Source of the DNA: a virus
DNA length: 20,696 bases
Reading direction: 5' to 3' (one strand)
UHGV virus genome: UHGV-0115176
Shown: piece after piece, positions 1 to 20,696 of the stretch
How positions within the stretch are numbered: position 1 is the first letter of the stretch
How the letters are laid out: the number at the start of each line of letters is the position of its first letter
The notes under the pieces: generated by a model
What the model was told of the DNA's origin: nothing
Databases searched by the model: none
What the model saw: the letters and a program-made list of their open reading frames with translations, nothing else
Program-made: the position numbers and the translations under genes

Positions 1-338
1 GCGCCAGAGAATTTCTGGTCGTAGATGATGTCTTCCGCTCGTGATGTGACGTCAGAAAAACCTTCCATTGACCGGAAGGTTCCCCATGTTTGCCTGGTGA
101 TATCAAGGAAGGTACACAATCCTGAAATAGTCATGGCTCGCATCTTAGGAAGATTAGCCTTAATTATTTCTCCCTGATATGAAAATACCTTACCCTCCCA
201 TAGCGGGTTAGCTTCCACCCACTCGAAGTATTCACAACAAGCAGCCCACAGCGCCTCAGGCGATTCGAATTTAGGGTTTCGCCCATGACTACTGCGGGCC
301 TCCCAGAATCGGTTGCCCTTTGGTGCTGCCATATTCAT
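1..338 (-). CDS. Terminase small subunit, 5' portion only (gene continues beyond the left edge)
   Basis: Minus-strand frame opens with ATG at 336-338 (second ATG 330-332) and has no stop down to position 3. Translation [49 protein letters not shown]... recalls small terminase subunits of enterobacterial prophages. Absent from the ORF track because there is no stop inside the window. Confidence 0.55.
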
Positions 339-367
339 CTCACTTAATCGTTATTTCAGGTTGAGCA

Positions 368-610
368 TCATGCTCCGGTGGTGAACAGGTCTAACGCTTC
401 CTTCGATTTACGCACCGCTTCGATAGTGCGGGTCGTGATATCTGAATTAGCGCCACCTGACTGGAAGTGAATTTTGAATAGCTCAAGCTTCAGCTCGTCA
501 GTGCCAATGAACTGAAATGCTTCTTCTGCGGCTGCGTTCTGGTTCATGACCAGCTTGTAAATCTCTAACTGGAATTTCTGTTCTTCAGTCATGGGAATAA
601 TCTCTGCCAT
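368..610 (-). CDS. Hypothetical small protein (80 aa) immediately upstream of the terminase gene
   Basis: ORF-track ORF; ATG start at 608-610 with GGAG-type SD upstream on the minus strand; position typical of a small gene preceding terS. Confidence 0.55.
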   Translation of the reverse strand: MAEIIPMTEEQKFQLEIYKLVMNQNAAAEEAFQFIGTDELKLELFKIHFQSGGANSDITTRTIEAVRKSKEALDLFTTGA

Positions 611-962
611 TGTTGGCTCCGTTTATCCGTTAAAAGGGATATCAGTTAAGTTATCCCGTGTAGGGTATAAGTCATTGTCGAGACCACTCATTGAATGGTC
701 TCTGCAATAACCGATGTCTTTCCATCAGTCCGCCACCACAAAGAATCTTTTTTGCCATAAGGCAGGAGGTTCATCTTTCAGTGGCTGCCAGTGTTATTTC
801 CCCACTTTCTGGCTTGGGTTGTTTCGCTGTATTGCCGCAACTGGTGGTGCACAGATTTAGTTAAATCTGTTCTCGCCTGAACTATCTTTTACATACCCGG
901 ATTGTGGGGATGTAAATCACGGTTTCATTATCAAGCCCACCCGTAGATGGGCTTTGGAATGG

Positions 963-1220
963 CTACTTCGCTTTTGCTTCCGCTCGCTTACGCCGGCGCT
1001 CTTCTTTCCTCTCGGCTTTTGCCATGTCCATGAATGCCTGCATGATCGAGTTCCGCATCATGTAGCTAACAAAGTGATGATTGACACAGCCGTTGAGGCG
1101 CAGCTGCTCGCCAAACTCATCCACCGAGGCCAATGCTTCCATCATGCCCTTCTCGCCTTTCATGAACTCTGAGAAGTCGCGCCCCGCTCTGGAGGCGCAT
1201 TCAATAACACGATCACTCAT
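963..1220 (-). CDS. Hypothetical protein (85 aa), Lys/Arg-rich C-terminus
   Basis: ORF-track ORF; its start overlaps the stop of the upstream KilA-N gene (ATGA-type overlap at 1217-1220), suggesting translational coupling. Confidence 0.55.
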   Translation of the reverse strand: MSDRVIECASRAGRDFSEFMKGEKGMMEALASVDEFGEQLRLNGCVNHHFVSYMMRNSIMQAFMDMAKAERKEERRRKRAEAKAK

Positions 1221-1714
1221 CCCGGAAGCCCGGGGATCGTAATCTGCAGCTGGTTAGCCAGGGAGTTAATCTCAGCGACCAACACTGGCTTCGTATAGCG
1301 CCATGCTGCCAGCCCTTGTCCGCAGAAGCTCGCCATGTCTTTCTTCTGGTCAAACTCATGACATTTCATGTTGAGCTGCGCACTTAAGCTGTTGCGATGC
1401 TGAAGTTCTCCGGTGAAGTAGTCATCGAGGACTTTATAGGCCGCGTACTTGAACCCGGGGTTTAACCAAGCCGCATAATCGTAAGCAACAAACTTCCCGC
1501 CATATGTTCCACCGTGTACACCGCGCTCAGTAAAAACCACAGATTCGTGGTTTTTCTCCAGCTCGGCTAAGAACTCTTTGGTCTGCTTGTTTCGCAGGTA
1601 GTGGTAAGGCGATTCAGATTCACTTTTACCACTGGCTTTCCACATATCAGTGAGGCAGATCATGCCATCTTCACCGATACGAATTGGTTGATTGAAGAGG
1701 GTTAATGATTTCAT
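1217..1714 (-). CDS. KilA-N domain DNA-binding protein
   Basis: 165 aa; N-terminus MKSLTLFNQPIRIGEDGMICLTDMWKASGK matches the KilA-N/APSES-type fold pattern from memory; ATG start at 1712-1714. Confidence 0.65.
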   Translation of the reverse strand: MKSLTLFNQPIRIGEDGMICLTDMWKASGKSESESPYHYLRNKQTKEFLAELEKNHESVVFTERGVHGGTYGGKFVAYDYAAWLNPGFKYAAYKVLDDYFTGELQHRNSLSAQLNMKCHEFDQKKDMASFCGQGLAAWRYTKPVLVAEINSLANQLQITIPGLPG

Positions 1715-1829
1715 AGCGTGTACCTACTCTTTGAAATGAACCTTTGCCGCACAGGAAACCAGCCCACCGAGGCTCGCCAGCACTACCTGGTATCCTCAAA
1801 GGCCCATTCCAAAGGGGCAGGTTCGGTGT

Positions 1830-1854
1830 AAAAAACATGCGTTGCGGTACGCAT
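1830..1854 (-). terminator. Candidate intrinsic terminator (second of a tandem pair) downstream of Rz/Rz1
   Basis: Inverted repeat ATGCGT (1837-1842) / ACGCAT (1849-1854); on the minus-strand RNA the hairpin is followed by G then U6 (plus-strand A-run 1830-1835). Confidence 0.45.
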
Positions 1855-1861
1855 TTATTGC

Positions 1862-1884
1862 AAAAAGCCCCGCATCGCGAGGCT
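1862..1884 (-). terminator. Candidate intrinsic terminator (first of a tandem pair) downstream of Rz/Rz1
   Basis: Minus-strand RNA AGCCUCGC-GAU-GCGGGGCU (8 bp stem with one G-U) followed by UUUUU (plus-strand A-run 1862-1866); about 30 nt after the Rz stop at 1916. Confidence 0.5.
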
Positions 1885-1915
1885 CATTAAATTGACTTTG
1901 TGATTTGCAAAAAAA

Positions 1916-2353
1916 TTATTTCAGGCATTGCGTCCTGATGTATTCCTGCAGGTAGTTAACCTGCGCGGTTATCCTGTCGATTCCACTTCTGAGACGGTAA
2001 TAATTGAGTTCAGCATCTGCTGTAAGTCTTGGGCTTTCTCCATCGCCCATGCTGCTGGCTCCGGTCGTTGACTTTGCACAGGTGGCGGCGACTTGCAGGC
2101 GCTTACGACCAGCAGAAACATCAGCACGGAGACTTTCGATAGTCGCGTTAGCATCAGCAAGCTCCTTTGTGTATCTGGCGTCAAGTTCTGCTACATCACG
2201 TTGACGCTTCTGCATGTCAGCAATTGTGGATGCGGCCTTATCGCGCTGCTCTTTGTAGGCGATTGCGTTATCACGGTAATGATTAACAGCCCATGACAGG
2301 CAGACGATGATGCAGATAACCAGAGCGGAGATAATCGCGGTTACTCTGTTCAT
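1916..2353 (-). CDS. Rz: Rz-type i-spanin (inner-membrane spanin)
   Basis: N-terminal TM helix ([23 protein letters not shown]) then a charged, coiled-coil-like periplasmic domain; ATG at 2351-2353 overlaps the endolysin stop (ATGA). The ORF-track start at 2365 is a GTG; the ATG is preferred. Confidence 0.8.
1969..2154 (-). CDS. Rz1: Rz1-type o-spanin lipoprotein, embedded in the +1 frame of Rz
   Basis: ORF 1969..2184 contains [20 protein letters not shown] (signal peptide with lipobox LVVSAC) followed by a Pro-rich short mature region; fully nested in Rz, the classic Rz/Rz1 arrangement. Start chosen at the Met preceding the signal peptide. Confidence 0.75.
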
Positions 2354-2853
2354 TGCTGACCCCACAAACAGATTTCACGCTCAATCTCACGACGAGTCAT
2401 GAGACCTTTCCATTGCTTACCGCCAGCATATGTCCAGCGACGTAGCTGATCACATGCACCTTTGATATCACCCTGGTTGATTTTGCGAAGAAGCGTCGAT
2501 GTTCTGAAATTGCCTGCGCCCACGTTATAGACGAACGAATAAAGAGCGCCGCGCGTTGTTTCCGGTATATCGACTTTGATGTACGGGTTAATTTGTCTGG
2601 CGACAGTGGCAAGGTCTTTATTCAAGAGTGCTTTGCATTCTGCTTTGGTATACGTTTTACCGAGCATGATGTCTTTTCCTGTATGCCCGTGACATACAGT
2701 CCATACACCAACAATATCTTTGTATGGTATGTAGCTGACACCTTCCAGGCCATCGTTACCACTTGGTCCAGTGATTAACACAGATGCTATAGCAATAGCC
2801 CCGCCACTTATCGCCGCTATTACGCTATTTCGTAGTGCCGGTGACATTGCCAT
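2350..2853 (-). CDS. R: SAR endolysin (phage lysozyme, P21 R-like)
   Basis: 167 aa; N-terminal signal-arrest-release segment [17 protein letters not shown] followed by a T4-lysozyme-type catalytic region; as I recall it is almost identical to phage 21 endolysin R21. ATG start at 2851-2853. Confidence 0.9.
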
Positions 2854-3028
2854 TCAATCTGTCCTCGCGCTCTTTGCGCTTGTAGTACCAGTTGATGCCA
2901 AATGTGCCGACAGTACAAAGAATACCAATGATGACAGCCCAGTCATTCAGGGAGAGAATGCCACCCATCGCAGTCAGTCCTCCGAAGCTGTAACTGAACC
3001 ATTCTCTGATTTTGTCCATACGGTACAT
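2825..3028 (-). CDS. S: Class II holin (pinholin-like) with dual-start motif
   Basis: 67 aa with two predicted TM segments and a charged C-terminus; begins MYRMDKI (Met1 and Met4 separated by Arg), the holin/antiholin dual-start pattern; overlaps the endolysin start by 29 nt. Confidence 0.8.
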
Positions 3029-3034
3029 GCTCTA

Positions 3035-3050
3035 CCCCTTCATTGAGGGG
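3035..3050 (-). promoter_or_regulatory. Small hairpin sequestering the holin Shine-Dalgarno (sdi-like)
   Basis: Minus-strand RNA CCCCU-CAAUGA-AGGGG; the 3' arm is the G-rich SD located 6 nt before the holin ATG. Confidence 0.35.
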
Positions 3051-3430
3051 ATTTGCTCTATTTAATTAGGAATAAGGTCGATTACTGATAGAACAAATCC
3101 AGGCTACTGTGTTTAGTAATCAGATTTGTTCGTGACCGATATGCACGGGCAAAACGGCAGGAGGTTGTTAGCGCAACCTCTTGCCACCCGCTTTCACGAA
3201 GGTCATGTGTAGAAGGCCGCAGCGTAACTATCACTGATGAATTCAGGATAGCCAGTGGCTACGGCTCAGTTTGGGTTGTGCTGTTGCTGGGCGGCGATGA
3301 CGCCTGTACGCATTTGGTGATCCGGTTCTGCTTCCGGTATTCGCTTAATTCAGCACAACGGAAAGAGCACTGGCTAACCAGGCGCGCCGACTCTTCACGA
3401 TTATCGACTCAATGCTCTTACCTGTTGTGC

Positions 3431-3478
3431 AAATAAAAAAAGCCACCGTTGCAACTTAAGAGTCACTAACGGCAGCTT
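3431..3478 (-). terminator. Candidate intrinsic terminator immediately 3' of HNH endonuclease gene 1
   Basis: Minus-strand RNA stem GCUGCCGUU / AACGGUGGC (9 bp including 2 G-U) with a 17-nt loop, followed by U7AUUU (plus-strand A-run 3431-3441). The long loop lowers confidence. Confidence 0.35.
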
Positions 3479-3484
3479 ACATCT

Positions 3485-3997
3485 TTAAACGGTATGATAT
3501 TTCATTCTGGCTGCCTCAAAAGCCGCAGCGGCAAGTTCGGCAGTGTCATGGTATCCAAGGTTAATACACTTTCCAGACGCATTAATTCTTGCTCTCCATT
3601 TCCCGTACTTAGCATCCCAAGACACGCCACGGTATCCAGATTTATTATTCTTCTGAATTTTCCTGTTTTGCATATTTTCGGAATGAGTGACAAGACGAAG
3701 ATTTGATATCCGGTTATCTGTTCTTACCCTGTTGATGTGATCAATAAAACCATCGGGCATGGTGCCATAAACAATCAACCATGCCAGTCTGTGAGCAGGG
3801 CATGCTTTACCATTAATCATAATCATTAAATACCCATCAGAATTTATTGATGAGCATTTCTTGAAAGCAAAACGAGAGTTCCATGTCAAAGTGGTCCTCT
3901 CTCTCCCCTGCCTCCATCTCCAGTGAAAGTCGCCTGATGATGGATTGTAATCAACAACAGAAAGCACCATTTCTGGCGTTAATTTTATTTCTTTCAT
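3485..3997 (-). CDS. HNH homing endonuclease with C-terminal AP2-type DNA-binding domain (copy 1)
   Basis: 170 aa; motif GFIDHINRVRTDNRISNLRLVTHSENMQN (HNH) then YRGVSWDAKYGKWRARI...GYHDTAELAAAAFEAA (AP2-like). ATG at 3995-3997 with AAGGT SD. Confidence 0.85.
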   Translation of the reverse strand: MKEIKLTPEMVLSVVDYNPSSGDFHWRWRQGRERTTLTWNSRFAFKKCSSINSDGYLMIMINGKACPAHRLAWLIVYGTMPDGFIDHINRVRTDNRISNLRLVTHSENMQNRKIQKNNKSGYRGVSWDAKYGKWRARINASGKCINLGYHDTAELAAAAFEAARMKYHTV

Positions 3998-4115
3998 CGC
4001 TTTACCTTAGGGATAGAGCCTGTTCGCGTAGATATGACAGCCAAGAGCGGAGCGATGTTTCCACCACCATATCTCAGGCCCATATCACTAAGACTCTTGT
4101 TTTGATTGCACGCGA

Positions 4116-4144
4116 ATGCAAAAAAGCCCACAGGAGGTGGGCTT
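4116..4144 (-). terminator. tR'-like intrinsic terminator downstream of Q
   Basis: Minus-strand RNA AAGCCCAC-CUCCU-GUGGGCUU (perfect 8-bp stem) followed by UUUUUUGC; about 50 nt after the Q stop codon (4192-4194). Confidence 0.6.
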
Positions 4145-4184
4145 GTGATGGTTGCTGAATGCAAAAGCAGCAGCATATGTGAAT

Positions 4185-4214
4185 ATTATGGCTAAATGGC
4201 TAATTGCATGTCAA
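4185..4214 (-). promoter_or_regulatory. Candidate late promoter pR' (-35 TTGACA, -10 CATAAT) overlapping the 3' end of Q
   Basis: Minus-strand TTGACA (plus 4209-4214), 18-nt spacer, CATAAT (plus 4185-4190) directly after the Q stop; the predicted start would give a short (~60 nt) terminated leader ending at the tR'-like hairpin, analogous to lambda 6S RNA. Confidence 0.4.
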
Positions 4215-4710
4215 GACTTTTAACAGCAACATGCTTAACTTTCTCAACACGTTTACGCATTTTGAAAGCATTTTGCATTGGTTGGTACAAAACAAATAAC
4301 GACGCTTTCAGGATGTCGTCAATTTCGTTTCTACAGGTTGCCATTGAAGGTTTTCTCCATCCCTCGCCACCACGTCCACACATCTTGCGTGGCTTTGCAG
4401 TCGCGTGATAGTAGGATGCAATTGCTCGCTTAGATGAACCATGAGCGTAGTAGCTGAGGAGGATGCCAAAGGCTTTCTTGTCAATGTACATGACGGAATC
4501 GACGACCTGAGAAATCAACATTCCATCATCATCATTACACATTGGCCTTGTCATAACTCTTCCCGGCTCTACGCTCTCCATGAACTTCGCTATTACGCTG
4601 CTCATGCGCTTTTCCAGACGACCTGAATAAACCCATGCGCCCCACAGTTCAAGCCAGCCATTCAGCCACTCATGCTGTTCTTTGGTGAGGTTTAGTTCTC
4701 TTATGCCCAC
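4192..4710 (-). CDS. Late-gene antiterminator Q (QuuD-type family)
   Basis: 172 aa; LELWGAW... and [14 protein letters not shown] motifs resemble Q-family antiterminators of E. coli prophages; sits between ninI and the lysis cassette. The start at 4708-4710 is GTG, overlapping the ninI stop. Confidence 0.75.
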
Positions 4711-5372
4711 GCGCCTTCTCCCTGTACCTGAATCAATGTGAGATTTCCGCAGAACACTGCGCCGGTATCGATATACATCTGGTTGGCAAATTTGAGCGGT
4801 TTCACTGCTGGCGTATGACCAAAGATGAACATGTCCGCGCCTTTGATTTCTTTCACGATCCCGTCTTGTGAGTTGCTGATTCGTTCGCGGTTCCAGATTA
4901 CCTGCTGATGATCAACTGGCTTTCCAAACTCGTATTCGTCACAAGGATAATCGGCGTGGCAGATGACATATTTTTTATCTTTGCTCACCAGTTCGATGAT
5001 TAACGGAAGTTCATCTGCTTTATGGGCAAGAGCTTTAGCCAGAATTTCTTTGTCGTAATCGAGATTAAAGAACCAGCCACCGCCATTAAGCAGCCAGTGA
5101 TTGACGTTTCCACGCTCTGATAAGCCATCAATCATCATGTGCTCATGGTTTCCACGTACAGCTCTGAACCAGGGGAATGTGATTAATTCCAGGCATTCAA
5201 CGTTCTCTGCACCACGATCAACCAAATCGCCAACCGAGATAAGCAGGTCTTTTTTGGTGTCGAATCCAATCGTATCCAGTTTGTTCATCAGGTTCGTGTA
5301 GCATCCGTGCAGGTCGCCAGCTACCCAAATATTTCGGTATTTGCTGCCATCAATTCTTTCGTAGATATTCAT
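4701..5372 (-). CDS. ninI: Ser/Thr protein phosphatase NinI (lambda PPase)
   Basis: 223 aa; metallophosphatase motifs GDLHG, GDLVDRG, GNHE; near-identical over its length to lambda NinI as I recall it; the ATG overlaps the ninG stop. Confidence 0.9.
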
Positions 5373-5980
5373 GCTGCCTCACTTCTGCTGTTTCGCAGAT
5401 TTTTAAGTTTCTGCTGATACTCCGCCTTGATGGCCCTGCACTCTTCGACAGTCCAGCGATGGCGGTTATGGTTTAATTCGATTTCGTCTACTGCTTCCTG
5501 CCCGATGCGATTAATCAGTTCGACGCGATACGGAACGAGATTTCCGCTTTTGTGCTGGTTGCACACCACGCATTGCTTGTGAATATTGCGTTCATCAAAT
5601 CGGAGTTGAGGTGCCGCAGCAGTTGTCCGGTAATGTCCGGCATCCCACTGAGCAGACGTGAGCGTTCCGCACGAGATACATGGTAAGTCGCGGTCTCTTT
5701 CTCTGATGAAGGCGTTTACGGCTTGTTGGGCTTGTTTAATCCAGTAACTGCGGGGCTTTAAGGCGAGTTTTCGAATCTTAAGTTTATCTTTCTGTTTCTG
5801 CTCCTCTCGTCGTCGTTTCTTCTCTGCTGCTTTTTCCGCTTTTTCGCGTTCTTTACTTCGTCGTTCGAGTGCTATCTTGGTTCCACACTCTGGAGAGCAC
5901 CACCACTGATTAGCGAATGCAGGATGAAACCATTCCCGACATTTATCGTTTTTACATCGTCTTCGCGCTGGTTTAGCCAT
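5369..5980 (-). CDS. ninG: NinG (Rap) recombination-associated protein
   Basis: 203 aa; [41 protein letters not shown]... essentially lambda NinG from memory. Confidence 0.9.
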
Positions 5981-6143
5981 CGTCTTCTTCCTCGTGCATC
6001 GAGCTATTCGGATCGCTCATCAGTTCTGCACAGCAGTGCTCACACACGTGAACTTCCAGCACATGCAGCTTCTGACCGCAGTTAGCGCACGTTAAAGCTC
6101 GCTCGACGCTTTCTTGTTCGTAACTTCGATTTTGGTCAATCAC
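5973..6143 (-). CDS. ninF: NinF-like small Cys-rich protein (GTG start)
   Basis: Not in the ORF track (56 aa). Hand translation from GTG at 6141-6143 gives [56 protein letters not shown], matching the lambda NinF C-terminal two-thirds. The stop overlaps the ninG start and the GTG overlaps the ninE stop. Confidence 0.7.
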
Positions 6144-6322
6144 CTTGTTTTCCTCGCACGTTCTCTAAGCCACCGGATATCCCACAGGTGAGCCGTGTAG
6201 TTGAAGGTTTTTACGTCAGATTCTTTTGGGATTGGCTTGGGTTTATTTCTGGAGCGTTTCGTTGGAAGGTATTTGCAGTTTTCGCAGATTATGTCGGTGA
6301 AACTTCGTCGCTGTCGTCTCAT
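6140..6322 (-). CDS. ninE: NinE
   Basis: 60 aa from the internal ATG at 6320-6322: [60 protein letters not shown], near-identical to lambda NinE; the ORF-track ORF 6140..6382 carries an upstream extension. Confidence 0.85.
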
Positions 6323-6759
6323 GCCGCCCTGTCTCCCCATCGCGCTTTCCATTCGAGAGCCAGTCGCGCTTCGTCTGACCACTTAACGCCACGCTCTGTA
6401 CCGAATGCCTGTATAAGCTCTAATAGCTCCGCAAATTCGCTTACACGCATCCTGCTGGTTGACTGGCCTATTACCACAAAGCCATTCCCGGCAAGGTTAG
6501 GAACAACGTCCTGCTGCTTTAATGCTGCGGTAAACACACACTTCCAGCTTTCTGCATCCAGCCAGCGCCCATGCCATTCAACCTGACGAGAGACGTCACC
6601 AAGGCAAGCCCAAAGCTTTCGATTCTGGTCTAAGCTGCGGTTGCGTTCCTGAATGCTTACTACGATTGGTTTGGTTGGGTCTGGAAGGATTTGCTGGATA
6701 GCTTGAATGGCGTTCTGCTGATGGATGGGGCTTCTTAGTTCAAATGTTAGTTTCCTCAT
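6319..6759 (-). CDS. ninB: NinB (Orf) recombination mediator
   Basis: 146 aa from the ATG at 6757-6759 ([34 protein letters not shown]...), near-identical to lambda NinB; the stop overlaps the ninE start. Confidence 0.9.
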
Positions 6760-6922
6760 CACCCTTAATCCTCTCGAAGTTCTTCTCGAAGTTTTTGGTG
6801 TCGAACACTGACCACCGACCATTATGAATGGCGTATGCACAGGTCTTGTTTTCGTCCTGATAAACTACCCTTACCTTGCGATAAAACCGTGGCTTAATCT
6901 CTCTGAATATTTGCTCGCTCAT
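6740..6922 (-). CDS. Hypothetical small protein (60 aa)
   Basis: ATG at 6920-6922 preceded by GAAGGAG SD; MSEQIFREIKPRFYRKVRVVYQDENKTCAYAIHNGRWSVF...; overlaps the ninB start by 20 nt in another frame. Confidence 0.6.
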   Translation of the reverse strand: MSEQIFREIKPRFYRKVRVVYQDENKTCAYAIHNGRWSVFDTKNFEKNFERIKGDEETNI

Positions 6923-6932
6923 GCTCACTCCT

Positions 6933-7148
6933 TCACTTTAAATCCAGACTCCGGATTATTCTGTTGCGCTGAAACTCATTGTTGAGTCTGAACAACCGCC
7001 GAAGAACACGGTCACGCGGATAGCGTCGTGCGGCAGGTGAATGCTCATACAACTCATCAAGCGGCAAACTGGACGATGAACGATACCGATACCAACGCGC
7101 CAACTCTTCACGAAAATTAGCCCTGACAAGCTCAGCTATCGTACTCAT
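6933..7148 (-). CDS. Hypothetical Arg-rich small protein (71 aa)
   Basis: ATG at 7146-7148 with TGGAGGA SD 8-9 nt upstream; no family recognised. Confidence 0.6.
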   Translation of the reverse strand: MSTIAELVRANFREELARWYRYRSSSSLPLDELYEHSPAARRYPRDRVLRRLFRLNNEFQRNRIIRSLDLK

Positions 7149-7171
7149 TTCTTAAATCCTCCAATTACTCT

Positions 7172-7210
7172 CCCCCAAATAAAAAGGCCTGCGATTACCA
7201 GCAGGCCTTT
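7172..7210. terminator. Strong hairpin / candidate bidirectional intrinsic terminator overlapping the stop of HNH gene 2
   Basis: Perfect 10-bp inverted repeat AAAGGCCTGC (7183-7192) / GCAGGCCTTT (7201-7210) with an 8-nt loop; U-rich tracts follow on both strands (minus UUUUAUUUG; plus AUCUUUUUUU). Confidence 0.6.
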
Positions 7211-7820
7211 ATCTTTTTTTAACACGCTTTCGAGTCCTTTTAGATTTTTCCTTAAGATATTCCGCAAGTTTATCCTCATCATTATTAAATTGAGATAAAA
7301 GCTCATGCTCGCAATTAAGTGCTTTACTCGCATAAGTTCCATATAGTTTCTTTCTTGCTAGTGCTGCTATGAATGCTGCATCTTCTTTGCTATCGAAATA
7401 CCCTAACGATATTGTCTTATTTTTATAACCAACATAAGACTTCCACCTGCCAGTTGTCTTATCCCAAGACACTCCAATCGCACCGGATGTGTTTAACCTA
7501 TTCCCTACAATGTTTCTTGCATTCTGCTCCTCTGTTGCCAGTCTTAGATTTGAAATCCTATTGTCAAGTCTGTTCCCATTTACATGATCAATAAACTTAG
7601 GAGGCCATTTTTTGTATACATAGAACCAAGCAAGTCTATGCGCATAATACAAAACATTATTTATGCTAATGCATATATAACCACCACTAACACCTCCAGC
7701 AATACTACCTTTTACTCTTACTACTGAATTTGTTTTTAGCCATTTAAATATTCCTGTTTCTGAGTCATATGATAATGTTGACAGAAGCTCATCGTGATCA
7801 ATTAGTTTTTTTATTCGCAT
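7209..7820 (-). CDS. HNH homing endonuclease with AP2-type domain (copy 2, AT-rich)
   Basis: 203 aa; FIDHVNGNRLDNRISNLRLATEEQNARN (HNH) and GVSWDKTTGRWKSYVGYKNKTISLGYFDSKEDAAFIAA (AP2-like); paralogous to 3485..3997. Markedly AT-rich with no recognisable SD before the ATG at 7818-7820. Confidence 0.85.
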   Translation of the reverse strand: MRIKKLIDHDELLSTLSYDSETGIFKWLKTNSVVRVKGSIAGGVSGGYICISINNVLYYAHRLAWFYVYKKWPPKFIDHVNGNRLDNRISNLRLATEEQNARNIVGNRLNTSGAIGVSWDKTTGRWKSYVGYKNKTISLGYFDSKEDAAFIAALARKKLYGTYASKALNCEHELLSQFNNDEDKLAEYLKEKSKRTRKRVKKR

Positions 7821-7902
7821 AAAGAATATACTTAATAATATATACAGTAAGAACCATTAGTAACGATAACCCTGCTATCAGCTCAGTGATGTAGATGGCC
7901 AT

Positions 7903-9783
7903 TTAATACTCCGTCACGTTTTCCTGTCGCCACGCCTCGTCATATTCCGATTTCGGCATATTGGCGATGTAGCTATATGGCGATCCTGATTCAAGTTGCA
8001 GGAACTGGTGCGATTGCTCGTCAAGGAACAACGGGACACCACCTTCCCAACCTTCGCCGTTACGTTGTTTTTCAAGCATCAAAACAGATGCAGGAGACGC
8101 CAGTAGCTGTTCGTCCTTCTCTGACATCTTTTCACCACTCTGAACTCTCTGTAACGCTCTCTCGCGAGCCTTGTTACGCCAGATGATGAAAAGGTTGTCT
8201 GTCAGGTCTGTTATCGCTCCAGAGCCTTTTACGTCCATTTTCCCGGTTGGTTTTTCTTCGCTGTCTCCTTTTCGCGAGTGAGTAACGAGAATGACGTGGG
8301 AGTTTGTTTTGTTTTTGAAGTCGCAAATCGAGTCAACAAACGCCTTCTGCCCGTTATAGTCATCGTCGCCTATGCCACATTTCATCAGGCTGTCGATGAT
8401 GAATAACTGGATCCCGTATCGGCGGCGAGCGTAGTCGAATATTTCGATCAGCCTGTCGGCTTTCGCCGTTCCGGTCAGGCCAAACACCCAAAGTCTTTCG
8501 TCATAAAATTTAAATGCAGAGTCAATTTCCAGCACTGGCGGCATCTTGCAGCACGTCGCCTGACGGGTAAGGCGCTTAAGGAGAATACCAGGCTTCAGCT
8601 CAAGTGACGCGATGCACGTCTTCACACCCTGACGCATTGCCTCAAGTGCCATATGCCCGACAACCTCCGTTTTTCCGTGACCGTTCACCCCATTGACCAG
8701 CGTCAACTCTGCCTCACGGAACTGGAATTTATCTGCCAGAGATTCCCACGGTGGATTAAACAGATACTGCTGCTTGCCGTAGAAAGCGTTGATAGTGTCC
8801 TGGTAAAACTCTCGCGCGCTGTAGAGTTCTTCAGGATCGAAGTAGGATGCCGTGCCGATGTACTGCCAGATTTCATCCTCGGTAACACCGTTCATCAGGC
8901 ATTCGTTGATGTCTTTGTACGGCAGAGTAACAAGACGGCAACGATGTTCACCGAGTCGGCTTGCGATTTCCCTTGCGGCTTCACGACCAACATCATCAAC
9001 GTCCATCGAGATGAATATTTCCTCAAACCTGTCGAGGTTGTGATACTCAAACTCAATCCACTGTTGCTTAGCGCCTTTCCCGCCACCAAACGGCACGGAT
9101 AACGCCGAGATGCCGTATTGCGCATAGCTCATACAATCAATTTCGCCTTCGCAAAGCACAACCGCCCTCACGCCAGCGTCCAGAGCCTGCCATCCGAACA
9201 GGCAAGGTTCGCAATCACCTTCTGCCATAATGACTTTCTTCCCGTCCGGGCGCTCAGTGCTGATTCGCTTGACCTGCAACAACTCACCATCGCGTTTGTA
9301 CGGAATCACCAGAGCATCCAGTTCCCGCTCTCCATTCCACACCTTGCCGCTGACAACCTCGTAGCGCTTTACGATTTCTGGCGATATGCCACGCGATTGC
9401 AGGTACTCAAGATGGGATTCTGTTCTGGTAACGTAGCGGGCGATTTTCTTACGATCAGGTCTGGAGAATTTCTTCTCACGTCTGGCATCGAAATGGTGAT
9501 CGTCATCCTTGATACCGAGAAATGCTTTCGCTTCCTGCATAGCCTGATGCAGGTTAATTCCACGACATGCCATCCACAAATCAAGCATGTCACCGCCGTC
9601 TCCCTCAGCGAAATCAGCCCATTTTTTCTTGCCGCTAAGGTTGACCTTAAGGCTGTTTCCCTTGTCACCGTTGACGTTACCGGCAACCCACTCATGCCCC
9701 TCTTTCTTGCCGTTTGGCAACAGGTGTGGAGCCACCCTGTCAACCTGCGCCCAAAGCAGGTAGCTAAGTTCACTTGGAGTCAT
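7903..9783 (-). CDS. Bifunctional DNA primase / replicative helicase (TOPRIM + P-loop DnaB/gp4-like)
   Basis: 626 aa; TOPRIM-like acidic motif VVLCEGEIDCMSYAQYGI, Walker A GVNGHGKT, Walker B-like FIIDSLMKCGIGDDD; ATG at 9781-9783 with GAGGG SD. Confidence 0.8.
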   Translation of the reverse strand: MTPSELSYLLWAQVDRVAPHLLPNGKKEGHEWVAGNVNGDKGNSLKVNLSGKKKWADFAEGDGGDMLDLWMACRGINLHQAMQEAKAFLGIKDDDHHFDARREKKFSRPDRKKIARYVTRTESHLEYLQSRGISPEIVKRYEVVSGKVWNGERELDALVIPYKRDGELLQVKRISTERPDGKKVIMAEGDCEPCLFGWQALDAGVRAVVLCEGEIDCMSYAQYGISALSVPFGGGKGAKQQWIEFEYHNLDRFEEIFISMDVDDVGREAAREIASRLGEHRCRLVTLPYKDINECLMNGVTEDEIWQYIGTASYFDPEELYSAREFYQDTINAFYGKQQYLFNPPWESLADKFQFREAELTLVNGVNGHGKTEVVGHMALEAMRQGVKTCIASLELKPGILLKRLTRQATCCKMPPVLEIDSAFKFYDERLWVFGLTGTAKADRLIEIFDYARRRYGIQLFIIDSLMKCGIGDDDYNGQKAFVDSICDFKNKTNSHVILVTHSRKGDSEEKPTGKMDVKGSGAITDLTDNLFIIWRNKARERALQRVQSGEKMSEKDEQLLASPASVLMLEKQRNGEGWEGGVPLFLDEQSHQFLQLESGSPYSYIANMPKSEYDEAWRQENVTEY

Positions 9784-9887
9784 GATTCCCTCAGATTGAG
9801 ATTTTTAAACCAGAAATCGACAAACGAAATACTTAACCAGCCGTGGTTATAACCAGCGACCAGTAACGATTTGATTTTTGATTTCAT
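9780..9887 (-). CDS. Possible small ORF (35 aa) bridging the initiator and primase-helicase genes
   Basis: Hand translation MKSKIKSLLVAGYNHGWLSISFVDFWFKNLNLRES; ATG at 9885-9887 lies 3 nt after the initiator stop, and its TGA overlaps the primase-helicase ATG. Below the ORF-track size cutoff. Confidence 0.3.
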   Translation of the reverse strand: MKSKIKSLLVAGYNHGWLSISFVDFWFKNLNLRES

Positions 9888-9890
9888 GGT

Positions 9891-10682
9891 TCACCTGTCG
9901 AAAAACACGTAGCCAGTTTTCGATACGGTGATTGCGGATGATGGTTTGGATTGTGGTTGAATAGTTTCTGGCTTCTCGTCGTTCCAGCGCTGACCGTTCA
10001 GGTAGCTCGATGGTAACAACCTGTCGAATCCGAACTGCTTACCATTCCTGCATGCGATGTCTTCTGCCAGCATCGTGGCAAACTCGCTTGCCGTACCCCT
10101 GGTAGTTTTACGCCATTCCCTGAACTGTGTTCTGAATGCTGAAGCTGCGTTTTTCTTCCCGGCTTTCCGCATGCCTGCACACCAGAATATTTCCTCGAAT
10201 GCCTTGTCGGTTTCTTCGTGACGGTCAGGAGTTTTTTCACACTCTGTTCGGACATGTTCGAACATAATGTTTTTAGGTTCATTGACTGGTTCAAAAGAGT
10301 GACTGGTTCTGGGTGAATCTCCTGCACTACCCCCTGGTGCAACTCCTGCACTACCTGGTGAATTTGCTGCACCAGATAGTGAATTATTTGCACTACCCCC
10401 TAGTGAATCTCCTGCACCATCCAGATGAAGGAGATAGATATTACTTGAGTTACCTTTTTCACCTTTCCGGGTGACTTTTTTTACCAGCCCGGACTCACAA
10501 AGGGCCGCAATATGATTCATCACAGAACGTTTGCTAATCTCGCACTGGTCAGCAATATGCTGGTAGCTGGGCCAGCACTCACCCTGATCGCTGGCATTAT
10601 CAGCCAGCTTGATCAGAACCAGTTTTCGCAATGGATTACCCACTCGAATTTTCATCGCTTTAACCATCAGCTCCATACTCAT
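9891..10682 (-). CDS. Replication initiator (HTH DNA-binding, lambda O-like role) containing an internal iteron array
   Basis: 263 aa; N-terminal winged-helix/HTH-like region (KIRVGNPLRKLVLIKLADNASDQGECWPSYQHIADQCEISKRSVMNHIAALCESGLVKKV), then a Gly/Ser/Ala low-complexity linker encoded by the direct repeats, then a C-terminal domain; the ATG overlaps the upstream stop. Confidence 0.7.
   Translation of the reverse strand: MSMELMVKAMKIRVGNPLRKLVLIKLADNASDQGECWPSYQHIADQCEISKRSVMNHIAALCESGLVKKVTRKGEKGNSSNIYLLHLDGAGDSLGGSANNSLSGAANSPGSAGVAPGGSAGDSPRTSHSFEPVNEPKNIMFEHVRTECEKTPDRHEETDKAFEEIFWCAGMRKAGKKNAASAFRTQFREWRKTTRGTASEFATMLAEDIACRNGKQFGFDRLLPSSYLNGQRWNDEKPETIQPQSKPSSAITVSKTGYVFFDR
10312..10422. 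repeat. Five imperfect 21-24 bp direct repeats (iterons), candidate replication origin inside the initiator gene
   Basis: Plus-strand units start near 10312, 10336, 10357, 10379 and 10403 with core GTGAAT(C/T)T(C/G)CTGCAC(T/C)A(C)C; flanked at 10427-10470 by a more AT-rich stretch. Confidence 0.6.
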
Positions 10683-10903
10683 GCTGCACCTCCGAGATGC
10701 TTCATGTTTTTTCCGGAGCGAAAGGCTATAAGCGGCATACTGACGCGGTAATTACGGCCCAGCGGTTCACAAACCACCTTCTGACATTCACGGTCAACCA
10801 GGCTAACACGTAGAACATGCCCTGCAGGCGTGGTGTACCACTGACCCGGACGAGGACAACGGAAAGTATGATTGGTAAACCGTTTGAAAATATTCCGGAT
10901 CAT
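10679..10903 (-). CDS. Hypothetical small protein (74 aa) with three Cys (possible zinc-ribbon-like)
   Basis: ORF-track ORF; 4-nt overlaps with both neighbours (ends 10900/10903 and 10679/10682) imply a translationally coupled operon member. Confidence 0.55.
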   Translation of the reverse strand: MIRNIFKRFTNHTFRCPRPGQWYTTPAGHVLRVSLVDRECQKVVCEPLGRNYRVSMPLIAFRSGKNMKHLGGAA

Positions 10904-12060
10904 TTGCGCCCCCTTACCTCTGAAGGGTTCAGCGACAAATTTATGAGACTGGCCAGTAGCGCCGCGTCGTTGATGCGGTCATACAGACTTACAGCCAGCG
11001 GGGATTCGGCTTTTGCCAACATGGGATAAAGCTGCTGCAGCCAGACCTTGTGGATTACCGACAGGTGGGAGTAAAGCACGCTGGCGTTATCTGCGGCATC
11101 GCTCAGCGTGGATGGCTTTGAAAGCAGTTTTTCCATCTGGTTAAAGGCATTTATGTATGCCTCTTTGAACCGGGCAGCACGTTTACCCGTGAAACCCATA
11201 GCAAGAAACGCAAAACCGTCTCGTGTGATTTGATAGCAAGGGAGCTTGCGTGTACCACCGTTCGGTTGATTTACCGAAATCGATGTCTCCGCAAAATTGC
11301 GGGCACAAAACTCTGGGGAACAATCCAGAGTGCGGATCTTTTTCAGCACATCGTCGTGACGCTTGGAGAAGAAGTTGGCAACAGCCAAAGAAGTGGTAAC
11401 GGCCTGGCCGTTGTCAATGGTGATTTCAGGTTGAGTGAGGGCTGGGATCGTAGCCATGATGGCAGCCTCCGTTGACAGTGAAAAACTTCCACCACCGGAA
11501 ACGCCAATTTCACTGGTGGTGAACTGGACGGGGTTGGCGTAACCGGCGTCAACGGAGACCGGCGCACCTTTCGGTGCCCCCGCCCAGCCCACCATAATCT
11601 GGATGTGAGCAAATGCGGACGATAAAAAAGACGCTGGCGCGTCATACATCGCCGTTGACAATTTCAGGACGCCAATCCCGGCACCCGCTTTATAAGGTGC
11701 CTGAGCAGTGTAACGTCCCGGAATTGCAGAATCAATATGCTGGTGGTCCTTCACACTCAACAAAATCACGCCTGAATTTCCACAAAGGACTAAAGCACTC
11801 ATGCGGGTAGTCTTTGCGAAGATAGATAACGCGCTGTGTTTCTGGCTCCCAACGAATAACATGGACATAAAGCCCTCTTCCGTCACGAAACCAGCGGTTA
11901 AGTTCCTGCACAACTCGCCCCCCACAGTCAGGTAAAGTTCTCTGTGGTTACTTACAGCCAGGTGATTTGGTAATCTGCATTCATGCCGTAACAACAGGTG
12001 TTCAGCGACGCTGACCACCAGCTGTTGCGACAAACGGTTATTTGCCGTTAAACTATTCAT
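10900..12060 (-). CDS. Rha-family phage regulatory protein, long ORF with a ~200-codon N-terminal extension (canonical Rha start at 11457)
   Basis: The segment from the internal ATG at 11455-11457 (GGAGG SD 8 nt upstream) reads MATIPALTQPEITIDNGQAVTTSLAVANFFSKRHDDVLKKIRTLD...ITRDGFAFLAMGFTGKRAARFKEAYINAFN, a Rha-type N-terminus. The same frame stays open for 201 further codons upstream to an ATG at 12058-12060 that overlaps the preceding gene's stop. Confidence 0.55.
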   Translation of the reverse strand: MNSLTANNRLSQQLVVSVAEHLLLRHECRLPNHLAVSNHRELYLTVGGELCRNLTAGFVTEEGFMSMLFVGSQKHSALSIFAKTTRMSALVLCGNSGVILLSVKDHQHIDSAIPGRYTAQAPYKAGAGIGVLKLSTAMYDAPASFLSSAFAHIQIMVGWAGAPKGAPVSVDAGYANPVQFTTSEIGVSGGGSFSLSTEAAIMATIPALTQPEITIDNGQAVTTSLAVANFFSKRHDDVLKKIRTLDCSPEFCARNFAETSISVNQPNGGTRKLPCYQITRDGFAFLAMGFTGKRAARFKEAYINAFNQMEKLLSKPSTLSDAADNASVLYSHLSVIHKVWLQQLYPMLAKAESPLAVSLYDRINDAALLASLINLSLNPSEVRGRK

Positions 12061-12626
12061 GCGTTAGTTTCTCCACAACCAGAAGCAATCGACGCCACGA
12101 CGCCCGGAGCTGCACACTCGCGGGCGTCACTCTTTTCTGGAGCGCAAAAGATTTTGTAGACCAGTGCTGCATGCTCCTGGAGCTTCGAAATTGACAGATA
12201 CAACTCATCATTAATTGCTGTCTGCTCGTGTGGCTCCACTACCCCATCTTCGATTGCCGAACGAATCTGCTTTGAGTAACTCCCGATCTGTTCGATGACT
12301 TCCAGCAGGCGCTGGTTTATATCGGCATTCTCTACTTCCTCAATTTCAGGAAGCGATACAAACACCCCACCAGCAGACTGTGCGACAGCATCCGCAATGT
12401 AGTGAGTGCCAGCCGCGCGCTGTAAAATCATTGCCCATCCCAGCGGGAAAATCTGATCGCCATCTGCACGAAGGCGGTTGAATAAAGCGTTCTCTGTTAC
12501 ATCCAGCCACTCAGCAGCTTCAGCGTAACCCCCCGGCAACGCCGCGATAGTTTTTCTGACAGCTTTCACGTACCACTCAGGCTGTTTTTCTACTTTCCAG
12601 TGATGCTTACCCACGGTTAGCCTCAT
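12057..12626 (-). CDS. CII/YdaT-like early regulatory protein (family assignment tentative)
   Basis: 189 aa; second gene of the rightward early operon, directly after cro, the position of cII/ydaT-type genes in lambdoid and Rac-like prophages; family from memory only. Confidence 0.6.
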   Translation of the reverse strand: MRLTVGKHHWKVEKQPEWYVKAVRKTIAALPGGYAEAAEWLDVTENALFNRLRADGDQIFPLGWAMILQRAAGTHYIADAVAQSAGGVFVSLPEIEEVENADINQRLLEVIEQIGSYSKQIRSAIEDGVVEPHEQTAINDELYLSISKLQEHAALVYKIFCAPEKSDARECAAPGVVASIASGCGETNA

Positions 12627-12657
12627 CGTTCTGTGGTTAAAAATTGAAGGTGTTCTG

Positions 12658-12858
12658 TTAATCTTTCGGATAGATATCCGGTCTTAAGTCAGATTTCGTA
12701 ATTGCACCTGACGTGCATTGCTCAAGTTTTTTAGCCAGCACAAAACTGGCTTTTTTATAACCATTGAAAACCAGCCGTAAGTAGCCTGGTGTTGAGCCAA
12801 CTTTTCCGGCCAACTCGCCCTGCTGTTCTTTGGTTAAAGAGTCCCAATACGCTTTCAT
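12658..12858 (-). CDS. Cro/YdaS-like HTH repressor
   Basis: 66 aa from the ATG at 12856-12858 (MKAYWDSLTKEQQGELAGKVGSTPGYLRLVFNGYKKASFVLAKKLEQCTSGAITKSDLRPDIYPKD), with GGAGG SD 7 nt upstream; divergent from the cI-like gene. The longer ORF-track ORF to 13161 would run through the operator region and the cI start. Confidence 0.75.
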   Translation of the reverse strand: MKAYWDSLTKEQQGELAGKVGSTPGYLRLVFNGYKKASFVLAKKLEQCTSGAITKSDLRPDIYPKD

Positions 12859-12861
12859 ACA

Positions 12862-12884
12862 ATATGTACCTCCGATATACATAT
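12862..12884. promoter_or_regulatory. Candidate operator OR-a (ATATGTACC-N5-GATATACATAT dyad)
   Basis: Inverted arms ATATGTA (12862-12868) / TACATAT (12878-12884) overlapping the pR -10 and the cro SD; a further TACAT copy at 12885-12889. Confidence 0.5.
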
Positions 12885-12913
12885 TACATGATTGAGATGA
12901 ACCTTCAAGATAC

Positions 12914-12932
12914 TTGTACCCTATCGGTACAA
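12914..12932. promoter_or_regulatory. Candidate operator OR-b (TTGTACC-N5-GGTACAA perfect dyad)
   Basis: Perfect 7-bp inverted repeat around a 5-bp spacer, overlapping the candidate pRM -35 and lying just upstream of the pR -35. Confidence 0.45.
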
Positions 12933-12948
12933 AGGTTTTAATTTCGTT

Positions 12949-13623
12949 ATGAAAACAGTCCATGACATCCGGCGGTCTAACGCCAGAAAACTGAGAGATG
13001 GTGTTGGCGGGAATTCTTCCTTTGCCACCATGATTGATCGCGAGCCAACCCAGACCAGCAGGTTTATGGGAGATGGTGCTACTAAAAATATCGGTGACAG
13101 CATGGCACGGCACATCGAAAAATGTTTCGACCTGCCTGTCGGATGGCTTGATCAAGAACACCAGACAACAAACATCACAAAAAAACCTGATGTTTCAATT
13201 ACTAACAAACAAATAACGTTAGTCCCTGTCATATCATGGGTACAGGCCGGAGCATGGAAAGAAGTTGGCTATTCTGAGGTTGATTTGAGCACAGCAGAAA
13301 CTTATCCCTGCCCTGTACCCTGTGGCGAAATGACTTATATCTTGCGGGTGATTGGTGATTCAATGATTGATGAGTACCGCCCGGGAGACATGATTTTTGT
13401 AGATCCTGAAGTCCCTGCCTGCCACGGTGACGACGTTATTGCATTGATGCACGATACGGGCGAAACCACCTTTAAGCGGTTGATAGAAGATGGAACACAG
13501 CGTTACCTCAAAGCATTAAACCCAAACTGGCCTGAACCTTACATTAAGATCAACGGTAATTGCTCTATAATTGGTACAGTAATTTTCTCAGGAAAACCAA
13601 GAAGATACAAAATAAAGGCCTAA
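12949..13623 (+). CDS. CI-like prophage repressor (N-terminal HTH, C-terminal S24 LexA-type autopeptidase)
   Basis: 224 aa; HTH-like N-terminus (ARKLRDGVGGNSSFATMIDREPTQTSRFMGDGATKNIGDSMARHIEKCF); C-terminal S24 signature with Ser in VIGDSM and Lys in TTFKRL; divergent from cro. Confidence 0.85.
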   Translation: MKTVHDIRRSNARKLRDGVGGNSSFATMIDREPTQTSRFMGDGATKNIGDSMARHIEKCFDLPVGWLDQEHQTTNITKKPDVSITNKQITLVPVISWVQAGAWKEVGYSEVDLSTAETYPCPVPCGEMTYILRVIGDSMIDEYRPGDMIFVDPEVPACHGDDVIALMHDTGETTFKRLIEDGTQRYLKALNPNWPEPYIKINGNCSIIGTVIFSGKPRRYKIKA

Positions 13624-13634
13624 TCAATATTTAT

Positions 13635-13658
13635 AACCTGCTTCGGCAGGTTTTTTTA
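13635..13658 (+). terminator. Intrinsic terminator after the repressor gene
   Basis: AACCTGC-TTCG-GCAGGTT (7-bp stem, tetraloop) followed by T7 (13651-13657), 12 nt after the cI stop. Confidence 0.75.
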
Positions 13659-13661
13659 TAC

Positions 13662-13694
13662 TTGACAATGTACCCTTGAGATACATAATGTATC
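13662..13694 (+). promoter_or_regulatory. pL-like promoter (TTGACA-N16-CATAAT) with overlapping operator dyads
   Basis: Consensus -35 TTGACA (13662-13667) and -10 CATAAT (13684-13689); dyad ATGTA (13668-13672) / TACAT (13682-13686) and perfect palindrome GATACATAATGTATC (13680-13694); the 23-mer 13666-13688 matches OR-a at 16 of 23 positions. Confidence 0.6.
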
Positions 13695-14181
13695 TAAAAG
13701 AAACATGCCACAGGCAAGATTAAACAAAATTTGGTTGTAACACGGCGTATGGCACATGCGTCGTTAGCGGTCTGGGGACGTTAAAGGGGACAATCCACTC
13801 CTTGCTCGGGCAAACAAACCAGGTAGCCGGAATGTGCAAGTCAATGATGATGCTGATAAGACGCCTAACCAGCGTGGCGATTCGGTTTGACGCCTGGGAA
13901 GAGACCAGGACGCAACGATGAGAGCATTGACGAGCAAGGCATAAGTGCTGGTTCAATTCCAGACAGTCCCATTCAGATGGGAGGGTTGGGCAGGGAAAAG
14001 GTCCGTTCGATTCGGACACCGGCAATGCTCTCAGCGTTGTGGTGAATGCGCAGGCTGATGCGCGAAAGACATTGCAGCTATTGCGGAAAAGAGCTGTTCG
14101 GCGGGGCAATCAAACGCCCGTGAGAGTCTGAAATAACCGCAAGCCGGAGATCAGCACCGGCACCACAACAGCCACTGCTTT

Positions 14182-14228
14182 GGCGGTACCAGTTTGTACA
14201 CTTGCTTCCGGCTGGTACCGCTCTTTTT
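14182..14228 (+). terminator. Strong intrinsic terminator inside the pL leader, ~140 nt before the first early-left gene
   Basis: Stem GGCGGTACCAG (14182-14192) / CTGGTACCGCT (14212-14222), 10-11 bp and GC-rich, followed by CTTTTT (14223-14228); the 19-nt loop contains TTGTACA. Confidence 0.6.
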
Positions 14229-14365
14229 ACAAAACAGAGAAGAGCATCACCGGACGACGGGCTCATAACCCAATCCATCCGGGCGGCTGTCACCGCAGGT
14301 GTTCTTCTCTGTTTTGTGGAGAAACCAACCGACCTTGCAGGGTCGGTATGATGAGGAGCAGCAAA

Positions 14366-14728
14366 ATGGCTAGCGTACGCAGTACTGATGTGCAGGTATT
14401 TATCGTAGAACTGGACGGCGGCGTATTTGAAACCAAACTCGGCGCAGTTCTCAGTGAAGTCGCTTCCGGTGTGATGAACACGAAAAACAAAGGTAAAGTC
14501 TCGGTCAATCTGGACATCGAACCGTTTGATGAGAACCGTGTGAAAATCAAACACAAACTCTCATATGTTCGCCCGACTAACCGCGGGAAAATTTCCGAAG
14601 AAGACACCACCGAAACACCGATGTATGTCAATCGCGGTGGTCGCCTGACTATTCTGCAGGAAGACCAGGGACAATTACTGACTCTTGCCGGTGAACCTGA
14701 CGGAAAACTACGCGCAGCAGGTCATTAA
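14366..14728 (+). CDS. yfdP: YfdP-like early protein (120 aa), first gene of the leftward early operon
   Basis: ATG at 14366 with GAGGAG SD 7 nt upstream (MASVRSTDVQVFIVELDGGVFETKLGAV...); the upstream in-frame portion of ORF 14180..14728 is Cys/Arg/Pro-rich and looks noncoding. Identity inferred mainly from synteny with the clearer yfdQ/yfdR/yfdS matches. Confidence 0.6.
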   Translation: MASVRSTDVQVFIVELDGGVFETKLGAVLSEVASGVMNTKNKGKVSVNLDIEPFDENRVKIKHKLSYVRPTNRGKISEEDTTETPMYVNRGGRLTILQEDQGQLLTLAGEPDGKLRAAGH

Positions 14729-14793
14729 TATCGTTCTTAATTAACTGATTATTTATCTCATCACTGAATATCTTAATATAGTGAGGACTTATT

Positions 14794-15618
14794 ATGTCTC
14801 AGAACTTAGACGCAACCGCAATTAATCAAATCCATGCCCTTATTTCTGCTCAGGGTGTTAATGAAATTATCAGTAAGATTGGTGCCGATGCTGTGGCATT
14901 GCCTGAGAATTTCCGCATTCATGATCTGGAAAAATTTAATTTAAATCGCTTCCGTTTCCGTGGTGCGCTTTCCACTGCCAGCATCGATGACTTTACCCGT
15001 TATTCTAAAGATCTTGCAGATGAAGGCACCCGCTGCTTTATCGATGCCGATAATATGCGAGCCATCAGTGTGCTTAACCTGGGTACTATTGATGAACCAG
15101 GTCACGCAGATAACACCGCCACTCTCAAACTGAAAAAGACAGCACCGTTCTCTGCCCTGCTGTCTGTTAATGGCGAGCGTAACTCCCAGAAGTCACTGGC
15201 AGAATGGATTGAAGACTGGGCCGACTATCTTGTGGGCTTTGATGCTAATGGTGACGCTATTAAGGCAACAAAAGCGGCTGCGGCAGTCCGTAAAATCACG
15301 ATTGAAGCAAACCAGACCGCTGATTTTGAAGATAATGACTTCAGCGGCAAACGCTCTTTGATGGAGTCTGTCGAAGCGAAAACCAAAGACATTATGCCAG
15401 TAGCATTTGAGTTTAAATGCGTTCCGTTTGAAGGCCTGAAAGAACGTCCGTTTAAATTACGCCTCAGCATTATCACTGGTGATCGCCCTGTACTGGTTCT
15501 GCGCATTATTCAGCTGGAAGCAGTGCAGGAAGAAATGGCTAACGAATTTCGTGATCTGCTTGTTGAAAAATTCAAAGACAGCAAAGTAGAAACCTTTATT
15601 GGTACTTTCACCGCCTGA
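14794..15618 (+). CDS. yfdQ: YfdQ-like protein (DUF2303 family)
   Basis: 274 aa, [48 protein letters not shown]...; matches my recollection of E. coli K-12 CPS-53 YfdQ; GAGG SD 7 nt before the ATG. Confidence 0.75.
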
Positions 15619-15631
15619 TTTCATTACTGCA

Positions 15632-15651
15632 AATGCCCCTGCGGGGGCATT
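15632..15651 (+). other. Intercistronic hairpin between yfdQ and yfdR (weak terminator or attenuator candidate)
   Basis: AATGCCCC-TGCG-GGGGCATT (perfect 8-bp stem, tetraloop) followed by a short U-tract (TTAT). Confidence 0.3.
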
Positions 15652-15746
15652 TATGGAAACGTAATTAACTCAATAATCGCCGGATGGTGCGGGATTCCTT
15701 TTACCCGAATTCAGCGCGGTGCAGCGCATATAAAGTGGAGAACGAA

Positions 15747-16283
15747 ATGTCATTTATTAAAACTTTTTCCGGGAAGCATTTTTATTATGACAAGATAAAT
15801 AAAGACGACATCGTGATTAACGATATCGCGGTTTCCCTTTCAAATATCTGTCGCTTTGCAGGACATCTTTCACACTTCTACAGTGTCGCCCAGCATGCGG
15901 TGCTTTGCAGCCAGCTGGTGCCGCAGGAATTTGCTTTTGAAGCGTTAATGCATGATGCAACAGAAGCGTATTGCCAGGATATTCCCGCTCCACTGAAACG
16001 CCTTCTTCCTGACTATAAACGGATGGAAGAAAAAATAGACGCCGTAATCCGTGAGAAATACGGGTTACCCCCGGTTATGAGCACGCCTGTGAAATATGCC
16101 GATCTCATCATGCTGGCAACCGAACGCCGCGATCTCGGGCTTGATGATGGCTCTTTCTGGCCAGTACTGGAAGGTATCCCGGCAACAGAAATGTTCAAAG
16201 TTATTCCACTGGCTCCGAGCCATGCCTACGGGATGTTTATGGAACGTTTTAACGAGTTATCGGAGTTACGCAAATGCGCATGA
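15747..16283 (+). CDS. yfdR: HD-domain phosphohydrolase (YfdR-type 5'-deoxynucleotidase)
   Basis: 178 aa from the ATG at 15747 (MSFIKTFSGKHFYYDKINKDDIVINDIAVSLSNICRFAGHL...EALMHDATEAYCQDIP...), with HD-type His/Asp metal-ligand motifs; GGAG SD upstream. The ORF-track start at 15684 is an upstream extension. Confidence 0.8.
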   Translation: MSFIKTFSGKHFYYDKINKDDIVINDIAVSLSNICRFAGHLSHFYSVAQHAVLCSQLVPQEFAFEALMHDATEAYCQDIPAPLKRLLPDYKRMEEKIDAVIREKYGLPPVMSTPVKYADLIMLATERRDLGLDDGSFWPVLEGIPATEMFKVIPLAPSHAYGMFMERFNELSELRKCA

Positions 16284-16636
16284 ATGTTTTCGAAATGGAA
16301 GGGTTTCTTCGCGGGAAATGTGTACCACGAGATCTGAAAGTGAATGAAACAAATGCTGAGTACCTGGTACGTAAATTCGATGCGCTTGAAGCTAAATGTG
16401 CGGCACTGGAAAACAAAATAATACCAGTGTCAGCTGAACTGCCGCCAGCAAATGAAAGTGTTCTGTTATTTGATGCTAACGGAGAAGGCTGGCTAATTGG
16501 CTGGCGTTCTCTCTGGTACACCTGGGGACAAAAAGAAACCGGAGAATGGCTGTGGACATTTCAGGTCGGGGACCTTGAAAACGTCAATATCACTCACTGG
16601 GCAGTAATGCCGAAAGCACCGAAGAATAAAAAATGA
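16274..16636 (+). CDS. yfdS: YfdS-like DUF551 protein
   Basis: 120 aa, MRMNVFEMEGFLRGKCVPRDLKVNETNAEYLVRKFDALEAK...ITHWAVMPKAPKNKK; overlaps the yfdR end by 10 nt. Confidence 0.7.
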   Translation: MRMNVFEMEGFLRGKCVPRDLKVNETNAEYLVRKFDALEAKCAALENKIIPVSAELPPANESVLLFDANGEGWLIGWRSLWYTWGQKETGEWLWTFQVGDLENVNITHWAVMPKAPKNKK

Positions 16637-16836
16637 GCGTGATAAAAACTCATACAGGAATTGTTATCACCCGAGACGGTCCGCAGGTAAAAAAACTGCA
16701 CCAGACAAAGCGGATGTGGGTCGTCGGAAAAAACGAGTTTTACCACAAAGAAACCGGACGCCGCCACTTTGCAGAAAATACTCGCCGCCGACTGCTGATC
16801 GATACCATCAAGCCTATCGAGGTGAAGCATGTTTAA
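16633..16836 (+). CDS. Hypothetical basic small protein (67 aa)
   Basis: ATG at 16633 overlaps the yfdS stop (ATGA). Confidence 0.55.
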   Translation: MSVIKTHTGIVITRDGPQVKKLHQTKRMWVVGKNEFYHKETGRRHFAENTRRRLLIDTIKPIEVKHV

Positions 16837-17068
16837 ACAGAACGAAAAATCTATCGCTCAAATTGCTGAGTATATCCCGCGTGCGTGCCGGGGTATGCAG
16901 TTGCAGGAAGCCAAAGCACGCCTGGAGAAAAAAATTGCGCTCTATATCGATGACGGCTGTGATACTGCCGTTCTTAACGCGGCGTTCGCGCCAGCTCTTA
17001 ACAGTCATACGCGAAAGTCTTTTTTTTCGTGCATCGCAGCGCAGATCCGTAAAGGAGGCAACCAGTGA
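16829..17068 (+). CDS. Hypothetical protein (79 aa)
   Basis: ATG at 16829 with GAGGTG SD; overlaps neighbours at both ends. Confidence 0.55.
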   Translation: MFKQNEKSIAQIAEYIPRACRGMQLQEAKARLEKKIALYIDDGCDTAVLNAAFAPALNSHTRKSFFSCIAAQIRKGGNQ

Positions 17069-17601
17069 GCAACATTAACTATCAGGTACTGCGTGAGGCG
17101 GCAGAACGTGCAATTCCAGCAATGGAACGCCTGTTAATGTTGCCAGCTGATGATGATTTGTTAAGTGAACAGGAACTTAAAGATTACGGTGTGGATATTG
17201 ATGCGCTCAATGCCTTCAAATTTCTGACCGGACCAGAAACCGTGCTGGCACTACTGGATGAACGGGAAAGAAACCAGCAATACATCAAACGCCGCGACCA
17301 GGAGAACGAGGATATTGCGCTTACGGTTGGGAAGCTGCGCGTTGAGCTTGAAGCAGCAAAATCAAAACTCAACGAGCAGCGCGAGTATTACGAGGGAGTT
17401 ATCTCTGATGGGTGCAAGCGTATTGCTGAACTGGAAGCGCGGGAAGTTCAATTACCGACTCGCTACGACCTTCGATATGGACACCCGATAAATGCAGATG
17501 AGCGACAAGTCATGATACCTAAAGAAAATGGCAGTTGGCTTTACCTGATTGACCTAGAACACGCATTACGCGTCGCTGACATTCGCATCAAAGGAGAGTG
17601 A
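17065..17601 (+). CDS. Ead/Ea22-like early protein (GTG start)
   Basis: 178 aa; start codon is GTG at 17065-17067 preceded by AAAGGAGG 6 nt upstream and overlapping the upstream stop (GTGA); central coiled-coil-like segment; the MSNINYQ... N-terminus resembles Ea22-type proteins of lambdoid phages as I recall them. Confidence 0.6.
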   Translation: MSNINYQVLREAAERAIPAMERLLMLPADDDLLSEQELKDYGVDIDALNAFKFLTGPETVLALLDERERNQQYIKRRDQENEDIALTVGKLRVELEAAKSKLNEQREYYEGVISDGCKRIAELEAREVQLPTRYDLRYGHPINADERQVMIPKENGSWLYLIDLEHALRVADIRIKGE

Positions 17602-17602
17602 T

Positions 17603-17866
17603 ATGGCAACTTTGACAAAAAAAGAACAAGCATGGTTGAGCGAATTACAGGACGTTCTTGATCGCTGCCCATCACCGAAAAAAATTGGTTTTTACACCAT
17701 TGGCGATAAAAGCATTTACCTGTATGACCTGCGCCGCATGGATGAAATCATGGAGGCTCTTGATAATCGTTCGTCAATGGATTGGTGTGTTGCTGTTCAT
17801 GATATGAATGCCGGATTTGATGAAAAGATTTTATTCCCCTCATCAGTTGAAAGTACAGCAGGATAA
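17603..17866 (+). CDS. Hypothetical protein (87 aa)
   Basis: ATG at 17603 with AAGGAG SD. Confidence 0.55.
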   Translation: MATLTKKEQAWLSELQDVLDRCPSPKKIGFYTIGDKSIYLYDLRRMDEIMEALDNRSSMDWCVAVHDMNAGFDEKILFPSSVESTAG

Positions 17867-17876
17867 GGACTAACAC

Positions 17877-18638
17877 ATGACCACTATTACCAAAGAGCGA
17901 CTGCTGACAATCAGGCAGTGGCGCGAAACATACGGACCTGGTAGCAACGTTGTACTGCCAGCAGAAGAAGCGGAAGAACTGGCACGAATTGCTCTGGCAT
18001 CGCTGGAAGCAGAGCCGATAGGTTTCCGTTGCAGGCGCAATGATAACCTTGGTGATTGGAGTTACGTATATCATCGAGAGCCAGATGATTTTGAGCGCAA
18101 ACATTTAGTGATAGAGGGCATTTACGCCGCCCCTCCAGCACCGGTAGTGCCTGAAGAAGCAACTCCGGAAAACGTAGAAATGCTCTCTGGCTATGTTTCA
18201 ACGTACAAATTAACCGATAGCGAGCGCGATATTGCTGCCGAAATATGGAACGCCTGCCGCGCCGCCATGCTTCAGTCCGGAAACTTTCGGGAAAACAAGA
18301 ATTCGTCAACCAATAATTTTCGGGAAATCGCGGAAACGTCAACCAACTATCCGGCAATTCCTAGTGAGGTGTTGTCCGCAATCCTGAAGGTTGCCAGGAT
18401 TCGTGCCGATTTCGATGATTTTGACGGTGACAGGCGAGGTATCGGTGATTGTCTGGATGAGGCTGAGCAAGAGCTTATCGTTACCATTAACAAATATGCC
18501 AGTCAGTTGGCAGCAGAACCTATAGCGCCTAATGACGTTCGAGAGCAGACAGCCATTCCACAAGTTCCGGTAACTCCGGATGGTTGGATAAGCTGTAGTG
18601 AGCGAATGCCGGACGACAGGCAGGAGGTGAATCAATGA
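17877..18638 (+). CDS. Hypothetical acidic protein (253 aa)
   Basis: ATG at 17877 with AAGGA SD; the C-terminal ...PDGWISCSERMPDD resembles the beginning of DUF551-type domains but the frame stops 9 codons later. Confidence 0.6.
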   Translation: MTTITKERLLTIRQWRETYGPGSNVVLPAEEAEELARIALASLEAEPIGFRCRRNDNLGDWSYVYHREPDDFERKHLVIEGIYAAPPAPVVPEEATPENVEMLSGYVSTYKLTDSERDIAAEIWNACRAAMLQSGNFRENKNSSTNNFREIAETSTNYPAIPSEVLSAILKVARIRADFDDFDGDRRGIGDCLDEAEQELIVTINKYASQLAAEPIAPNDVREQTAIPQVPVTPDGWISCSERMPDDRQEVNQ

Positions 18639-18718
18639 GCTGGCCTGATGCAATCGTAACTCTGGGGGTGGTCTTCGCAGCAGCGTTTGTTGTGTTCTCG
18701 ATTTGTCGATGGGGATAA
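18635..18718 (+). CDS. Possible small hydrophobic peptide (27 aa, single TM helix)
   Basis: Hand translation MSWPDAIVTLGVVFAAAFVVFSICRWG; ATG at 18635-18637 overlaps the upstream TGA (ATGA) and is preceded by AGGAGGTGA; below the ORF-track cutoff. Confidence 0.35.
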   Translation: MSWPDAIVTLGVVFAAAFVVFSICRWG

Positions 18719-18722
18719 CCAC

Positions 18723-18965
18723 ATGTTCGCTTTGATTCAACGCGGTCAGATATACACGGACAGAGCTGGATACCCCGTGGTGATTACTCGCATCACTGAG
18801 CACTCAGTGTTCTTTCGACGGATGGACGGACGATCCGGGCGGGTACGCATTGGTGAGTTAAACTGCCTGTTCGAACATATTGACCACCAGGAGTACCGCA
18901 AAATTCTCGCGGACACTGAGCAGGAAAAGCACCTGAAAAAATTACGAGCCATGAAAAGGAAGTAA
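18723..18965 (+). CDS. Small hypothetical protein (80 aa; DUF4222-like, tentative)
   Basis: Internal ATG at 18723 of ORF 18687..18965 (MFALIQRGQIYTDRAGYPVVITRITEHSVFFRRMDGRSGRVRIGELN...). Confidence 0.55.
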   Translation: MFALIQRGQIYTDRAGYPVVITRITEHSVFFRRMDGRSGRVRIGELNCLFEHIDHQEYRKILADTEQEKHLKKLRAMKRK

Positions 18966-18968
18966 ACA

Positions 18969-19103
18969 ATGAATAAAGCATTTGAACGATGGGTCCACCA
19001 GCGTTACGGCAATCGCTATGATCTGACGCGAGATGTTGACGGTTTCTACTGTCGTGAAGTTGTGAAGCGAATGTTTGAAGTGTGGTGCCACTGCCGTGGA
19101 TGA
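18969..19103 (+). CDS. Possible small Cys-containing ORF (44 aa)
   Basis: Hand translation MNKAFERWVHQRYGNRYDLTRDVDGFYCREVVKRMFEVWCHCRG; starts 3 nt after the upstream stop. Confidence 0.3.
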   Translation: MNKAFERWVHQRYGNRYDLTRDVDGFYCREVVKRMFEVWCHCRG

Positions 19104-19121
19104 AAGTTTTATGAGGTTGGC

Positions 19122-19376
19122 ATGCAGACAATCATCTATCAGATAACCCCCAGCAAATGGTGTACGGAGAGAGTCCTTATTGCATCAACAGGGCTAAAGC
19201 CTGGCACCATTGAGCGGGCAAGAAGAAAGTCATGGATGCAGGGAAAAGAATACCGCCATTACGCTGTAGAAGGTGATCCGGGGCACTACAGTGAATGCCT
19301 GTACAACATCGAAGAAATTATGCGATGGATCGAAAACCAGAAACAACCAGGTGCCAAAAATGCAAGTTCCGGTTAA
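19122..19376 (+). CDS. xis: Excisionase-like DNA-binding protein (Xis)
   Basis: 84 aa immediately upstream of the integrase on the same strand; W...G(K/R)EY pattern reminiscent of lambda-type Xis; GAGG SD. Confidence 0.6.
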   Translation: MQTIIYQITPSKWCTERVLIASTGLKPGTIERARRKSWMQGKEYRHYAVEGDPGHYSECLYNIEEIMRWIENQKQPGAKNASSG

Positions 19377-19409
19377 CCTGTTAATGCTCCTGGACGTCTG
19401 GGAGGTTTA

Positions 19410-20696
19410 ATGAGTAACGCATCATACCCGACAGGCGTTGAAAACCATGGAGGATCACTCCGTATATGGTTTCACTATAATGGCAAACGTGTCAGAGAAA
19501 ACCTCGGTGTTCCTGACACAGCCAAAAACCGGAAGATCGCTGGTGAACTTCGCACTTCCGTTTGTTTTGCAATCAGAATGGGGAGTTTCGACTACGCCGC
19601 GCAGTTCCCTAATTCCCCTAACCTGAAACACTTTGGTCTGGGAAAAAGAGAGATAACCGTTAAGGCACTTTCGGAAAAATGGTTGGACCTTAAGAAAATT
19701 GAGATTTGTGCGAATGCACTTAACCGTTACCAGTCAGTAATTAAAAACATGTTACCAATGTTAGGTGAAAAAAAACTGGTTTCATCCATAACAAAAGAGG
19801 ATTTACTTTTCGTAAGGAGAGATTTGTTGACCGGTTACCAAAAGCTTTCTAATGGAAAGACTTCTTCCATAAAAGGGCGCTCAGTGGTCACGGTAAACTA
19901 CTATATGACAACCATAGCTGGAATGTTTCAATTTGCAACAGATAATGGTTATACCTCAGGAAACCCATTTAACGGTCTGGCTCCCTTAAAAAAGTCCAAG
20001 GTAAAACCAGATCCTCTCACCCGTGACGAATTTATTCGTTTTATTGAGGCTTGCCGTCATCAACAAACAAAAAACCTGTGGATTCTCGCTGTATACACGG
20101 GTATTCGTCACGGGGAGTTGGTATCGCTGGCATGGGAAGATATAGACCTTAAAGCAAGGACTATAACCATCCGTAGAAATTATACAAAACTTGGCGAATT
20201 CACTCCACCAAAAACCGATGCAGGCACCGGAAGGACAATTCATCTGGTTCAACCAGCTATTGATGCTCTTAAAAGCCAGGCGGAAATGACCATGCTTGGA
20301 AAGCAACATTCTGTAGAGGTGAAGCAGAGGGAATATGGGAGAACTGCTGTGCATAAATGCACTTTTGTTTTTAGTCCTCAGGTAACAAAACAGCAGCAGT
20401 TGTCCGGACCTCACTACAAGGTTGACTCCATCAGGGAGTCATGGACAAGTATCTTAAAACGCGCAGGTCTGAGACACAGAAAATCGTACCAATCCAGGCA
20501 TACTTATGCATGCTGGTCACTTGCCGCAGGAGCTAATCCTAGTTTTATCGCAAGCCAGATGGGCCACACAAACGCACAAATGGTATTCAATGTTTACGGA
20601 GCATGGATGAAAGACAACAATCACGAACAGATAGAACTCCTTAACAAAAGACTATCTGAAAGTGTCCCATGTATGCCCCATAAGAAAGTTGGGTAA
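19410..20696 (+). CDS. int: Tyrosine-type site-specific integrase
   Basis: 428 aa; arm-binding-type N-terminus, catalytic-type residues in ...TGIRHGELVSLAWEDID..., ...SRHTYACWSLAAG... (HxxR) and ...VYGAW... (Tyr); stop at the last bases of the window. AT-rich relative to neighbours. Confidence 0.9.
   Translation: MSNASYPTGVENHGGSLRIWFHYNGKRVRENLGVPDTAKNRKIAGELRTSVCFAIRMGSFDYAAQFPNSPNLKHFGLGKREITVKALSEKWLDLKKIEICANALNRYQSVIKNMLPMLGEKKLVSSITKEDLLFVRRDLLTGYQKLSNGKTSSIKGRSVVTVNYYMTTIAGMFQFATDNGYTSGNPFNGLAPLKKSKVKPDPLTRDEFIRFIEACRHQQTKNLWILAVYTGIRHGELVSLAWEDIDLKARTITIRRNYTKLGEFTPPKTDAGTGRTIHLVQPAIDALKSQAEMTMLGKQHSVEVKQREYGRTAVHKCTFVFSPQVTKQQQLSGPHYKVDSIRESWTSILKRAGLRHRKSYQSRHTYACWSLAAGANPSFIASQMGHTNAQMVFNVYGAWMKDNNHEQIELLNKRLSESVPCMPHKKVG

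Follow-up and report, generated by a model that had tools for sequence, protein, structure and literature searches.

The stretch of DNA analysed here (the window; 20,696 nucleotides of UHGV virus genome UHGV-0115176) carries at its left end the late operon of a P22-like/lambdoid prophage, read from the minus strand. In that direction the genes for a holin, a lysozyme and Rz are followed by those for a KilA-N protein, an 85-aa hkbL-like product, a DUF2560 protein (P22 orf80, HK620 hkbM) and a P22 gp3-type small terminase, TerS (Table 1). The DUF2560 gene was recognised by Pfam at 1e-43, and a Pfam search with the hkbL-like ORF gave no match. Between these last two minus-strand neighbours lies the gap that concerns us, the 352 bp at window positions 611-962. 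A prophage in E. coli VR50 matches the window stretch at 100% identity, and the sequence of 611-962 is 91-98% identical in about 200 phage records, including HK620, Sf6, P22, L, HK97, HK022, and mEp and Stx phages. Pieces of the region occur, unannotated, in 2557 of 5426 complete E. coli genomes.

A preliminary description of the gap had presented it as a noncoding stretch between two minus-strand genes, rich in dyads, and both points hold: there is no conserved ORF in 611-962, and the dyads are conserved in relatives. The dyad GAGACCA/TGGTCTC lies at 680-702 as described and is part of a pair of 20-nt arms (671-690/692-711); AAGCCCA/TGGGCTT is likewise correctly placed at 933-954, with arms that reach 926-939/948-961, and the T-run that had been mentioned is found at 748-753. 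Two further dyads exist but needed their positions adjusted, namely a near-palindrome given as 853-870 (true position 852-869, 1 nt off; arms 851-859/862-870) and GGGATA/TATCCC, given as 646-667 and located at 636-657, 10 nt away. A repeat search added a hairpin that the description did not mention, at 888-898/906-916.

Table 1. Features of the late operon and of the region 611-962, in the order of minus-strand reading (z, fold stability relative to shuffled sequences; R2, the covariance model introduced in the text).
Feature	Position	Strand	Remarks
Holin gene	2825-3028		Late operon, minus-strand reading
Lysozyme gene	2350-2853		Late operon, minus-strand reading
Rz gene	1916-2365		Late operon, minus-strand reading
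KilA-N protein gene	1217-1714		Late operon, minus-strand reading
85-aa hkbL-like ORF	963-1220	-	Upstream flank of 611-962; HP1 follows its stop codon
HP1	926-960	-	Two bases past the hkbL-like stop codon; z -4.0; R2 56.8 bits; covariation
M2	856-912		Optional module
HPb	888-916	-	UUUACAUcCCC...GGGuAUGUAAA; in optional M2; z -2.4
HPc	851-870	-	ACAGAUUU-AACU-AAAUCUGU; near-palindrome of the preliminary description; in M2; z -3.6
Core	713-846	-	Structured RNA module; near-invariant; likely relative of Rfam Proteo-phage-1
Cargo insertion point	711-713	-	Between core end and HP2; empty in the window
HP2	669-712	-	z -8.0; R2 core match 673-708, 58.2 bits
HP3	622-689	-	Three mutually exclusive predicted hairpins; z -2.2
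Shine-Dalgarno and start codon of the DUF2560 gene	608-620	-	GGAG 620-617, AUG 610-608, from sequence; directly 3' of HP3
DUF2560 gene (P22 orf80/HK620 hkbM)	368-610	-	Downstream flank of 611-962
P22 gp3-type small terminase gene (TerS)	Start at 332		Late operon, minus-strand reading

Folded as the minus strand, which is the sense strand of the late operon, the 352 nt reach -115.3 kcal/mol, against -82.5 +/- 5.6 in dinucleotide shuffles (z -5.9), and none of 100 shuffles was equally stable; the plus strand gave z -4.1. A scan of the region for promoters and terminators returned nothing above shuffle expectation. Rfam searches, run on the region at E <= 5, on the whole window at the gathering threshold and on the homologous loci, gave a single match for the region, a weak one to RF03044. 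CsrA GGA sites and DnaA or IHF boxes were considered from the sequence and dropped. A regulatory role, also proposed in the preliminary description, is plausible, as is one at the level of RNA. Elsewhere in the window, two Rfam matches at gathering level, a C4 antisense RNA (11512-11599, minus strand; 81.4 bits) and isrK (11624-11700, minus strand; 62.2 bits), lie side by side within a 386-aa ORF call (10900-12060, minus strand). The pair suggests an immunity or antirepressor control region of the P1/P7 c4-ant type or the Gifsy isrK type.

The region is a mosaic. Module edges were defined by query-anchored BLAST against about 115 related loci, in which sharp breakpoints recur at window 968/961, 920/913, 855-835, 713/708, 711/690/689, 659/652 and 622, delimiting five modules: HP1, the optional M2, the core, HP2 and HP3. 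Among about 110 related loci, M2 was found in about 30. Phage L has no HP3 and P22 no HP1, while phage 2851 has only HP1 and HP3, in the order hkbL-HP1-HP3, and Ss-VASD reads hkbL-HP2-HP3; because of these last two arrangements, M2, the core and HP2 can be said to behave as an inserted cassette.

Judged from their sequences, HP1 and HP2 are homologous and belong to one predicted hairpin family. HP1 has the layout CAUU-(CCA/GAU loop)-AAGCCCAUC-UACG-GGUGGGCUU-AAUG, and HP2 consists of an 8-bp lower stem, a conserved 2x2 internal loop (CA/GA), a 10-bp upper stem and an AAU loop. The form common to the family is AUUR-CA-RAG-stem-loop-stem-CUY-GA-YAAU, with a lower stem AUUR/YAAU and a covarying upper stem. 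We pooled 33 distinct copies, comprising HP1 types, two HP2 types and a third variant from related locus L030, into one alignment, in which 97.7% of cells are paired and both sides have changed in 7 of 13 pairs; these cells are not independent events, because paralogous copies were pooled. The covariation score of 0.403 compares with 0.199 in shuffles and was reached by none of 500 of them, and in slid controls pairing was at most 50%. By type there are 370 Watson-Crick pairs, 49 G·U, 2 A·C and 8 others. The excess of G·U over A·C implies that the fold has been selected in late-sense RNA, and not as a palindrome in duplex DNA or in an antisense RNA. HPc also shows a change of this kind, an A-to-G substitution in relatives that leaves a G·U pair in the late sense. 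The CA/GA loop is invariant throughout the pooled alignment; one L030 copy found later has CA/AU in its place.

That later copy came from searches with R2, a covariance model built on the HP family, which detects two copies and no others in the window, and likewise in HK620; a search of lambda found none. The idea that HP might be a genome-wide repeat was rejected, since in the window and HK620 it is present at these two places only and is absent from lambda. Divergent copies were found in loci L030 and L069, between Q and the holin gene, after an 81-aa ORF and an HNH-AP2 gene. As a covarying hairpin motif HP is new, and it marks the 3' ends of late-operon cargo cassettes. The window has an HNH_3 + AP2 gene of homing-endonuclease type upstream of the holin gene (3485-3997, minus strand). 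Its homologue at L030:5093-5611 (+) is flanked by HP-type hairpins at 5008-5042 and 5629-5663, and a search beside the window copy detected none.

The core is near-invariant. Its elements are a pairing of GCCAG (813-809) with CUGGC (791-787), a box GAAAUAACACUGGCAGCC (800-783), a closing helix GGCAGCCACUG/UGUGGUGGCGGAC that contains an inner hairpin, and a terminal hairpin P4, CUGAUG-GAAAGA-CAUC (728-713). Over window 721-820, nucleotide diversity among 108 distinct loci, collected with a search pattern that fixed 783-800 only, is 0.005-0.034, against 0.03-0.11 in the DUF2560 gene; part of this uniformity may be due to a recent spread through recombination, as opposed to purifying selection. 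The core was found in 1120 of 5426 complete E. coli genomes, nearly always at >= 95% identity, and in none of them is it annotated. Taken alone it is no more stable than its shuffles (z -0.8 and -1.5). Window-type sequences also turned up in metagenome-assembled genomes labelled Oscillospiraceae, Nanosynbacter, Bacillota and Collinsella (L130, L134, L135, L144, L145 and L147), which are probably mis-binned enterobacterial phage contigs. In locus L018 the core is broken in its A-run from about 10385 onward, and a downstream ORF begins MTKNTRFSPEV..., presumably orfA of an IS3-family transposase.

The one Rfam match of the region falls within the core: cmscan aligned 783-846 (minus strand) with RF03044, the Proteo-phage-1 RNA, at 17.6 bits (E 2.3), which misses the gathering score of 42, and a larger RF03044 search of the homologous loci gave nothing at E <= 10. 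Proteo-phage-1 RNA is an orphan family (Weinberg et al. 2017, PMC5737381). The shared box, used as a query against viral and genome collections, retrieved bona fide members at 55-82 bits from Pseudomonas-type prophages. There the RNA is flanked by NinG and a Q-like gene and, on its other side, by genes for a holin, a phage metallopeptidase and a DUF2280 protein that is likely the small terminase; as a rule one terminator precedes it, and a second terminator or tRNAs come after it. These RNAs run 70-125 nt past the 82-nt Rfam model (in L021, L026, L033 and others), in a multi-helix 3' domain and a hairpin with a GAAAGA loop that occur in long and short forms; the 3' domain covaries in 17 Pseudomonas-type loci. 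The Rfam model therefore appears to span only the 5' 82 nt of an RNA of 150-200 nt.

Compared with this extended RNA, the window core has the box GAAAnAACACYGGCAGCC, the complementarity AGCCRG/CYGGC, the closing helix GGCAGCCAsUG/..sUGGyGGrC built on GGCAGCC, and the terminal hairpin with its GAAAGA loop, and it too lies within the late operon of a lambdoid prophage, upstream of a hairpin or terminator. The RF03044 3' box gaAAaAACaCCGGCAGCC and its loop AGCCGG, which is able to pair with CCGGC, have their counterparts in GAAAUAACACUGGCAGCC and AGCCAG of the window, where the G-to-A change in the loop is matched by a C-to-U change in its partner; in about 10% of enteric core copies the GCCAG/CCGGC pairing contains an A·C mismatch. 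There are also differences. The window copy follows the lysis genes and does not lie between Q and holin, and HP2 comes after it in place of a U-tract terminator or tRNAs. The inner hairpin differs. For P1 and P2 cmscan aligns fragments only; no clear counterpart of P1 is seen, and P2 may be reduced to about 4 bp, CCCA/UGGG. A model of the 3' domain built from Pseudomonas loci alone (R1) has its best match in the whole window at 708-789 (minus strand), with a marginal E of 0.14, and this match rests partly on the 7-nt GGCAGCC, which was also a selector of the sequences.

A bridge between the two groups is provided by L162, a bona fide Pseudomonas-type member whose 5' domain scores 70.1 bits as Proteo-phage-1 and whose 3' end, GGCGGACUGAUGGAAAGACAUC, is identical to window 734-713 at 22 of 22 nt; BLAST of L162 against phage records gave only a weak Pseudomonas phage match. 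Within the enteric phages covariation gives no readout, because the core is too invariant there. When both groups are aligned jointly, pairing in the helices they share reaches 95.5%, and between the groups G-C is exchanged for C-G and G-C for A-U. On the strength of the shared features, the L162 bridge and these paired helices with their swaps, we assign the core, with reasonable confidence, to the Proteo-phage-1 family as a shortened enteric branch that stays below Rfam's formal threshold. Two other identities were set aside. A nut-like reading, with UCUUUG and the GAAAGA hairpin as boxA and boxB, fails in that UCUUU lies inside a helix in both branches. STnc6030 and the other BTP1 ncRNAs were rejected, as none of them maps between rha and pid, an interval for which RNA-seq of the BTP1 lysogen lists no annotated ncRNA; this null result is consistent with late-only expression, without being positive support for it.

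HP3, at 68 nt, is nearly invariant and the most widespread of the modules, occurring in Stx and cos phages too, and it ends 1 nt ahead of the DUF2560 Shine-Dalgarno sequence. Its GGGAUAA/UAUCCC repeats allow competing predicted hairpins, 3a (651-670), 3b (636-657, followed by UUUU) and 3c (624-641); the minimum-energy fold changes with the flanks included, and the centroid is undefined. P22 has an HP3 with the same repeat logic and other loops. The GGGAUAA and CGGAUAAAC repeats (622-670, minus strand) resemble the 3' end of the E. coli type I-E CRISPR repeat, GCGGGGAUAAACCG, and in cos-type relatives a downstream GUGCGGGGAUAAUC (L154, about 1985-2005) bears the same resemblance. A CRISPR kinship of HP3 was rejected, the stem being dissimilar and Rfam giving no CRISPR-DR match, and the resemblance is probably due to chance.

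Between the end of the core (...GGAAAGACAUC) and the HP2-type hairpin, at exactly this point, the relatives carry at least five unrelated types of cargo: a 23-aa ORF, a member of the Sf6 gp66/N4 gp49 family, a DUF551 gene, ORFs of 62 and 80 aa, and a trypsin-like peptidase accompanied by a partner ORF. Unrelated genes at a single coordinate in related phages are what characterises a moron or cargo hot spot. Each cargo (Sf6 gene 66, the 23-aa ORF, DUF551, the trypsin-like peptidase and others) ends with an HP hairpin, always 53 nt ahead of HP3, and several have their own intrinsic terminator just ahead of the hairpin. Examples are a 246-aa trypsin-like peptidase with a 59-aa partner at L070:9376-10408 (+), an Sf6 gp66/N4 gp49-family protein at L003:547-927 (-) and a DUF551 protein at L045:2801-3019 (+), for all of which accessory or defence functions are possible. 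The pid moron of P22 occupies this locus (PMC8835761); it is transcribed antisense and sits between HP2 and orf80, adjacent to the insertion point.

Our preferred reading, which we hold to be on balance probable, is that 611-962 is a transcribed noncoding part of the late operon that acts as RNA, a chain of independent modules in which the HP hairpins serve as punctuation. It starts from what was observed of the region, namely its structure and strand, its covariation and modularity, the hot spot for cargo, the relation of the core to Proteo-phage-1 and an independence from packaging type that is taken up below; to this the anatomy of the HP hairpins adds a possible role in processing or stability. 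In the long Q-antiterminated late transcript, an HP hairpin would mark the 3' end of every gene or cassette at this locus, and morons would enter between the core and the next HP. The hairpins may be processing sites, 3'-end stability barriers, or both; the predicted geometry of HP2, about 8 bp, a 2x2 loop and 10 bp, is like that of RNase III-type hairpins and would be compatible with cleavage of that kind. In this way they could give the upstream cassette a stability different from that of the DUF2560-terminase message downstream, and the core could be freed or stabilised as an ncRNA expressed late. The competing hairpins of HP3, beside the DUF2560 ribosome-binding site, may tune DUF2560 translation, and the conserved hairpin flanks might double as homology patches for the gain and loss of cassettes. 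A bolder version, to which we attach little credence, has a specific factor, from the host or the phage, recognise the HP hairpins with their invariant CA/GA loop and cut out, stabilise or insulate cassettes, and has the core, directly upstream of cargo terminators, acting in cis, in the manner of put, to sustain late transcription or translation across morons. If true, such punctuation with a put-like core would be the first function for the Proteo-phage-1 family.

The modular build could also be explained at the level of DNA, with the modules as recombination linkers whose flanks are homology patches or single-stranded hairpin sites and whose RNA structure is incidental. The sharp, recurrent breakpoints at module edges speak for this, as do the forms with recombined or deleted HP1/HP2 in 2851 and Ss-VASD and the single coordinate of all cargo insertions, and the very low diversity fits homogenisation by exchange. 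Homologous recombination, however, requires identity and not hairpins, and the covarying stems, the conserved internal loop and the 49:2 ratio of G·U to A·C indicate selection on a single-stranded fold in the late sense. Moreover, no site-specific recombinase is linked to the locus, and the Pseudomonas phages have relatives of the core at another operon position, with covariation of their own. Linkers are compatible with the RNA reading; as its replacement we consider them an unlikely explanation, albeit one with an appreciable chance.

Somewhat less chance is given to a role in transcription control, in which the hairpins would be terminators or attenuators that insulate morons, or the core a put-like element that helps late RNA polymerase to read through the cargo terminators that come after it. 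In both branches of the family a terminator or hairpin comes directly after the RNA, with the next late genes beyond; many cargos have an intrinsic terminator right ahead of HP2, which is itself labelled 'terminator' in two database records, and HP3b, a 6-bp stem with UUUU, competes with 3a and 3c. Set against this is the fact that HP1 and HP2 have no U-tract and are followed by GAUAAUG or GACAAUG. A G+C-rich stem with a U-tract, as expected of an intrinsic terminator, is not present on the late strand, HP3b being borderline; the scan gave one plus-strand candidate and none at HP1, HP2 or HP3, at or below the level of shuffles, and the region has no similarity to any Rfam antitermination or leader family. 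In lambdoid phages Q-modified polymerase ignores terminators.

That the region is decayed or unrecognised coding sequence is very improbable. Small ORFs are annotated here in database records (P22 'orf25', the N-terminus of ST64T 'orf118'), and one of two 28-aa minus-strand ORFs, 672-758, begins AUGGCAAAAAAG and ends beside HP3. Against such a reading, neither this ORF nor the other (688-774) has a Shine-Dalgarno sequence, a 6/7-A length polymorphism frameshifts both in several relatives, 1-nt indels occur upstream, the variable codon reads L, Q or P, there are radical substitutions, and conservation is at the nucleotide level across all codon positions. Neither orf25 nor the orf118 N-terminus combines a conserved frame with start signals. 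In the orf118 of phage L/ST64T (L005:801-1157, minus strand) the 28-aa ORF region is fused in frame to the DUF2560 homologue, and because this fusion was created by deletion of HP3, orf118 is probably an annotation artefact. On the plus strand, AGGAGG (764-769) followed by GTG at 781 and a hydrophobic 27-aa peptide was rejected on account of 1-nt indels and non-conservative changes.

Least credible of all is a packaging signal, be it cos, pac or an accessory terminase-binding site, as the preliminary description had suggested. The region does lie just upstream of the DUF2560 and small terminase genes, HP3 contains GGGATAA-type repeats, and in cos phages HP3 is 0.5-0.8 kb from the genome end. 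Yet near-identical sequence precedes unrelated packaging modules: HK620 has the region at 96% identity, and BLASTP shows no similarity between the HK620 TerS and the gp3-type TerS of the window; the region is also found in Sf6 and in the cos/HNH phages HK97, HK022 and 2851, that is, in headful and cos phages alike. HK97 packages from a cos site, and in both HK97 and 2851 an HNH endonuclease gene stands beside the terminase genes. Modules are gained and lost without a change of terminase, the sequence of the region is neither specific to its cognate TerS nor covarying with it, and its structure is strand-asymmetric, of RNA type. The P22 pac site we take to lie inside gene 3. The P22 pac consensus AAGATTTATCTG (used and mapped in Casjens 1987 and Wu 2002, as cited in PMC10996546) and the 22-mer have no match in 611-962; with up to 2 mismatches the consensus matches only at 53-64, inside gene 3, at chance level. 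The preliminary description had named a packaging site elsewhere, together with a lack of conservation of the dyads, as what would speak against its proposal; the first part applies, but the dyads are conserved, whatever the packaging type.

Setting this packaging lead aside as false leaves elements that are present in the classic model phages P22, HK97, HK022, HK620 and Sf6 and in roughly one fifth to one half of complete E. coli genomes, and that the records examined do not annotate. Through the core, an orphan Rfam family is extended from Pseudomonas prophages to genetically tractable enteric phages, and the precise coordinate of cargo insertion is useful for finding accessory and defence genes and for phage engineering.

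Among known systems, the locus is closest in setting to moron loci such as that of P22 pid (PMC3573128, PMC8835761), with which it shares the position between the lysis/rha genes and orf80 and, in relatives, cargo genes with their own terminators at a fixed point. The window differs in having neither cargo nor pid, and keeps the conserved noncoding scaffold. This scaffold of the moron locus has not been described before. Integrons offer another parallel, their attC sites being the hairpin sites of gene cassettes. Here, too, a gene has behind it an imperfect hairpin whose outer arms are conserved and whose centre varies, and cassettes stand in tandem; the region differs in having no integrase and no attC R/L box consensus, and the evidence favours RNA over a recombination substrate. 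The RNase III sites R1.1-R5 of T7, lambda sib and REP-type 3' barriers are hairpins for processing or stabilisation between cistrons. Like the HP hairpins, they are long and imperfect, with an internal loop, and are located at the 3' ends of genes without a U-tract, in the same arrangement of about 8 bp, a 2x2 loop and 10 bp. What appears peculiar to HP, known here from its sequence, is the conserved CA/GA loop together with the AUUR/YAAU flanks.

Follow-up and report, generated by a model that had tools for sequence, protein, structure and literature searches.

A mosaic lysis cassette with an HP1-family holin, a predicted dual start and a lambda-type leader hairpin

How two holin forms could be drawn from one short gene, and what kind of membrane lesion its product would make, are the questions raised by the lysis genes at positions 1,916 to 3,050 of UHGV-0115176. 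The window, meaning the whole stretch of DNA analysed, is 20,696 nt long, and a preliminary description had recognised in it a P21-type cassette, textbook but complete, with a dual-start holin, a hairpin sequestering the holin Shine-Dalgarno (SD) sequence, a signal-arrest-release (SAR) endolysin and nested Rz/Rz1 genes. All of the elements lie on the minus strand, at the coordinates of that description.

A complete lysis module of mixed ancestry

The features of the cassette and its flanks are as follows.

3033–3441, minus strand: lambda-type late-operon leader, directly upstream of the holin gene (96.6% identity over 409 nt to lambda 44775–45181)
3035–3050, minus strand: sdi-type hairpin CCCCU-CAAUGA-AGGGG, its 5′ arm common with lambda sdi and its 3′ arm the SD core (folding, conservation)
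3034–3040, minus strand: SD sequence AAGGGGU for AUG1 (best anti-SD duplex, −7.6 kcal/mol, 6-nt spacing)
2825–3028, minus strand: long form of the holin, 67 aa from Met1, predicted antiholin (PF16080, E = 4e-21; phrog_20 holin)
2825–3019, minus strand: short form of the holin, 64 aa from Met4, predicted effector holin (Met4 conservation, start of the Pfam profile, relatives)
2948–3001, minus strand: holin transmembrane domain (TMD) 1, residues 10–27, weakly hydrophobic, SAR-like (mean Kyte-Doolittle [KD] hydropathy 1.02, 50% G/A/S/T)
2885–2941, minus strand: holin TMD2, residues 30–48 (mean KD 1.48; KD17 peak 1.90 at residues 24–40)
2350–2853, minus strand: SAR endolysin, a GH24 lysozyme orthologous to R21/RrrD (PF00959, PDB 4ZPU/3HDE, identity to R21)
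2770–2826, minus strand: SAR segment of the endolysin (mean KD 2.09, 58% G/A/S/T, no charged residue)
1916–2353, minus strand: Rz (i-spanin) with an N-terminal TMD (PF03245, E = 8e-37; phrog_13)
1969–2154, minus strand: Rz1 (o-spanin lipoprotein), inside Rz in the +1 frame (PF06085, E = 2e-20; phrog_3198)
1862–1884, minus strand: intrinsic-terminator-like hairpin AGCCUCGCGAUGCGGGGCU followed by UUUU, downstream of Rz (read from the sequence)

The four genes, identified by Pfam, PHROG and PDB matches, make up an ordinary phage lysis module of holin, membrane-tethered lysozyme and nested Rz/Rz1, which is complete, as had been proposed, and belongs to a type already known and sequenced in many phages; nothing in the module is new. 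Essentially the same module is formed by genes 13/19/15 of the P22-like Salmonella phages PS34, Emek, BTP1, ST104-type and SPN9CC, and DNA identity to the lysis genes annotated in Emek, BTP1, PS34 and SPN9CC is 92–97%. At the protein level, the holin is 98.5–100%, the endolysin 92–98% and Rz 92–97% identical to those of the Salmonella phages, which carry the same hairpin. In these phages, the endolysin and Rz genes are separated by ∼90 bp (orf30), a spacer that the window lacks, and Q is of the lambda/P22 type; the antiterminator region to which the module is joined here is Q21-like. The element that carries the cassette is probably a lambdoid Escherichia coli prophage, a P22-like/lambda mosaic, of which the cassette would be the late lysis module. 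Rfam and tRNA scans gave no match within or near the cassette.

The endolysin gene (2853 to 2350, with an alternative ATG at 2847 that corresponds to Met1 of R21/RrrD) encodes a protein matching PF00959 with an E value of 1e-45 and the structures of RrrD (PDB 4ZPU) and R21 (PDB 3HDE) with E values of about 1e-107, the range for 3HDE, 3HDF and 4ZPU being 1e-95 to 1e-108. It is 95.8% identical to phage 21 R, which identifies it as a true SAR lysozyme. The N-terminal SAR segment claimed for it was borne out: the uncharged stretch of 19 residues aligns to the SAR segment of R21 and is nearly identical with it, with closely similar hydropathy (mean KD 2.09 and 2.11 for R21) and small-residue content (58% and 63% G/A/S/T).

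The Rz start overlaps the endolysin stop codon (ATGA), and the protein has an N-terminal TMD of 23 residues with a mean KD of 2.71. Rz1 (2154 to 1969) is entirely embedded in Rz (2353 to 1916) in the +1 frame, as described; its ATG is preceded at 7 nt by an AAGGAG SD sequence, its lipobox reads VSA|C (Cys20), and the PF06085 match covers the mature residues 20–58. Identity of Rz to the Emek protein is 96.6%, falling to 58% for Rz of P21 and lambda; Rz1 is about 40% identical to its P21 and lambda counterparts. The pair is a two-component spanin of the embedded lambda type, and its proteins are of the PS34/Emek type. Downstream of Rz, the site in Emek that corresponds to AGCCUCGCGAUGCGGGGCU is annotated as a rho-independent terminator.

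The term P21-type therefore fits the endolysin but neither the holin, which falls into PF16080 and has no BLASTP similarity to S21, nor Rz and Rz1 at the identities given above. The cassette shares with that of phage 21 (the S21-71/S21-68 pinholin, R21 and Rz/Rz1; the DLP12 relative is essD-rrrD) the gene order and the nested spanins, but its holin gene follows a leader resembling that of lambda and not that of P21. The module is a mosaic of an R21-like endolysin, an HP1-family holin, Rz/Rz1 of the PS34/Emek type and a lambda leader.

The holin, its family and its two candidate starts

The 67-aa holin (3028 to 2825) is a class II holin of the HP1 family, matching PF16080 at 75 bits, and is 100% identical to the holin of Salmonella phage Emek and 98.5% identical to PS34 gp13. 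It stays below the cutoff for PF04971, the S21 family (19.5 bits against 26, E = 1e-3). Because it misses this threshold, pinholin behavior is not assured, and together with the BLASTP result and a TMD1 that is more hydrophobic than that of S21 (mean KD of 1.02 versus 0.33), the family assignment would suit a canonical class II holin making large holes, with the SAR endolysin freed by general membrane permeabilization; the label P21-type would then be wrong in mechanism as well. We nevertheless consider such a holin unlikely. By hhalign, the protein is a remote, full-length homologue of S21 (probability of 77%, E = 2e-5), with the M1/M4-D-K-I termini aligned, and relatives of 89 aa match both PF16080 and PF04971 (e.g., P0042). 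Half of the TMD1 residues are Gly, Ala, Ser or Thr (57% in S21). The downstream neighbor of the holin is, moreover, an R21/RrrD-type lysozyme here, in related phages and in every E. coli match listed.

As in S21, two TMDs are predicted, with a shorter TMD1 than in S21 and a periplasmic loop of 2 residues only. A standard hydropathy threshold finds TMD2 alone, but S21 gives the same result, and the two-TMD topology is therefore not refuted by the missed TMD1. The AlphaFold model has helices at residues 3–22 and 27–58 (pLDDT of about 82 for the second) and a low overall confidence (mean pLDDT of 66), for which reason it was left out of fold searches.

The holin begins M1-Y2-R3-M4-D-K-I. The preliminary description had read two Met residues separated by Arg; the two in-frame Met residues and the basic residue between them are there, but the spacer is Tyr-Arg and not Arg alone. 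The dual-start motif itself is well conserved, since M-x-[RK]-M or M-[RK]-M occurs in 35 of 39 species-level loci (118 loci overall), the basic residue always being Arg or Lys. Met1, the basic residue and Met4 are kept among relatives while residue 2 varies (Y/Q/H/T/A/K); in Yersinia relatives the pattern is shortened to M-R-M. Met4 is at least 90% conserved, some relatives begin only at its equivalent (e.g., L014), and the PF16080 profile starts at residue 5, i.e., after Met4. The corresponding terminus of S21, M-K-S-M-D-K-I, aligns with M-x-x-M-D-K-I of the holin, and the N terminus carries a net charge of +1 in the long form and of 0 in the short form, the same as in S21-71 and S21-68.

The initiation region has a single strong anti-SD complement, the SD sequence AAGGGGU at −12 to −6. 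It is spaced 6 nt from AUG1 and 15 nt from AUG4, the latter being without a clear SD of its own. This SD lies in the 3′ arm of the hairpin, as had been claimed. The hairpin (3050 to 3035) has a 5-bp stem and a 6-nt loop and spans −22 to −7 from AUG1. Its folding energy is −6.8 kcal/mol for the isolated element and −10.2 kcal/mol when a 31-nt stretch around it is folded (z = −2.07, with 7 of 200 shuffles folding equally well). With 5 bp and z values of about −1 to −2, the hairpin taken singly is weak. The SD is paired with a probability of 0.82, compared to a background median of 0.49, and a value of at least 0.8 is seen at about 10% of the 132 SD-bearing start sites used as background; a single hairpin of such strength is not statistically unusual. 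A consensus scan flagged the same hairpin as a plus-strand terminator, which we rejected given the poor T-run and no credible plus-strand gene upstream. A first test of SD occlusion against background was also dropped, its threshold having been picked after the data were seen (21 of 131 non-holin starts pass).

These local properties could also belong to a holin with a single start at Met1, in which Met4 is a conserved internal residue, the hairpin just lowers holin translation and no antiholin isoform is made: the sole strong SD is optimally spaced for AUG1 and far from AUG4, databases annotate only the 67-aa form, and ordinary start sites reach equal SD occlusion at the frequency given above. 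We regard this as very unlikely, as it is at odds with the retention of M1-x-[RK]-M4 around a free residue 2, with the Yersinia M-R-M variant, with relatives starting at the Met4 equivalent and with a Pfam profile that begins after it. Lambda, with the same leader and hairpin geometry, makes two products at about 1:2 (bioRxiv 10.1101/2025.05.14.654169), and P21, with the same 9-nt spacing between AUGs, has both S21-71 and S21-68 in its annotation. From homology and anatomy, we infer that both starts are in use, that the long form is an antiholin and that the holin behaves as a pinholin; we found no experiments on this holin, or on the dual start of PS34/ST64T/SPN9CC-type holins, in the searchable literature.

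The leader hairpin in lambda and among relatives

Lambda sdi is a stem-loop at −21 to −7 (bioRxiv 10.1101/2025.05.14.654169). The likeness to it proposed in the preliminary description turned out to be understated. The leader identity with lambda ends 5 nt before the lambda S start position; identity to lambda is complete over the 5′ arm of the hairpin and ∼190 nt upstream, divergence begins in the loop, and in both phages a G-run SD forms the 3′ arm at a near-equal position. The hairpin is a positional homologue of sdi and not a mere analogue. The stems differ in detail (AUCCCC/GGGGGU with a 5-nt loop in lambda, CCCCU/AGGGG with a 6-nt loop here), and the genes behind them are unrelated, lambda S being a 107-aa class I holin with three TMDs and the protein here a 67-aa class II holin. 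Both have two in-frame AUGs with a basic residue between (Met1-Lys2-Met3 in lambda, giving the S107 antiholin and the S105 holin), 6 nt apart in lambda and 9 nt here. Lambda has a second, intragenic stem-loop (lambda nt 31–47) that cooperates in start-site partition, for which we saw no convincing counterpart: a fold of 2965–3070 gave no stable stem (z = +0.35), and the sole intragenic structure noted was a weak UGUACC-GUAU-GGACA hairpin spanning the two holin AUGs.

Hairpins covering the SD were present in all 41 distinct holin leaders (39 relatives, lambda and P21). For comparison with background we used a threshold-free pairing-probability test, in which representatives of seven leader classes differed from background SD pairing with a Mann-Whitney P value of 1.3e-4. 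Within the S21-like leader class, 92.6% of cells were paired, compared to 34–48% in slid controls. One position shows A-U, U-A and U-G pairs, a second G-U, A-U and G-C; the covariation is modest, one pair having changed on both sides. The main comparative support comes from unrelated leader classes with the same architecture, and analogous SD-covering stems precede holin relatives in the Citrobacter/Kluyvera MTRMS class, Yersinia and P21. Among 120 viral contigs with the leader motif, about 96 have lambda S (MKM...) and about 24 the holin studied here (MYRM...), each holin type bringing its own pairing 3′ arm behind the shared motif. Natural stem alleles comprise the 5-bp CCCCU/AGGGG, a 7-bp AUCCCCU/AGGGGGU and a UAGAGC-to-UGGAGC change. 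Judged comparatively, sequestration of the SD is real. We consider it very unlikely that the hairpin is a passive passenger of the lambda leader or of a recombination joint, retained through linkage and without regulatory function for the holin, in spite of the upstream identity to lambda and the very little variation among >80 near-identical copies, for the pairing is kept where 3′ arm and loop differ from lambda, the stem has both 5-bp and 7-bp alleles, and the unrelated leaders carry their own stems.

Proposed control of lysis

Our preferred reading, which we consider likely, is a lambda-like split of translation initiation between antiholin and holin that feeds a pinholin/SAR-endolysin/spanin pathway. 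Late transcription, antiterminated by Q, would run via the lambda-type leader into the four genes. With the hairpin open, ribosomes would bind the SD and start at Met1, giving the 67-aa form with one extra N-terminal positive charge, the predicted antiholin; with the hairpin closed, initiation would move to Met4 and give the 64-aa effector holin. Since opening and closing of the hairpin would select the start codon, we propose that its stability determines how much of each form is made relative to the other and has a part in the timing of lysis. The product, a two-TMD class II holin with a weakly hydrophobic, Gly/Ser/Thr-rich TMD1, would most likely be a pinholin that depolarizes the membrane at a set time. 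Depolarization would free the tethered SAR endolysin into the periplasm, where it would refold to active lysozyme, and the Rz/Rz1 spanin would act last, disrupting the outer membrane. Of these steps, we infer that both start codons are used, that the long form is the antiholin, that pinholes form and that timing is affected.

More tentatively, the sdi hairpin may be a split, portable regulatory joint, with a 5′ arm from the conserved lambdoid late leader and a loop, 3′ arm/SD and dual start supplied by each holin gene. It is possible, if doubtful, that recombination in the loop could swap holins while keeping ratio control and that the stem alleles would tune lysis timing.

The lysis module of the prophage is intact and probably functional, and modules of this type have already been sequenced from many Salmonella and E. 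coli phages; its significance beyond correct annotation is small. Public records give only one product, the 67-aa form, for this HP1-family holin, and the conserved Met1/Met4 pair together with the lambda-homologous sdi hairpin suggests that an antiholin isoform also deserves annotation. The shared leader illustrates how lambdoid mosaicism can put one translational control element before unrelated holins.

The lysis cassette and its genes

The lysis module, on the minus strand of this E. coli prophage, is real and complete, and the preliminary description of it was right in kind and in its coordinates.

Features of the lysis cassette (window coordinates)
3050..3035, minus: hairpin CCCCU-CAAUGA-AGGGG
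3034..3029, minus: spacer UAGAGC, from hairpin to AUG1
3028, minus: holin AUG1 (Met1)
3019, minus: holin AUG4 (Met4)
2825, minus: holin stop, 67 aa counted from Met1
2853..2350, minus: endolysin, 29-nt overlap with holin, second ATG at 2847
2353..1916, minus: Rz, start overlapping the endolysin stop (ATGA)
2154..1969, minus: Rz1, +1 frame, wholly within Rz
1884..1862, minus: terminator-like hairpin downstream of Rz

Pfam identifies the endolysin (PF00959, E = 1e-45), Rz (PF03245, E = 8e-37) and Rz1 (PF06085, E = 2e-20), and PHROGs assignments of the cassette genes agree. The endolysin shares 95.8% identity with the phage 21 R protein. Among solved structures it matches RrrD (4ZPU) and full-length phage 21 R (3HDE) with E ∼1e-107, as well as phage 21 R without its signal-arrest-release (SAR) segment (3HDF). 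The 19-residue SAR segment carries no charged residues and shows a mean Kyte-Doolittle (KD) hydropathy of 2.09 with 58% G/A/S/T, practically the same as that of R21 (2.11 and 63%). Rz1 shows Arg and Lys in its n-region, followed by a hydrophobic core and the lipobox V-S-A-C20, and an SD of its own (AAGGAG) lies 7 nt upstream. The earlier claims of a SAR endolysin and nested spanins therefore stand.

The endolysin ORF starts M-A-M (2847-2853, minus), the ATG at 2853 having a GAGGA SD 8 nt upstream and that at 2847 corresponding to Met1 of R21 and RrrD; PGAP takes 2847 as the start and the Emek and PS34 phage records take 2853. In both phages a spacer of ∼90 bp, annotated as orf30 in Emek, separates the endolysin stop from the start of Rz (locus L001, 3852-3941; locus L002, 3675-3764); it is missing at window 2347-2353, so that here stop and start overlap. 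The terminator after Rz is followed directly by the gene for a 165-aa protein with KilA-N and ORF11CD3 domains (1217-1714, minus), an arrangement shared with Emek orf173.

The leader hairpin and lambda sdi

Lambda 44775-45181, the late leader that ends 5 nt before S, shares 96.6% identity with window 3033-3441. The alignment shows no differences from ∼190 nt upstream through AAAUCCCCU, and divergence begins only in the hairpin loop. The lambda element, AUCCCC-UUAUU-GGGGGU-AAGAC-AUG-AAG-AUG, has a free energy of -9.7 kcal/mol; the window element, CCCCU-CAAUGA-AGGGG-UAGAGC-AUG-UAC-CGU-AUG, reaches -6.8 kcal/mol when folded by itself and -10.2 kcal/mol within its sequence context. In lambda S, a GGGGG SD at -12..-7 serves Met1 and an unusual UAAG SD serves Met3, a stem-loop at -21..-7 controls access to GGGGG, and, together with an intragenic stem-loop, these elements split initiation ∼1:2 in favor of holin (bioRxiv 10.1101/2025.05.14.654169). 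The window hairpin lies at -22..-7 with GGGG at -10..-7, and within the holin initiation region no sequence but AAGGGGU complements the anti-SD strongly (-7.6 kcal/mol). The leader motif TAAATAGAGCAAATCCCC occurs in 120 viral contigs, ∼96 of which run into lambda S (MKMPEKH...) and ∼24 into the window-type holin (MYRMDKI...), each group with its own 3' arm, still pairing. By homology the putative regulatory hairpin is lambda's own sdi, an element already known, and its 5' arm is part of a leader common to two unrelated holin genes.

Taken alone, the hairpin is no more than would be expected by chance: shuffle z-scores are -1 to -2, and its SD pairing probability of 0.82 compares with values of at least 0.8 at ∼10% of the 132 start sites with an SD that served as background and came from the same loci. 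Across relatives, sequestration exceeds chance. From 39 species-level and 80 viral loci encoding holin relatives we obtained 39 distinct leaders, and in all of them, as in lambda and P21, the SD folds against an upstream pyrimidine arm. These include unrelated sequence classes, such as Yersinia GCCC...GGGAGGGGG and the Citrobacter/Kluyvera/Klebsiella class CGCCA-UCCGA-nnnn-UCGGA-GGUG, whose 9-bp bulged stem (∼-12 kcal/mol) buries GGAGGUG. Sequences representing seven leader classes pair above background (Mann-Whitney p = 1.3e-4). In the S21-like class, pairing is seen in 92.6% of cells, compared with 34-48% in slid controls, with modest covariation (A-U/U-A/U-G at one position, G-U/A-U/G-C at another).

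Natural alleles also occur at the position corresponding to window 3029-3052: L047, L068 and L139 carry AUCCCCU-CAAUAA-AGGGGGU, a 7-bp stem of -11.3 kcal/mol compared to 5 bp in the window, and in L086 the spacer UAGAGC is changed to UGGAGC, creating a GGAG nearer AUG4. Either could alter the initiation ratio at the two start codons.

The holin and its two start codons

The holin belongs to PF16080 (HP1-family holin, E = 4e-21), and BLASTP against S21 and lambda S found no similarity. Its score against the S21 family profile is 19.5 bits, under the 26-bit cutoff; hhalign aligns it with S21 end to end (probability 77%, E = 2e-5), with M1, M4-D-K-I, the SxxxWA motif and the C-terminal (K)REDR in register. 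It is therefore a distant S21 relative placed in a different family. TMD1 (18 residues, mean KD 1.02, 50% G/A/S/T) and TMD2 (19 residues, 1.48) parallel those of S21 (0.33 with 57% G/A/S/T, and 1.44), and a low-confidence AlphaFold model (mean pLDDT 66) has two helices, residues 3-22 and 27-58. This topology is compatible with a predicted pinholin but is no proof of one.

The Met codons had been described as separated by Arg alone; Tyr-Arg stands between them. Close family members keep M1, R3 and M4 and vary at residue 2 (Y/Q/H), 89-aa relatives start M-[TAK]-[RK]-M-S and Yersinia relatives M-R-M. The dual-start motif, always with Arg or Lys, is present in 35 of the 39 species-level loci; in the exceptions (L014, L026, L032, L041) the ORF is broken or has one start only, L014 beginning at the M4 equivalent. 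N-terminal net charges are +1 (long form) and 0 (short form), the same as in S21-71 and S21-68, annotated in the phage 21 record as antipinholin and pinholin.

The 89-aa relatives (MTRMSTIYSRLSYGTG..., L009-L042, from Citrobacter, Kluyvera, Klebsiella and Pectobacterium) match PF16080 and PF04971 alike, carry an ∼22-aa insertion between TMD1 and TMD2 and have the strongest SD-burying hairpins (9 bp, ∼-12.5 kcal/mol).

An anti-SD scan of the initiation region gave no clear SD for AUG4, and RNA folding found no counterpart of the lambda intragenic stem in the holin gene; both are weak points of the following proposed mechanism. An open hairpin would expose the SD and favor Met1, yielding the long, more positive form, the predicted antiholin, while a closed one would move initiation to Met4 and the effector holin. 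At a critical concentration the holin would depolarize the membrane, the SAR endolysin would then be released and become active, and Rz/Rz1 would finally disrupt the outer membrane. A third weak point is that a literature search turned up no experimental work on the holin itself.

Neighboring features and mosaic origin

In the late-operon leader, a 170-aa ORF with HNH_3 and AP2 endonuclease domains (3485-3997, minus) has a terminator on either side: upstream, 4144..4124 (AAGCCCACC-UCCUG-UGGGCUU, then a U-run), and downstream, 3479..3430, which agrees at 100% with L124 1177-1226, the tR' region of phage 21. The ORF resembles a mobile endonuclease cassette put in at the site of lambda orf-64, the P21 tRNAs and Stx-phage stx. 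The Q antiterminator (PF06530) and promoter region (4170-4723, minus) shares 85% DNA identity with the phage 21 Q/pR' region. Between the hexamers of its promoter (TTGACA-18-CATAAT, 4214..4185) lies a tandem ATTAGCCA/TTTAGCCA, in the same place as the P21 QBE ATTGAGCA/AATGAGCA, which suggests a related Q with differing binding-element specificity. At 11512-11599 and 11624-11700 (minus) Rfam has adjacent matches, to a C4 antisense RNA (81 bits) and to an isrK Hfq-binding RNA (62 bits), as is typical for prophage control regions of the P1/P7-like immI or antirepressor kind.

The whole window is an E. coli prophage best matched by strain VR50, where PGAP labels read "phage holin family protein", "lysozyme RrrD" and "lysis protein". 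A survey of 5426 complete E. coli genomes found the holin together with its hairpin in 84, almost always with an identity of at least 99%, and with an RrrD-type lysozyme next after the holin in every E. coli match among those listed. The 1.45-kb cassette region matches 318 phage records, best the Salmonella P22-like phages Emek (97%), BTP1, PS34 (genes 13/19/15) and SPN9CC, plus a Klebsiella phage; the module is already known, near-identical cassettes being annotated in many phages. Among P22-like phages, holins of three non-homologous types and lysins of three types were already known (PMC2629481).

The label "P21-type" given previously fits the endolysin, the only close P21 orthologue in the cassette, but neither the holin, of another family, nor the spanins, with Rz at 58% and Rz1 at ∼40% identity to their P21 and lambda counterparts. 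As a whole, the module is a lambda/P21/P22-like mosaic.

Follow-up and report, generated by a model that had tools for sequence, protein, structure and literature searches.

The window, a 20,696-nucleotide stretch of virus genome UHGV-0115176, carries on its minus strand two related genes, HNH1 and HNH2. These are probably free-standing homing genes of the I-HmuI-like HNH_3 plus AP2 type, each copied into a lambdoid prophage at a fixed site and ending 0–6 nt upstream of a pre-existing terminator. The genes themselves are ordinary biology of a very common phage family; the new details are the exact insertion sites and a folded RNA that precedes HNH1.

Two related HNH_3 plus AP2 proteins

HNH1, 3485..3997, minus strand: 170-aa HNH_3 plus AP2 protein, putative free-standing homing endonuclease, with an AAGG Shine–Dalgarno (SD) sequence
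HNH2, 7209..7820, minus strand: 203-aa HNH_3 plus AP2 protein, putative free-standing homing endonuclease

The original prediction of two related HNH and AP2-like genes agreed with the protein comparisons. The two products share 40% identity across 161 aa (E = 5e-33), and both score above the Pfam gathering score for HNH_3 (PF13392, 24.8 bits), with 65.3 bits for HNH1 and 57.8 bits for HNH2. For AP2 (PF00847, gathering score 33.3 bits), HNH1 passed with 35.1 bits and HNH2 fell 0.7 bit under the cut-off (32.6 bits, E = 1e-7), with a further match at E = 0.0015 to the AP2 repeats of plant WRI1 (7WQ5). Both proteins also matched phrog_99, "HNH endonuclease" (E ≈ 1e-72), and relatives were found in 2550 phage records.

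Proteins combining HNH_3 and AP2 have been grouped with I-HmuI as homing endonucleases (PMC5714182, where they form group 2 of the His-Me fingers; PMC10448857, which cites Magnani et al. 2004 for HNH-AP2 homing endonucleases). HNH1 and HNH2 resemble the members described there and in phrog_99 in having an N-terminal HNH_3 and a C-terminal AP2 domain and in being small, free-standing and sporadic. Both ORFs are full length with an intact catalytic D-H...N. D74, H75 and N96 of I-HmuI, the His-Me finger enzyme of phage SPO1 (PDB 1U3E), aligned with HNH2 ("FIDHVNGN...EEQN" versus "VVDHKDGN...QKIN") in a match that is weak overall (E = 0.39), and the HNH1 segment "FIDHINRV...HSEN" aligned in turn with that of HNH2. 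I-HmuI differs in being encoded by a group I intron and in its other DNA-binding modules; there is no intron at HNH1 or HNH2. We regard the two proteins as members of this known family, with nuclease activity and homing predicted from sequence. I-HmuI itself is a nicking enzyme.

The positions proposed for the genes were also correct: HNH1 lies between Q (4192..4710) and the holin gene (2825..3028), and HNH2 between the primase-helicase gene (7903..9783) and the nin genes. HNH2 had been called AT-rich and lacking an SD, and this was borne out by a GC content of 34.8% (GC3 25.5%), compared with 41.1% for HNH1, 46–51% for the adjacent genes and 47.3% for the window, and by the absence of an SD before its ATG, which follows directly on GTATATATTATTAAGTATATTCTTT. 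The hairpin noted directly after each gene was recovered by folding as a strong one with a U-run, at 7210..7183 and 3478..3440.

Beyond these points, the analysis brought out an interruption of ninA with a rebuilt overlapping ORF at HNH2, and tandem late leaders with a conserved structured leader at HNH1.

HNH2 interrupts ninA at the foot of tR2

Inserted segment 2, about 662 bp, 7209..7873, minus strand: delimited by alignment against mEp043 and 24B, whose sites are empty
ninA', 7798..7902, minus strand: rebuilt 34-codon ORF (MAIYITELIAGLSLLMVLTVYIIKYILYANKKTN), from translation and SD; the HK022 equivalent is annotated
Displaced ninA 3' part, 7145..7208, minus strand: ending in GLLVIAGLFIWGRVIGGFKK and the stop codon, from comparison with empty alleles
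tR2, 7174..7210, minus strand: intrinsic terminator, stem 7210..7183 plus U-run; resident, not cassette-borne

In mEp043 and 24B, where the site is empty, the junction reads ...GTAACAGG followed directly by CCTGCTGG..., and the segment absent there spans either 7209–7870 or 7212–7873, an ambiguity due to an AGG common to both ends. The insertion splits ninA, a 30-codon ORF whose intact product matches phrog_5907, 0–3 nt ahead of the tR2 stem. This terminator, a 10-bp stem followed by a T-run (dG −17.6, z −4.0), lies within the ninA ORF, and the same hairpin is present in alleles without HNH2. The Lahn1 record annotates it within ninA as "tR2 terminator", and the records of P22, 434 and Sf6 also annotate a terminator, in Sf6 at the boundary sequence bsq6. 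At 15 loci, the tR2 position is occupied by a different stem sequence.

The first 33 nt of ninA' are native ninA and the remainder comes from the insert. A GGAG SD precedes the rebuilt ORF, which directly adjoins the primase stop codon; its HK022 equivalent is annotated as HK022_56, which overlaps HK022_57. Because ninA' overlaps the SD-less start of HNH2 (ATG at 7820) by 23 nt, this arrangement suggests that HNH2 translation is coupled to that of ninA'. By our own estimate for AT-rich DNA, the 23-codon extension of ninA' would stay open by chance about once in five cases, so it is the overlap geometry alone that suggests coupling.

HNH1 lies between two late-leader alleles in tandem

Late promoter pR', 4185..4214, minus strand: phage-21 type, intact; 11/12 promoter match, identical in Sf6
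Leader A, 4145..4184, minus strand: initial transcribed region; its −10-like pause element is TATGCT (4177..4172)
tR'A, 4118..4144, minus strand: terminator hairpin plus U6, from hairpin scan and folding; now the late-leader terminator
Element X, 3995..4121, minus strand: 127-nt structured RNA leader between tR'A and the HNH1 start, from covariation
Leader B, 3433..3480, minus strand: resident phage-21-type pause element plus tR', from Sf6 annotation and fold
Inserted segment 1, 3481..4184, minus strand: 704 bp comprising leader A, tR'A, X and HNH1, relative to leader-B-only phages

The promoter has a −35 TTGACA (4214..4209), a −10 CATAAT (4190..4185) and unaltered 8-bp direct repeats, ATTAGCCA and TTTAGCCA (4204..4189). 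The Sf6 record annotates the identical promoter and repeats as a phage-21-like late promoter; the HK629 record has a "putative pR'" downstream of tR'A, at odds with the homology to the Sf6 and phage-21 promoter. For phage 21, positions −40 to −1 of pR' together with a pause element at its native position sufficed for Q21-loaded complexes (10.1101/651190). Both features, the pR' region and a correctly placed pause element, are present at the HNH1 locus. By comparison with that work, the direct repeats are a candidate Q-binding element and the TATGCT of leader A a predicted sigma-dependent pause element. TATGCT lies 7 nt past the −10, the same spacing as TAAGCT of leader B, and TA(A/T)G(C/G)T is kept at the pause position in every leader allele sampled. 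The Q protein matches Phage_antitermQ with 90 bits, and the locus has the parts of a phage-21-type Q unit: a Q21-family protein, pR' with repeats of predicted Q-binding role, a spaced pause element and a downstream terminator.

In Sf6, Oslo and HF4s, a 51-nt leader B element lies 7 nt past the −10, and Sf6 annotates the counterpart of 3431–3480 as the qut site and tR'. Here segment 1 has moved leader B, with TAAGCT at 3479..3474, 704 bp away from the promoter. Its tR' hairpin (3478..3440, followed by U7) has a 17-bp stem (dG −20.2, z −3.15) and was missed by a simple scan because the upper stem and loop exceed the scan's loop limit. HNH1 thus sits between two alternative leader and terminator alleles, A upstream and B downstream. 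Homologues of tR'A form the native leader terminator in Hafnia phage yong1 and in two IMG/VR loci (L188 and L198), which have no HNH gene at that site; measured against such leader-A-only alleles, the insert is about 3445..4119.

A structured RNA leader precedes HNH1

Two hairpins make up element X, a small GC one and a long interrupted one, the latter ending at the HNH1 SD. RNAalifold gave 35 pairs, 10 of them compensatory, and double changes occurred at 24 of the 35 pairs among 27 distinct sequences. Overall, 98.8% of the cells were paired, compared with 30–55% when the partners were slid. The covariance model scored 105 bits at 3995..4121; a search of Rfam gave no match. About one in five complete E. 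coli genomes has a relative of X, and in the records listed, no annotated RNA overlaps these relatives. The genes behind related X leaders encode HNH, GIY-YIG, KilA-N and Rha proteins.

A broader reading, which we offer tentatively and regard as somewhat doubtful, is that X is an undescribed, very widespread cis-acting RNA leader that follows a terminator and gates translation of selfish or moron genes, and that the HNH-AP2 lineage homes to the 5' foot of terminators. In enterobacterial prophages, X may characteristically lie just 3' of an intrinsic terminator and just 5' of HNH-AP2, GIY-YIG nuclease, KilA-N or Rha genes, where it may gate translation on read-through or late transcripts. The homing targets may likewise be regulatory DNA, namely the GC-rich tR2 and at least three tR' alleles, rather than protein-coding genes. 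X may outweigh the HNH genes in importance: it is widespread, unannotated in the listed records and a link between several classes of selfish genes.

Exact empty sites and sporadic distribution

Both genes had been proposed to be insertions, and exact empty sites were found for each: in Sf6, Oslo and HF4s, and in the leader-A-only loci L188 and L198, for HNH1, and in mEp043 and 24B for HNH2. Vertical conservation of the genes with their flanks, which would have spoken against insertion, was not seen, as both are sporadic. Among 5426 complete E. coli genomes, HNH1 is present in 40 (at least 99% identical) and HNH2 in 126 (98–100% identical); uninterrupted pR'-leader B is found in at least 360 complete genomes and ninA/tR2 is matched in 1972. 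In the IMG/VR loci fetched, inserts fill 5 of the 161 ninA sites and 19 of the 120 pR' sites.

The prediction that the junctions mark recombination breakpoints also fits the data. HNH2 occurs in HK022 (protein 98.9% identical) and PA28, and both PA28 and Stx2_16002 match the 735-bp stretch that includes it (7168–7902) at about 98% identity; the flanks differ among PA28, Stx2_16002 and HK022. The HNH2 junction recurs unchanged in five IMG/VR contigs, whose flanks represent at least three different contexts, and the gene is about 98% identical whether beside ren, DnaB-type P or primase-helicase genes. This is the pattern of a homing gene: presence or absence at one exact site with an intact empty allele, and the same insertion point in varied backgrounds, the inserts being more alike than their flanks. 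A single base 5 nt to the left of the HNH2 junction is also associated with the insert. All filled ninA alleles seen read TAGCAGG, and 138 of 140 empty ones read TAACAGG or similar, the G being present in the other 2. This polymorphism fits co-conversion, but one base could also just mark common descent.

The genes might instead be relic or inactive nucleases, moved only by homologous recombination at conserved boundaries (ninA/tR2, pR' with its leader, and X). The insertion sites are known mosaic boundaries, the tR2 region being bsq6 in the Sf6 annotation, and hundreds to thousands of genomes conserve their flanks, so that the ninA/tR2 and pR' boundaries could spread genes without cleavage. 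Homology between PhiR12_1 and the window stops within HNH1, at position 3930, and cassette swapping at conserved flanks is suggested because unrelated cargo genes follow related X leaders. Nevertheless, we consider such passive movement unlikely: neither ORF is truncated and the catalytic residues are in place, the architecture is that of classic homing endonucleases, copies are 98–100% identical in divergent backgrounds, and the insertion point is exact to the base in every context seen.

It is still less probable that the proteins have been domesticated as AP2-mediated regulators, exclusion or anti-defence factors, or packaging helpers like HK97 gp74. Both genes do lie within regulated operons, cooperation of HNH proteins with terminase is possible (discussed in PMC10448857), and AP2-domain phage proteins, the CasPRs, can be DNA-binding silencers (10.64898/2026.02.23.707548). 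However, the CasPRs described there combine CapR with AP2, and HNH is not among their listed domains. HNH1 and HNH2 are missing from most phages that have the same Q, ninA or replication modules, and are therefore dispensable. The suggested role in packaging found no support, as neither a terminase gene nor a cos site, expected beside a gp74-type helper, adjoins either gene in the region examined.

Lambdoid morons are promoter–gene–terminator units, and HNH1 and HNH2 resemble them as extra genes of deviant GC content between conserved modules. That they are self-contained cassettes of this kind, each with its own imported terminator as originally predicted, is nevertheless highly improbable. 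A strong hairpin with a U-run does follow each stop codon within 0–6 nt, but both hairpins and their flanks are present in gene-less alleles, where they are annotated as tR' and tR2, and no promoter-like minus-strand site was found upstream of either ORF except pR'. Cassette-owned terminators were rejected on the empty-site alignments, in which both hairpins are resident.

Proposed mode of expression and spread

As a homing gene at the end of the replication module, HNH2, having broken ninA at the 5' foot of tR2, would be transcribed together with the early-right (replication) genes and, with no SD, would be translated through coupling to ninA'. In the late leader, the order would be the untouched pR' and repeats, the leader A pause element, tR'A, X, HNH1, and then leader B with tR'. 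Expression of HNH1 would require read-through of tR'A by Q-modified polymerase, and late-gene control would stay intact. The genes would spread by the enzyme nicking or cutting an empty allele in another phage, whether co-resident or co-infecting, after which repair would install a copy there.

The T4 seg and mob genes are free-standing homing genes between conserved genes that spread in mixed infections with co-conversion of flanks, and their expression is restricted by RNA structure at the ribosome-binding site. HNH1 and HNH2 can be likened to them in their insertion between conserved genes, proposed spread with possible flank co-conversion, and, for HNH1, RNA structure at the ribosome-binding site. 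The T4 genes differ in their DNA-binding domain (and, for seg, in nuclease family) and belong to a lytic phage; we know of no association of seg or mob with terminators. In the ICP1 study, HNH-AP2 genes were reported to cluster near essential genes, such as those for polymerase and terminase, whereas HNH1 and HNH2 occupy regulatory non-coding or micro-ORF sites in temperate lambdoid prophages, namely the late-promoter leader and ninA/tR2.

The closest known copies, HK629_061, HK022_57, PA28 gp34 and the "HNH endonuclease" of Stx phage 1717, are 98–100% identical, occupy the same sites and are already annotated as HNH or homing endonucleases. In HK629, the DNA is 99% identical across 3409–4709 and the HNH1 counterpart is annotated "HNH endonuclease". 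The records of these four phages are silent on the empty sites, the ninA interruption, the duplicated leader and element X.

The value of these results is modest: they provide a base-level record of selfish nuclease genes settling in lambda-like prophages, Shiga-toxin phages included. The filled and empty alleles are clean substrates for homing tests in temperate phages. By occupying sites just upstream of terminators that phage antiterminators override, and by replacing the parts they displace, a pause element and terminator at HNH1 and a micro-ORF tail at HNH2, the insertions would leave early and late gene control unbroken.

Two related HNH–AP2 genes in the window

Two ORFs, HNH1 and HNH2, were compared with domain and phage protein family profiles:

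3485..3997, minus strand: HNH1, ORF of 170 aa
7209..7820, minus strand: HNH2, ORF of 203 aa

Both matched Pfam HNH_3 (65.3 bits for HNH1 and 57.8 bits for HNH2; cut-off 24.8 bits) and AP2 (35.1 and 32.6 bits, respectively, the latter just under the cut-off of 33.3 bits), as well as phrog_99, "HNH endonuclease" (E≈1e-72). The two proteins share 40% identity (E=5e-33), in agreement with the original prediction of two related HNH plus AP2 ORFs. In an alignment with I-HmuI, residues D74/H75 and N96 correspond to the HNH2 motif FIDHVNGN...EEQN, and HNH1 shares these residues. The neighborhood encodes Q, NinG, NinB, a Toprim/DnaB-type primase-helicase, holin and lysozyme, confirming the gene neighbors that had been named from the sequence (Q, holin, primase-helicase and nin genes). 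HNH2 was also described correctly as AT-rich: its GC content is 34.8% (GC3 25.5%), compared with 41.1% for HNH1 and 46–51% for the adjoining genes, and no Shine–Dalgarno (SD) sequence was found upstream of its start. As predicted, a strong hairpin with a U-run follows each stop codon, at 7210..7183 for HNH2 (dG −17.6, z −4.0) and at 3478..3440 for HNH1 (dG −20.2, z −3.15).

HNH–AP2 homing endonucleases are a known and very common kind (PMC10448857, PMC5714182), and 2550 phage records contained relatives. HNH1 and HNH2 are uncharacterized members of this kind that already appear as HNH endonucleases in public records, and they are best read, from their sequences, as free-standing HNH–AP2 homing-endonuclease genes.

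HNH2 is inserted in ninA, next to the tR2 terminator

In phage mEp043, the same primase-helicase gene is followed directly by a 30-codon ORF, ninA, ATGACCATCTACATCACTGAGCTTGTAACAGG|CCTGCTGGTAATCGCAGGCCTTTTTATTTGG..., and phage 24B carries the same ninA (MTIYITELVTGLLVIAGLFIWGRGIGGFKK) behind one extra gene. In the window, an insert of ≈662 bp (7209/7212..7870/7873) lies at the bar between ATGACCATCTACATCACTGAGCTTGTAACAGG and CCTGCTGGTAATCGCAGGCCTTTTTATTTGG. Since the insertion point falls 0–3 nt 5' of the hairpin stem, the hairpin at 7210..7183 is part of the target, not of the insert. The Lahn1 record names this hairpin the tR2 terminator, located inside ninA; the P22, 434 and Sf6 records list it as a terminator, and the Sf6 record also labels the region as boundary sequence bsq6. 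At the same ninA position, 15 fetched loci have an alternative tR2 stem, GGGGCTA...TAGCCCC. This allele reads CAGGGGCTATTTACACAGTAGCCCTTTTTT in place of the usual AGGCCTGCTGGTAATCGCAGGCCTTTTT (L186, L048, L072, L076 and others), and retains a hairpin with a U-run despite the changed stem sequence.

The insert continues the interrupted ninA in frame, forming a new ORF:

7902..7798, minus strand: ninA', 34 codons

The SD of ninA' (GGAG) abuts the primase stop codon, and the final 23 nt of this ORF extend over the HNH2 start codon (ATG). An equivalent overlapping ORF pair is annotated in the HK022 record. This arrangement suggests that HNH2 may be translated through coupling to ninA', which would explain the lack of an SD of its own.

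The HNH2 insert was found at 95–100% identity in 126 of 5426 complete E. coli genomes, while ninA/tR2 was matched in 1972 of them. The fetched IMG/VR loci contained 161 ninA 5' ends: 140 were empty (without the HNH gene), 15 had the alternative hairpin, 5 were filled and 1 was truncated. The filled sites have one common junction, with at least three different contexts upstream and at least three downstream. The sequence at 7168–7902 is ≈98% identical in PA28, where it lies next to ren, and in Stx2_16002, and the HK022 HNH2 protein (98.9% identity) is encoded adjoining a DnaB-type P gene. All filled alleles seen read TAGCAGG on the left side of the junction, against an A at that position in 138 of the 140 empty alleles, a polymorphism that would be compatible with either co-conversion or common descent. 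A second presence/absence polymorphism at this junction is the 270-bp ORF vb_24B_14, which separates the primase-helicase gene from ninA in 24B (L004 1520..1789) and is absent from the window (7871..7903) and from mEp043.

HNH1 is inserted in the late-promoter leader

In Sf6, Oslo and HF4s, the late promoter and the Q gene end overlap. Beyond the promoter −10 element (CATAAT), at a distance of 7 nt, comes TAAGCTGCCGTTAGTGACTCTTAAGTTGCAACGGTGGCTTTTTT, described in the Sf6 record as a phage-21-like qut site and late terminator tR'. In the window, this 51-nt element is found at 3480..3430, 704 bp away from the promoter. Because the same element is present in these HNH1-less phages, the hairpin 3' of HNH1 is the resident tR' (tR'B, in leader B). 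The inserted segment (4184..3481) opens with a second leader allele, leader A (ATTCACA TATGCTGCTGC...), after which comes a terminator, tR'A (4144..4124). Leader A is native in Hafnia phage yong1, which has the order Q–leader–holin without HNH, and in the IMG/VR loci L188 and L198; in both loci, the DNA located after tR' in the window abuts the leader A U-run without intervening sequence. The order in the window is pR' (the phage-21-type late promoter), leader A/tR'A, element X (a structured RNA leader), HNH1, leader B/tR'B and common downstream DNA.

Yin et al. described Q21-loaded complexes on −40 to −1 of pR'21 plus the pause element in its native position, with a Q-binding element made up of two 8-bp subsites in direct repeat (10.1101/651190). 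The window pR' keeps the −35, the −10 and a spacer direct repeat, ATTAGCCA/TTTAGCCA, which is a candidate Q-binding element. TATGCT in leader A is placed exactly as TAAGCT in leader B, and TA(A/T)G(C/G)T was kept 7 nt after the −10 in all leader alleles sampled. We infer from these sequences that Q control is probably preserved despite the insertion and that HNH1 would be a Q-dependent first late gene.

The HNH1 unit was present at ≥99% identity in 40 of the 5426 E. coli genomes, and the uninterrupted promoter–leader B in at least 360. Of 120 fetched pR' sites, 90 had leader B only, 19 had the window arrangement, 6 had leader A without a nearby leader B and 5 had other leaders. HK629 is 99% identical over 3409–4709, and the gene is annotated there as an HNH endonuclease; its record marks a "putative late promoter pR'" 3' of the leader terminator (L001 2518..2523), whereas homology to the Sf6 and phage-21 promoters locates pR' where Q ends (window 4185..4214). 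In PhiR12_1, homology to the window stops 68 nt into HNH1. In L206 and L257, a terminator of different sequence comes immediately (0 nt) after a diverged HNH1-like gene; in L206, this terminator is the tR' of another leader type (L231).

A long hairpin lies just after tR'B (3354..3431, minus strand; GCACAACAGGUAAGAGCAUU...AGUGCUCUUUCCGUUGUGC), within a stretch (3340–3450) that folds at dG −39.6 (z −3.3). Its outer stem is common to L188 and L198, while its ≈40-nt interior is wholly different in each; Rfam gave no match for it. At this place, between tR' and holin, Sf6 and Oslo instead have tRNA-Asn and tRNA-Thr genes, and a tRNA scan of the window found no tRNA, these two being missing here.

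More distant HNH–AP2 genes occupy further lambdoid sites: one in L012 (Stx1 phage AU6Stx1; 1405..2010) overlaps the start of ninG, and one in L198 (≈7257, minus strand), which has its own variant of element X, sits 3' of tR'A in the late leader.

Element X is a conserved structured RNA leader

3995..4121, minus strand: element X, between tR'A and the HNH1 start, with strong covariation

Relatives of X were found in L009, L185, L198, L206, L253, L257 and others, and an exact 17-mer of X was present in 94 IMG/VR contigs. In the 17-mer loci examined, the 5' neighbor was an intrinsic terminator, except in L306, and X was followed by the SD and ATG of an HNH_3+AP2, KilA-N or KilA-N+P63C gene. The stretch is conserved in front of unrelated genes. 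The upstream stretch in L306 is GC-rich and unlike the other loci, and its 17-mer looks like a chance match.

RNAalifold on 14 variants predicted 35 pairs arranged in two hairpins, one a small GC hairpin and the other long and interrupted. Compensatory changes were seen at 10 of the pairs, and 98.8% of alignment cells were paired, compared with 30–55% with slid partners. A covariance model scored the window X at 105 bits and found divergent copies (23–50 bits) elsewhere in lambdoid prophage loci, preceding Rha-like, KilA-N, another HNH–AP2 and other genes. With 27 distinct sequences, 95.5% of cells were paired (slid controls 34–47%) and 24 of the 35 pairs had double changes, although this alignment, having been fitted to the covariance model, leans towards structure. 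Frequent G–U pairs suggest that X is an RNA on the sense strand. In L198, the divergent X lies ≈100 nt downstream of tR'A and not directly after a hairpin.

A Rha-type relative of X was present in 1129 of the 5426 E. coli genomes; apart from downstream Rha, KilA-N and GIY-YIG nuclease genes, no features were listed under the match. A loose gapped X pattern run against genome contigs gave mainly chance matches in GC-rich genomes and carries no weight as evidence. Inspection by eye revealed no conserved sigma-70 or sigma-54 promoter within X. Rfam 15 had no match to X, and permissive Rfam scans of 2950–4260 and of two X relatives gave chance-level hits alone. A weak isrJ-like match in L185 (8906..8986, plus strand; 17.9 bits, E=0.56), over the terminator 5' of a Rha-type X, is probably due to chance. 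At the gathering threshold, Rfam matched only two elements in the window, side by side and far from the HNH genes:

11512..11599, minus strand: C4 antisense RNA (81 bits)
11624..11700, minus strand: isrK Hfq-binding RNA (62 bits)

This pair suggests a P1/P7-type or Gifsy-type antirepressor control region.

No relevant literature on an RNA motif preceding Rha or KilA-N genes was retrieved. By analogy with the T4 homing-endonuclease genes, our leading guess is that X may gate the translation of selfish genes that could be toxic.

Origin of the insertions

What had been noticed in the sequence is confirmed, and its interpretation is supported in part: the empty sites bear out inserted genes of the homing-endonuclease type, as originally predicted, but not the proposal that each came with its own terminator, the hairpins being the resident tR2 and tR' of HNH-less alleles. 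Passive recombination at boundary sequences, such as that labeled in Sf6, is a rival explanation to homing, and a domesticated function is another. Self-contained moron cassettes are ruled out by the empty sites, and a gp74-like role in packaging was dismissed because of where the genes lie. The two sites share AGG|nnnGCTG (8 of 16 positions), which is too weak for a common recognition sequence, and the HNH1 end (CATACCGTTTAAAGATG) shows a short similarity to the −10 region of the promoter (CATAATTAGAAGG) that does not suffice for a target duplication. AP2 domains reportedly prefer G/C-rich DNA (PMC10448857; 10.64898/2026.02.23.707548), and we speculate that this preference might lead to targeting beside GC-rich terminator stems.

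Literature searches for HK629 with HNH and for ninA with HNH found nothing relevant. With homing-endonuclease genes as the best reading, the new detail is their location: both lie directly upstream of terminators that are read through by phage antiterminators, and both insertions compensate for what they displace.

Follow-up and report, generated by a model that had tools for sequence, protein, structure and literature searches.

The 3′ end of the Q gene in the window, the whole 20,696-nt stretch of viral DNA that was analysed, very probably carries the Q-dependent late switch of a lambdoid prophage, of the type known from phage 21, with a function assigned by homology. On the minus strand, the elements follow one another in the order pR′, a leader running from a TATGCT pause element to a terminator (here called t1), a 120-nt untranslated region (UTR), an HNH endonuclease gene, a second leader running from TAAGCT to a phage 21-type tR′, and the lysis genes (Table 1). 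Such a switch is textbook biology, the same DNA is already public in GenBank as phage HK629, and the arrangement itself is not a discovery. Comparison with relatives nevertheless corrects the HK629 annotation, in which pR′ is misplaced, and shows that the promoter-proximal terminator is not the ancestral one.

Elsewhere, too, the window has the make-up of a lambdoid prophage; it encodes an integrase, an S24 repressor, a CII-like protein, Rha/Ash and replication functions. The minus strand carries the late genes as well as the early rightward operon, and upstream of Q it also encodes a NinI-like phosphatase and NinG. The tRNA genes that are present in phage 21 and Sf6 were not found in the window. 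The region is 98.9% identical to phage HK629 (JQ182735) and 99.9% identical to a prophage of E. coli VR50, and the whole arrangement of Q, pR′, t1, HNH and 21-type tR′ recurs within this range of identity in these, in E2348/69 and in other prophages.

Table 1. Features of the late control region and the lysis genes, with positions in the window.
Feature	Position	Strand	Remarks
Q antiterminator gene	4192..4710	−	GTG start, 172 aa, stop TAG 4194–4192; Pfam PF06530, E = 1e-25
pR′ −35 hexamer TTGACA	4209..4214	−	Aligned to the annotated phage 21 −35
Upstream Q-binding subsite QBEu, AATTAGCC	4198..4205	−	In register with phage 21 QBEu, ATTGAGCA
Downstream Q-binding subsite QBEd, ATTTAGCC	4190..4197	−	In register with phage 21 QBEd, AATGAGCA
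pR′ −10 hexamer CATAAT	4185..4190	−	Same place as phage 21 AACACT
Predicted transcription start, A	4178	−	7 nt after the −10; by alignment with the annotated phage 21 start
Predicted sigma-dependent pause element TATGCT (−10-like), +2..+7	4172..4177	−	Position of the annotated phage 21 SDPE, TAAGCT(G)
Predicted small 5′ hairpin of the leader RNA, +4..+26	4153..4175	−	Predicted in 4/4 lineages folded
Predicted terminator t1 (tR′ of the initial annotation)	4120..4144	−	Stem AAGCCCAC/GTGGGCTT, loop CTCCT, 6-T run
Conserved, probably structured HNH 5′ UTR	4005..4093	−	Long hairpin, 3′ arm over the HNH ribosome-binding site
HNH-AP2 endonuclease gene, free-standing homing-endonuclease type	3485..3997	−	170 aa; Pfam HNH_3 4e-18, AP2 2e-8
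Promoterless copy of the phage 21 leader, pause element through tR′	3435..3479	−	About 50 nt identical to phage 21
Holin	2825..3028	−	PF16080/PF00959/PF03245 matches across the lysis genes
Lysozyme	2350..2853	−	PF16080/PF00959/PF03245 matches across the lysis genes
Rz	1916..2365	−	PF16080/PF00959/PF03245 matches across the lysis genes

The predicted late promoter

Read 5′ to 3′ on the minus strand, the promoter region is AAAGTC-TTGACA-TGCAATTAGCCATTTAGC-CATAAT-ATTCACATATGCTGCTGC. A consensus scan of this strand picked out TTGACA (4214–4209) and CATAAT (4190–4185), separated by an 18-nt spacer, as an 11/12 match with the highest promoter-like score within the first 8 kb. The promoter proposed in the initial annotation, with these hexamers and an overlap with the Q stop codon, is thus confirmed by both the sequence and the scan. 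The −35 and most of the spacer lie inside the final codons of Q, and the −10 begins 2 bases past the TAG.

Taken alone, an 11/12 match is weak evidence: two occur in the 20.7-kb window, and at least one occurs in 27.5% of 200 dinucleotide shuffles. The call rises above chance because of the position of the site, its register with the annotated elements of phage 21 and its conservation in diverged phages. The phage 21 record used to set the register (OL657228) annotates the −35, QBEu, QBEd, −10, start, SDPE (TAAGCTG) and terminator. In the alignment of the start regions, phage 21 reads ATTCGC-A-TAAGCT and the window ATTCAC-A-TATGCT, which would place the pR′ start at 4178. The identical promoter allele is labelled pR′ in the records of Sf6 and HK75, and the earlier reading of the site as pR′ holds up, in exact register with the pR′, QBE, −10, start and pause element of phage 21. 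All family promoters examined except one have TTGAC[A/T] at the −35. By its sequence, the site is a sigma-70-type promoter at the 3′ end of Q directed toward the late genes, as expected of a Q21-family cassette.

Q and its binding element

Among proteins of known structure, the window Q matches only the phage 21 Q chains (6jnx/6p18, E = 3e-92) and not lambda Q (4MO1), and the cassette is accordingly not of the lambda type. Together with PF06530, these matches bear out the assignment of the gene ahead of the promoter as Q and place it in the Q21 family. The protein is a mosaic: residues 1–94 are of the phage 21 type and identical to the crystallised Q21, while from residue 95 onward, where the DNA-reading helix-turn-loop-helix lies, it diverges from Q21, still clearly homologous, and is the Sf6/HK75 allele. 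In the DNA, identity to phage 21 drops from 98–100% to 55–80% at about position 4440. The codons of the 10-aa C-terminal tail of Q carry the −35 and the Q-binding element (QBE).

A Q-binding element had been suggested as something to look for in the region, and the search found two 8-bp direct-repeat subsites in the spacer that co-vary with Q residues 95 and 128. Both contain the hexamer TTAGCC, at 4203–4198 in QBEu and at 4195–4190 in QBEd. The Q stop codon falls within QBEd, whose last base is also the first of the −10. The C:G pairs at −21 and −13 are functionally important in the phage 21 QBE (Shi et al., PMC6606751), and their counterparts in the window are C4199 and C4191.

The co-variation was seen when Q residues and promoter DNA were tabulated for each of 80 diverged family loci, 70–99% identical to the Q of a Hafnia phage. 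Three classes emerge among 57 distinct Q/promoter combinations, with no exceptions: H or Y at residue 95 and R at 128 go with a QBEd of TGAGCA (24 combinations), R and R with TGAGCC (14), and R and N with TTAGCC (19). Because the Q C-terminus lies less than 250 bp from the QBE, linkage alone could yield this pattern, and all 162 Q columns, in 68 distinct Q proteins, were therefore subjected to a partition test. Only column 128 perfectly partitions with subsite base 2 (R with G, N with T), and only column 95 with base 6 (H/Y with A, R with C). Both residues contact bases in the cryo-EM structure of Q21 (Shi et al., PMC6606751).

The window Q, with R95 and N128 and two copies of TTAGCC, agrees with this rule. 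Since 128 alone tracks base 2 and 95 alone tracks base 6, the two repeats are, on the comparative evidence, the binding site of the window's own Q. Although the association falls into three classes, the independent switches behind it may be as few as two. The pairings amount to a directly testable specificity rule for a structurally solved antiterminator and could give orthogonal Q/promoter pairs.

The predicted pause element and the t1 leader

A −10-like pause signal in the initial transcribed region was the other element to be looked for, and the predicted TATGCT was found at +2..+7. The hexamer that begins 7 nt after the −10 has the form T-A-x-x-x-T in 57/57 distinct family promoters, 24 of them with TAAGGT, 22 with TAAGCT, 6 with TATGCT and 5 with other sequences. 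Across 80 contigs that share the Q allele of the window, the pause hexamer hardly changes, while the 7 nt that separate it from the −10 vary (TAGAGGG, TAGAAGG, TAGCAGG and others).

Directly past the −10, the likeness of the window and HK629 to Sf6, HK75 and phage 21 ends. By folding, the new leader has the same predicted shape in each of four lineages: the hairpin at +4..+26, a variable linker, a 7–8-bp t1 stem and a U run. In the DNA alignment, the stretch from +1 to +25 scarcely varies between lineages. A GCCGT..GTG..CTTAAG motif that is common after the pause element in most other family leaders is absent from the t1 leader, and given its absence, Q loading and pausing might differ in detail here. 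An Rfam search gave no family match; a sub-threshold chance hit to P9 lay on the opposite strand and scored 18 bits against a gathering score of 43. An open reading frame that starts at +3 (ORF60, 4176..3994) and overlaps the HNH start by ATGA was considered as a coupled leader peptide and set aside; it is 8–34 codons long in relatives and has no Pfam match.

The t1 hairpin (4144–4124) has 8 perfect pairs, 5 G-C and 3 A-T, and the T run (4125–4120) has 6 T, two of which are within the stem. Its predicted stability of −12.5 kcal/mol (z = −3.35) was equalled in 0/200 shuffles. The perfect 8-bp GC-rich hairpin with a U-tract that had been noticed behind the promoter is thus real. Its distance, given earlier as about 50 nt, is instead 40 nt when counted from the −10 and 34 nt when counted from the start, and an RNA running from A4178 to t1 is expected to be about 59–61 nt long. 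The record of HK629 also annotates t1 as a rho-independent terminator, and t1 is the sole terminator ahead of the late region in two other loci (L006 and L021). With the 21-type tR′ (z = −4.3), two predicted intrinsic terminators lie between the promoter and the late genes.

A 7-bp stem (AGCCCAC/GTGGGCT) and the T run are invariant in Hafnia phage yong1 and in loci L133, L147 and L181, and the linker varies. The loop takes the forms CTCCT, TCCAT, CGTCGA and CTCTGA in different lineages. There are no compensatory changes in the stem, which is invariant across the lineages compared; the constancy of the stem, next to a loop that varies freely, agrees with a hairpin under constraint. In the consensus count, t1 appears only 74% paired, which is an alignment offset, and each sequence folds correctly singly. 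While the initial annotation was right to see a terminator-like hairpin here, its label of tR′ does not hold: t1 is not the ancestral phage 21 tR′ but part of another leader allele, which is inherited together with the HNH gene.

The HNH gene and the second leader

As had been described, an HNH gene lies between the promoter unit and the lysis genes (ORF 3997..3485), with HNH_3 and AP2 domains. Its product is 99.4% identical to the HNH protein of HK629. It has features of a free-standing HNH gene, with a nuclease and a DNA-binding domain in a small stand-alone ORF and a presence/absence polymorphism among phages whose flanks are otherwise identical: the site is occupied in HK629 and 39 E. coli genomes and empty in Sf6, HK75 and, within the 80-locus sample, the majority of contigs that share the Q allele.

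Between t1 and the HNH gene, the UTR is conserved at 69–86% in diverged relatives, compared with 75–81% for the leader and 57–60% for the HNH coding DNA. In the consensus fold, its helices include 4 pairs with changes on both sides, and over the whole structure 93.6% of cells are paired, versus 29–45% with slid partners. The fold of the window sequence alone is not significant (z = −1.4).

The second, 21-type leader starts exactly at its pause element, 6 nt past the HNH stop codon. It consists of TAAGCT (3479–3474), the tR′ hairpin (3478–3440) and a T run (3441–3435), and its predicted hairpin has the fold of phage 21 tR′ (−20.2 kcal/mol). The terminator that had been placed after the HNH gene is therefore present, as a hairpin and T-tract at 3478–3435. 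More exactly, it is the ancestral phage 21 leader and tR′ without a promoter.

Distribution and history of the unit

A 25-mer of the new leader was found in 40 IMG/VR contigs, nearly all of which also have t1, the 170-aa HNH and the 21-type tR′ at fixed offsets. The promoter upstream is Sf6-type in about 35 of these and true 21-type, with TGAGCA repeats and AACACT, in 4. The full unit is present in 39/5,426 complete E. coli genomes and the t1 leader in 41, one of which is without HNH; the 25-mer was not found in species-representative genomes, though those 41 complete E. coli genomes carry it. In the 80-locus sample with the same Q allele, 59 to 66 have a plain 21-type leader, and most have no HNH at the site.

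The t1 leader allele is found almost only with this HNH-AP2 gene. The association extends to diverged relatives, with HNH proteins that are 53–61% identical behind the t1 leader in L133, L147, L181 and L192. Conversely, the HNH clade, down to 53% protein identity, was seen only with the t1 leader, at 52 loci by a pattern scan; three more loci (L024, L029, L045) also have the HNH and t1 leader and were missed by the pattern. More distant HNH-AP2 paralogs sit elsewhere, as in L088, where the gene lies about 200 nt past an intact 21-type tR′ and there is no t1. On the 3′ side of the HNH gene, L181 has another leader of resident type, starting from the HNH stop codon, and L133 and L147/L192 have a hairpin only.

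A few loci have the t1 leader without the HNH gene. In L006, L021 and E. coli WCHEC115106, the 3′ flank of the 21-type tR′ follows immediately on t1; most simply, these would have lost the DNA between two similar terminator tails, GTGGGCTTTTTT and GGTGGCTTTTTTT. The t1 leader without HNH is seen in Hafnia phage yong1 as well. This phage was considered as proof of an HNH-independent t1 allele but is ambiguous, because in L133, of the same lineage, the HNH gene and second terminator are followed by exactly the flank found after t1 in yong1, so that yong1 may itself be a deletion product. The HNH-less t1 forms (yong1, L006, L021) could be either ancestral or the products of deletion.

From these patterns, we infer that the leader, the UTR and the HNH gene are inherited as one unit, which lies between the promoter and the resident 21-type leader. 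As the unit supplies its own pause element and terminator, Q control would survive its presence. The family as a whole is one of modular exchange, in which promoter/QBE alleles and leader/terminator alleles swap freely and only the T-A-x-x-x-T at +2..+7 is fixed. The swapping of leader/terminator alleles fits a mechanism in which Q-modified polymerase ignores whichever terminator comes next.

Proposed mechanism

Each element of the initial annotation is supported by homology to a system characterised by experiment. The likely mechanism follows that of Q21, for which structural studies describe two protomers that bind the direct repeat and load onto a sigma-paused complex, with a nozzle at the RNA exit channel (Yin et al., 10.1101/651190; Shi et al., PMC6606751). 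By analogy, the strong sigma-70 promoter pR′ in the last Q codons would fire constitutively. Polymerase would start at about 4178 and pause almost immediately, when sigma region 2 re-binds TATGCT at +2..+7. Without Q, it would resume and terminate at t1 to yield an RNA of about 60 nt. Once Q has accumulated, two protomers would bind both TTAGCC subsites and load onto the paused polymerase, where, as a nozzle at the RNA exit channel, Q would keep hairpins from forming. The modified polymerase could then read past t1, the HNH gene and the displaced 21-type tR′ (3478–3435) into the holin, lysozyme and Rz genes and beyond. The two serial terminators would be expected to tighten the off state and to restrict HNH expression to the late phase.

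Alternative readings

Two alternatives concern the promoter itself. The HK629 record calls a hexamer further downstream (TATCTA, window 4034–4029) the “putative late promoter pR′” and the hairpin a terminator, from which one could argue that the true late promoter lies there and that the hairpin at 4144–4124 ends the Q message. This is very improbable and the candidate was rejected: the hexamer has no −35 at a usable distance, was missed by the consensus scan, becomes CGTCTA in L147, L181 and L192, thereby losing the key first two positions, and lies within a conserved hairpin, without Q-binding repeats or a pause element. It is instead the site at 4214–4185 that matches the phage 21 register and is pR′ in Sf6 and HK75. 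Hardly credible at all is the idea that the TTGACA and CATAAT hexamers are a coincidence of Q coding sequence with no promoter function. Although the −35 and spacer lie within coding sequence and an 11/12 match turns up in 27.5% of the shuffled windows, the Q genes of phage 21 and Hafnia yong1 stop 10 codons sooner and leave the same elements in non-coding DNA; moreover, the −35, repeats, −10 and pause element hold their spacing among alleles that are 55–80% identical, and the repeats co-vary with the DNA-reading residues of Q. With the 4214–4185 site as pR′, the leader RNA of about 60 nt could, by analogy, serve as a regulatory small RNA in lysogens like StxS, a constitutive pR′ transcript ending at tR′ that binds Hfq and regulates rpoS and stx1 (PMC7547250). 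The two hairpins and U tail predicted in 4/4 lineages would suit such a role, and the near invariance of the first 25 nt goes beyond the apparent need of a 6-nt pause element. It is nonetheless unlikely, as pausing, backtracking and Q loading can explain the conservation of +1..+25, the linker, a possible seed site, is the most variable part, and no Rfam family matches.

A further alternative, which concerns only the origin of the arrangement and is compatible with the late-switch mechanism, is that the unit of pause element, t1 leader, UTR and HNH gene was copied in by homing at about +1/+2, pushing the resident leader downstream. This is a serious possibility, if a less than even one, as is the corresponding detail that the endonuclease cuts the start-site/pause region of Q21-family late promoters and that the unit has, in its own pause element and terminator, an adaptation by which the late switch keeps working. 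HNH_3 and AP2 are domains typical of homing endonucleases, the HNH clade is exclusive to the t1 leader, and the leader and UTR are conserved more than the HNH coding sequence. The unit stands behind two promoter alleles and before differing downstream backgrounds, and the junctions are suggestive: the resident 21-type leader begins exactly at its pause element 6 nt past the HNH stop, and in L181 a different resident-type leader runs from the HNH stop codon. However, L133 and L147/L192 have only a hairpin after the HNH gene and no full resident leader, and the Hafnia lineage is equally readable as an HNH gene with its own terminator inserted just past a native t1. Other HNH-AP2 paralogs follow an intact 21-type tR′ without t1, which would make the gap between pR′ and the lysis genes a general landing zone, and ordinary mosaic recombination could produce the same distribution. 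The fuller proposal is tentative and on balance doubtful: a homing cassette of leader, UTR and HNH gene that targets the start/pause region of the Q21 family and carries a replacement pause element and terminator, combined with a two-position code at residues 95 and 128 that yields three natural, possibly orthogonal Q/QBE pairs. If true, the HNH unit would be a selfish gene that preserves host regulation by bringing its own copy of the leader it disrupts.

Comparison with known systems

Phage 21 (OL657228; 6P18, 6P19, 6P1A, 6JNX) shares with the window the layout and spacing of the −35, two 8-bp direct repeats, −10, start and pause element, with an intrinsic terminator close behind the promoter in both. 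The two differ in the subsites, TGAGCA in phage 21 and TTAGCC in the window, and in the Q residues, H95/R128 and R95/N128, respectively. The −10 is AACACT in phage 21 versus CATAAT in the window, and the spacer 17 nt versus 18 nt. The window Q is 10 aa longer, which puts the promoter inside the gene. The hairpin of phage 21 starts at +3 and contains the pause element, whereas t1 is a different hairpin that starts from +35. Phage 21 has two tRNA genes where the window has an HNH gene and a second terminator instead.

Sf6 and HK75 (AF547987, HM173637) are essentially identical to the window in Q, −35, QBE and −10. Their leader, however, is of the phage 21 type (TAGAAGG-TAAGCTGCCG... tR′), with no t1 and no HNH, and they represent the unoccupied site. 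HK629, which is occupied, differs in its record by the placement of “pR′” at the downstream hexamer.

The lambda system of Q, pR′, 6S RNA and tR′ has the same logic, with a constitutive promoter, a sigma-dependent proximal pause, a QBE between the −35 and −10, a short leader RNA that is terminated, and processive antitermination. The lambda leader is 194 nt long. The lambda Q family is, however, unrelated to the window Q; lambda Q and Q21 show no obvious homology in sequence and, outside the HTH, no likeness in structure (Shi et al., PMC6606751). The lambda late promoter has a −35-like element that phage 21 pR′ and other lambdoid late promoters are without (PMC6606751). StxS of the Shiga-toxin phages (PMC7547250) resembles the predicted leader RNA of the window as a short constitutive pR′ RNA ended at tR′ in lysogens, but no sequence relationship was found between them.

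Literature searches, for HK629 and for HNH genes located in lambdoid late leaders, yielded no relevant paper, and no description of an HNH gene inside an antitermination-controlled leader, between two leader-type terminators, was found in the literature searched. The gene resembles the free-standing HNH genes of T4-like phages (e.g., mobE, PMC2790892), which are also small, intergenic and presence-polymorphic with conserved flanks; a hairpin over the ribosome-binding site is suggested as a further likeness.

Q Specificity and the Q-Binding Element

The specificity of the Q21-family antiterminators was approached with a residue/base partition test on 68 distinct Q proteins from 80 diverged loci (L127-L206), in which each base of the Q-binding element (QBE), the two subsites between the -35 and -10 of pR', was set against each column of the protein alignment. 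QBE base 2 is perfectly partitioned by column 128 and by no other (R with G, N with T), and base 6 by column 95 only (H or Y with A, R with C). Three QBE classes are found: TGAGCA, TGAGCC and TTAGCC. With residues 95 and 128, this covariation gives a simple, naturally occurring rule for QBE recognition, divided into these three classes.

The Q gene itself has a mosaic structure: identity to phage 21 is 98–100% over the 5' 270 nt, and the 3' third and the promoter belong to another allele, with 55–80% identity. The portion of Q that reads DNA is therefore inherited in one block with the site that Q binds.

Features of the late control region, related loci and the nin region
Feature	Coordinates	Strand	Remark
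Q gene, mosaic	4192-4710	minus	junction near 4440
Q residue 95 codon	about 4428-4426	minus	tracks QBE base 6
Q residue 128 codon	about 4329-4327	minus	tracks QBE base 2
QBE subsites	4203-4190	minus	set against Q residues 95/128
60-codon ORF	3994-4176	minus	from +3 of late transcript; rejected
Shared leader motif	+8 to about +30		family leaders, L127-L206
UTR between t1 and HNH start	4005-4093	minus	conservation and predicted fold
Rearranged unit, phage PhiR12_1 (L004)	3490-4340
HNH-AP2 gene in L088	1996-2506		different gene from window HNH
G+C-rich hairpin, 10 bp	7183-7210	both	AAAGGCCTGC...GCAGGCCTTT

The Leader

Directly behind the pause element (+2 to +7), most leaders of these 80 loci that are not of the t1 type, in which a terminator (t1) adjoins pR', carry the motif G[C/G]TGCCGT..[GC]TG..CTTAAG. 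The motif is also present where the terminator sits further downstream, so membership of the terminator stem does not account for it. Unlike most other family leaders, the t1-type leader lacks it.

A 60-codon ORF in the late transcript, whose end overlaps the HNH start as ATGA, was considered and judged spurious, since it is not conserved, being shortened to 8–34 codons in relatives, and has no Pfam match.

The HNH Endonuclease Gene and Its UTR

Across lineages, the UTR that leads from t1 to the start of the HNH endonuclease gene is more conserved (69–86%) than the HNH coding DNA (57–60%). It is predicted to fold into a long hairpin, TCTTAGTGATA...GCCTG paired with CAGGC...TATCCCTAAGG, the 3' arm of which covers the HNH ribosome-binding site. 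In four pairs of the UTR helices, both sides have changed with pairing kept, and over the whole predicted structure 93.6% of cells are paired, compared to 29–45% when the partners are slid. The stability of the hairpin in the window sequence alone is not significant (z = -1.4). The predicted hairpin may serve in translational control of the endonuclease.

Some loci are rearranged derivatives of the unit made up of the t1 leader, UTR and HNH gene. The PhiR12 phages (PhiR12_1 is L004) retain Q, pR' and t1 but only the first ~70 nt of the HNH ORF, followed by unrelated sequence; L011 and L066 also belong here, and in L011, t1 is cut in mid-stem. L088 has an intact Sf6-type pR' and 21-type tR', the leader terminator of phage 21, and ~200 nt downstream of them an HNH-AP2 gene that is not the one in the window (169 aa, 40% identical). 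More than one endonuclease gene has thus settled, in independent events, in the stretch from tR' to the lysis genes.

Other Sites in the Window

The sole other 11/12 match to a sigma-70 promoter in the window, TTGACA-16-CATAAT at 13662-13689 on the plus strand, lies 39 nt past an S24-peptidase repressor-like ORF (12949..13623) and is directed to the integrase end; by its position, it is probably pL. The hairpin in the nin region, with NinG on one side and the primase-helicase gene on the other, is flanked by T runs on either side and thus looks like a bidirectional terminator.

Follow-up and report, generated by a model that had tools for sequence, protein, structure and literature searches.

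How transcription initiated at the early promoter pR reaches the gene of the late antiterminator Q, if an intrinsic terminator lies on the way and N is seemingly missing, is the question raised by a lambdoid phage genome available as UHGV-0115176 (20,696 nt; this whole stretch of DNA is referred to as the window). The hairpin in question is situated at positions 7183–7210. A sequence-only reading of the same DNA regarded it as a strong terminator inside an early operon devoid of an N-like gene, and proposed that it is either leaky or overcome by antitermination encoded elsewhere. Below, the gene order around the hairpin, its identity, the origin of its surroundings and the possible routes of read-through are considered.

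Gene Order in the Early Operon

All genes around the hairpin are located on the minus strand, i.e., the sense strand of the early pR operon. The immunity module belongs to the N-less e14/SfV/mEp460 type: the gene of a cI-like (LexA/S24) repressor (12949–13623, plus strand) is followed on the same strand by a terminator (13635–13652) and a pL-like promoter, TTGACA-16-CATAAT (13662–13689), and then by a non-coding leader of ~650 nt in place of the expected N gene. On the minus strand, the operon comprises a cro-like gene (~12861–12658), a CP76/YmfL “CII-like” gene (12626–12057), the isrK RNA (11700–11624) with its own terminator and the C4 RNA (11599–11512), both recognized by Rfam, the gene of the Rha antirepressor (between the C4 RNA and the O-like gene), the gene of an O/DnaD-like initiator (9891–10682), and that of a Toprim + DnaB-like primase-helicase of 626 aa (7903–9783). 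The latter gene, shared with the phage Sf101, is the last replication gene before the hairpin. Past the hairpin, a DUF7301 gene (6933–7148) is followed by the genes of NinB, NinE/F-like ORFs, NinG, and a phosphatase, in that order, then by the Q gene (4192–4710) and by a PR′-like promoter with a tR′-like terminator (4124–4214), all on the minus strand. The gene map agrees, accordingly, with the placement of an intrinsic terminator downstream of the replication genes and upstream of nin and Q. The other terminator that pR transcripts meet before Q is that of the isrK type (11624–11643, minus strand).

From the end of the stem to the ATG of the DUF7301 gene (7148), there are just 35 nt including the Shine–Dalgarno sequence GGAGG (7162–7158), hence no promoter fits in this interval. 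The promoter scan returned nothing above chance between the hairpin and Q (the window holds 23 promoter-like sites vs. 25.1 ± 5.7 in shuffled sequences). The expression of Q from pR needs read-through of the terminator, so both the lack of promoter room and the need for read-through stated by the sequence-only reading hold.

The RNA genes of this operon deserve a remark of their own. Within 11512–11700, Rfam scores isrK at 62 bits and the C4 antisense RNA at 81 bits. A 386-aa ORF (10900–12060, minus strand; “transcriptional regulator” in PHROGs, with Rha at its C-terminus) stays open across isrK, C4, and the isrK terminator, and the Pfam Phage_ASH match in this ORF (residues 117–212) coincides with the isrK/C4 RNA genes; therefore, what this family describes may in part be RNA genes in translation.

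Structure of the Hairpin and Its Identity with Lambda tR2

Both direct inspection and the terminator scan found the claimed perfect 10-bp stem, AAAGGCCTGC/GCAGGCCTTT, with six G–C pairs and an 8-nt loop, at 7183–7210. It ranks first among the terminator-like sites of the window on either strand (36 sites in total vs. 19.4 ± 4.2 in shuffled sequences), with a predicted energy of about −17 to −19 kcal/mol (z = −2.5 for the minus and −5.1 for the plus strand relative to shuffles). In the operon sense (minus strand), the stem reads AAAGGCCUGC/GCAGGCCUUU and encloses the loop UGGUAAUC, the inner 8 bp (7208–7201/7192–7185) forming its core; the U-tract UUUUUAUUU, counted from the 8-bp stem, occupies 7177–7185. 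The respective RNA is ...AAAAAAAGAUAA-AGGCCUGC-UGGUAAUC-GCAGGCCU-UUUUAUUU-GGGGGAGAG..., with the tail of the 10-bp hairpin being TTATTTGGGG (7182–7173). The plus-strand tail, ATCTTTTTTT (7211–7220), is the better T-run of the two strands and is antisense to the operon. The sequence-only reading mentioned neither this T-run, nor the minus-strand location of the operon, nor the homing-endonuclease gene ending at the stem.

A chance hairpin is excluded, because the surrounding block (7165–7212, minus strand) recurs with 96–100% identity in ~400 lambdoid phage records as the conserved ninA–tR2 linker. Judging from this conservation and from the alignments, the hairpin is the ortholog of phage lambda tR2, the Rho-independent terminator of this linker, and hence an already known element. 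Its 34-nt core comprising the stem, loop, and U-tract, AGGCCTGCTGGTAATCGCAGGCCTTTTTATTTGG, is identical to lambda tR2 at 34 of 34 positions and is 100% conserved in the window, Lambda, O276, Sf101, SfI, HK022, PA28, Stx2_16002, and two E. coli prophages; for the 10-bp hairpin, 27 of 28 positions coincide with lambda tR2. The Lambda match resides at 40591–40636, between ren and ninB, and the record of Lambdavirus O276 labels the same bases as “TR2 Rho-independent transcription terminator”. In a sensitive search, 406 phage records matched a query made of the HNH gene adjoining the hairpin (see below) and the hairpin itself. Only 19 of them contain most of the query; the remaining records, including Lambda, P22, 21, VT2-Sakai, and SfI, match only its first 44–48 nt (hairpin + tail), at 96–100%.

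The window and lambda tR2 share the 8-bp stem, the loop, the U5AU3 tract, and the GG, as well as the position on the sense strand of the pR operon, 3′ of the last replication gene (or ren) and 5′ of the nin genes. Within the hairpin, the two differ solely by a single C-to-A substitution 5′ of the core stem (ACAGG to AAAGG). Owing to it, the first two U’s become paired and the stem grows from 8 to 10 bp, so two U’s are lost from the tract. Unlike in lambda, ninA of the window is interrupted by the HNH gene, which ends with its stop codon right at the stem, and the window phage lacks an N/nut system to override the terminator. As the element is the well-known tR2, its location represents the standard lambdoid layout, and the view of a terminator at this position as an oddity has to be abandoned. 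The release of RNA at lambda tR2 was mapped to U7/U8 of the U-tract (bioRxiv 10.64898/2026.05.29.728758), which would correspond to 7179/7178 in the window. The hairpin itself adds nothing new, lambda tR2 being among the most studied terminators; the novelty is limited to its presence in an N-less hybrid, a mildly curious context of modest value.

Insertion of the HNH Gene into ninA

The low-GC gene ending at the hairpin (7209–7820, minus strand) encodes a 203-aa putative free-standing homing endonuclease. Pfam recognizes in it an HNH_3 domain (8.1e-16) and an AP2 domain (1e-7; 32.6 bits, just below the cutoff of 33.3 bits), and the whole gene matches PHROG_99, HNH endonuclease (3e-72), so a nuclease and a DNA-binding domain, as required of a free-standing homing endonuclease, are both present. 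The GC content of this region is 0.30–0.38 vs. ~0.5 in the flanks. The TAA stop codon (7211–7209) directly abuts the 8-bp stem of tR2, i.e., the distance between them is 0.

The site is occupied by the HNH gene in the window, HK022, PA28, a prophage of E. coli AR_0017, and one more locus (L021); it is empty in Sf101, Lambda, and SfI. In Sf101, the same primase-helicase gene is directly followed by a small ninA ORF containing tR2 and then by ninB. The window shares with Sf101 the first ~24 nt of ninA (ATGnCCATCTACATCACTGAGCT), then diverges and rejoins it exactly at the tR2 stem, with the HNH gene sitting between ninA codon ~9 and the stem. The diverged 5′ remnant of ninA persists as a ninA-like ORF of 34 aa (7798–7902, minus strand), which begins with an ATG directly after the TAA of the primase-helicase gene and overlaps with its end the start of the HNH gene; the HNH start codon has no obvious Shine–Dalgarno sequence. 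An intact ninA ORF around tR2 is present neither in the window, where it is split by the HNH gene, nor in the HK022 allele.

The segment harboring the HNH gene and tR2 (7165/7168–7902, 735 bp) recurs with ≥98% identity in HK022, PA28, and Stx2_16002, its neighbors being different in each. By these alignments, the HNH-AP2 gene is inserted into the highly conserved ninA–tR2 sequence, as expected of a free-standing homing endonuclease. The terminator is older than the insertion, since ~390 of the 406 records carry its block without the HNH gene and the site is empty in Sf101. The tR2 linker thus represents both a conserved stretch where lambdoid modules are exchanged and a landing site of an HNH homing endonuclease. 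A close counterpart is the HK022 allele, situated downstream of gene P: it is 98.9% identical to 7165–7902 over 738 bp and features the same HNH gene (HK022_57), abutting stop codon, and 10-bp stem. Unlike the window, HK022 reads through terminators with the cis-acting put RNAs (putL and putR), and the gene after its terminator is different.

Two side observations concern the HNH genes. In the HNH-bearing allele, the 7-T run of the plus strand (7211–7220) corresponds to Lys codons at the C-terminus of the HNH protein, and the Lambda allele lacks such a run; therefore, antisense transcription could be stopped at this hairpin as well. A second HNH_3 + AP2 gene (3485–3997, minus strand), 40% identical to the tR2-side one, is located directly after the PR′-like promoter and tR′-like terminator and is followed by a hairpin with a T-run near 3445–3475; the two HNH genes therefore adjoin the two classical lambdoid terminators.

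Searches for an Antiterminator

Among the 20 predicted proteins of the window, comparison with Pfam and PHROGs revealed no antiterminator family other than Q, and the listing of small ORFs revealed no credible ORF after pL (13690–14347). The scan of all window ORFs for arginine-rich motifs (ARM) returned nothing in an N-like, pL-proximal position: the R-rich matches were confined to the NinE-like protein, the N-terminal extension of NinB, DUF7301, and out-of-frame ORFs. Sequences resembling the nut boxA (CGCTCTTA-like) occur in the window only at 2540 and 20264, i.e., at chance level, neither of them in a nut position. No element repeated in the pL and pR leaders was found beyond short Shine–Dalgarno-like strings.

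The put sites of the HK022 type (CGAACGGC...AGGAxGA...CAAT, a two-stem RNA) were sought in the window with BLAST, regular expressions, and nhmmer --max, using a profile built from the aligned HK022 putL/putR and their homologs from HK639, UPF_BP1, and phiEt88. A sequence HMM was used instead of a covariance model because the RNAalifold consensus structure was poor. This profile recovered all known sites in the positive controls HK022, HK639, UPF_BP1, and phiEt88 (E ≤ 1e-17); its best match in the window did not surpass E = 0.7, and no match was near pL or pR. Rfam, searched with gathering thresholds and, on the pL leader, with E-value thresholds, matched isrK and C4 alone, with none of its antiterminator families recognized. 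With the Pfam, PHROG, ORF, ARM, boxA, and put searches all negative, the sequence-only reading was right that the window has no N-like gene; the lack of an N-like function, nut, and put in it is supported as far as sequence methods reach. The antitermination encoded elsewhere, proposed by the same reading, is possible; this analysis found no support for it.

Two candidates suggested by other phages were rejected. SfI, taken for a second N-less phage with tR2, carries lambda’s own N and immunity region, and AntQ of Gifsy-1, considered as an early antiterminator beside isrK, is the Q protein of that phage, the isrK context being different there. As to N in phages of the Stx2c/2851 type, the published literature yielded nothing useful.

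Mosaic Origin of the Window

The two parts of the window have different relatives. The part 10276–20696 matches N-less lambdoids of the e14/SfV type (Stx2a_WGPS2, cdtI, Ayreon, mEp460, and Stx2c phages), and the part 367–10273 matches other phages. The halves fall in separate sets of E. coli genomes, with a shared overlap of ~80 bp (10276–10355) inside the O-like gene; the region 6900–13700 was not contiguous in any of the 5,426 complete E. coli genomes searched. Like the window, the phages of the e14/SfV/cdtI/mEp460/Stx2c type possess cI, cro, the CP76/YmfL-like gene, the isrK and C4 RNAs, the Rha gene, the pL promoter, and the long pL leader. Unlike the window, which has a tR2-bearing replication-to-Q segment instead, they lack tR2: it was absent from all five N-less relatives compared, namely Ayreon, WGPS2, mEp460, and two E. 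coli prophages whose immunity region is nearly identical. The pR operons of the N-less relatives are compact, and in the two scanned, those of Ayreon and WGPS2, isrK is the only clear sense-strand terminator.

Elsewhere, the toprim-(HNH)-tR2 module occurs together with N in Sf101, with put in HK022, and with an ARM protein in the prophage of E. coli AR_0017 (L020), in which the HNH-tR2-DUF7301 junction is identical to that of the window. Downstream of its pL region, this prophage encodes a 90-aa “hypothetical protein” (16494–16766 of that locus; MSRKTEFKGTSASRRRARRANLQ...), whose ARM, SASRRRARRANLQ, suggests that it is probably an unannotated N-type antiterminator. For comparison with the window, visual inspection of the translated ORF suffices to notice this ARM protein.

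Taken together, these matches show that the window is a hybrid, in which a tR2-bearing replication/nin module meets an N-less immunity/pL module near 10276, within the O-like gene; such mosaicism accounts for the lack of N in a tR2-bearing phage. The window originates from a metagenome contig (ENA ERZ651930, NODE_1849; 22,475 bp) with 4.5x coverage, and only two metagenome contigs are known to encode exactly this hybrid O-like protein, so the hybrid is clearly rare. The second contig, from another sample (ERZ507898), encodes the identical hybrid O-like protein with a 74-aa gene of the N-less side upstream and the primase-helicase downstream; the matching neighbors on both sides argue against a simple assembly chimera.

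Proposed Read-Through of tR2 without N

The efficiency of tR2 in vivo depends on translation. According to Li et al. (2016), it reaches ~0.9 at most, provided that the stop codon is >27–30 nt upstream of the stem; a stop codon only 5 nt away lowers it to <0.1, and the uncoupling of translation brings it back; the 5′ arm of the hairpin is covered by the ribosome terminating at this codon (PMC4824070). The designation of the hairpin as “strong” holds, accordingly, only in certain contexts; at this locus, the HNH stop codon is adjacent to the stem. The constructs of Li et al. (2016) resemble the window in that tR2 itself follows a translated ORF ending at the stem foot (at a distance of 0 from the 8-bp stem in the window) and differ in that a well-translated RFP gene is replaced here by an HNH gene without a clear Shine–Dalgarno sequence. 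The insertion of the latter places a stop codon exactly at the site from which, in the published experiments, translation turned tR2 off, and by this analogy the homing-endonuclease gene ending at the stem probably weakens the terminator.

In the mechanism we propose, tR2 would act on the minus-strand transcripts from pR: the GC-rich stem would form in the RNA exit channel while RNA polymerase (RNAP) sits on UUUUUAUUU, the transcript would be released at the two positions deduced from lambda, and the transcription of the nin genes and Q would be lowered. In the usual hosts of this module, RNAP modified via N/nut or put overrides tR2. In the window, two passive routes to Q most likely operate instead, namely the intrinsic leak of tR2 and the occlusion of the 5′ arm of the hairpin by the ribosome finishing the HNH gene, so tR2 would function as a partial attenuator. 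Overall, lambda tR2 in an N-less hybrid, passed by leak and ribosome occlusion, is in our opinion the probable explanation of this locus as a whole. It implies both that termination does occur at the hairpin, as its identity with tR2 suggests, and that the two passive routes together pass enough transcription to Q, as we infer from the published efficiencies. With no visible Shine–Dalgarno sequence and a start overlapping the ninA-like ORF, the HNH gene may be translated inefficiently, in which case the occlusion would be weak. Phages possessing N or put display the same arrangement of HNH and tR2, which is therefore no adaptation to N loss. Counting against passive read-through, N− mutants of lambda need nin deletions for growth, hence terminators of the tR2 type can represent a considerable obstacle, although tR1, tR3, and tR4 are present in lambda as well.

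Several other explanations have to be weighed against leak and occlusion. The early module of the e14/SfV/mEp460 type might encode an unrecognised processive antitermination rendering pR transcription resistant to tR2, either through an RNA element transcribed from pR or pL or through a protein such as the CP76/YmfL-like one. N-less lambdoids of this type do include plaque-formers, e.g., mEp460, whose collection was described as Nus-dependent coliphages (PMC11893012); put-like mechanisms have been openly speculated for N-less lambdoids (PMC12315714); the isrK-type terminator in their pR operons precedes even the replication genes and must be passed; and the pL leader of ~650 nt is non-coding and structured. 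Against this stand the failure to find put of the HK022 type in the window, the pL and pR leaders having in common only short Shine–Dalgarno-like strings, and the likeness of parts of the pL leader to tRNA-flanking spacers (P1, SPN9TCW), which points to decayed tRNA-array DNA. Moreover, the read-through of the isrK terminator was partial and passive in Gifsy-1 (PMC4825925) and, as the five N-less relatives are free of tR2, with Ayreon and WGPS2 having compact operons and isrK as the only clear sense terminator, such phages may not need early antitermination at all. We regard an antitermination of this kind as unlikely, and somewhat less likely still its specific form in which an RNA of the N-less module (the isrK/C4 region or the pL leader) or the CP76/YmfL-like protein makes RNAP terminator-resistant. 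About as unlikely as the former is that the arrangement is non-functional, being either a crippled recent recombinant with tR2 starving Q or an assembly chimera of two lambdoid prophages residing together and fused within the O-like gene that they share. This could be suspected from the origin of the window (a 22.5-kb metagenome contig at 4.5x), from the absence of a contiguous 6900–13700 in all 5,426 complete E. coli genomes, whose sets for the two halves are separate, and from the exact hybrid O-like protein being known from two contigs only. However, the independent sample ERZ507898 encodes the identical protein with matching neighbors, the gene set is intact from int through the lysis genes, and the junction lies between the N- and C-terminal halves of the O-like initiator, where lambdoid phages classically recombine.

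A promoter downstream of the hairpin driving the nin genes and Q would make read-through unneeded. Weak minus-strand matches at 6317–6288 and 4554–4525 (9/12 positions) are at hand for this role, but the promoter matches of the window as a whole are at chance level with none between the hairpin and the DUF7301 start, and lambdoid nin regions are classically transcribed from pR, so such a promoter seems very improbable. Finally, the hairpin might be a private (“moron”) terminator that arrived with the low-GC HNH cassette, as would fit the transfer of 7165/7168–7902 as one block (at least 98% identity) between HK022, PA28, and Stx2_16002, as well as the 10-bp stem and antisense T-run of the HNH-bearing allele. 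We rejected this idea, which is refuted by the 48-nt hairpin block standing alone in ~390 of the 406 phage records, Lambda among them, and by the empty site of Sf101 after the same upstream gene; what credence it retains is negligible.

With leak and occlusion as the preferred reading, the window offers a natural case of an N-class terminator in an operon without N. If the hybrid phage is viable, it provides a simple test between an antitermination of their own in N-less lambdoids and the tolerance of ~90% termination before Q. Should antitermination by the N-less module turn out to be true, the hybrid would show the override of a foreign N-class terminator, lambda tR2.

Composition of the pL Leader

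The leader between the pL-like promoter and the yfdP-like gene (13690–14347, plus strand; ~650 nt, no credible ORF) is unusually structured (MFE −252 kcal/mol, z = −6.4) and matches no Rfam family. Its long-range helices pair 13913–13932 with 14020–14039 and 14229–14253 with 14293–14317, and hairpins resembling T-arms are present, with no tRNA detected by ARAGORN. The leader is a patchwork of modules present elsewhere: the segment 13729–13906 is 79–88% identical to the tRNA(CAU)-ban spacer of P1-like phages, the segment 13819–14042 is 88% identical to the DNA just upstream of tRNA-Arg in the Salmonella phage SPN9TCW, and the segment 14022–14069 is present in many Klebsiella phages. Thus, the leader could represent either decayed spacers of a tRNA array or an unnamed leader RNA.

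Follow-up and report, generated by a model that had tools for sequence, protein, structure and literature searches.

Three conserved short open reading frames in the coupled early operons of a lambdoid prophage and their probable roles as small phage genes

The virus genome UHGV-0115176 was analysed over its whole stretch of 20,696 nt, which is referred to here as the window. The window is a mosaic lambdoid prophage (lambda-like) with the PR operon on the minus strand and the PL operon on the plus strand, the latter ending in xis-int. Three ORFs of less than 60 codons, which an earlier note had picked out in gaps between larger genes, were all located where it had placed them and are called ORF1, ORF2 and ORF3. 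The features of the two regions were as follows.

7903..9783, minus strand: Toprim/DnaB-like primase-helicase, 626 aa (Pfam Toprim_2, AAA_25, DnaB_C)
9780..9783, minus strand: ATGA overlap of the ORF1 stop and the primase-helicase start, read from the sequence
9780..9887, minus strand: ORF1, 35 aa, predicted helical-hairpin protein, sequence MKSKIKSLLVAGYNHGWLSISFVDFWFKNLNLRES
9788-9792, minus strand: GAGGG Shine-Dalgarno (SD) site of the primase, inside ORF1
9891..9896, minus strand: AGGTGA SD site of ORF1, read directly from the sequence
9891-9893, minus strand: TGA stop of the O-like gene, within the ORF1 SD site AGGTGA
9891..10682, minus strand: O-like replication initiator, a hybrid gene
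17877..18638, plus strand: Ea22/EaA-type gene upstream of ORF2 (Pfam DUF551, positions 1-16 of 68 only)
18623-18629, plus strand: GGAGGTG SD site of ORF2, in the 3' end of the upstream gene
18635-18638, plus strand: ATGA overlap of the stop of the upstream DUF551-remnant gene and the ORF2 start
18635..18718, plus strand: ORF2, 27 aa, putative single-helix membrane peptide, sequence MSWPDAIVTLGVVFAAAFVVFSICRWG
18723..18965, plus strand: DUF4222 gene, 80 aa (Pfam PF13973, E=8e-14), separating ORF2 from ORF3
18969..19103, plus strand: ORF3, 44 aa, predicted helix-hairpin-helix protein, sequence MNKAFERWVHQRYGNRYDLTRDVDGFYCREVVKRMFEVWCHCRG
19122-19376, plus strand: xis, mapped from the PGAP annotation of identical DNA
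19410-20696, plus strand: int, closing the PL operon, mapped like xis from PGAP-annotated identical DNA

Each ORF filled its gap, possessed its own SD and was joined to its neighbors by an ATGA overlap or a spacer of 3-4 nt, which agreed with the tight gene chains and plausible SDs described earlier. The stop of the O-like gene was separated from the ORF1 ATG by 3 nt, and the ORF2 stop from the DUF4222 gene by 4 nt; ORF3, with the SD AAGGAAG, followed the DUF4222 stop after 3 nt, and xis began 18 nt past the end of ORF3. With a gene model mapped from the PGAP annotation of near-identical E. coli prophages, 4-nt ATGA/GTGA overlaps accounted for 10 of the 35 same-strand junctions in the window, and overlaps of 8 to 71 nt for a further 5. 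The coupling by ATGA/GTGA overlaps that had been claimed was thus real, and such overlaps are a normal feature of phage operons. From this arrangement, we infer that the three ORFs are each translated from their own SD and linked to their neighbors by termination-reinitiation.

The three ORFs had been presented as unannotated, which effectively held for ORF2 but not for ORF1 and ORF3, both of which are catalogued as hypothetical phage proteins (phrog_21848 and phrog_3871, respectively). ORF1 is annotated in ES18 (gp60) and vB_EcoP-720R6 and is left out by PGAP in E. coli VR50, and ORF3 is annotated routinely under the PGAP name WP_001030157.1. No annotation of ORF2 was present in any phage or PGAP record inspected; only a small number of genome submissions listed it, sporadically, as a "hypothetical protein". 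The peptide strings of the three ORFs were not found in the text of published papers, nor did the supplements of the Ribo-seq study on small genes of EHEC Sakai contain the peptides. Searches of Pfam, NCBIfam, PADLOC and PDB gave no relatives of ORF1-ORF3 from which a function could be transferred.

Short spacers can contain open frames by chance, in which case the ORFs would be untranslated and their conservation would only reflect recent common descent of the DNA. Most related loci were indeed 95-100% identical in DNA, so that an intact ORF says little there. However, when each gap was subjected to mononucleotide shuffling 20,000 times, an ATG-to-stop ORF filling the gap equally well occurred in only 10, 33 and 138 shuffles for the three gaps, and the comparative evidence was far stronger than this test. 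Conservation in homologous prophages, the check proposed in the earlier note, was found for all three ORFs, and diverged copies held frame and length despite many synonymous or conservative changes. ORF1 was intact in 81/81 loci that were read 5' of genes closely related to the primase/helicase, and divergence amounted to 23 nucleotide differences in 105 nt with a dN/dS of 0.32 in frame, compared with 0.72 and 0.95 out of frame. ORF2 was intact, in three diverged forms, in 79/80 loci chosen via the neighboring DUF4222 gene; its 54 nucleotide variants and 33 peptide variants were all of 27 codons, and pN/pS was 0.43 in frame versus 0.65 and 1.69 out of frame, with a fairly high dN as expected of a transmembrane helix. 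For ORF3, there were 95 homologues in at least 10 enterobacterial genera, from E. coli to Pantoea; amino-acid identity fell as low as 66%, 16 columns were invariant, and comparison with a Salmonella copy gave a dN/dS of 0.13 (3.1 and 0.69 out of frame). In all three ORFs the synonymous bias of substitutions was confined to the ORF frame and missing from the others. The search pattern for ORF2 fixed codons 1, 3-6, 25 and 26 and thereby imposed part of its apparent conservation. Of 120 pattern matches in IMG/VR, 118 stopped exactly at codon 28; among 65 chance matches from GTDB genomes just 1 did so, and none of the 65 contained a hydrophobic core. Chance frames are accordingly a highly improbable explanation, and the sequence comparisons indicate that ORF1, ORF2 and ORF3 are genuine conserved small protein-coding genes.

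ORF1 matched the PHROG profile phrog_21848 (ES18 gp60 / epsilon34 gp51) with E=4.4e-26. It is a member of this family of hypothetical 35-aa proteins, being 94% identical to ES18 gp60 and equal to it in length, with the same position and stop/start overlap. The family was narrow: clustering at 50% identity left only 3 real clusters in a set of 1.8 billion representative proteins. Rather than a generic gap between early genes, as first supposed, ORF1 occupied the PR replication module, always flanked by the O-type initiator on one side and the toprim primase-helicase on the other, and inherited together with both. The order O - ORF1 - toprim and the ATGA overlap were retained even around a 60%-identical homologue, and an ATGA or TAATG overlap of ORF1 with the primase was present in all variants. 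The O-like gene contained a recombination joint at about 10275/10276: its C-terminal 128 aa (9891-~10275) traveled with ORF1 and the primase and showed 90% identity or more in 82 of 84 loci, whereas the N-terminal 135 aa never reached 90% identity in the 84 loci and were swapped. The N-terminal domain in the window was of the HTH_36/DnaD_N type and differed from that of the ES18 and epsilon34 modules, and ORF1 itself was no different in kind. In a divergent lineage, represented by 2 low-quality and apparently frameshifted contigs, the ORF1 homologue was fused in frame to the O C-terminus. The AF2 model of ORF1 (pLDDT 85) was a helix-turn-helix hairpin, and the suggestion of a membrane peptide did not hold for ORF1, because homologues place R, D and N within the hydrophobic stretch. 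ORF1 may thus be part of a helicase-recruitment half consisting of the O C-terminal domain, ORF1 and the toprim primase-helicase, most likely as a small accessory or adaptor subunit touching the O C-terminal domain and/or the primase-helicase, and the ATGA overlap would link translation of ORF1 and of the primase-helicase directly.

The same junctions could be read as mere coupling relays, in which ribosomes are passed to the primase-helicase, DUF4222 and xis starts and the peptides themselves are functionless. The junctions all consist of ATGA overlaps or spacers of 3-4 nt, the SD of the next gene is located within the 3' part of each small ORF, and ORF1 changes freely over its last 9 codons (pN 0.34 versus pS 0.16) provided that the SD and the overlap stay. 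Nevertheless, purifying selection acted at the peptide level in all three ORFs. ORF1 was kept undamaged in L079 and L083, in which an HNH homing endonuclease gene is inserted exactly 3' of it and parts it from the primase. In many phages ORF2 is followed directly by a terminator-like hairpin or by a convergent gene, leaving nothing downstream to couple, and ORF3 precedes unrelated xis families and also sits in a nin region. The relay reading is therefore considered rather improbable, and functional peptides are preferred.

With its 27 codons and ATGA overlap, ORF2 was found behind several unrelated upstream C-termini and in front of at least 40 different downstream sequences, and the GGAGG-type SD and the ATGA overlap were retained in 83/83 distinct contexts. 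It was carried by Stx phages and other lambdoid phages, by a P1-like phage and by virulent rV5-like coliphages (Vequintavirinae); since both temperate and virulent phages carry it, its use is not tied to lysogeny. ORF2 was missing beside the 933W exo-xis DUF551 gene and K-12 yfdS, which showed that the linkage of ORF2 with DUF551 is not obligatory. ORF2 behaves as a portable mini-cassette (SD, ATGA and 27 codons) that has been attached to the 3' ends of various genes of the Ea22/EaA/DUF551 type, and it would be expressed early, from PL or early operons. Alternatively, ORF2 could be the transmembrane tail of the upstream Ea22/DUF551-type protein, produced by programmed -1 ribosomal frameshifting, as it occupies the -1 frame with respect to that gene, overlaps its stop and follows a strong SD-like element like that just upstream of dnaX-type frameshift sites. 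But the last codons of the upstream gene (GCAGGAGGTGAATCAATGA) contain no X XXY YYZ slippery heptamer, and in 7 of the 83 contexts in-frame stops occur only 2 to 6 codons 5' of the ATG. The ATG, the SD and their spacing of 5-9 nt are strictly conserved behind unrelated genes, which fits initiation of ORF2, and a frameshifted tail is extremely improbable.

The single hydrophobic helix noticed in ORF2 was borne out, and was flanked by D5 and R25. Tryptophans W3 and W26 stand at the two ends, with D or E at position 5 on one side and R25 on the other, and G11, A15, L18 and S22, positions not fixed by the search pattern, form a single conserved face of the helix. No match of ORF2 was obtained in Pfam, PHROG, NCBIfam, PADLOC or PDB; the sole hit, KdpF TIGR02115, scored 14.7 bits against a cut-off of 26.85 bits and covered 12 residues. 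ORF2 appears to be essentially a bare transmembrane helix. Most likely it is inserted in the inner membrane and uses the small-residue face G11-x3-A15-x2-L18-x3-S22 to bind either a membrane protein or itself.

A membrane-damaging toxin, similar to type I toxins or holins and depolarising or permeabilising the inner membrane with no specific partner, was weighed against this role, as toxicity had been suggested in the earlier note. Type I toxins (Hok, TisB, DinQ, Ldr, Ibs) are, like ORF2, short hydrophobic peptides; TisB, DinQ, ShoB and Ibs are close to it in size and hydrophobicity, and several ORF2 copies adjoin hok/sok cassettes, some of them hokW/sokW. However, the helix of ORF2 is devoid of charged or strongly polar residues, whereas these are present in type I toxins that form pores, for instance TisB. 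ORF2 also differs from type I toxins in being ATGA-coupled within operons with no independent promoter, long 5' UTR or leader, or antisense RNA; an Rfam search of its locus found no RNA family, and no toxin match was found in PADLOC or NCBIfam. The conserved stripe of small residues suggests specific helix packing instead, and a toxin is regarded as unlikely. Specific binding would place ORF2 near KdpF, AcrZ, MgtS, PmrR and CydX, the small single-pass inner-membrane regulatory peptides of enterobacteria. ORF2 shares with them its size class, one transmembrane helix and very short tails, and its conserved small-residue face suits helix-helix packing. Because size, single helix and small-residue face match, ORF2 plausibly works by analogy like peptides of the KdpF/AcrZ class, binding a larger membrane protein. 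In sequence ORF2 is unrelated to these peptides, and it differs from them in being encoded by phages, in its ATGA coupling to Ea22/EaA/DUF551-type genes and in its portability from one phage type to another.

ORF3 matched the PHROG profile phrog_3871 with E=1.9e-32 and is a member of the BP-4795 ORF3 / WP_001030157.1 family of hypothetical 44-48-aa prophage proteins encoded upstream of xis. WP_001030157.1 is the PGAP label on identical DNA in E. coli UPEC129, where the order DUF4222 - ORF3 - xis - int is shared, and the copy in the window is the 44-aa C-terminal variant, not the 48-aa "...GLSVV" variant that is paired with another xis type. ORF3 was usually located just upstream of xis; in E. 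coli, Salmonella and Pantoea the excisionase gene directly 3' of it belonged to three unrelated families, and ORF3 was also found in a nin region away from xis. A premature stop in 4 of 80 related loci indicated that it is dispensable in prophages. Its invariant core was RYDLTRD..G.Y.RE.V.RM, with R16, Y17, D18, L19, R21, D22, G25, Y27, R29, E30, V32, R34 and M35 among the invariant residues. The AF2 model was confident (pLDDT 89) and gave a helix-hairpin-helix with no significant fold match in PDB, and the fold occurred both by itself and as one domain within larger, uncharacterised proteins of phages.

ORF3 had been described as Cys-containing, which is correct for the copy in the window (C28, C41 and C43) but does not amount to a metal site. 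With H42 and H10 in addition, a small zinc-binding (Cys/His) regulatory protein might be imagined. Among 22 homologues, however, C28 is replaced by S, F or A, C41 by R, H42 by S, E, Y, D or V, C43 by L or F, and H10 by R or K, and AF2 folds ORF3 confidently without metal. As its cysteines are not conserved, ORF3 is not a zinc finger, and zinc binding is very improbable. ORF3 is better viewed as a putative 44-residue soluble helix-hairpin-helix accessory protein of the exo-xis region.

ORF2 and ORF3 lie in a neighborhood like that of the lambda exo-xis region, in the PL operon between the recombination genes and xis. The small proteins of that region in lambda comprise Orf60a, Orf61, Orf63, Orf55 and Ea8.5 (PMC8614690, PMC10834534). 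By analogy, ORF2 and ORF3 would share with them early expression from pL and the character of small accessory proteins that may be modulatory. No homology of these proteins to ORF2 or ORF3 was found; lambda orf55 was unrelated to both ORF3 and DUF4222, and lambda had no ORF2-like frame. The 2021 survey of exo-xis proteins does not contain the word "transmembrane", and "membrane" occurs in it 3 times, never about an exo-xis peptide.

Taken as a whole, coupled small genes with the roles proposed for ORF1, ORF2 and ORF3 are probably the right explanation of the three ORFs. The locus represents ordinary phage biology plus one small overlooked gene family, that of ORF2.

The three open reading frames of fewer than 60 codons that the earlier note had placed in coupled gene chains were all read in the window sequence at the positions and lengths claimed. 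The gene layout was obtained by mapping PGAP gene models from related E. coli prophage records (UPEC129 and VR50) across to the window, and the features concerned were as follows.

PR operon, minus strand: cro-like gene, YmfL, DUF4222, Rha/antirepressor, O-like initiator, primase-helicase, nin genes, Q and lysis genes
7903-9783, minus strand: toprim/DnaB-like primase-helicase
9780-9887, minus strand: ORF1, 35 aa
9891-10682, minus strand: O-like replication initiator
LexA-family repressor, then PL operon, plus strand: yfdQ, yfdR, yfdS-like, Ea22-type genes, DUF4222, xis and int
17877-18638, plus strand: Ea22/EaA-type gene with a DUF551 remnant
18635-18718, plus strand: ORF2, 27 aa
18723-18965, plus strand: DUF4222 gene
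18969-19103, plus strand: ORF3, 44 aa

A Shine-Dalgarno (SD) sequence was present 5-9 nt 5' of the ATG of each ORF. ORF1 started 3 nt past the O stop and its own stop overlapped the ATG of the primase-helicase, the ATG of ORF2 overlapped the stop of the upstream gene and ORF2 ended 4 nt before the DUF4222 gene, and ORF3 started 3 nt past the DUF4222 gene and ended 18 nt before xis. The arrangement predicted for a coupled pair, that is an overlap or a spacer of at most 4 nt with the SD inside the upstream gene, was found for all three. In the mapped gene model, 10 of the 35 same-strand junctions were 4-nt ATGA/GTGA overlaps and 5 more overlapped by longer stretches, which bore out the tight coupling described before; such stop/start overlaps and small conserved accessory genes are normal phage operon architecture. 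When the gaps were shuffled, an equally gap-filling ORF arose 10, 33 and 138 times per 20,000 for the gaps of ORF1, ORF2 and ORF3, respectively. The conservation check that had been called for was run: ORF1 was intact in 81 of 81 loci recovered via close relatives of the primase-helicase, ORF2 was intact in 79 of 80 viral contigs picked via the neighbouring DUF4222 gene and not via ORF2, and a protein search with ORF3 returned 95 relatives of 44-49 aa. All three ORFs very probably encode proteins. Their description as unannotated held for ORF2 in the phage and PGAP records inspected, but not for ORF1 and ORF3, which belong to phage protein families that have been catalogued though not characterised. 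The finding is mostly ordinary, and its one modestly new element is the overlooked, well-conserved ORF2 family.

The window represents a lambdoid prophage of mosaic make-up that belongs to the gene pool of E. coli, Shigella and Salmonella. Among complete E. coli genomes, none held more than 55% of it in one place; the right half (10276-20696) was 99.5-100% identical to mlrA-adjacent prophages (e.g. in UPEC129), and the left part resembled an ES18/Sf101-type module which is present also in E. coli VR50. The PL-operon yfdQ, yfdR and yfdS-like genes (14794-16636, plus strand) were observed in an apparently intact prophage. In CPS-53 of K-12, YfdR binds DnaA, and excess yfdQRS or yfdQRT inhibits the initiation of chromosomal replication (PMC4776307). 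No homologue of ORF1, ORF2 or ORF3 was found in CPS-53 (yfdQRST-ypdJ-torI). On the minus strand, Rfam matches at gathering score were obtained for C4 antisense RNA (81 bits, 11512-11599) and isrK sRNA (62 bits, 11624-11700), both within the CDS (10900-11802) that the PGAP-style model calls "Rha family" and shortly downstream of a second DUF4222 gene (11732-11911). Judged by these matches, the region resembles an isrK-C4-antirepressor cassette of the P1/Gifsy type, placed in the PR operon, and the Rha start as annotated may lie too far upstream.

ORF2 had no match in Pfam, PHROGs, NCBIfam, PADLOC or PDB, and it was without annotation in PhiR5_1, BP-4795, UPEC129 (PGAP), 933W, Av-05, ArgO145, vB_EcoS-613R10, vB_Apl-pPE4 and vB_EcoM-813R1. 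By exact-sequence look-up, the window peptide was absent from a collection of 15 billion proteins, in which a few variants were present as 27-aa "hypothetical" or "prophage protein" entries. Protein clusters at 90% that mixed the small peptides with their neighbours (185-aa DUF551, 80-aa DUF4222 and pentapeptide proteins) were inspected and did not represent fusions. The minimum gene length of Prodigal is 90 nt, and ORF2 would be missing from annotations because its 84 nt, stop included, fall below this limit.

The intact copies in the 80 contigs comprised three diverged forms of identical length, and the sole exception carried a single extra G in a G-run. With a DNA-pattern scan in which only codons 1, 3-6, 25 and 26 were fixed, 120 sites were detected in IMG/VR, with 33 peptide and 54 nucleotide variants and the stop at codon 28 in 118 of them. 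Scanning of 185,579 GTDB species genomes gave 72 sites, 7 of them genuine (from E. coli, Shigella and an Escherichia sp., plus two tiny contamination-like contigs); for the other 65, a stop at codon 28 was found in one and a hydrophobic core in none. In the 19 codons outside the fixed pattern, pN/pS was 0.43 in frame versus 0.65 and 1.69 out of frame. Among the carriers, some of them found by tblastn against phages, were lambdoid phages (Stx phages and others), a P1-like Punavirus and virulent Vequintavirinae.

Several single copies were also recorded. Coliphage-type ORF2 copies were present on a 431-bp contig labelled "Xanthomonas pisi DSM 18956", whose peptide equalled that of 933W, and on a 369-bp contig labelled "Acinetobacter idrijaensis MII"; both are most likely contamination of non-enteric assemblies. 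In "Actinobacillus phage vB_Apl-pPE4" (13106-13186) the peptide was identical to that of E. coli phages and lay beside a Hok-family gene; with a Pasteurellaceae host on record, either the host assignment or the origin of the module is odd. On a GC-rich viral contig (L235, 11000-11090, minus strand), a 30-aa ORF, MNWPEAAVACTAIAAFAFIVYAWWRWGPEL, was flanked by two co-directional genes in a high-GC phage and displayed an N-terminal WPEA motif, a single transmembrane helix and a C-terminal RWG motif, as in ORF2. From these motifs, it may be a distant ORF2 relative outside enterobacteria. Exactly opposite ORF2 in the window, a 30-aa antisense ORF (18632-18724, minus strand) was seen, and its frame was open in 53 of 54 ORF2 variants. 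An open antisense frame is expected here because codon-aligned antisense stops arise only from TTA, CTA and TCA sense codons, and this frame was judged an artefact of codon usage rather than a gene.

The translational context of ORF2 was constant among differing neighbours. In all 83 distinct contexts its ATG overlapped the upstream stop (ATGA), and a GGAGG-type SD was kept in 83/83. The genes on the 5' side included DUF551 proteins (ending in PEPPQEVNQ-stop), an ArgO145 gp10-like protein (ISVEDILR-stop), a 933W coiled-coil protein and an Av-05 protein, and on the 3' side DUF4222, the hokW/sokW cassette, convergent genes and terminator-like hairpins were found. A programmed -1 frameshift, by which ORF2 would be made as a fusion to the upstream protein, is unlikely, because no slippery heptamer of the form X XXY YYZ was present in the overlap and in-frame stops lay 2-6 codons 5' of the ORF2 ATG in 7 of the 83 contexts. 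ORF2 was not found after K-12 yfdS or after the 933W exo-xis DUF551 gene, which is followed by an ASCH gene; the linkage to DUF551 is therefore not obligatory. Lambda had no ORF2-like frame. In 933W the ORF2 copy is located in the b region, close to hokW, and the idea that ORF2 always follows DUF551 genes and possibly confounds the phenotypes of 933W ea22/exo-xis deletions was dropped. In the window gene at 17877-18638 (plus strand), only positions 1-16 of 68 of DUF551 were retained, and "DGWISCSERMP" was almost directly joined to the usual C-terminal QEVNQ-stop, pointing to the loss of DUF551 domain sequence by internal deletion.

The single hydrophobic helix that had been attributed to ORF2 was recovered as a predicted uninterrupted stretch of at least 18 residues flanked by charged/aromatic anchors, and the mean Kyte-Doolittle hydropathy of residues 6-24 was about 2.1-2.5 in family members. 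W3, D/E5, R25 and W26 were invariant or near-invariant, codons 3-6, 25 and 26 being fixed by the search pattern. Outside the pattern, G11 was invariant, A15 (93%), Y21 (90%), S22 (86%), I23 (90%) and C24 (97%) were conserved, and position 18 was always L or F. On the helical wheel G11, A15, L18 and S22 fell within 260-320 degrees, and the variable positions 8, 9, 10, 12, 14, 16 and 19 fell elsewhere. ORF2 would be a bitopic inner-membrane peptide, packing against another transmembrane helix through this small-residue face; from the residue pattern, a partner-binding membrane peptide is a realistic though tentative candidate. The proposed manner of action is like that of AcrZ, MgtS and KdpF-type peptides, to which ORF2 has no homology: the KdpF model TIGR02115 reached 14.7 bits with one variant only, against a cut-off of 26.85 bits, and did not match the window copy. 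A toxin is possible but less likely, since the helix contains no polar residue, the gene comes with neither its own leader nor an antisense RNA (no Rfam match at 18600-18750), and the stand-alone mRNA of type I toxin-antitoxin systems does not agree with an overlap of the upstream stop in 83/83 contexts. ORF2 forms a new family of predicted small single-pass membrane peptides, which are a well-known kind. The fullest version of the proposal would have an unrecognised, widespread coliphage family of 27-residue inner-membrane peptides, missed by gene callers as below the minimum gene length and expressed early through coupling to genes of the Ea22/EaA/DUF551 type, bind a specific membrane protein of the host via the G11-A15-L18-S22 face and so alter host physiology, possibly contributing to exo-xis phenotypes; in its entirety this is rather unlikely.

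ORF1 matched the profile phrog_21848 (E=4.4e-26, residues 1-34 on positions 1-34 of 35). It has been annotated as gp60 "function unknown" in ES18, as hypothetical in vB_EcoP-720R6 and as gp51 in epsilon34, and was omitted from the PGAP annotation of VR50. The window, ES18, 720R6 and the contig L371 (60% identity) all had a 35-codon gene that was flanked by an O-type initiator and a toprim primase-helicase and overlapped the start of the latter. A second lineage, MKSRIKSLLIAGYNHGWLSSAFVEFWFNRLDLRSA, differed at 23 of 105 nt, with dN/dS of 0.32 in frame versus 0.72 and 0.95 out of frame. Constraint fell on the first 26 codons (pN 0.11, pS 0.52), and the final nine codons, where the primase SD is located, were free to vary. 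Only three real clusters of homologues were obtained from 1.84 billion representative proteins. In the 60%-identical cluster the genes ran Cro - CII - Phage_rep_O - ORF1 - toprim helicase, and the ATGA overlap was retained. In another, the homologue was in frame with the O C-terminus, which counts for little because it came from two low-quality contigs with apparent frameshifts. The long repeat proteins P0169 and P0170, which had only a short "GWQD.SKVDFWLT" motif in common with ORF1, were rejected as chance matches. The AF2 model was a helix(2-15)-turn-helix(20-29) hairpin (pLDDT 85), for which the BFVD fold search returned generic helical hairpins only. R, D, N and Q occurred inside the hydrophobic stretch of ORF1 homologues, and ORF1 is therefore not a membrane helix.

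The O-like gene beside ORF1 was recombinant, with the joint at about 10275/10276. Its N-terminal half, of HTH_36/DnaD_N type, matched UPEC129-type prophages, and its C-terminal half, together with ORF1 and the primase-helicase, matched ES18/VR50-type phages. In 82 of 84 loci the C-terminal 128 residues of O shared 90% or more identity with the window, a level that the N-terminal 135 residues never reached; therefore the O C-terminal domain, ORF1 and the primase-helicase travel as one unit, and the N-terminal, predicted origin-binding domain is exchangeable between loci. In 2 loci a homing endonuclease gene was inserted precisely where the ORF1 stop meets the primase start, leaving ORF1 untouched; in these IMG/VR contigs (L079 and L083) the insertion was about 490 nt, of HNH/NUMOD type, and its ATG overlapped the ORF1 stop. 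In the classical lambda model, the helicase is recruited by the O C-terminal domain. Based on synteny, co-inheritance and coupling, ORF1 could serve the helicase-recruitment module as a small adaptor or accessory subunit; such a replication role is plausible, if somewhat short of probable.

ORF3 matched the profile phrog_3871 (E=1.9e-32, residues 1-44 on positions 1-44 of 48), and it has been annotated as ORF3 in BP-4795 and by PGAP as WP_001030157.1 on identical UPEC129 DNA. Its relatives were distributed in Escherichia, Shigella, Salmonella, Klebsiella, Enterobacter, Cronobacter, Citrobacter, Pantoea and Franconibacter. Alignment of 22 relatives (66-98% identity) revealed 16 invariant columns (M1, F5, E6, R16, Y17, D18, L19, R21, D22, G25, Y27, R29, E30, V32, R34 and M35), all present in the window copy with its core RYDLTRD..G.Y.REVVKRMFEVW. 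The dN/dS against the Salmonella copy was 0.13; against the Pantoea copy dS was saturated and pN was 0.17. The earlier note had called ORF3 Cys-containing, which is true of the window copy, but C28, C41, H42, C43 and H10 all vary across the 22 homologues, and ORF3 therefore has no conserved metal site. A zinc-finger or zinc-ribbon protein was rejected, as four conserved Cys/His ligands were lacking. The AF2 model was a confident helix - hairpin - helix fold (pLDDT 89) without a match at E<=0.001 in the PDB fold search; in BFVD, similar structures came from uncharacterised phage proteins, some consisting of this fold alone and some larger, with the fold as one domain. ORF3 was located directly 5' of xis-int in E. 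coli, Salmonella and Pantoea, where the excisionase families differ (xisR-type, DUF1233 and Exc), and in the nin region of a Franconibacter-type phage. A premature stop occurred in 4 of 80 related prophage loci, and ORF3 is therefore dispensable in the lysogen. Lambda orf55 was considered as a relative of ORF3 or DUF4222 and was unrelated. ORF3 was placed among the PL "exo-xis" accessory proteins, and any specific role would be assigned with low confidence. Such proteins modulate development in lambda and Stx phages (PMC10834534, PMC8614690).

No relatives of ORF1, ORF2 or ORF3 were found in PDB sequence searches, and no PADLOC defence family matched the three peptides and two neighbours at E<=0.1. 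The peptide strings were not found in the literature texts searched, and ORF2 was not listed in the small-gene Ribo-seq supplements of EHEC Sakai. In a 2021 survey of exo-xis proteins the word "transmembrane" was absent, and three uses of "membrane" were unrelated to any exo-xis peptide.

Current understanding is not overturned by these three small genes. For annotation, all three frames deserve a CDS call, and ORF2 was missing from every phage and PGAP record inspected, including 933W, BP-4795, ArgO145, Av-05 and a P1-like phage. In ES18-type phages, ORF1 is a candidate third component of the module formed by O and the primase-helicase. ORF2 adds a predicted membrane-acting product to the accessory genes of PL, exo-xis and the b region, and the influence of accessory genes on Stx-prophage induction is under active study (PMC10834534, PMC8614690). 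If the proposal for ORF2 were true, the host physiology affected could be, for example, transport, envelope stress signalling or superinfection exclusion, and ORF2 could contribute to phenotypes assigned to exo-xis in the subset of Stx-type phages that have it immediately after an exo-xis gene.

Follow-up and report, generated by a model that had tools for sequence, protein, structure and literature searches.

A probable lambda-like replication origin inside the HTH_36 initiator gene of a mosaic prophage

The replication initiators of phages lambda, P22 and L each bind distinct iterons that lie inside their own coding regions (PMC8022706; PMC7466680), and the number of iterons differs between phages, with four in lambda and six in 933W/P27, where the extra repeats lengthen the protein (PMC7466680). 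The annotated origin within gene 18 of P22 (rep_origin, NC_002371 32840-32984) is itself labelled 'similar to phage lambda' and has its AT-rich region distal to the repeats. HTH_36 domains are found in plasmid Rep proteins (PMC3832669). In Stx phages, replication units (Eru) have been defined by the genes that they carry from cI to the nin region (PMC8951638); both papers that define the non-lambda Eru types deal with gene content only, describe no origin and do not contain the word 'iteron' in either text. Here we analysed a 20,696-nucleotide stretch of the virus genome UHGV-0115176 (henceforth referred to as the window), in which an initial annotation, made from the letters of the DNA, had proposed that an iteron array and an AT-rich tract are embedded in the replication initiator gene in the manner of ori-lambda.

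The initiator gene and its helicase partner

The initiator gene (9891-10682, minus strand) encodes a protein of 263 aa with a Pfam HTH_36 domain (E=1.6e-11, residues 17-67), which lies within the part specified by the N-terminal codons at 10419-10682 (minus strand) and has its recognition helix at about residues 50-62 (SKRSVMNHIAAL). Besides HTH_36 the protein has a weak DnaD_N match, and the PHROG families that it matches are annotated 'replication initiation protein / O-like'. Phage_rep_O, which Pfam detects in P22 gp18 with an E of 6.9e-38, gave no match in the window initiator, in agreement with the initial proposal that its HTH type differs from that of lambda O. BLASTP found no significant similarity between the initiator and P22 gp18 (E=3.9), and hhalign of its N-terminal alignment with P22 gp18 reached a probability of 10%. 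An HHpred link has been reported between lambda O and PF13730 (PMC5509034), and remote homology to lambda O may therefore still exist. Pfam gave no match in the initiator to the tandem winged-helix architecture of the Rep_3 type, and a sequence search of the PDB returned no meaningful match. The C-terminal domain (9891-10274, minus strand) is of the Phi24B / 'Eru5' type and has the tail SKPSSAITVSKTGYVFFDR, which is common to every examined initiator whose next gene is a primase-helicase. In the window the downstream gene (7903-9783, minus strand) encodes a 626-aa fusion of a TOPRIM primase and a DnaB-family helicase (Toprim_2, 3.1e-12; AAA_25; DnaB_C), as had been claimed in place of a P-type loader; the product belongs to PHROG 239 'DNA primase/helicase' (E=2.7e-171) and is presumed to be the replicative helicase-primase recruited by the initiator.

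On the evidence of split megablast and a three-way alignment, the initiator gene is a recombinant whose joint lies inside a 36-nt element that follows the array. The crossover interval maps to 10282-10302 (no strand assigned), with sequence of the mEp460/SfV type (N-terminus and array) to its right and of the Phi24B type (C-terminus and TOPRIM-helicase) to its left; by megablast, sequence of the mEp460 type extends from about 10276 to at least 10900. The crossover exchanges the C-terminus and the helicase, and the array is inherited with the N-terminal domain. The exact hybrid did not turn up in 5,426 complete E. coli genomes, 50,697 phage records, IMG/VR and one genome per GTDB species, and the 57-nt junction sequence had no exact match in genome and viral contig collections. 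By gene content, an HTH_36 protein with a primase denotes Eru5 and Rha with an HTH_36 protein denotes Eru6, and the window is a hybrid of both: it shares Rha/Ash, the 74-aa ORF and the HTH_36 N-terminal half with Eru6 (Stx2a_WGPS2 / mEp460 / SfV; PMC8951638), and the C-terminal half and the primase-helicase with Eru5 (Stx2a_F403 / Phi24B; PMC8951638).

The iteron array and its conservation

The array (10313-10417, no strand assigned; gene nt 266-370) comes after the codons of the DNA-binding domain and consists of five iterons with 15-bp cores at 10313-10327, 10337-10351, 10358-10372, 10379-10393 and 10403-10417, the first coordinate of each being its start on the plus strand. The cores lie 24, 21, 21 and 24 bp apart from centre to centre, share a single codon phase and have the consensus GTGmA-N5-TkCAC (in gene orientation GTGCA-N5-T(T/G)CAC), which is a partial dyad. 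Tandem Repeats Finder reported a single array at 10313-10417 (period 24, 4.6 copies, 64% matches, score 77), which together with the same-phase cores bears out the five in-frame direct repeats originally described, and no other array with a period >10 in the 20.7-kb window. All 5 exact matches to the pattern GTGMANNNNNTKCAC in the window fall within the array, compared to 0.10 expected from shuffles, a count that is circular in that the pattern was derived from the array; several of our tests relied on such patterns and are partly circular. A lambda-type in-gene origin has three or more direct repeats of ~18-24 bp with an internal dyad inside the initiator coding sequence, and the gene has five such units with 21/24-bp spacing. 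Long imperfect hairpins are possible within the array (inverted repeat I1). A miRNA match over the array (10335-10395), obtained in an Rfam scan of 9700-11000, reached 22 bits, where the gathering score is 84, and was treated as spurious.

The array encodes approximately residues 89-124, and the minus-strand translation contains GSANNSLSGAANSPGSAGVAPGGSAGDSP, that is, the Gly/Ser/Ala low-complexity linker that had been noted. We considered whether the repeats could be a footprint of replication slippage in a flexible linker, with the peptide under selection and the DNA functionless. Consistent with this, the region encodes low-complexity sequence, the copy number among close relatives ranges from 4 to 9 units, as expected of slippage-prone DNA, and an AF2 single-sequence model shows no secondary structure at residues 88-138, although this model is unreliable to the point of being unusable (mean pLDDT 39). 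However, arrays occur at the equivalent gene position in homologues from phages of at least eight genera, where the units are lineage-specific and mostly dyad-symmetric and the linker peptides are unrelated. Of 16 diverse homologues, 13 had a Tandem Repeats Finder array at gene nt ~245-380 whose period was 15-24 bp, again with differing units and unrelated linkers, and the segments upstream of an invariant 29-mer of the 36-nt element contained an array in 45 of 52 distinct cases compared to 0 of 260 controls. Perfect dyad arms of at least 5 bp were present in 8 of the 12 lineage consensus units; two Vibrio lineages have repeats without a clear dyad. The repeat period is off the codon frame in mEp554 (22/23 nt) and LESphi3 (17 nt), so that the repeat DNA is read in different frames, and in six relatives (L075, L079, L083, L090, L091 and L093) one unit encodes VVQEIHQ, not GAGDSP, while its core is intact. 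The variability at third-codon positions was about tenfold lower in the arms (mean entropy 0.039, 3 of 20 sites variable) than in the HTH domain (0.373, 61 of 87; Fisher p=7.9e-6), where it should be borne in mind that many of the compared sequences are close relatives and that such counts are not independent samples. Salmonella phage SI8, whose genome was deposited as complete, has a single iteron-like site, which means either that a multi-copy array is dispensable or that the repeats were collapsed in assembly.

The initial annotation had held that a linker conserved without its repeats would speak against an origin; the opposite was found, with the DNA repeats conserved and the linker peptide not. 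The comparative data show that selection acts on the repeat DNA and not on the encoded peptide, since the position and the array are kept while units and linkers differ, frames shift, third-codon positions are constrained and the half-site tracks the recognition helix. The slippage reading is already contradicted by these linker, frame, third-codon and helix data: the array persists although the linkers of different lineages are unrelated, the DNA core is kept in units read in other frames, synonymous positions of the arms hardly vary relative to the HTH domain, and the units are dyad-symmetric with half-sites that co-vary with the helix. We consider it very improbable.

A repeated dyad was present in 33 of 36 recognition-helix classes, and the same helix went with a shared half-site and different helices with different half-sites: S[KR]RSVMNH with GTGCA/GTGAA-N5, SRSTVKSHIR with GGGCA-N5, SKSTAMRAVD with GTGTC-N5 and SKSAVK.HI with TGTGC-N9. 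The units of the window and of Phi24B differ at the mirror positions 2 and 14. This co-variation, the mirror differences and the co-inheritance of the array with the N-terminus point indirectly to the repeats being putative binding sites of the N-terminal domain of the initiator. The table of recognition-helix classes against iteron half-sites is directly testable by EMSA and helix swaps. The sites could in principle be bound by another protein of the module, either the 74-aa product of 10679-10903 or the Rha/Ash protein of 10900-12060, since both genes are co-inherited with the array in the window within the mEp460-type segment (~10276 to at least 10900). Yet array-bearing homologues lack a Rha-annotated gene in the part of their neighbourhood that was covered (in Phi24B the gene directly upstream is cII, and V039C and mEp554 differ again in their neighbouring genes), and the half-site tracks the recognition helix of the initiator itself, which makes a different binder exceedingly improbable.

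The flanks of the array and an invariant element

In lambda, the AT-rich region lies distal to the repeats. The AT-rich stretch that the initial annotation placed next to the array (10427-10470, no strand assigned) does exist, but it is modest, lies on the opposite, promoter-proximal side of the array, and encodes the conserved wing of the DNA-binding domain (…KGEKGNSSNIYLLHL). Its lowest 40-bp GC is 0.325, at the 6th percentile of a window with a GC of 0.473. The GC3 of the tract is low in the lineage of the window (0.29 vs 0.55), and this was not seen in Phi24B, the Vibrio phages, S137, ZF40, BUCT709, mEp554, Y8A or LESphi3; family-wide Wilcoxon p-values for GC3 are inflated by many near-identical sequences and were not relied on. 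We therefore rejected 10427-10470 as a selected DNA feature, its AT-richness being mostly amino-acid driven and its synonymous signal inconsistent across lineages. The DnaA-box-like 9-mer TTTTTCACA (10233-10241, plus strand) is one of 2 TTWTNCACA matches in the window, where 2.2 are expected, and without any enrichment it may well be due to chance; a promoter and terminator scan of 9800-10950 likewise gave counts at chance level.

The distal side of the array carries the 36-nt element AGAACCAGTCACTCTTTTGAACCAGTCAATGAACC(T) (10275-10310, minus strand), which encodes RTSHSFEPVNEP and contains two copies of GAACCAGTCA (10300-10309 and 10283-10292) and a third GAACC (10275-10279); the element follows the array and comprises two to five GAACCAGTCA-type repeats of 12/17 nt. 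This 36-base stretch, which has a GC of ~0.4, is near-identical in related phages of many genera and previously unremarked. In a comparison covering phages of E. coli, Vibrio, Salmonella, Klebsiella, Pectobacterium and Stenotrophomonas, identical amino acids used the same codon in 339 of 353 pairwise comparisons in the element, compared to 699 of 1749 in the HTH domain, and the exact 29-mer was found in >120 IMG/VR contigs. In a literature search with the decamer GAACCAGTCA, the best 10 of 151 matches were unrelated primer or shRNA sequences. Further from the array, at 10245-10274 (no strand assigned), the short spacer TAAAAACATTA (gene orientation) is AT-rich and is followed by the tandem palindromic decamers TGTTCGGACA and TGTTCGAACA (10245-10264). 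The sequence 10245-10274 is also present in Phi24B. The 40-bp GC minimum of the distal flank is 0.30, at 10257-10296 (3rd percentile of the window).

In position, the element corresponds to the AT-rich tract of the annotated P22 origin, and the spacer and decamers occupy the place of the palindrome at its distal end. This CCCCC..GGGGG palindrome of P22 follows the array and the invariant element in BUCT709, and likewise comes after the arrays of mEp554 and others; in BUCT709-type genes the element sits between the iterons and the P22-like palindrome. BUCT709 and P22 gp18 have homologous C-terminal domains (E=3e-17), and those of mEp554 and others are also P22 gp18-like. We propose that the element is a candidate for the side of the origin at which unwinding or helicase entry occurs, and the distal side (10245-10310) would match the unwinding side of lambda/P22 better than 10427-10470. 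An invariant element adjoining iterons is unexpected, and unwinding, helicase entry, a host-factor site and a recombination joint are its candidate roles. The last of these could be extended to the array, both being conserved or hairpin-forming DNA that promotes the exchange of initiator modules between phages: the crossover in the window lies inside the element, many different C-terminal modules are joined at it, and the array can form long imperfect hairpins. We regard a mainly recombinational device as quite improbable. It would account at best for the element and not for the lineage-specific iterons, their phasing or the HTH co-variation, and the element is near-identical in Vibrio and enterobacterial phages despite synonymously saturated flanking codons, which points to a function under purifying selection within each phage and not to recent exchange. 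More tentatively, and with some doubt, the element could be a universal, specificity-independent origin module (an unwinding/helicase-entry site or a conserved host-factor site) of HTH_36 initiators in gammaproteobacterial temperate phages, kept identical in its nucleotides amid diverging surroundings, and its invariance would also make it the joint for the exchange of DNA-binding/iteron modules and helicase-recruiting modules, as seen in the window. If so, there would be a readable code, relating helix residues to the two variable bases of the GTGnn half-site, and a plug-and-play origin design.

The proposed origin and known origins

The array is probably the initiator-binding part of a prophage replication origin embedded in the gene of its own initiator, since the repeats are phased, partly dyad-symmetric, placed between the codons of the N-terminal winged-HTH and the C-terminal domain, and constrained as DNA. 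The ori-lambda-like layout of an iteron array inside the initiator gene is strongly supported by the comparative evidence, and the locus is best read as a lambda-like in-gene origin in a different initiator family. No report of autonomous replication of such a segment in the HTH_36 family was found in the searchable literature. The comparative evidence for protein binding would fit equally well if the sites were mainly autoregulatory, whether by blocking or attenuating transcription of the initiator's own gene or by titrating the protein, with the true origin elsewhere in the prophage; moreover, neither flank of the array is strongly AT-rich (40-bp GC 0.30-0.33 vs a window mean of 0.47), and SI8 manages with one site. 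This is nevertheless unlikely, as in-gene iterons are the origin in every cited characterised analogue (lambda and 933W/P27, and P22 by annotation; PMC7466680, PMC8022706), the phased 3-9 sites with the invariant element and, in relatives, the P22-type palindrome form an origin layout and not an operator, and the 20.7-kb window has no second repeat array.

If lambda O and P22 gp18 are taken as models, HTH_36 dimers would bind the five GTGmA-N5-TkCAC sites, approximately two helical turns apart, and assemble a nucleoprotein complex. This complex would destabilise the adjacent distal DNA, namely the GAACCAGTCA element (10275-10310), the AT-rich spacer and the palindrome (10245-10264). The C-terminal domain, possibly through its conserved tail, would then recruit the phage TOPRIM-primase/DnaB-type helicase (7903-9783), such that neither lambda-P-type loading of host DnaB nor priming by host DnaG would be needed. 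The codons of the array also specify the Gly/Ser/Ala linker, whose peptide sequence would be free to follow the DNA requirement.

A probable origin is now placed for the HTH_36 initiator family, which includes Eru5/Eru6 and is found very commonly in prophages of enterobacteria and of Vibrio. In Stx and related prophages, replication is what drives the dosage of the toxin gene and the spread of the phage. An apparent low-complexity protein linker can be the by-product of a DNA element, which is relevant to the annotation and engineering of such regions.

In plasmids, iterons are normally found outside the rep gene and have the additional task of controlling copy number by handcuffing. The window lacks the features of plasmid replicons of the Rep_3/RepA type, having no Rep_3 match, iterons within the gene and a single DnaA-box-like 9-mer at chance frequency. 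It shares a winged-helix initiator and phased direct repeats of ~20 bp with iteron-regulated plasmid replicons, among which are those of Paracoccus plasmids with a Rep of the HTH_36 type (PMC3832669). The P22 gene 18 origin has the same order of parts as the window, from the DNA-binding domain through about four ~20-bp repeats, an intervening segment and a palindrome to the C-terminal domain. In contrast to the window, P22 has a Phage_rep_O N-terminus, unrelated iteron sequences and a 45-bp A-rich segment where the HTH_36 family has the invariant element, and the C-terminal module of the window is of the Phi24B and not the P22 type. Compared to lambda O-P, the window has the TOPRIM-primase/helicase fusion and no lambda-P homologue (some relatives, among them RAH1 and Y8A, carry genes annotated P-like), and its distal flank has the invariant GAACCAGTCA element instead of the markedly AT-rich tract of ori-lambda. 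The number of iterons varies between relatives in both groups, with 4 in lambda against 6 in 933W/P27, and 4 to 9 units among the close relatives of the window. As in ori-lambda within gene O, direct repeats bound by the initiator lie in mid-gene between a DNA-binding N-terminal part and a C-terminal part that recruits the replication partner, both the binding and the recruitment being putative in the window.

Anatomy of the array and its gene

The initiator gene (9891-10682, minus strand) encodes a protein of 263 aa with a Pfam HTH_36 match over residues 17-67 (E=1.6e-11) and a weak DnaD_N match, and its PHROG families are annotated as 'replication initiation protein / O-like'. Its downstream neighbour on the same strand (7903-9783, minus) encodes a fusion of Toprim_2 and DnaB-family domains (PHROG 'DNA primase/helicase', E=2.7e-171), which bears out the view of the initial annotation that an initiator of a different HTH type is paired here with a TOPRIM/helicase protein. 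On its upstream side the initiator gene is preceded by genes for a 74-aa product, a Rha/Ash protein and a CP76-type cII, and the whole locus forms the early-right operon of a lambdoid prophage. Immediately after the primase-helicase gene comes a gene (7209-7820, minus) for an HNH endonuclease that carries an AP2 DNA-binding domain. The lowest GC of the window (0.15-0.24, near 7765-7840) falls across the start of the HNH gene and the short gap that separates it from the primase-helicase gene.

Tandem Repeats Finder places the iteron array between 10313 and 10417 (4.6 copies of a 24-bp period, score 77) and finds no second array with a period >10 in the window. Read in gene orientation, the five cores are, in order, GTGCAGGAGATTCAC, GTGCAAATAATTCAC, GTGCAGCAAATTCAC, GTGCAGGAGTTGCAC and GTGCAGGAGATTCAC, spaced by 24/21/21/24 bp and all in a single codon phase, so that repeat detection, phase and translation together confirm that five in-frame repeats encode the linker peptide first read from this gene. 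The degenerate core GTGMANNNNNTKCAC matches five times in the window, always in the array, against 0.10 expected; as a count test this is circular, and it still shows that the motif occurs nowhere else in the window. Imperfect inverted arms (I1) lie within the array at 10337-10393. An Rfam mir-875 precursor match over the array (10335-10395) is below threshold (22 bits vs a gathering score of 84) and is taken to be spurious.

Constraint on the repeat as DNA

Four lines of comparative evidence show the repeat to be a DNA element rather than a mere repetitive linker, as judged from the sequences of relatives. Among 16 diverse homologues fetched from phages of E. coli, Shigella, Salmonella, Klebsiella, Pectobacterium, Stenotrophomonas, Vibrio, Psychrobacter and Pseudomonas, 13 have an array by Tandem Repeats Finder at gene nt ~245-380, the period being 15-24 bp. 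The units are lineage-specific (GGGCAG-GAG-CTGCCC in Phi24B, GTGTC-AGAGA-GACAC in mEp554, CTGTGC-N9-GCACAG in ZF40 and CTATGC-N9-GCATAG in BUCT709) and the linker peptides that they encode are unrelated (GAGAARGGAGAAL, STPPVPPESTPPVPPK, GSVRETPGVVSERH and others). Perfect inverted arms of at least 5 bp are present in 8/12 unit consensuses, and a clear dyad is absent from the units of two Vibrio lineages. The initial annotation would have been contradicted by repeats that are lost in relatives while the linker is kept; the reverse was found, since the array persists as DNA while the linker peptides change. The unit period alternates between 22 and 23 nt in mEp554 and is 17 nt in LESphi3, and the same DNA is therefore read in two or three frames. 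Likewise, six IMG/VR relatives with the recognition helix of the window each contain one out-of-phase unit encoding VVQEIHQ, in which GTGCAGGAGATTCAC is kept or differs at only 1-2 positions. Across 37 distinct sequences aligned without gaps, which are related and whose counts are not independent samples, 61/87 third-codon positions of the HTH domain are variable (mean entropy 0.373) vs 3/20 in the iteron arms (entropy 0.039; Fisher p=7.9e-6). Iteron copy number among close relatives ranges from 4 to 9, with seven in one comparison locus (L034) and nine in another (L095). The gene in a further locus (L067) is truncated to 137 aa just after the array. Salmonella phage SI8 has a single iteron-like site (L015 1796-1810), which may reflect a truly minimal origin or repeats that collapsed during assembly.

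When ~200 genes were grouped into 36 recognition-helix classes, a repeated dyad was found in the array of 33 of them; genes with the same helix share a half-site, and different helices go with different half-sites. Helix S[KR]RSVMNH is paired with GTGCA/GTGAA-N5, SRSTVKSHIR with GGGCA-N5, SKSTAMRAVD with GTGTC-N5, SRKTAIGHID with GTGTA-N5, SRRSVIRHIQ with GTGAC-N5, DKRTAMRHIS with GTGAT-N5, SKSAVK.HI with TGTGC-N9 and SKSAVR.HID with TATGC-N9. The cores of the window and of Phi24B differ at mirror positions 2 and 14, as would be expected of a dimer that changes its specificity.

A recombinant gene joined at an invariant element

By megablast, the C-terminal half of the gene and the helicase (9700-10356) match Phi24B-type Stx phages at 93-96%, and the N-terminal half, array and upstream genes (10276-10900) match mEp460, cdtI and Stx2a_WGPS2-type phages at 98-99%; a match covering at least 80% of the gene occurs in no phage record, nor in any of 5,426 complete E. 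coli genomes. In protein alignments the mEp460 initiator is identical up to the end of the linker and divergent beyond it, with no helicase gene downstream. In Phi24B 'O' it is the C-terminus that is identical; the HTH has diverged, the linker is one of its own, and the gene is followed by one for a long primase-helicase, annotated 'P'. These alignments identify the gene as a recombinant, of mEp460/SfV type on its N-terminal side and of Phi24B type on its C-terminal side, in which the array was, on the same evidence, inherited together with the DNA-binding domain. The crossover falls within 21 nt common to all three sequences (10282-10302), and the hybrid junction 57-mer was not found in genome_contigs or IMG/VR. 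By the replication-unit typing of Fagerlund et al. (PMC8951638), the window combines Eru6 and Eru5 in a hybrid; neither Eru paper gives an origin or uses the word 'iteron' in its text.

The crossover lies inside an invariant 36-nt element, AGAACCAGTCACTCTTTTGAACCAGTCAATGAACC (10310 down to 10275, minus strand), which is immediately distal to the array, encodes RTSHSFEPVNEP and has near-identical nucleotides in phages of six genera. Within it, codons for identical amino acids match in 339/353 pairwise comparisons (96%), vs 699/1749 (40%) in the well-conserved HTH domain. An exact 29-mer of the element is present in >120 IMG/VR contigs and, used as an unbiased anchor, is preceded by a repeat array in 45/52 distinct upstream segments vs 0/260 controls, with many different C-terminal modules downstream. 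The element holds GAACCAGTCA twice, 17 nt apart, and a third GAACC; relatives have up to five GAACCAGTCA-type copies at 12-nt spacing, and the distant members Y8A and LESphi3 keep a ~12-nt GAACC periodicity. This element and the pairing of helices with half-sites most deserve further study.

The C-terminal tail SKPSSAITVSKTGYVFFDR (9891-9950; also in comparison loci L001, L006 and L015) is common to the four examined initiators whose gene is followed by one for a primase-helicase (window, Phi24B, S137 and SI8), and S137 and SI8 keep it in a C-terminal domain that is otherwise different. With this distribution, the tail may be a peptide that docks the helicase, or may belong to the helicase module.

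The probable unwinding side and known origins

The AT-rich tract that the initial annotation placed beside the array (10427-10470) exists and is unremarkable: its 40-bp GC of 0.325 is at the 6th percentile, it spans the codons of the conserved wing (KGNSSNIYLLHL), its low GC resides chiefly in codon positions 1 and 2, and its low GC3 is confined to the window's own lineage. The distal flank, which is the better candidate, has a minimum 40-bp GC of 0.30 (10257-10296, 3rd percentile), and the AT content of neither flank is striking. The annotated rep_origin of P22 runs from iterons through a 45-bp A-rich segment to a CCCCC..GGGGG palindrome. The initiator of Stenotrophomonas phage BUCT709 joins an HTH_36 N-terminus to a P22 gp18-like C-terminus (L009 1501-2484; L016 1489-2304), which shows exchange of C-terminal/origin-distal modules between the two initiator families. 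In BUCT709-type initiators this domain is homologous to that of gp18 (E=3e-17) and the genes carry the same palindrome, and their own iterons and invariant element replace in position the iterons and A-rich segment of P22. In the window, as in Phi24B, TAAAAACATTA comes next after the invariant element, and then two tandem palindromic decamers, TGTTCGGACA and the perfect palindrome TGTTCGAACA, before a T-run (10245-10264; L001 3549-3569). On this anatomy, the unwinding or helicase-entry region is probably at 10245-10310.

On the + strand, and so antisense to the gene, the decamers and T-run score as a hairpin of terminator-like form. A second such hairpin, TCACCTTTCCGGGTGA followed by a T-run (10459-10474, + strand), lies on the other side, so that the array has an antisense hairpin on each flank, a number at chance level (2 found vs 1.1 expected). 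The DnaA-box-like TTTTTCACA (10233-10241) adjoins the palindrome; the window has just one other match, and this total of two equals chance expectation.

Overall, these comparisons demonstrate, at the level of sequence, the anatomy of the array, its constraint as DNA, the co-variation of helix and half-site and modular inheritance. They support the core of the original reading, an ori-lambda-like origin within the initiator gene, with its AT tract corrected, and the array is probably such an embedded origin, an element of a well-known kind. By analogy with lambda and P22 (PMC7466680, PMC8022706), binding of initiator dimers to the five phased sites would distort the DNA; opening of the distal region would follow, and the C-terminal domain would recruit the phage's own primase-helicase. 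In-gene origins as such are already well known; what is new here is a probable one in an HTH_36 initiator family, for which no described origin was found in the literature searched. The initiator lies outside the Phage_rep_O family of lambda O, and the proposed origin would resemble that of lambda in its working and is not a lambda O origin. Lambda has four iterons and 933W/P27 six (PMC7466680), a variation in copy number that parallels the range of 4-9 among the close relatives of the window.

Follow-up and report, generated by a model that had tools for sequence, protein, structure and literature searches.

A 386-codon reading frame at a phage Rha locus is very probably a string of separate elements that includes IsrK- and C4-type RNA genes

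A 386-codon ORF occupies positions 12060..10900 on the minus strand of the window, the whole 20,696-nt stretch of virus genome UHGV-0115176 that was analysed, and contains a nested in-frame ATG at 11457-11455 with 201 codons upstream of it. This ORF is very probably not a single coding gene whose product has an unknown N-terminal domain, but a string of separate elements sharing one frame. With the same high confidence, and by analogy with P1 immI, P4 CI and Gifsy-1 IsrK, the nested ATG is taken as the true start of a 185-aa Rha antirepressor under control of that type, because both RNAs exceed their family thresholds, the C4 segments match sites a2 and b2 at the GGAGG and these sites co-vary three ways. 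The locus is a known kind of system, mis-annotated as protein: its RefSeq/PGAP label is a 386-aa (or 300-aa) 'Rha family phage regulatory protein'. In GenBank LC710661 both ncRNAs are annotated and the CDS is begun at the equivalent of the nested ATG. The elements are as follows.

12057..12626, minus strand: ymfL (Phage_CP76 / CII-like), the upstream gene, whose stop overlaps the ATG of the long ORF
11912..12060, minus strand: diverged ymfM-like 5' segment, long-frame codons 1-50, with positional homology to e14 ymfM
11732..11911, minus strand: DUF4222 gene, 59 aa, with a GTG start preceded by a G-rich SD; it is read in frame -1 with respect to the long ORF and overlaps its codons 50-110
11707..11735, minus strand: sigma-70-like candidate promoter, TTGATT (11735-11730), 17-nt spacer, TACACT (11712-11707), proposed from positional conservation
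11624..11700, minus strand: IsrK-type sRNA (RF01394), 62.2 bits against a GA of 50
11512..11599, minus strand: C4-type antisense RNA (RF01695), 81.4 bits against a GA of 45, full-length model match 1-87
11593..11595, minus strand: upstream ATG (long-frame M156) at C4 position 5, homologous to the Gifsy-1 orf45 start
11466..11507, minus strand: target leader with a2 (11507-11501, UUGGCGU) and b2 (11476-11467, GUCAACGGAG), b2 overlapping the Shine-Dalgarno GGAGG at 11470-11466
10900..11457, minus strand: Rha-domain gene of the antirepressor type; 185 aa when counted from the nested ATG, with Phage_pRha at residues 21-110
10679..10903, minus strand: 74-aa gene orf74 (phrog_1153), next in the chain of ATGA-coupled genes
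9891-10682: O-like replication gene, after orf74

An earlier note on this DNA had described a 201-codon frame open up to an ATG overlapping the preceding stop, an Ala/Ser/Gly/Val-rich and charge-poor extension, and a nested ATG with a good GGAGG as the normal start, and all three observations held. The first ATG and the ymfL stop share the sequence ATGA at 12060-12057. With stop triplets as frequent as in the window (0.041), 201 codons in a row would stay open with a probability of about 2e-4, and the openness of the frame therefore exceeds chance. The residues A, S, G and V make up 40% of the extension versus 29% of the Rha part, and D, E, K and R 12% versus 20%. The GGAGG lies 8 nt 5' of the nested ATG (M202), where anti-SD pairing (-9.5 kcal/mol) is the strongest among all in-frame starts. 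Homologous Rha, Icd or antirepressor genes of ArgO145, F004, P1-like RCS47, VT2-Sakai and Tyrion start at the equivalent Met, with stops few codons upstream; the ArgO145 Rha begins MATIPVLSQPEITI at this Met, has a stop 8 codons upstream and is 54% identical from Met1. The Phage_pRha domain (PF09669; 99 bits, threshold 29.9) begins at residue 21 of the 185-aa product, and the Rha stop overlaps the ATG of the next gene as ATGA. In an AlphaFold model from an 8-sequence alignment, pLDDT stayed under 50 across residues 1-210, whereas the Rha domain (residues 211-310) reached block means of 61-88; an NCBIfam search gave no match to the extension. The note's remark that the extension has no recognisable fold agrees with these values, but a match of Pfam Phage_ASH to residues 117-212 had been overlooked. 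Also missed were the actual contents of the extension, i.e. the IsrK sRNA, the C4 RNA targeting the GGAGG and DUF4222 in another frame.

The IsrK-type sRNA carries sites a1 (11675-11669) and b1 (11659-11652), and its 3' end is an intrinsic terminator consisting of a stem (11643-11630) and T6. The c4-a1b1 model (RF03163) scored 22.5 against a gathering threshold of 46.7 and is thus below threshold in the window. Within the C4 RNA, segment b' (11557-11548, CUCCGUUGAC) is complementary to b2 over 10 nt, covering the GGAGG, and to b1 over 8 nt, while segment a' (11540-11534, ACGCCAA) is complementary to a1 and a2 over 7 nt each. The tandem of isrK and C4 scored above GA in 16/16 other loci tested, among them Citrobacter braakii (L084), the phage loci L124-L137, P4, Gifsy-1 and P1-like RCS47. 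RNAalifold, run without Rfam input, recovered the three-way fold of C4 (closing stem and two hairpins) as well as the IsrK hairpins; 99.2% of alignment cells in the predicted structure were paired, compared with 37-45% in slid controls, and double-sided changes were found at 17 pairs against 8.2 in shuffles (0/500). The intermolecular a/b pairs were scored by duplex energy, counting by alignment columns having been dropped because a 3-nt indel shifts the register. In 15 loci the cognate b'/b2 duplexes had a mean energy of -16.0 kcal/mol and the cross pairs -7.8, with -23.4 for the window, and the own target ranked first in 13/15 loci. Across 15 phages the a and b sites co-vary three ways, forming at least seven a-specificities and at least nine b-specificities. 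When the read-through RNA was folded, a'/a2 and b'/b2 were paired (z = -5.4). Variable sites between isrK and the ATG were spread over the codon positions as 52/56/51, i.e. with no codon periodicity, and substitutions across the RNA genes track RNA pairing, not codons. For residues ~111-201 the non-translated open frame, one of three options offered by the earlier note, is the closest description, as an open frame and not as a protein domain.

The candidate promoter ends 6 nt before the isrK 5' end, and its -35 hexamer overlaps the DUF4222 stop codon. A consensus promoter scan of 11300-12200 called no site, and this one went uncalled because it matches only 8/12 consensus positions; the promoter is therefore proposed solely from positional conservation, being kept in position in 17 loci including Gifsy-1. 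The Gifsy-1 isrK promoter is experimentally documented (PMC4825925).

On the minus strand the elements follow one another, from 5' to 3', as the ymfM-like start coupled to ymfL, DUF4222, the candidate promoter with IsrK, C4, the a2/b2 leader and Rha. By analogy with P1 immI, P4 CI and Gifsy-1 IsrK, C4 would pair with a2/b2 through its segments a' and b' and hide the ribosome-binding site, which would probably keep Rha untranslated in the lysogen. Sites a1/b1 in IsrK may act as decoys competing for a'/b', either in cis or as a short terminated sRNA in trans, and such competition could lift the C4 block on Rha. From the same analogy we infer in which direction the regulation works, that the RNAs are processed and that Rha acts as an antirepressor; the RNA families, their structure and the cognate complementarity with its co-variation are shown by the results above.

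The module is ordered as in P1/P7 immI (a1b1 - c4 - a2b2 - icd - ant1/ant2), and P1-like RCS47 has, as does the window, C4 (RF01695) and an isrK/a1b1 element above GA. Both in P1 immI and in the window b2 covers the RBS, and the regulated ORF starts MAT(I/V)P... like P1 Icd, which begins MATVPTPTHPEF. In the compared loci specificity varies from phage to phage through co-variation of the a/b sites, as known for P1 and P7, whose specificities reportedly differ by these sites (Citron & Schuster 1990, cited in PMC8198154). P1 immI, however, has a separate 73-aa icd, whereas the window has none, the Rha domain following after ~20 residues, of which the first ~11 are Icd-like. The antirepressor of the window is of the Rha type and that of P1 is Ant; moreover, the module of the window lies inside a lambdoid early-right operon with a continuous ORF, whereas in P1 no frame is free of stops.

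Satellite phage P4 immunity (CI RNA, seqA/seqC targets) gave Rfam C4 and isrK/a1b1 matches as well. P4 CI works chiefly through premature termination of transcription. The ORF over the P4 RNA gene was given a protein annotation ('cI gene product AA 1-137') and, like the ORF of the window, matches Pfam Ash, but the downstream genes of P4 (epsilon, orf151, alpha) differ. The Gifsy-1 locus isrK-orf45-anrP (isrK 34316-34240, C4 34214-34131) resembles the window in that IsrK is followed by a C4-homologous stretch, with the antirepressor gene directly downstream; the Gifsy-1 IsrK has its own promoter and a leaky terminator (PMC4825925). In Gifsy-1 the AUG at position 5 of C4 (A107 from the TSS) starts orf45, and the window has an upstream ATG at the same place. 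The orf45 frame (45 aa) is coupled to anrP, its end forming an AUGA with the anrP start, whereas the uORF of the window has neither an SD nor a stop and shares the frame of the main Rha ATG. The C4-homologous stretch of Gifsy-1 is translated as orf45, and an orf45-anrP fusion in S. dysenteriae is given in the legend of S8 Fig of the same paper (PMC4825925). The Gifsy-1 locus adjoins antQ, while the module of the window follows ymfL/DUF4222.

As in the window, the e14 ymfM gene of E. coli K-12 (b1148) has an ATG overlapping the ymfL stop and the same frame relation to an embedded DUF4222 ORF, and phrog_1170 matches window residues 48-98. Position and frame of the ymfM-like segment thus agree with e14, but the N-terminal motif (~55 aa) is largely lost, the first 50 codons lacking most of what is conserved in YmfM. 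The coding signature is weak or absent in the lineage of the window, and the segment is frameshifted in two relatives (L011, L031). The e14 gene ends at a stop of its own, 10 nt ahead of the next gene, and lacks the IsrK/C4/Rha cassette; elsewhere the ymfM-like frame usually stops ~20 nt before the DUF4222 stop. This stop is absent in the window, and the usual stop at +157..+163 is missing only in loci with the IsrK-C4-Rha cassette. A gene fusion after loss of a stop, as suggested in the earlier note, hence partly fits residues 1-110. YmfM of e14 is the SfiC division inhibitor; in the published ymfM papers no frame-specific controls or sub-fragments separating ymfM from DUF4222 were found.

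DUF4222 (PF13973; 51.1 bits, GA 27; phrog_1343, E = 2e-36) is under purifying selection in the overlap, where variable sites by codon position number 6/25/9 and variation is highest at the DUF4222 third codon position. Its start is kept as ATG, GTG or TTG in 40 loci, with an SD pairing of -9.3 kcal/mol in the window. Entry into DUF4222 by a programmed -1 frameshift out of the ymfM frame was ruled out, because DUF4222 has its own start in 40/40 loci, in-frame stops 3-114 nt upstream and an SD. When the IsrK/C4 module was sought in 20 DUF4222 loci of other genera, it was present only in C. braakii. The wider 2.1-kb region from ymfL to orf74 was matched in 3112/5426 complete E. coli genomes. The window itself is a mosaic, diverging from NZ_CP095271 below about position 9900.

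Stop-free frames and frame-preserving indels are not expected of purely non-coding DNA, so that some ribosome passage across the RNA genes is plausible; since the C4-homologous stretch of Gifsy-1 is translated, being an RNA gene and being translated are not exclusive. Ribosomes may thus traverse the RNA genes on some transcripts. A dual use of this kind, which would supplement the RNA switch and not replace it, is a real possibility that falls somewhat short of probable. The long frame would also be translated on transcripts from the early right promoter, starting at the ymfL-coupled ATG 12060 or at M65/M67, and ribosomes would pass the IsrK terminator and C4, yielding either a long form of Rha whose N-terminus is disordered or a translation relay to ATGA-coupled orf74 and the O-like gene. 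Between the DUF4222 stop and the ATG there were 0 long-frame stops in 66 unique sequences, which are non-independent samples, and 23 and 16 distinct stop positions in the other frames, the stop-creating single-nucleotide paths being comparable among frames (27.9/30.5/38.0). Indels in the long frame measured 3, 3, 3 or 1+2 nt, and the distance from the isrK start to the ATG was 237, 240, 243 or 246 nt in eight ymfL-context loci and Hafnia phage yong2; in other contexts it is not a multiple of 3, and stops are present. In yong2 DUF4222 is strongly diverged and the upstream gene is another one, yet the same long ORF runs from the stop of the previous gene to the ATG of the next. Across DUF4222 the ymfM frame is open in 37/37 loci, against ~0.13 per sequence under synonymous resampling. 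ATGA overlaps are found at 12060, 10903 and 10682, phrog_821 (324 positions) aligns from residue 61, and M65/M67 have a moderate SD (-6.3 kcal/mol). Against translation speak the lack of codon periodicity and of a predicted fold in the long frame, the strong intrinsic terminator in the middle of the ORF and the lack of an SD at M87, the alternative PGAP start. The selection against stops nevertheless lends some support to the two isoforms considered in the earlier note. More tentatively than dual use in general, we propose that in lambdoid prophages of the ymfL/DUF4222 type the IsrK/C4 genes lie inside a frame that is selected to stay open without amino-acid constraint, and that ribosomes of the early right operon translate through the terminator and the antisense gene.

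It is unlikely that the open frame is a neutral accident, in which an IsrK-C4-Rha cassette recombined beside DUF4222, the ymfM frame lost its stop and the frame stayed open by inheritance and through G+C-rich RNA genes. The ymfM stop missing only in cassette loci and the decayed appearance of the ymfM N-terminus in the window would fit such an event, as would the G+C content of the region (57%, versus 47% for the window), a 92-codon open run having a chance of ~2%. However, many stops arose in the other two frames of the same relatives and none in the long frame, independent 3-nt indels and a compensated 1+2 indel preserve the frame, and the arrangement persists in Hafnia yong2.

The Ash domain appears to be the translation of the IsrK and C4 RNA genes, as does the historical 'cI protein' ORF of phage P4. 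The Pfam Phage_ASH profile (PF10554) matches residues 117-212 strongly (75.5 bits against 26, E = 5e-21), 'ash family protein' is the name of many database proteins, and phrog_821, phrog_995 and phrog_3960 carry the label 'transcriptional regulator'. In papers Ash figures as a protein domain whose function is unknown, or as a P4 epsilon marker (PMC8951638, PMC8628076). The match coincides, however, with isrK, C4 and the leader (nt 11712-11425), in seven loci no frame of this DNA is free of stops ahead of the ATG, and its substitutions fit RNA pairing without codon periodicity. Only 221 matches to the profile were found among 1.84 billion representative proteins; the matched segments begin at RNA element boundaries (~residue 104-121 or 153-158), and their place within the proteins, which are 52-821 aa long, is arbitrary. 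In P4 the family is represented by the obsolete 'cI protein' ORF lying over the CI RNA, and pLDDT in the Ash region is ~23-34. The view of Pfam and PGAP, in which a genuine Ash protein domain is fused to Rha and the matches to the RNA families are only incidental, is thus highly improbable. A conserved separate domain family in homologues had been named in the earlier note as evidence against its reading; Ash is formally such a family, but it misleads as a test because it maps onto the RNA genes.

Pfam, PHROGs and NCBI carry an 'Ash' family that, to judge by the evidence given here, is the translation of two small-RNA genes. A probable antisense immunity switch of the P1/P4/Gifsy type, with many co-varying specificities, is thereby placed in a very common prophage family of E. 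coli, Shigella and Salmonella, and it bears on prophage induction and heteroimmunity. Dual use of DNA can be tested both on the stop-free frame over the RNA genes and on the overlap of ymfM with DUF4222; the overlap also matters for deciding which product acts as SfiC, the SOS-inducible division inhibitor. If the frame over the RNA genes is indeed selected to stay open, read-through translation would override the RNA switch in lytic growth and would produce a long Rha isoform or a relay along the ATGA-coupled genes; sRNA genes and a 'content-free' translated ORF would then share the same DNA, which would explain the existence of the spurious-looking Ash family.

The earlier note had described an extended ORF that opens at an ATGA overlap and contains a nested in-frame ATG preceded by GGAGG. 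This description was accurate: coordinates, overlap, composition and Shine-Dalgarno (SD) sequence were all reproduced, and the extended ORF with its nested start is a real observation. The features of the region are the following.

Upstream of the long ORF, minus strand: ymfL (Phage_CP76, Pfam)
12060..10900, minus strand: long ORF, 386 aa
12060-12057, 10903-10900 and 10682-10679: ATGA overlaps in the gene chain from ymfL to an O-like gene
11911-11732, minus strand, in a frame other than that of the long ORF: DUF4222 ORF, 59 aa (PF13973, 51 bits; phrog_1343, E = 2e-36)
11700-11624, minus strand: isrK (RF01394; Rfam 62.2 bits, gathering threshold 50)
11643-11630 plus T6, minus strand: stem of the intrinsic terminator at the isrK end
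11599-11512, minus strand: C4 antisense RNA (RF01695; Rfam 81.4 bits, gathering threshold 45)
11457-11455, minus strand: nested in-frame ATG, preceded by GGAGG at 11470-11466

The first of the ATGA overlaps joins the ymfL stop to the ATG of the long ORF. The 201 codons before the nested ATG comprise 40% Ala, Ser, Gly and Val and 12% charged residues, and an open run of this length would arise by chance with a probability of about 2e-4 at the stop frequency of the window. The nested ATG showed the strongest anti-SD pairing of all in-frame starts (-9.5 kcal/mol). The ATGA chain ties together ymfL, the long ORF, a 74-aa gene and the O-like replication gene (9891-12626). Compared with NZ_CP095271, its best E. 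coli match, the window is mosaic and differs below about 9900; a 626-aa primase/helicase-like ORF lies at 7903-9783, where NZ_CP095271 carries PerC, a methyltransferase, a LexA-family gene and RusA.

In Pfam, Phage_pRha covers residues 222-311 of the 386-aa product and Phage_ASH (PF10554) residues 117-212, spanning the nested Met. PGAP treats the ORF inconsistently in near-identical copies: the copy with 100% identity carries a single 386-aa Rha protein, the one with 99.6% identity a DUF4222 CDS and a Rha protein of 300 aa, and the long frame is open in both. On our analysis, known elements explain the core of the locus, namely an antisense switch of C4/IsrK type acting on a Rha antirepressor gene with a ymfM/DUF4222 overlap before it, and the locus is mis-annotated as a single protein.

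A candidate sigma-70-like promoter, TTGATT-17-TACACT (8/12 of consensus), lies 6 nt before the 5′ end of isrK; it was not called in a consensus promoter scan. Its position is conserved in 17 loci including Gifsy-1, for which the isrK promoter has been documented experimentally (PMC4825925). The -35 element TTGATT (11730-11735) overlaps the DUF4222 stop TGA (11734-11732), so that the 3′ end of DUF4222 would also serve the RNA module as promoter. RNAalifold, applied without Rfam input to a 15-sequence alignment, recovered both the three-way fold of C4 and the hairpins of isrK; in this alignment 99.2% of cells pair in the RNA structures, compared with 37-45% in slid controls. Double-sided changes occurred at 17 pairs versus 8.2 in shuffles (0/500).

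The window has the same a1b1-c4-a2b2 layout as the immI operon of P1/P7 (summarised in PMC8198154). The single-stranded C4 segment b′ (C4 nt 43-52, CUCCGUUGAC) is complementary to b2 (GUCAACGGAG, 11476-11467), which overlaps the GGAGG of the nested ATG, and its first 8 nt match b1 (11659-11652) within isrK. The complement UUGGCGU of segment a′ (C4 nt 60-66, ACGCCAA) occurs at a1 (11675-11669) and a2 (11507-11501). In the fold of the full 261-nt leader, a′/a2 and b′/b2 are paired and the SD is sequestered (MFE -117 kcal/mol, z = -5.4). Both the a and the b sites change in concert at their three positions; at least 7 types of a and at least 9 of b were distinguished. Cognate b′/b2 duplexes averaged -16.0 kcal/mol versus -7.8 for non-cognate ones, and the own target ranked best in 13 of 15 loci; the corresponding values were -14.0 and -6.4 for b′/b1 and -9.3 and -5.2 for a′/a2.

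An isrK-C4 tandem above the gathering thresholds was found in C. braakii, P1-like RCS47, ST64B, SfV, PhiR47_1, Stx2c_2409, Hafnia phage yong2, F004, VT2-Sakai, phiSTEC1575, PhiR55_1, ArgO145, Tyrion, an Actinobacillus phage, TL-2011b, P4 and Gifsy-1, with a start codon 47-57 nt past C4 in each locus examined. The stop codon which the earlier note had proposed to look for in homologous prophages is present: all three frames are stopped across the module in seven loci (RCS47, F004, VT2-Sakai, ArgO145, Tyrion, the Actinobacillus phage and TL-2011b). In six of these the ATG frame is closed 4-16 codons upstream, and in F004 within isrK. The Rha protein of ArgO145 is 54% identical to the 185-aa short product of the window from Met1 onwards (MATIPVLSQPEITI versus MATIPALTQPEITI); the N-terminus of P1 Icd reads MATVPTPTHPEF. 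In GenBank entry LC710661, 'isrK Hfq binding RNA' and 'C4 antisense RNA' are annotated and the CDS begins at the equivalent ATG. The ArgO145 homology, the LC710661 start and the best SD bear out the nested start as genuine, and sequence comparison identifies it as a conserved gene start.

An HMM search of the first 200 or so residues, likewise proposed, did return a family, Phage_ASH, but the match (nt 11712-11425) coincides with isrK, the spacer, C4, the leader and the first 11 codons past the nested ATG. In P4, the ORF labelled 'cI gene product (AA 1-137)' (8168-8584) matches Phage_ASH (E = 4e-16, HMM positions 44-107) and contains an Rfam C4 match (8507-8420), the CI RNA region, with an isrK/a1b1 match directly upstream; this 'cI protein' over CI RNA is an obsolete annotation. 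Codon periodicity was absent from isrK to the ATG in 69 unique relatives (variable sites 16/16/11, 7/7/7, 17/17/20 and 12/16/13; sum 52/56/51). Structure prediction agreed with the lack of a recognisable fold, AlphaFold pLDDT being below 50 for residues 1-210, compared with block means of 61-88 for the Rha domain (211-310) from the same shallow alignment. Only 221 Ash-segment matches were found among 1.84 billion representative proteins; they begin at about residue 104-121 (isrK 5′ end) or 153-158 (AUG in C4) and lie at any position within proteins of 52-821 aa. From the P4 ORF, the flat periodicity, the low pLDDT and the scattered matches we conclude that PF10554 derives from translated isrK/C4 modules. 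The label 'ash family protein' is attached to hundreds of database entries, which have the first 201 residues in common and different C-termini, parting directly after MAT(I/V)PALT. One database 'protein' of 821 aa contains three separate Ash-like stretches, which suggests tandem or repeated isrK/C4 modules read as one ORF. Ash has been handled as a protein domain (PMC8951638) and equated with epsilon, PF10554 serving as epsilon marker in a survey of P4-like satellites (PMC8628076); P4 epsilon itself falls into another family, PF25738.

The e14 prophage of K-12 carries ymfL-ymfM at the equivalent position. Its ymfM (3323-3681 of the e14 locus; window counterpart 11732-12060) encodes 112 aa and is annotated as a cell division inhibitor; beneath it lies a conserved DUF4222 ORF with a TTG start and an AAGGAG SD, which is without annotation in NC_000913.3. 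Over the VIRWEPETQRVIYLR segment the window differs from e14 six times, each time synonymously when read as DUF4222. Relative to the DUF4222 start, the open stretch of the ymfM frame in 40 diverse genomes begins at about -170 to -299 and ends at +157 to +163; the third frame is closed. A comparison of 22 diverse sequences showed that the N-terminal 55 or so codons of YmfM vary like coding sequence (entropy 0.37/0.30/0.61 by codon position), while the overlap varies as DUF4222 (0.44/1.15/0.50, peaking at DUF4222 third positions). The ymfM frame was open over the overlap in 37/37 loci, against about 0.13 per sequence by synonymous resampling. This openness, together with the DUF4222-type variation, indicates that ymfM and DUF4222 are a true overlapping gene pair. 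Published ymfM filamentation clones contain both frames, and no frame-specific control separating them was found in the published ymfM work; SfiC may therefore be the product of either. In the window lineage, variable sites of the overlap (6/25/9) again peak at DUF4222 third positions, the N-terminal ymfM motif is mostly gone and two relatives have frameshifts in this part; the long frame continues past DUF4222 because the usual ymfM stop is missing. At M65 and M67 (11860-11868), the DUF4222 variant G(L/F)YVHV yields two long-frame ATGs and an SD-like run, GGAAGAGGG. This variant occurs in the window, ST64B and C. braakii, all with the RNA cassette; the GIPVRV variant of cassette-free loci lacks both ATGs and the run. 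The phrog_821 alignment (324 positions) begins at about M65/M67.

In Gifsy-1 (isrK 34316-34240, C4 34214-34131), orf45 starts with an AUG at C4 position 5, A107 from the transcription start, with a second AUG 12 nt on; its 45 codons cross C4 and the leader, and its UGA overlaps the anrP AUG. Translation of orf45 and its coupling to anrP have been shown experimentally, and its nucleotides but not its amino acids are conserved (PMC4825925). All 16 loci examined have this AUG at C4 position 5. The window's copy, M156 (11595-11593), is in frame with the nested start, M202, and has no SD. Whereas orf45 ends at anrP, the M156 frame runs into Rha without a stop, resembling the orf45-anrP fusion of S. 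dysenteriae (PMC4825925). Fifteen of the 16 loci have the C4 AUG and the main start in one frame (spacings 129, 132, 135, 138 or 141 nt; exception 133 nt), even across intervening stop codons.

Between the DUF4222 stop and the nested ATG, the long frame contained no stop in 66 unique sequences of ymfL/DUF4222 context, compared with 23 and 16 distinct stop positions in the other two frames; single-nucleotide paths to a stop were similar by frame (27.9/30.5/38.0). Indels across the module in this context were of 3, 3 and 3 nt or compensated (1+2 nt); module lengths were 237, 240, 243 or 246 nt. In yong2, where DUF4222 is much diverged and the upstream gene is different, one ORF is kept from the stop of the previous gene over DUF4222, isrK and C4 to the ATG of the next. 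Since RNA pairing and a/b specificity co-vary within the stop-free set, RNA and open-frame constraints act on the same DNA. The stop-free frame, the frame-keeping indels and yong2, together with the three ATGA overlaps, suggest that ribosomes may cross the module on early-operon transcripts, which would either yield a long isoform or carry translation on to the genes downstream. The remaining interest of the locus lies in an open frame selectively maintained over RNA genes, in the reinterpretation of the Ash family and in the ymfM/DUF4222 overlap.

Follow-up and report, generated by a model that had tools for sequence, protein, structure and literature searches.

A predicted five-site operator set of one dyad type at the early promoters of an SfV-type lambdoid prophage

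The operators of phage lambda are TATCACCGC-type 17-mers. A differently controlled repressor, Rep of phage SPC32H, is reportedly inactivated by an antirepressor and not by self-cleavage; it is the nearest solved relative (5d50) of the N-terminal domain of the cI protein discussed below. In the immunity region, the DNA analysed here is 95-99% identical to the phages cdtI, Ayreon, 2H10, SfV and SfIV and to Stx2c-converting phages. SfII, SfV and SfIV are reported to be without homologues of N, cII and cIII in the paper on SfIV, which also mentions in general terms the presence of an operator/promoter sequence, cI and Cro (PMC3851460). More specifically, positions 26377-26445 of the SfV record (U82619.2) are annotated as a "putative operator region", which extends exactly from the first base of the site called Oa below to the last base of the site called Ob. 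With SfV, the locus shares an OR that is identical base for base and cI/cro DNA that is ~96% identical; it differs in the leader downstream of OL, and the SfV record carries no annotation of OL or pL. No binding studies of these operators were found in the literature searched.

The stretch of DNA analysed, in its full length of 20,696 bp referred to as the window, very probably contains the immunity region of a lambdoid E. coli prophage of the SfV/cdtI/Stx2c type, in which a LexA-like self-cleaving cI and Cro are predicted to bind one dyad family. Five sites, three at OR and two at OL, would constitute an ordinary lambda-like OR/OL switch. The operator set is thus a refined description of ordinary lambdoid operators which had already been putatively annotated, and the understanding of how such switches work is unchanged by it. 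For an immunity type that is very common, it provides an operator consensus open to testing, (A/T)TGTACC-N5-GGTACA(A/T); the map of five sites applies to prophages with genes for Shiga toxin 2c, cytolethal distending toxin and Shigella serotype conversion, and can help to predict superinfection immunity and induction and to build orthogonal repressor-operator pairs.

Layout of the immunity region

The cro (minus strand) and cI (plus strand) genes are divergent with 90 bp between them, as annotated in SfV and cdtI, and are arranged with their promoters and a terminator as follows.

cro-like gene: 12658-12858, minus strand, ORF of 66 aa for a small HTH protein, annotated as cro in SfV and cdtI
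cI-like repressor gene: 12949-13623, plus strand, ORF of 224 aa
Predicted pR: 12881-12908, minus strand, -35 TTGAAG at 12908-12903, 16-bp spacer, -10 TAATAT at 12886-12881, start at ~12874
Predicted pRM: 12914-12949, plus strand, -35 TTGTAC at 12914-12919, 17-bp spacer, -10 TTTAAT at 12937-12942, predicted start at 12949
Intrinsic terminator after cI: 13635-13659, plus strand, 13635-13652 followed by a T run, annotated in both SfV and Ayreon
pL: 13662-13689, plus strand, TTGACA(13662)-N16-CATAAT(13689), 11 of 12 consensus positions, predicted start at ~13696

The region displays the layout of lambda read from the opposite strand, and pR and pL are therefore fitting names. The Ayreon record has pL annotated as a promoter, and the -35 element of pL is invariant in the 25 loci compared below. 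The predicted promoters pR and pRM, both weak matches to the consensus, were read by eye and fall below the threshold of the consensus scan; the -35 TTG and the -10 element of pR are kept in relatives, and pRM has its -10 element 6 nt before the A of the cI ATG. Because relatives keep an NNNAAT -10 element mostly 6 nt (rarely more) before the cI ATG and a Shine-Dalgarno sequence upstream of cI was found neither in the window nor in the relatives, the cI mRNA is predicted to be probably leaderless, as it is for lambda pRM.

Besides the divergent cro and cI genes, the likeness to lambda includes three dyad operators between these genes which overlap the predicted pR and pRM, further operator copies on pL, located downstream of cI and directed as cI, and the self-cleaving S24 C-terminal domain of cI. 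Om, the middle one of the OR sites, has its centre at -43 relative to the predicted start of pRM; in lambda, cI bound to OR2 activates pRM from this position. On the other hand, the operator sequence, TGTACC-N5-GGTACA, is unrelated to that of lambda, OL has two recognisable sites instead of the three in lambda and lies ~0.8 kb from OR, the sites in OR are spaced at 33 and 17 bp compared to 24 and 23 bp in lambda, and two of them have 2 bp in common. The site closest to the consensus is positioned on the predicted pRM, opposite to the affinity order of lambda cI.

Operator unit and sites

A preliminary description of this DNA had pointed out two related 23-mers, one at each early promoter, and three copies of the pentamer ATGTA/TACAT at each of these promoters, and these are present as described. 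The 23-mers at 12862-12884 (ATATGTACCTCCGATATACATAT) and 13666-13688 (CAATGTACCCTTGAGATACATAA) are identical at 16/23 positions, and the pentamers start at 12864, 12878 and 12885 in OR and at 13668, 13682 and 13688 in OL. The whole window of 20,696 bp has 33 copies of the pentamer; three or more within 27 bp are found solely at 12864-12889 and 13668-13692, and in first-order Markov simulations such clusters arose with a mean of 0.04 and reached two or more in 0.2% of the runs (P = 0.002). When the OR 23-mer was slid along the window on either strand, just two places other than its own reached 16/23, namely 13666 and 12895, the latter a further site in the same cro-cI intergenic region. The promoter placement had been recognized correctly as well, with the 13666 23-mer located over the spacer and -10 element of the strong plus-strand promoter pL and the 12862 23-mer touching the likely -10 element of pR and spanning the Shine-Dalgarno sequence of cro, which reads CCTCC at 12869-12873 and thus GGAGG on the minus strand. 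The repeated near-palindromes at both promoters are real and not a product of chance.

The conserved unit is a different one from the 23-bp operator of ATGTA/TACAT half-sites that had been proposed. All dyads, including every one named previously, possess the same TGTACC/GGTACA core with the same N5 spacing and are of one type, (A/T)TGTACC-N5-GGTACA(A/T), with a length of 17-19 bp. The half-site centres are 11 bp apart, and therefore the two reading heads of a dimer would be placed in successive major grooves. The predicted sites, which have no strand assigned, are the following.

Oa: 12864-12882, ATGTACC-TCCGA-TATACAT, between cro and cI
Om: 12897-12915, ATGAACC-TTCAA-GATACTT, between cro and cI
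Ob: 12914-12932, TTGTACC-CTATC-GGTACAA, perfect consensus dyad with a 7-bp inverted repeat
Oc: 13668-13686, ATGTACC-CTTGA-GATACAT, on the promoter after cI
Od: 13688-13706, ATGTATC-TAAAA-GAAACAT, on the promoter after cI, abutting Oc

When the window is searched with nothing but the perfect palindrome TGTACC-N5-GGTACA as a seed, Oc with 1 mismatch and Oa with 2 come out as the best matches besides the seed itself, and dinucleotide shuffles of the window give 0.5 matches at up to 2 mismatches to this strict palindrome. With the degenerate pattern TGTAYC-N5-GRTACA, to which Oc has 0 mismatches and Oa 1, all four sites in the window with at most 1 mismatch are at OR or OL. Weak matches are present at 3011 and 4001. 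Om is one of the two best window matches (16/23) to the OR 23-mer; judged by the window motif score alone, Om and Od, which deviate from the strict palindrome at 3 positions, do not rise above background, and their designation as operators rests on position and conservation, the latter of which could in part be explained by the overlapping promoter elements, the TTG of the pR -35 and the pL -10.

The sites are distributed over pL and the predicted pR and pRM. Oa covers the predicted pR start, which at ~12874 places this site at ~-8 to +11 of pR, together with the cro Shine-Dalgarno sequence; Om overlaps the -35 element of pR, and Ob covers the -35 element and spacer of the predicted pRM. On pL, Oc is located in the spacer and -10 element (~-28 to -10) and Od over the start (~-8 to +11); Oc and Od (13668-13686 / 13688-13706) form an inverted pair of 19-nt segments with a single base between them. 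From centre to centre the sites are separated by 33 bp for Oa-Om, 17 bp for Om-Ob, which share 2 bp, and 20 bp for Oc-Od. A layout resembling OR1/OR2/OR3 had been anticipated and the three-site OR agrees with it; Om had been missed and Od had not been seen as an operator.

Conservation, exchange of immunity and the proposed switch

One genome per GTDB species was scanned with a cI alignment, which gave 24 loci with a full-length cI of 61-100% identity; three further matches, restricted to the N-terminal part with 32-37% identity, were left out. Two of three identical E. coli loci were set aside, and the comparison was widened by two more distant phages, Hafnia yong2 and Edwardsiella EPP-1. Represented among the 24 loci are Escherichia, Pseudocitrobacter, Klebsiella, Leclercia, Atlantibacter, Phytobacter, Enterobacter, Pantoea, Trabulsiella, Kluyvera, Limnobaculum, Rahnella, Edwardsiella, Serratia, Symbiopectobacterium, Proteus and others. 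The best 80 cI relatives in IMG/VR are all 100% identical and thus provide no comparative signal.

The 25 OR sequences compared are all distinct, as are the 25 OL sequences. In these loci the arms TGTACC and GGTACA are near-invariant, with GTACC/GGTAC invariant, and the 5-bp centres of Ob and Oc are almost without information. In Oa, CCTCC is retained, which on the opposite strand is the Shine-Dalgarno sequence of cro, and Om is kept as ATGAACC-NNCAA-GGTACTT, in which CAA is the TTG of the pR -35. Despite the position of Om in the pR spacer, its ATGAACC and G(G/A)TAC are near-invariant in the 25 loci. The 24 relatives (84.9 kb) contain 101 matches when up to 2 mismatches are allowed, and 100 of these are in OR or OL. 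Oa, Ob and Oc occur in 24/24 relatives and the offsets from the cI ATG are fixed, with Oa at ~-84 to -88, Om at -51 and Ob at ~-34. At the same threshold of 2 mismatches, Om is found in 11/24 relatives and Od, at +20 from Oc, in 14/24; the right arm of Od is weak and is missing or displaced in some relatives.

These comparisons bear on the possibility that each promoter combines the 23-bp ATGTA/TACAT operator with a distinct second type of dyad, which would imply two specificities, e.g. one of cI versus one of Cro. The 16/23 identity of the 23-mers and the significant clustering of the pentamers are in line with such an arrangement, as is the dyad of Oa, which can be extended to 14-nt arms with 86% complementarity (12855-12868 / 12878-12891). 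It is nevertheless improbable, as one core and one N5 spacing are present in all dyads and the relatives conserve GTACC/GGTAC, whereas the outer A/T and the third pentamer vary. At OR this third pentamer, the TACAT that starts at 12885, is replaced by TACAC in many relatives and forms part of the -10 region of pR. The dyad at 12914-12932, previously regarded as a second type, is indeed perfect, but as all dyads share core and spacing it represents, as Ob, the consensus of the one operator. GATACATAATGTATC, at 13680-13694, is equally present and equally no dyad type of its own, since it splits into the right arm of Oc and the abutting left arm of Od; the two arms belong to separate 19-bp sites, and each has its partner within its own site.

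Alternatively, the dyads could function as nucleic-acid hairpins, i.e. terminators, attenuators or mRNA structure over the cro ribosome-binding site, and not as protein sites. A scan for terminator-like structures does flag Ob, a 7-bp stem followed by a T-rich run, and conserved arms with a free loop are expected of hairpins, too. Pairing alone would, however, permit compensatory changes in the arms, which are invariant in sequence, and the arm sequence is repeated at five sites, three of which are poor hairpins with 4-6 of 7 positions self-complementary. As the sites moreover coincide with promoter elements and the motif switches with the cI/cro allele, hairpins deserve very little credence as an explanation of the dyads as a family.

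The switch of the motif with the allele is apparent from phage 1720a-02, which is like the window in genome architecture, flanking genes and leader and unlike it in that another immunity specificity occupies the same slot. Its CII-like gene is 96% identical to the one left of cro in the window and its leader is 98.7% identical from window position 13723 onward; its cI and Cro are unrelated to those of the window, its OR and OL carry a common different dyad, TTGCG..CGCAA, and no TGTACC-type sites were found in either. Flanks being alike and both the cI/Cro proteins and the dyad being different, the motif travels with cI and cro and not with neighbouring regulators, which is the behaviour expected of immunity-specific operators. 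The earlier proposal that the repeats reflect the binding specificity of cI and/or Cro gains support from this co-variation.

The same observation makes it most improbable that another regulator, the CII-like CP76 protein, an Ash/Rha antirepressor or host LexA, binds the sites. Such genes do adjoin and LexA controls many prophages, but the CII-like protein is 96% identical in 1720a-02 and yet the operators there differ, cI and cro are the only genes with which the motif co-segregates, and an SOS box (TACTGT-N8-ACAGTA) with at most 2 mismatches is absent from the whole window, which argues against LexA. A chance likeness of AT-rich promoter regions, although OR and OL are both AT-rich intergenic DNA, is rejected by the shuffles, the simulations and 24 independent loci and is barely conceivable.

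The candidate binding proteins are cI and Cro. Residues 93-212 of cI match Pfam Peptidase_S24 (E = 1.5e-26) and the C-terminal domain is homologous to that of lambda cI (1f39, E = 2e-9), whereby in the alignment Ala100-Gly101 falls on the cleavage site of lambda cI and Ser138 and Lys176 on its catalytic residues. In the N-terminal domain of cI, Pfam HTH models give no match at E <= 0.01; weak similarity was found with SPC32H Rep (E = 7e-4, residues 1-75) and a phage CI (7nkv, E = 0.05). From SPC32H Rep, cI differs by other residues in the putative recognition helix and by the possession of the S24 domain. Cro shows weak Pfam matches to YdaS_toxin/HTH_3 and a weak match to the solved phage Cro proteins 8co2/8c7k. 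The putative recognition helix of cI, PTQxSR, is invariant across relatives with neighbouring residues varying, and that of Cro, GYLRL(V/I)F, is invariant among the relatives with a correctly extracted Cro, 3/25 mis-started extractions being outside this count. The invariant putative recognition helices of both proteins would match the invariant half-sites.

With cI and Cro sharing one dyad family, in a lysogen cI on Oa and Om would shut pR and cI on Oc and Od would shut pL, and occupation of Ob by Cro or by excess cI would turn pRM off. RecA-stimulated cleavage of cI at Ala100-Gly101 would then relieve repression. Which of the two proteins takes which site first, cooperativity or looping between the sites and the exact transcription starts are equally predictions drawn from the site map. 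As the perfect operator, and by consensus the strongest site, is positioned on pRM, the order of site occupancy may differ from that of lambda; the 2-bp overlap of Om and Ob would fit lambda-style pairwise cooperativity poorly.

A structured RNA downstream of pL

Downstream of the operators, the first ~300 nt of the predicted pL transcript (13743 to ~14047) appear to form an unannotated multi-helix RNA with strong covariation. A convincing plus-strand ORF does not follow pL until 14365. The stretch 13743-13911 matches the profile of a conserved element whose core, exact over 19 nt (GGTAGCCGGAATGTGCAAG), is found in at least 120 IMG/VR contigs; the whole element is present in 1605/5426 complete E. 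coli genomes (~30%), including P1-like plasmids, and also in many unrelated phages (P1-like, epsilon15-like, SfV-like). Among the records listed, 0/30 have an annotated feature under the element. In 33 distinct sequences a five-helix structure has 98% of its cells paired, compared to only 25-43% in controls with the partner slid by 1-3 columns, and compensatory change occurs in 11/26 pairs, a value reached by 0/500 shuffles.

The element often adjoins same-strand tRNA genes in other phages, and in the window a terminator-like hairpin (14183-14229) is located between it and the early-left genes. Covariance models of Rfam 15 give nothing credible at E <= 5 in 13600-14800, and none matches at E <= 0.1 over the homologous element in the P1-like, SJ46, SPC32H and phiV10 loci. 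A homologue of putL/putR, the HK022 put antiterminator RNA, was considered and discarded; nhmmer finds no match of the element profile (E <= 10) in the HK022 immunity region, and blastn with 7-nt words returns nothing meaningful.

As the RNA is covarying, widespread, unannotated and without an Rfam match, as the phage group is reported to be without N and as a terminator-like hairpin precedes the early-left genes, we tentatively consider that this phage RNA belongs to a new class and is produced only once the cI operators are vacant. It might be an RNA-based processive antiterminator, similar to HK022 put in function and unrelated in sequence, or a tRNA-linked regulatory or anti-defence RNA; this reading is possible, with the odds rather against it. 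The pL-driven structured RNA is the part of this locus that could lead somewhere new.

ARAGORN detects no tRNA in the window. The stretch 14023-14065, a candidate for the 3' half of a tRNA, was rejected as such; it supplies the 3' strand of another long stem (13913-13929 with 14023-14039), which shows rich covariation among variants and encloses a variable insert.

Right-hand edge of the immunity module

In Escherichia phage 1720a-02, which shares the DNA flanking the immunity module but encodes a different cI and cro, identity to the window begins at 13723, 16 bp past Od, the distal operator of OL on the promoter pL. SfV-type phages, with the same cI and cro as the window, depart from it downstream of OL. 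The edge of the immunity module is a clean case of lambdoid mosaicism, the exchanged module including OL.

Boundary and hairpin beyond OL
About 13722-13723: right-hand recombination boundary, from sequence identity to 1720a-02
14183-14229 (+): terminator-like hairpin GCGGTACCAG-N19-CTGGTACCGC, then TCTTTTTA, found by eye

Because its loop is longer than 8 nt, the hairpin escaped the terminator scan. It separates the structured leader described below from the first solid plus-strand ORF (14365-14727). Its position before the early-left genes poses the problem of how transcripts from pL get to them, N having been reported absent from this phage group (PMC3851460).

Structured RNA and other elements behind OL

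13743-14047 (+): structured RNA of ~300 nt, from covariation and conservation

The 5' edge of this RNA lies ~50 nt past the predicted start of pL; a core domain (13743-13911) is followed by a long closing stem, in which 13913-13929 pairs with 14023-14039. Covariation in the core is strong, with compensatory change in 11 of the 26 pairs, a value reached by none of 500 shuffles. Among complete E. coli genomes, about 30% carry the element, and it also occurs in P1-like, epsilon15-like and SfV-like phages; SfV itself is without it. [quoted passage not shown]

Elements after OL in related phages
L001 (SfV) 4149-4172, also in a relative's locus, L010, after OL: ORF of 7 codons
L004 (Hafnia phage yong2) 2472-2545: tRNA-Gly(ccc) gene, ARAGORN call

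SfV and many relatives have an alternative leader (AACAGGCAGGACGCCCACGAAGTAGCCGCC...) after OL, absent from the window, which contains the 7-codon ORF. Its product is MKSRMIR in SfV versus MNDRMIR in a Klebsiella locus, with synonymous changes in the Arg codons, which hints at a translated leader peptide. In yong2, the position filled by the structured leader in the window is occupied by the tRNA gene, and in several other phages tRNA-Arg(tct) or tRNA-Met(cat) directly adjoins the structured element.

Putative antirepressor ORF and operator dyad

11512-11599 (-): C4 antisense RNA, Rfam gathering-score match, 81 bits
11624-11700 (-): isrK, Rfam gathering-score match, 62 bits

Both matches fall within a long minus-strand ORF (10900-12060), annotated with 386 aa, whose product has Ash and Rha antirepressor domains, which suggests a P1 immI-like antirepressor module under RNA control downstream of cro; for the same reason the start of the annotated ORF may have been placed too far upstream.

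The dyad of Oa, an operator between cro and cI, can be extended in the window to arms of 14 nt, TCATACAATATGTA and TACATATTACATGA (12855-12891, 86% complementary), which run as far as the start codon of cro at one end and the -10 element of the cro promoter pR at the other; relatives keep this extension only partly. Outside the immunity region, the operator pattern TGTAYC-N5-GRTACA with 2 mismatches matches twice, at 3011-3027 and 4001-4017, probably by chance.
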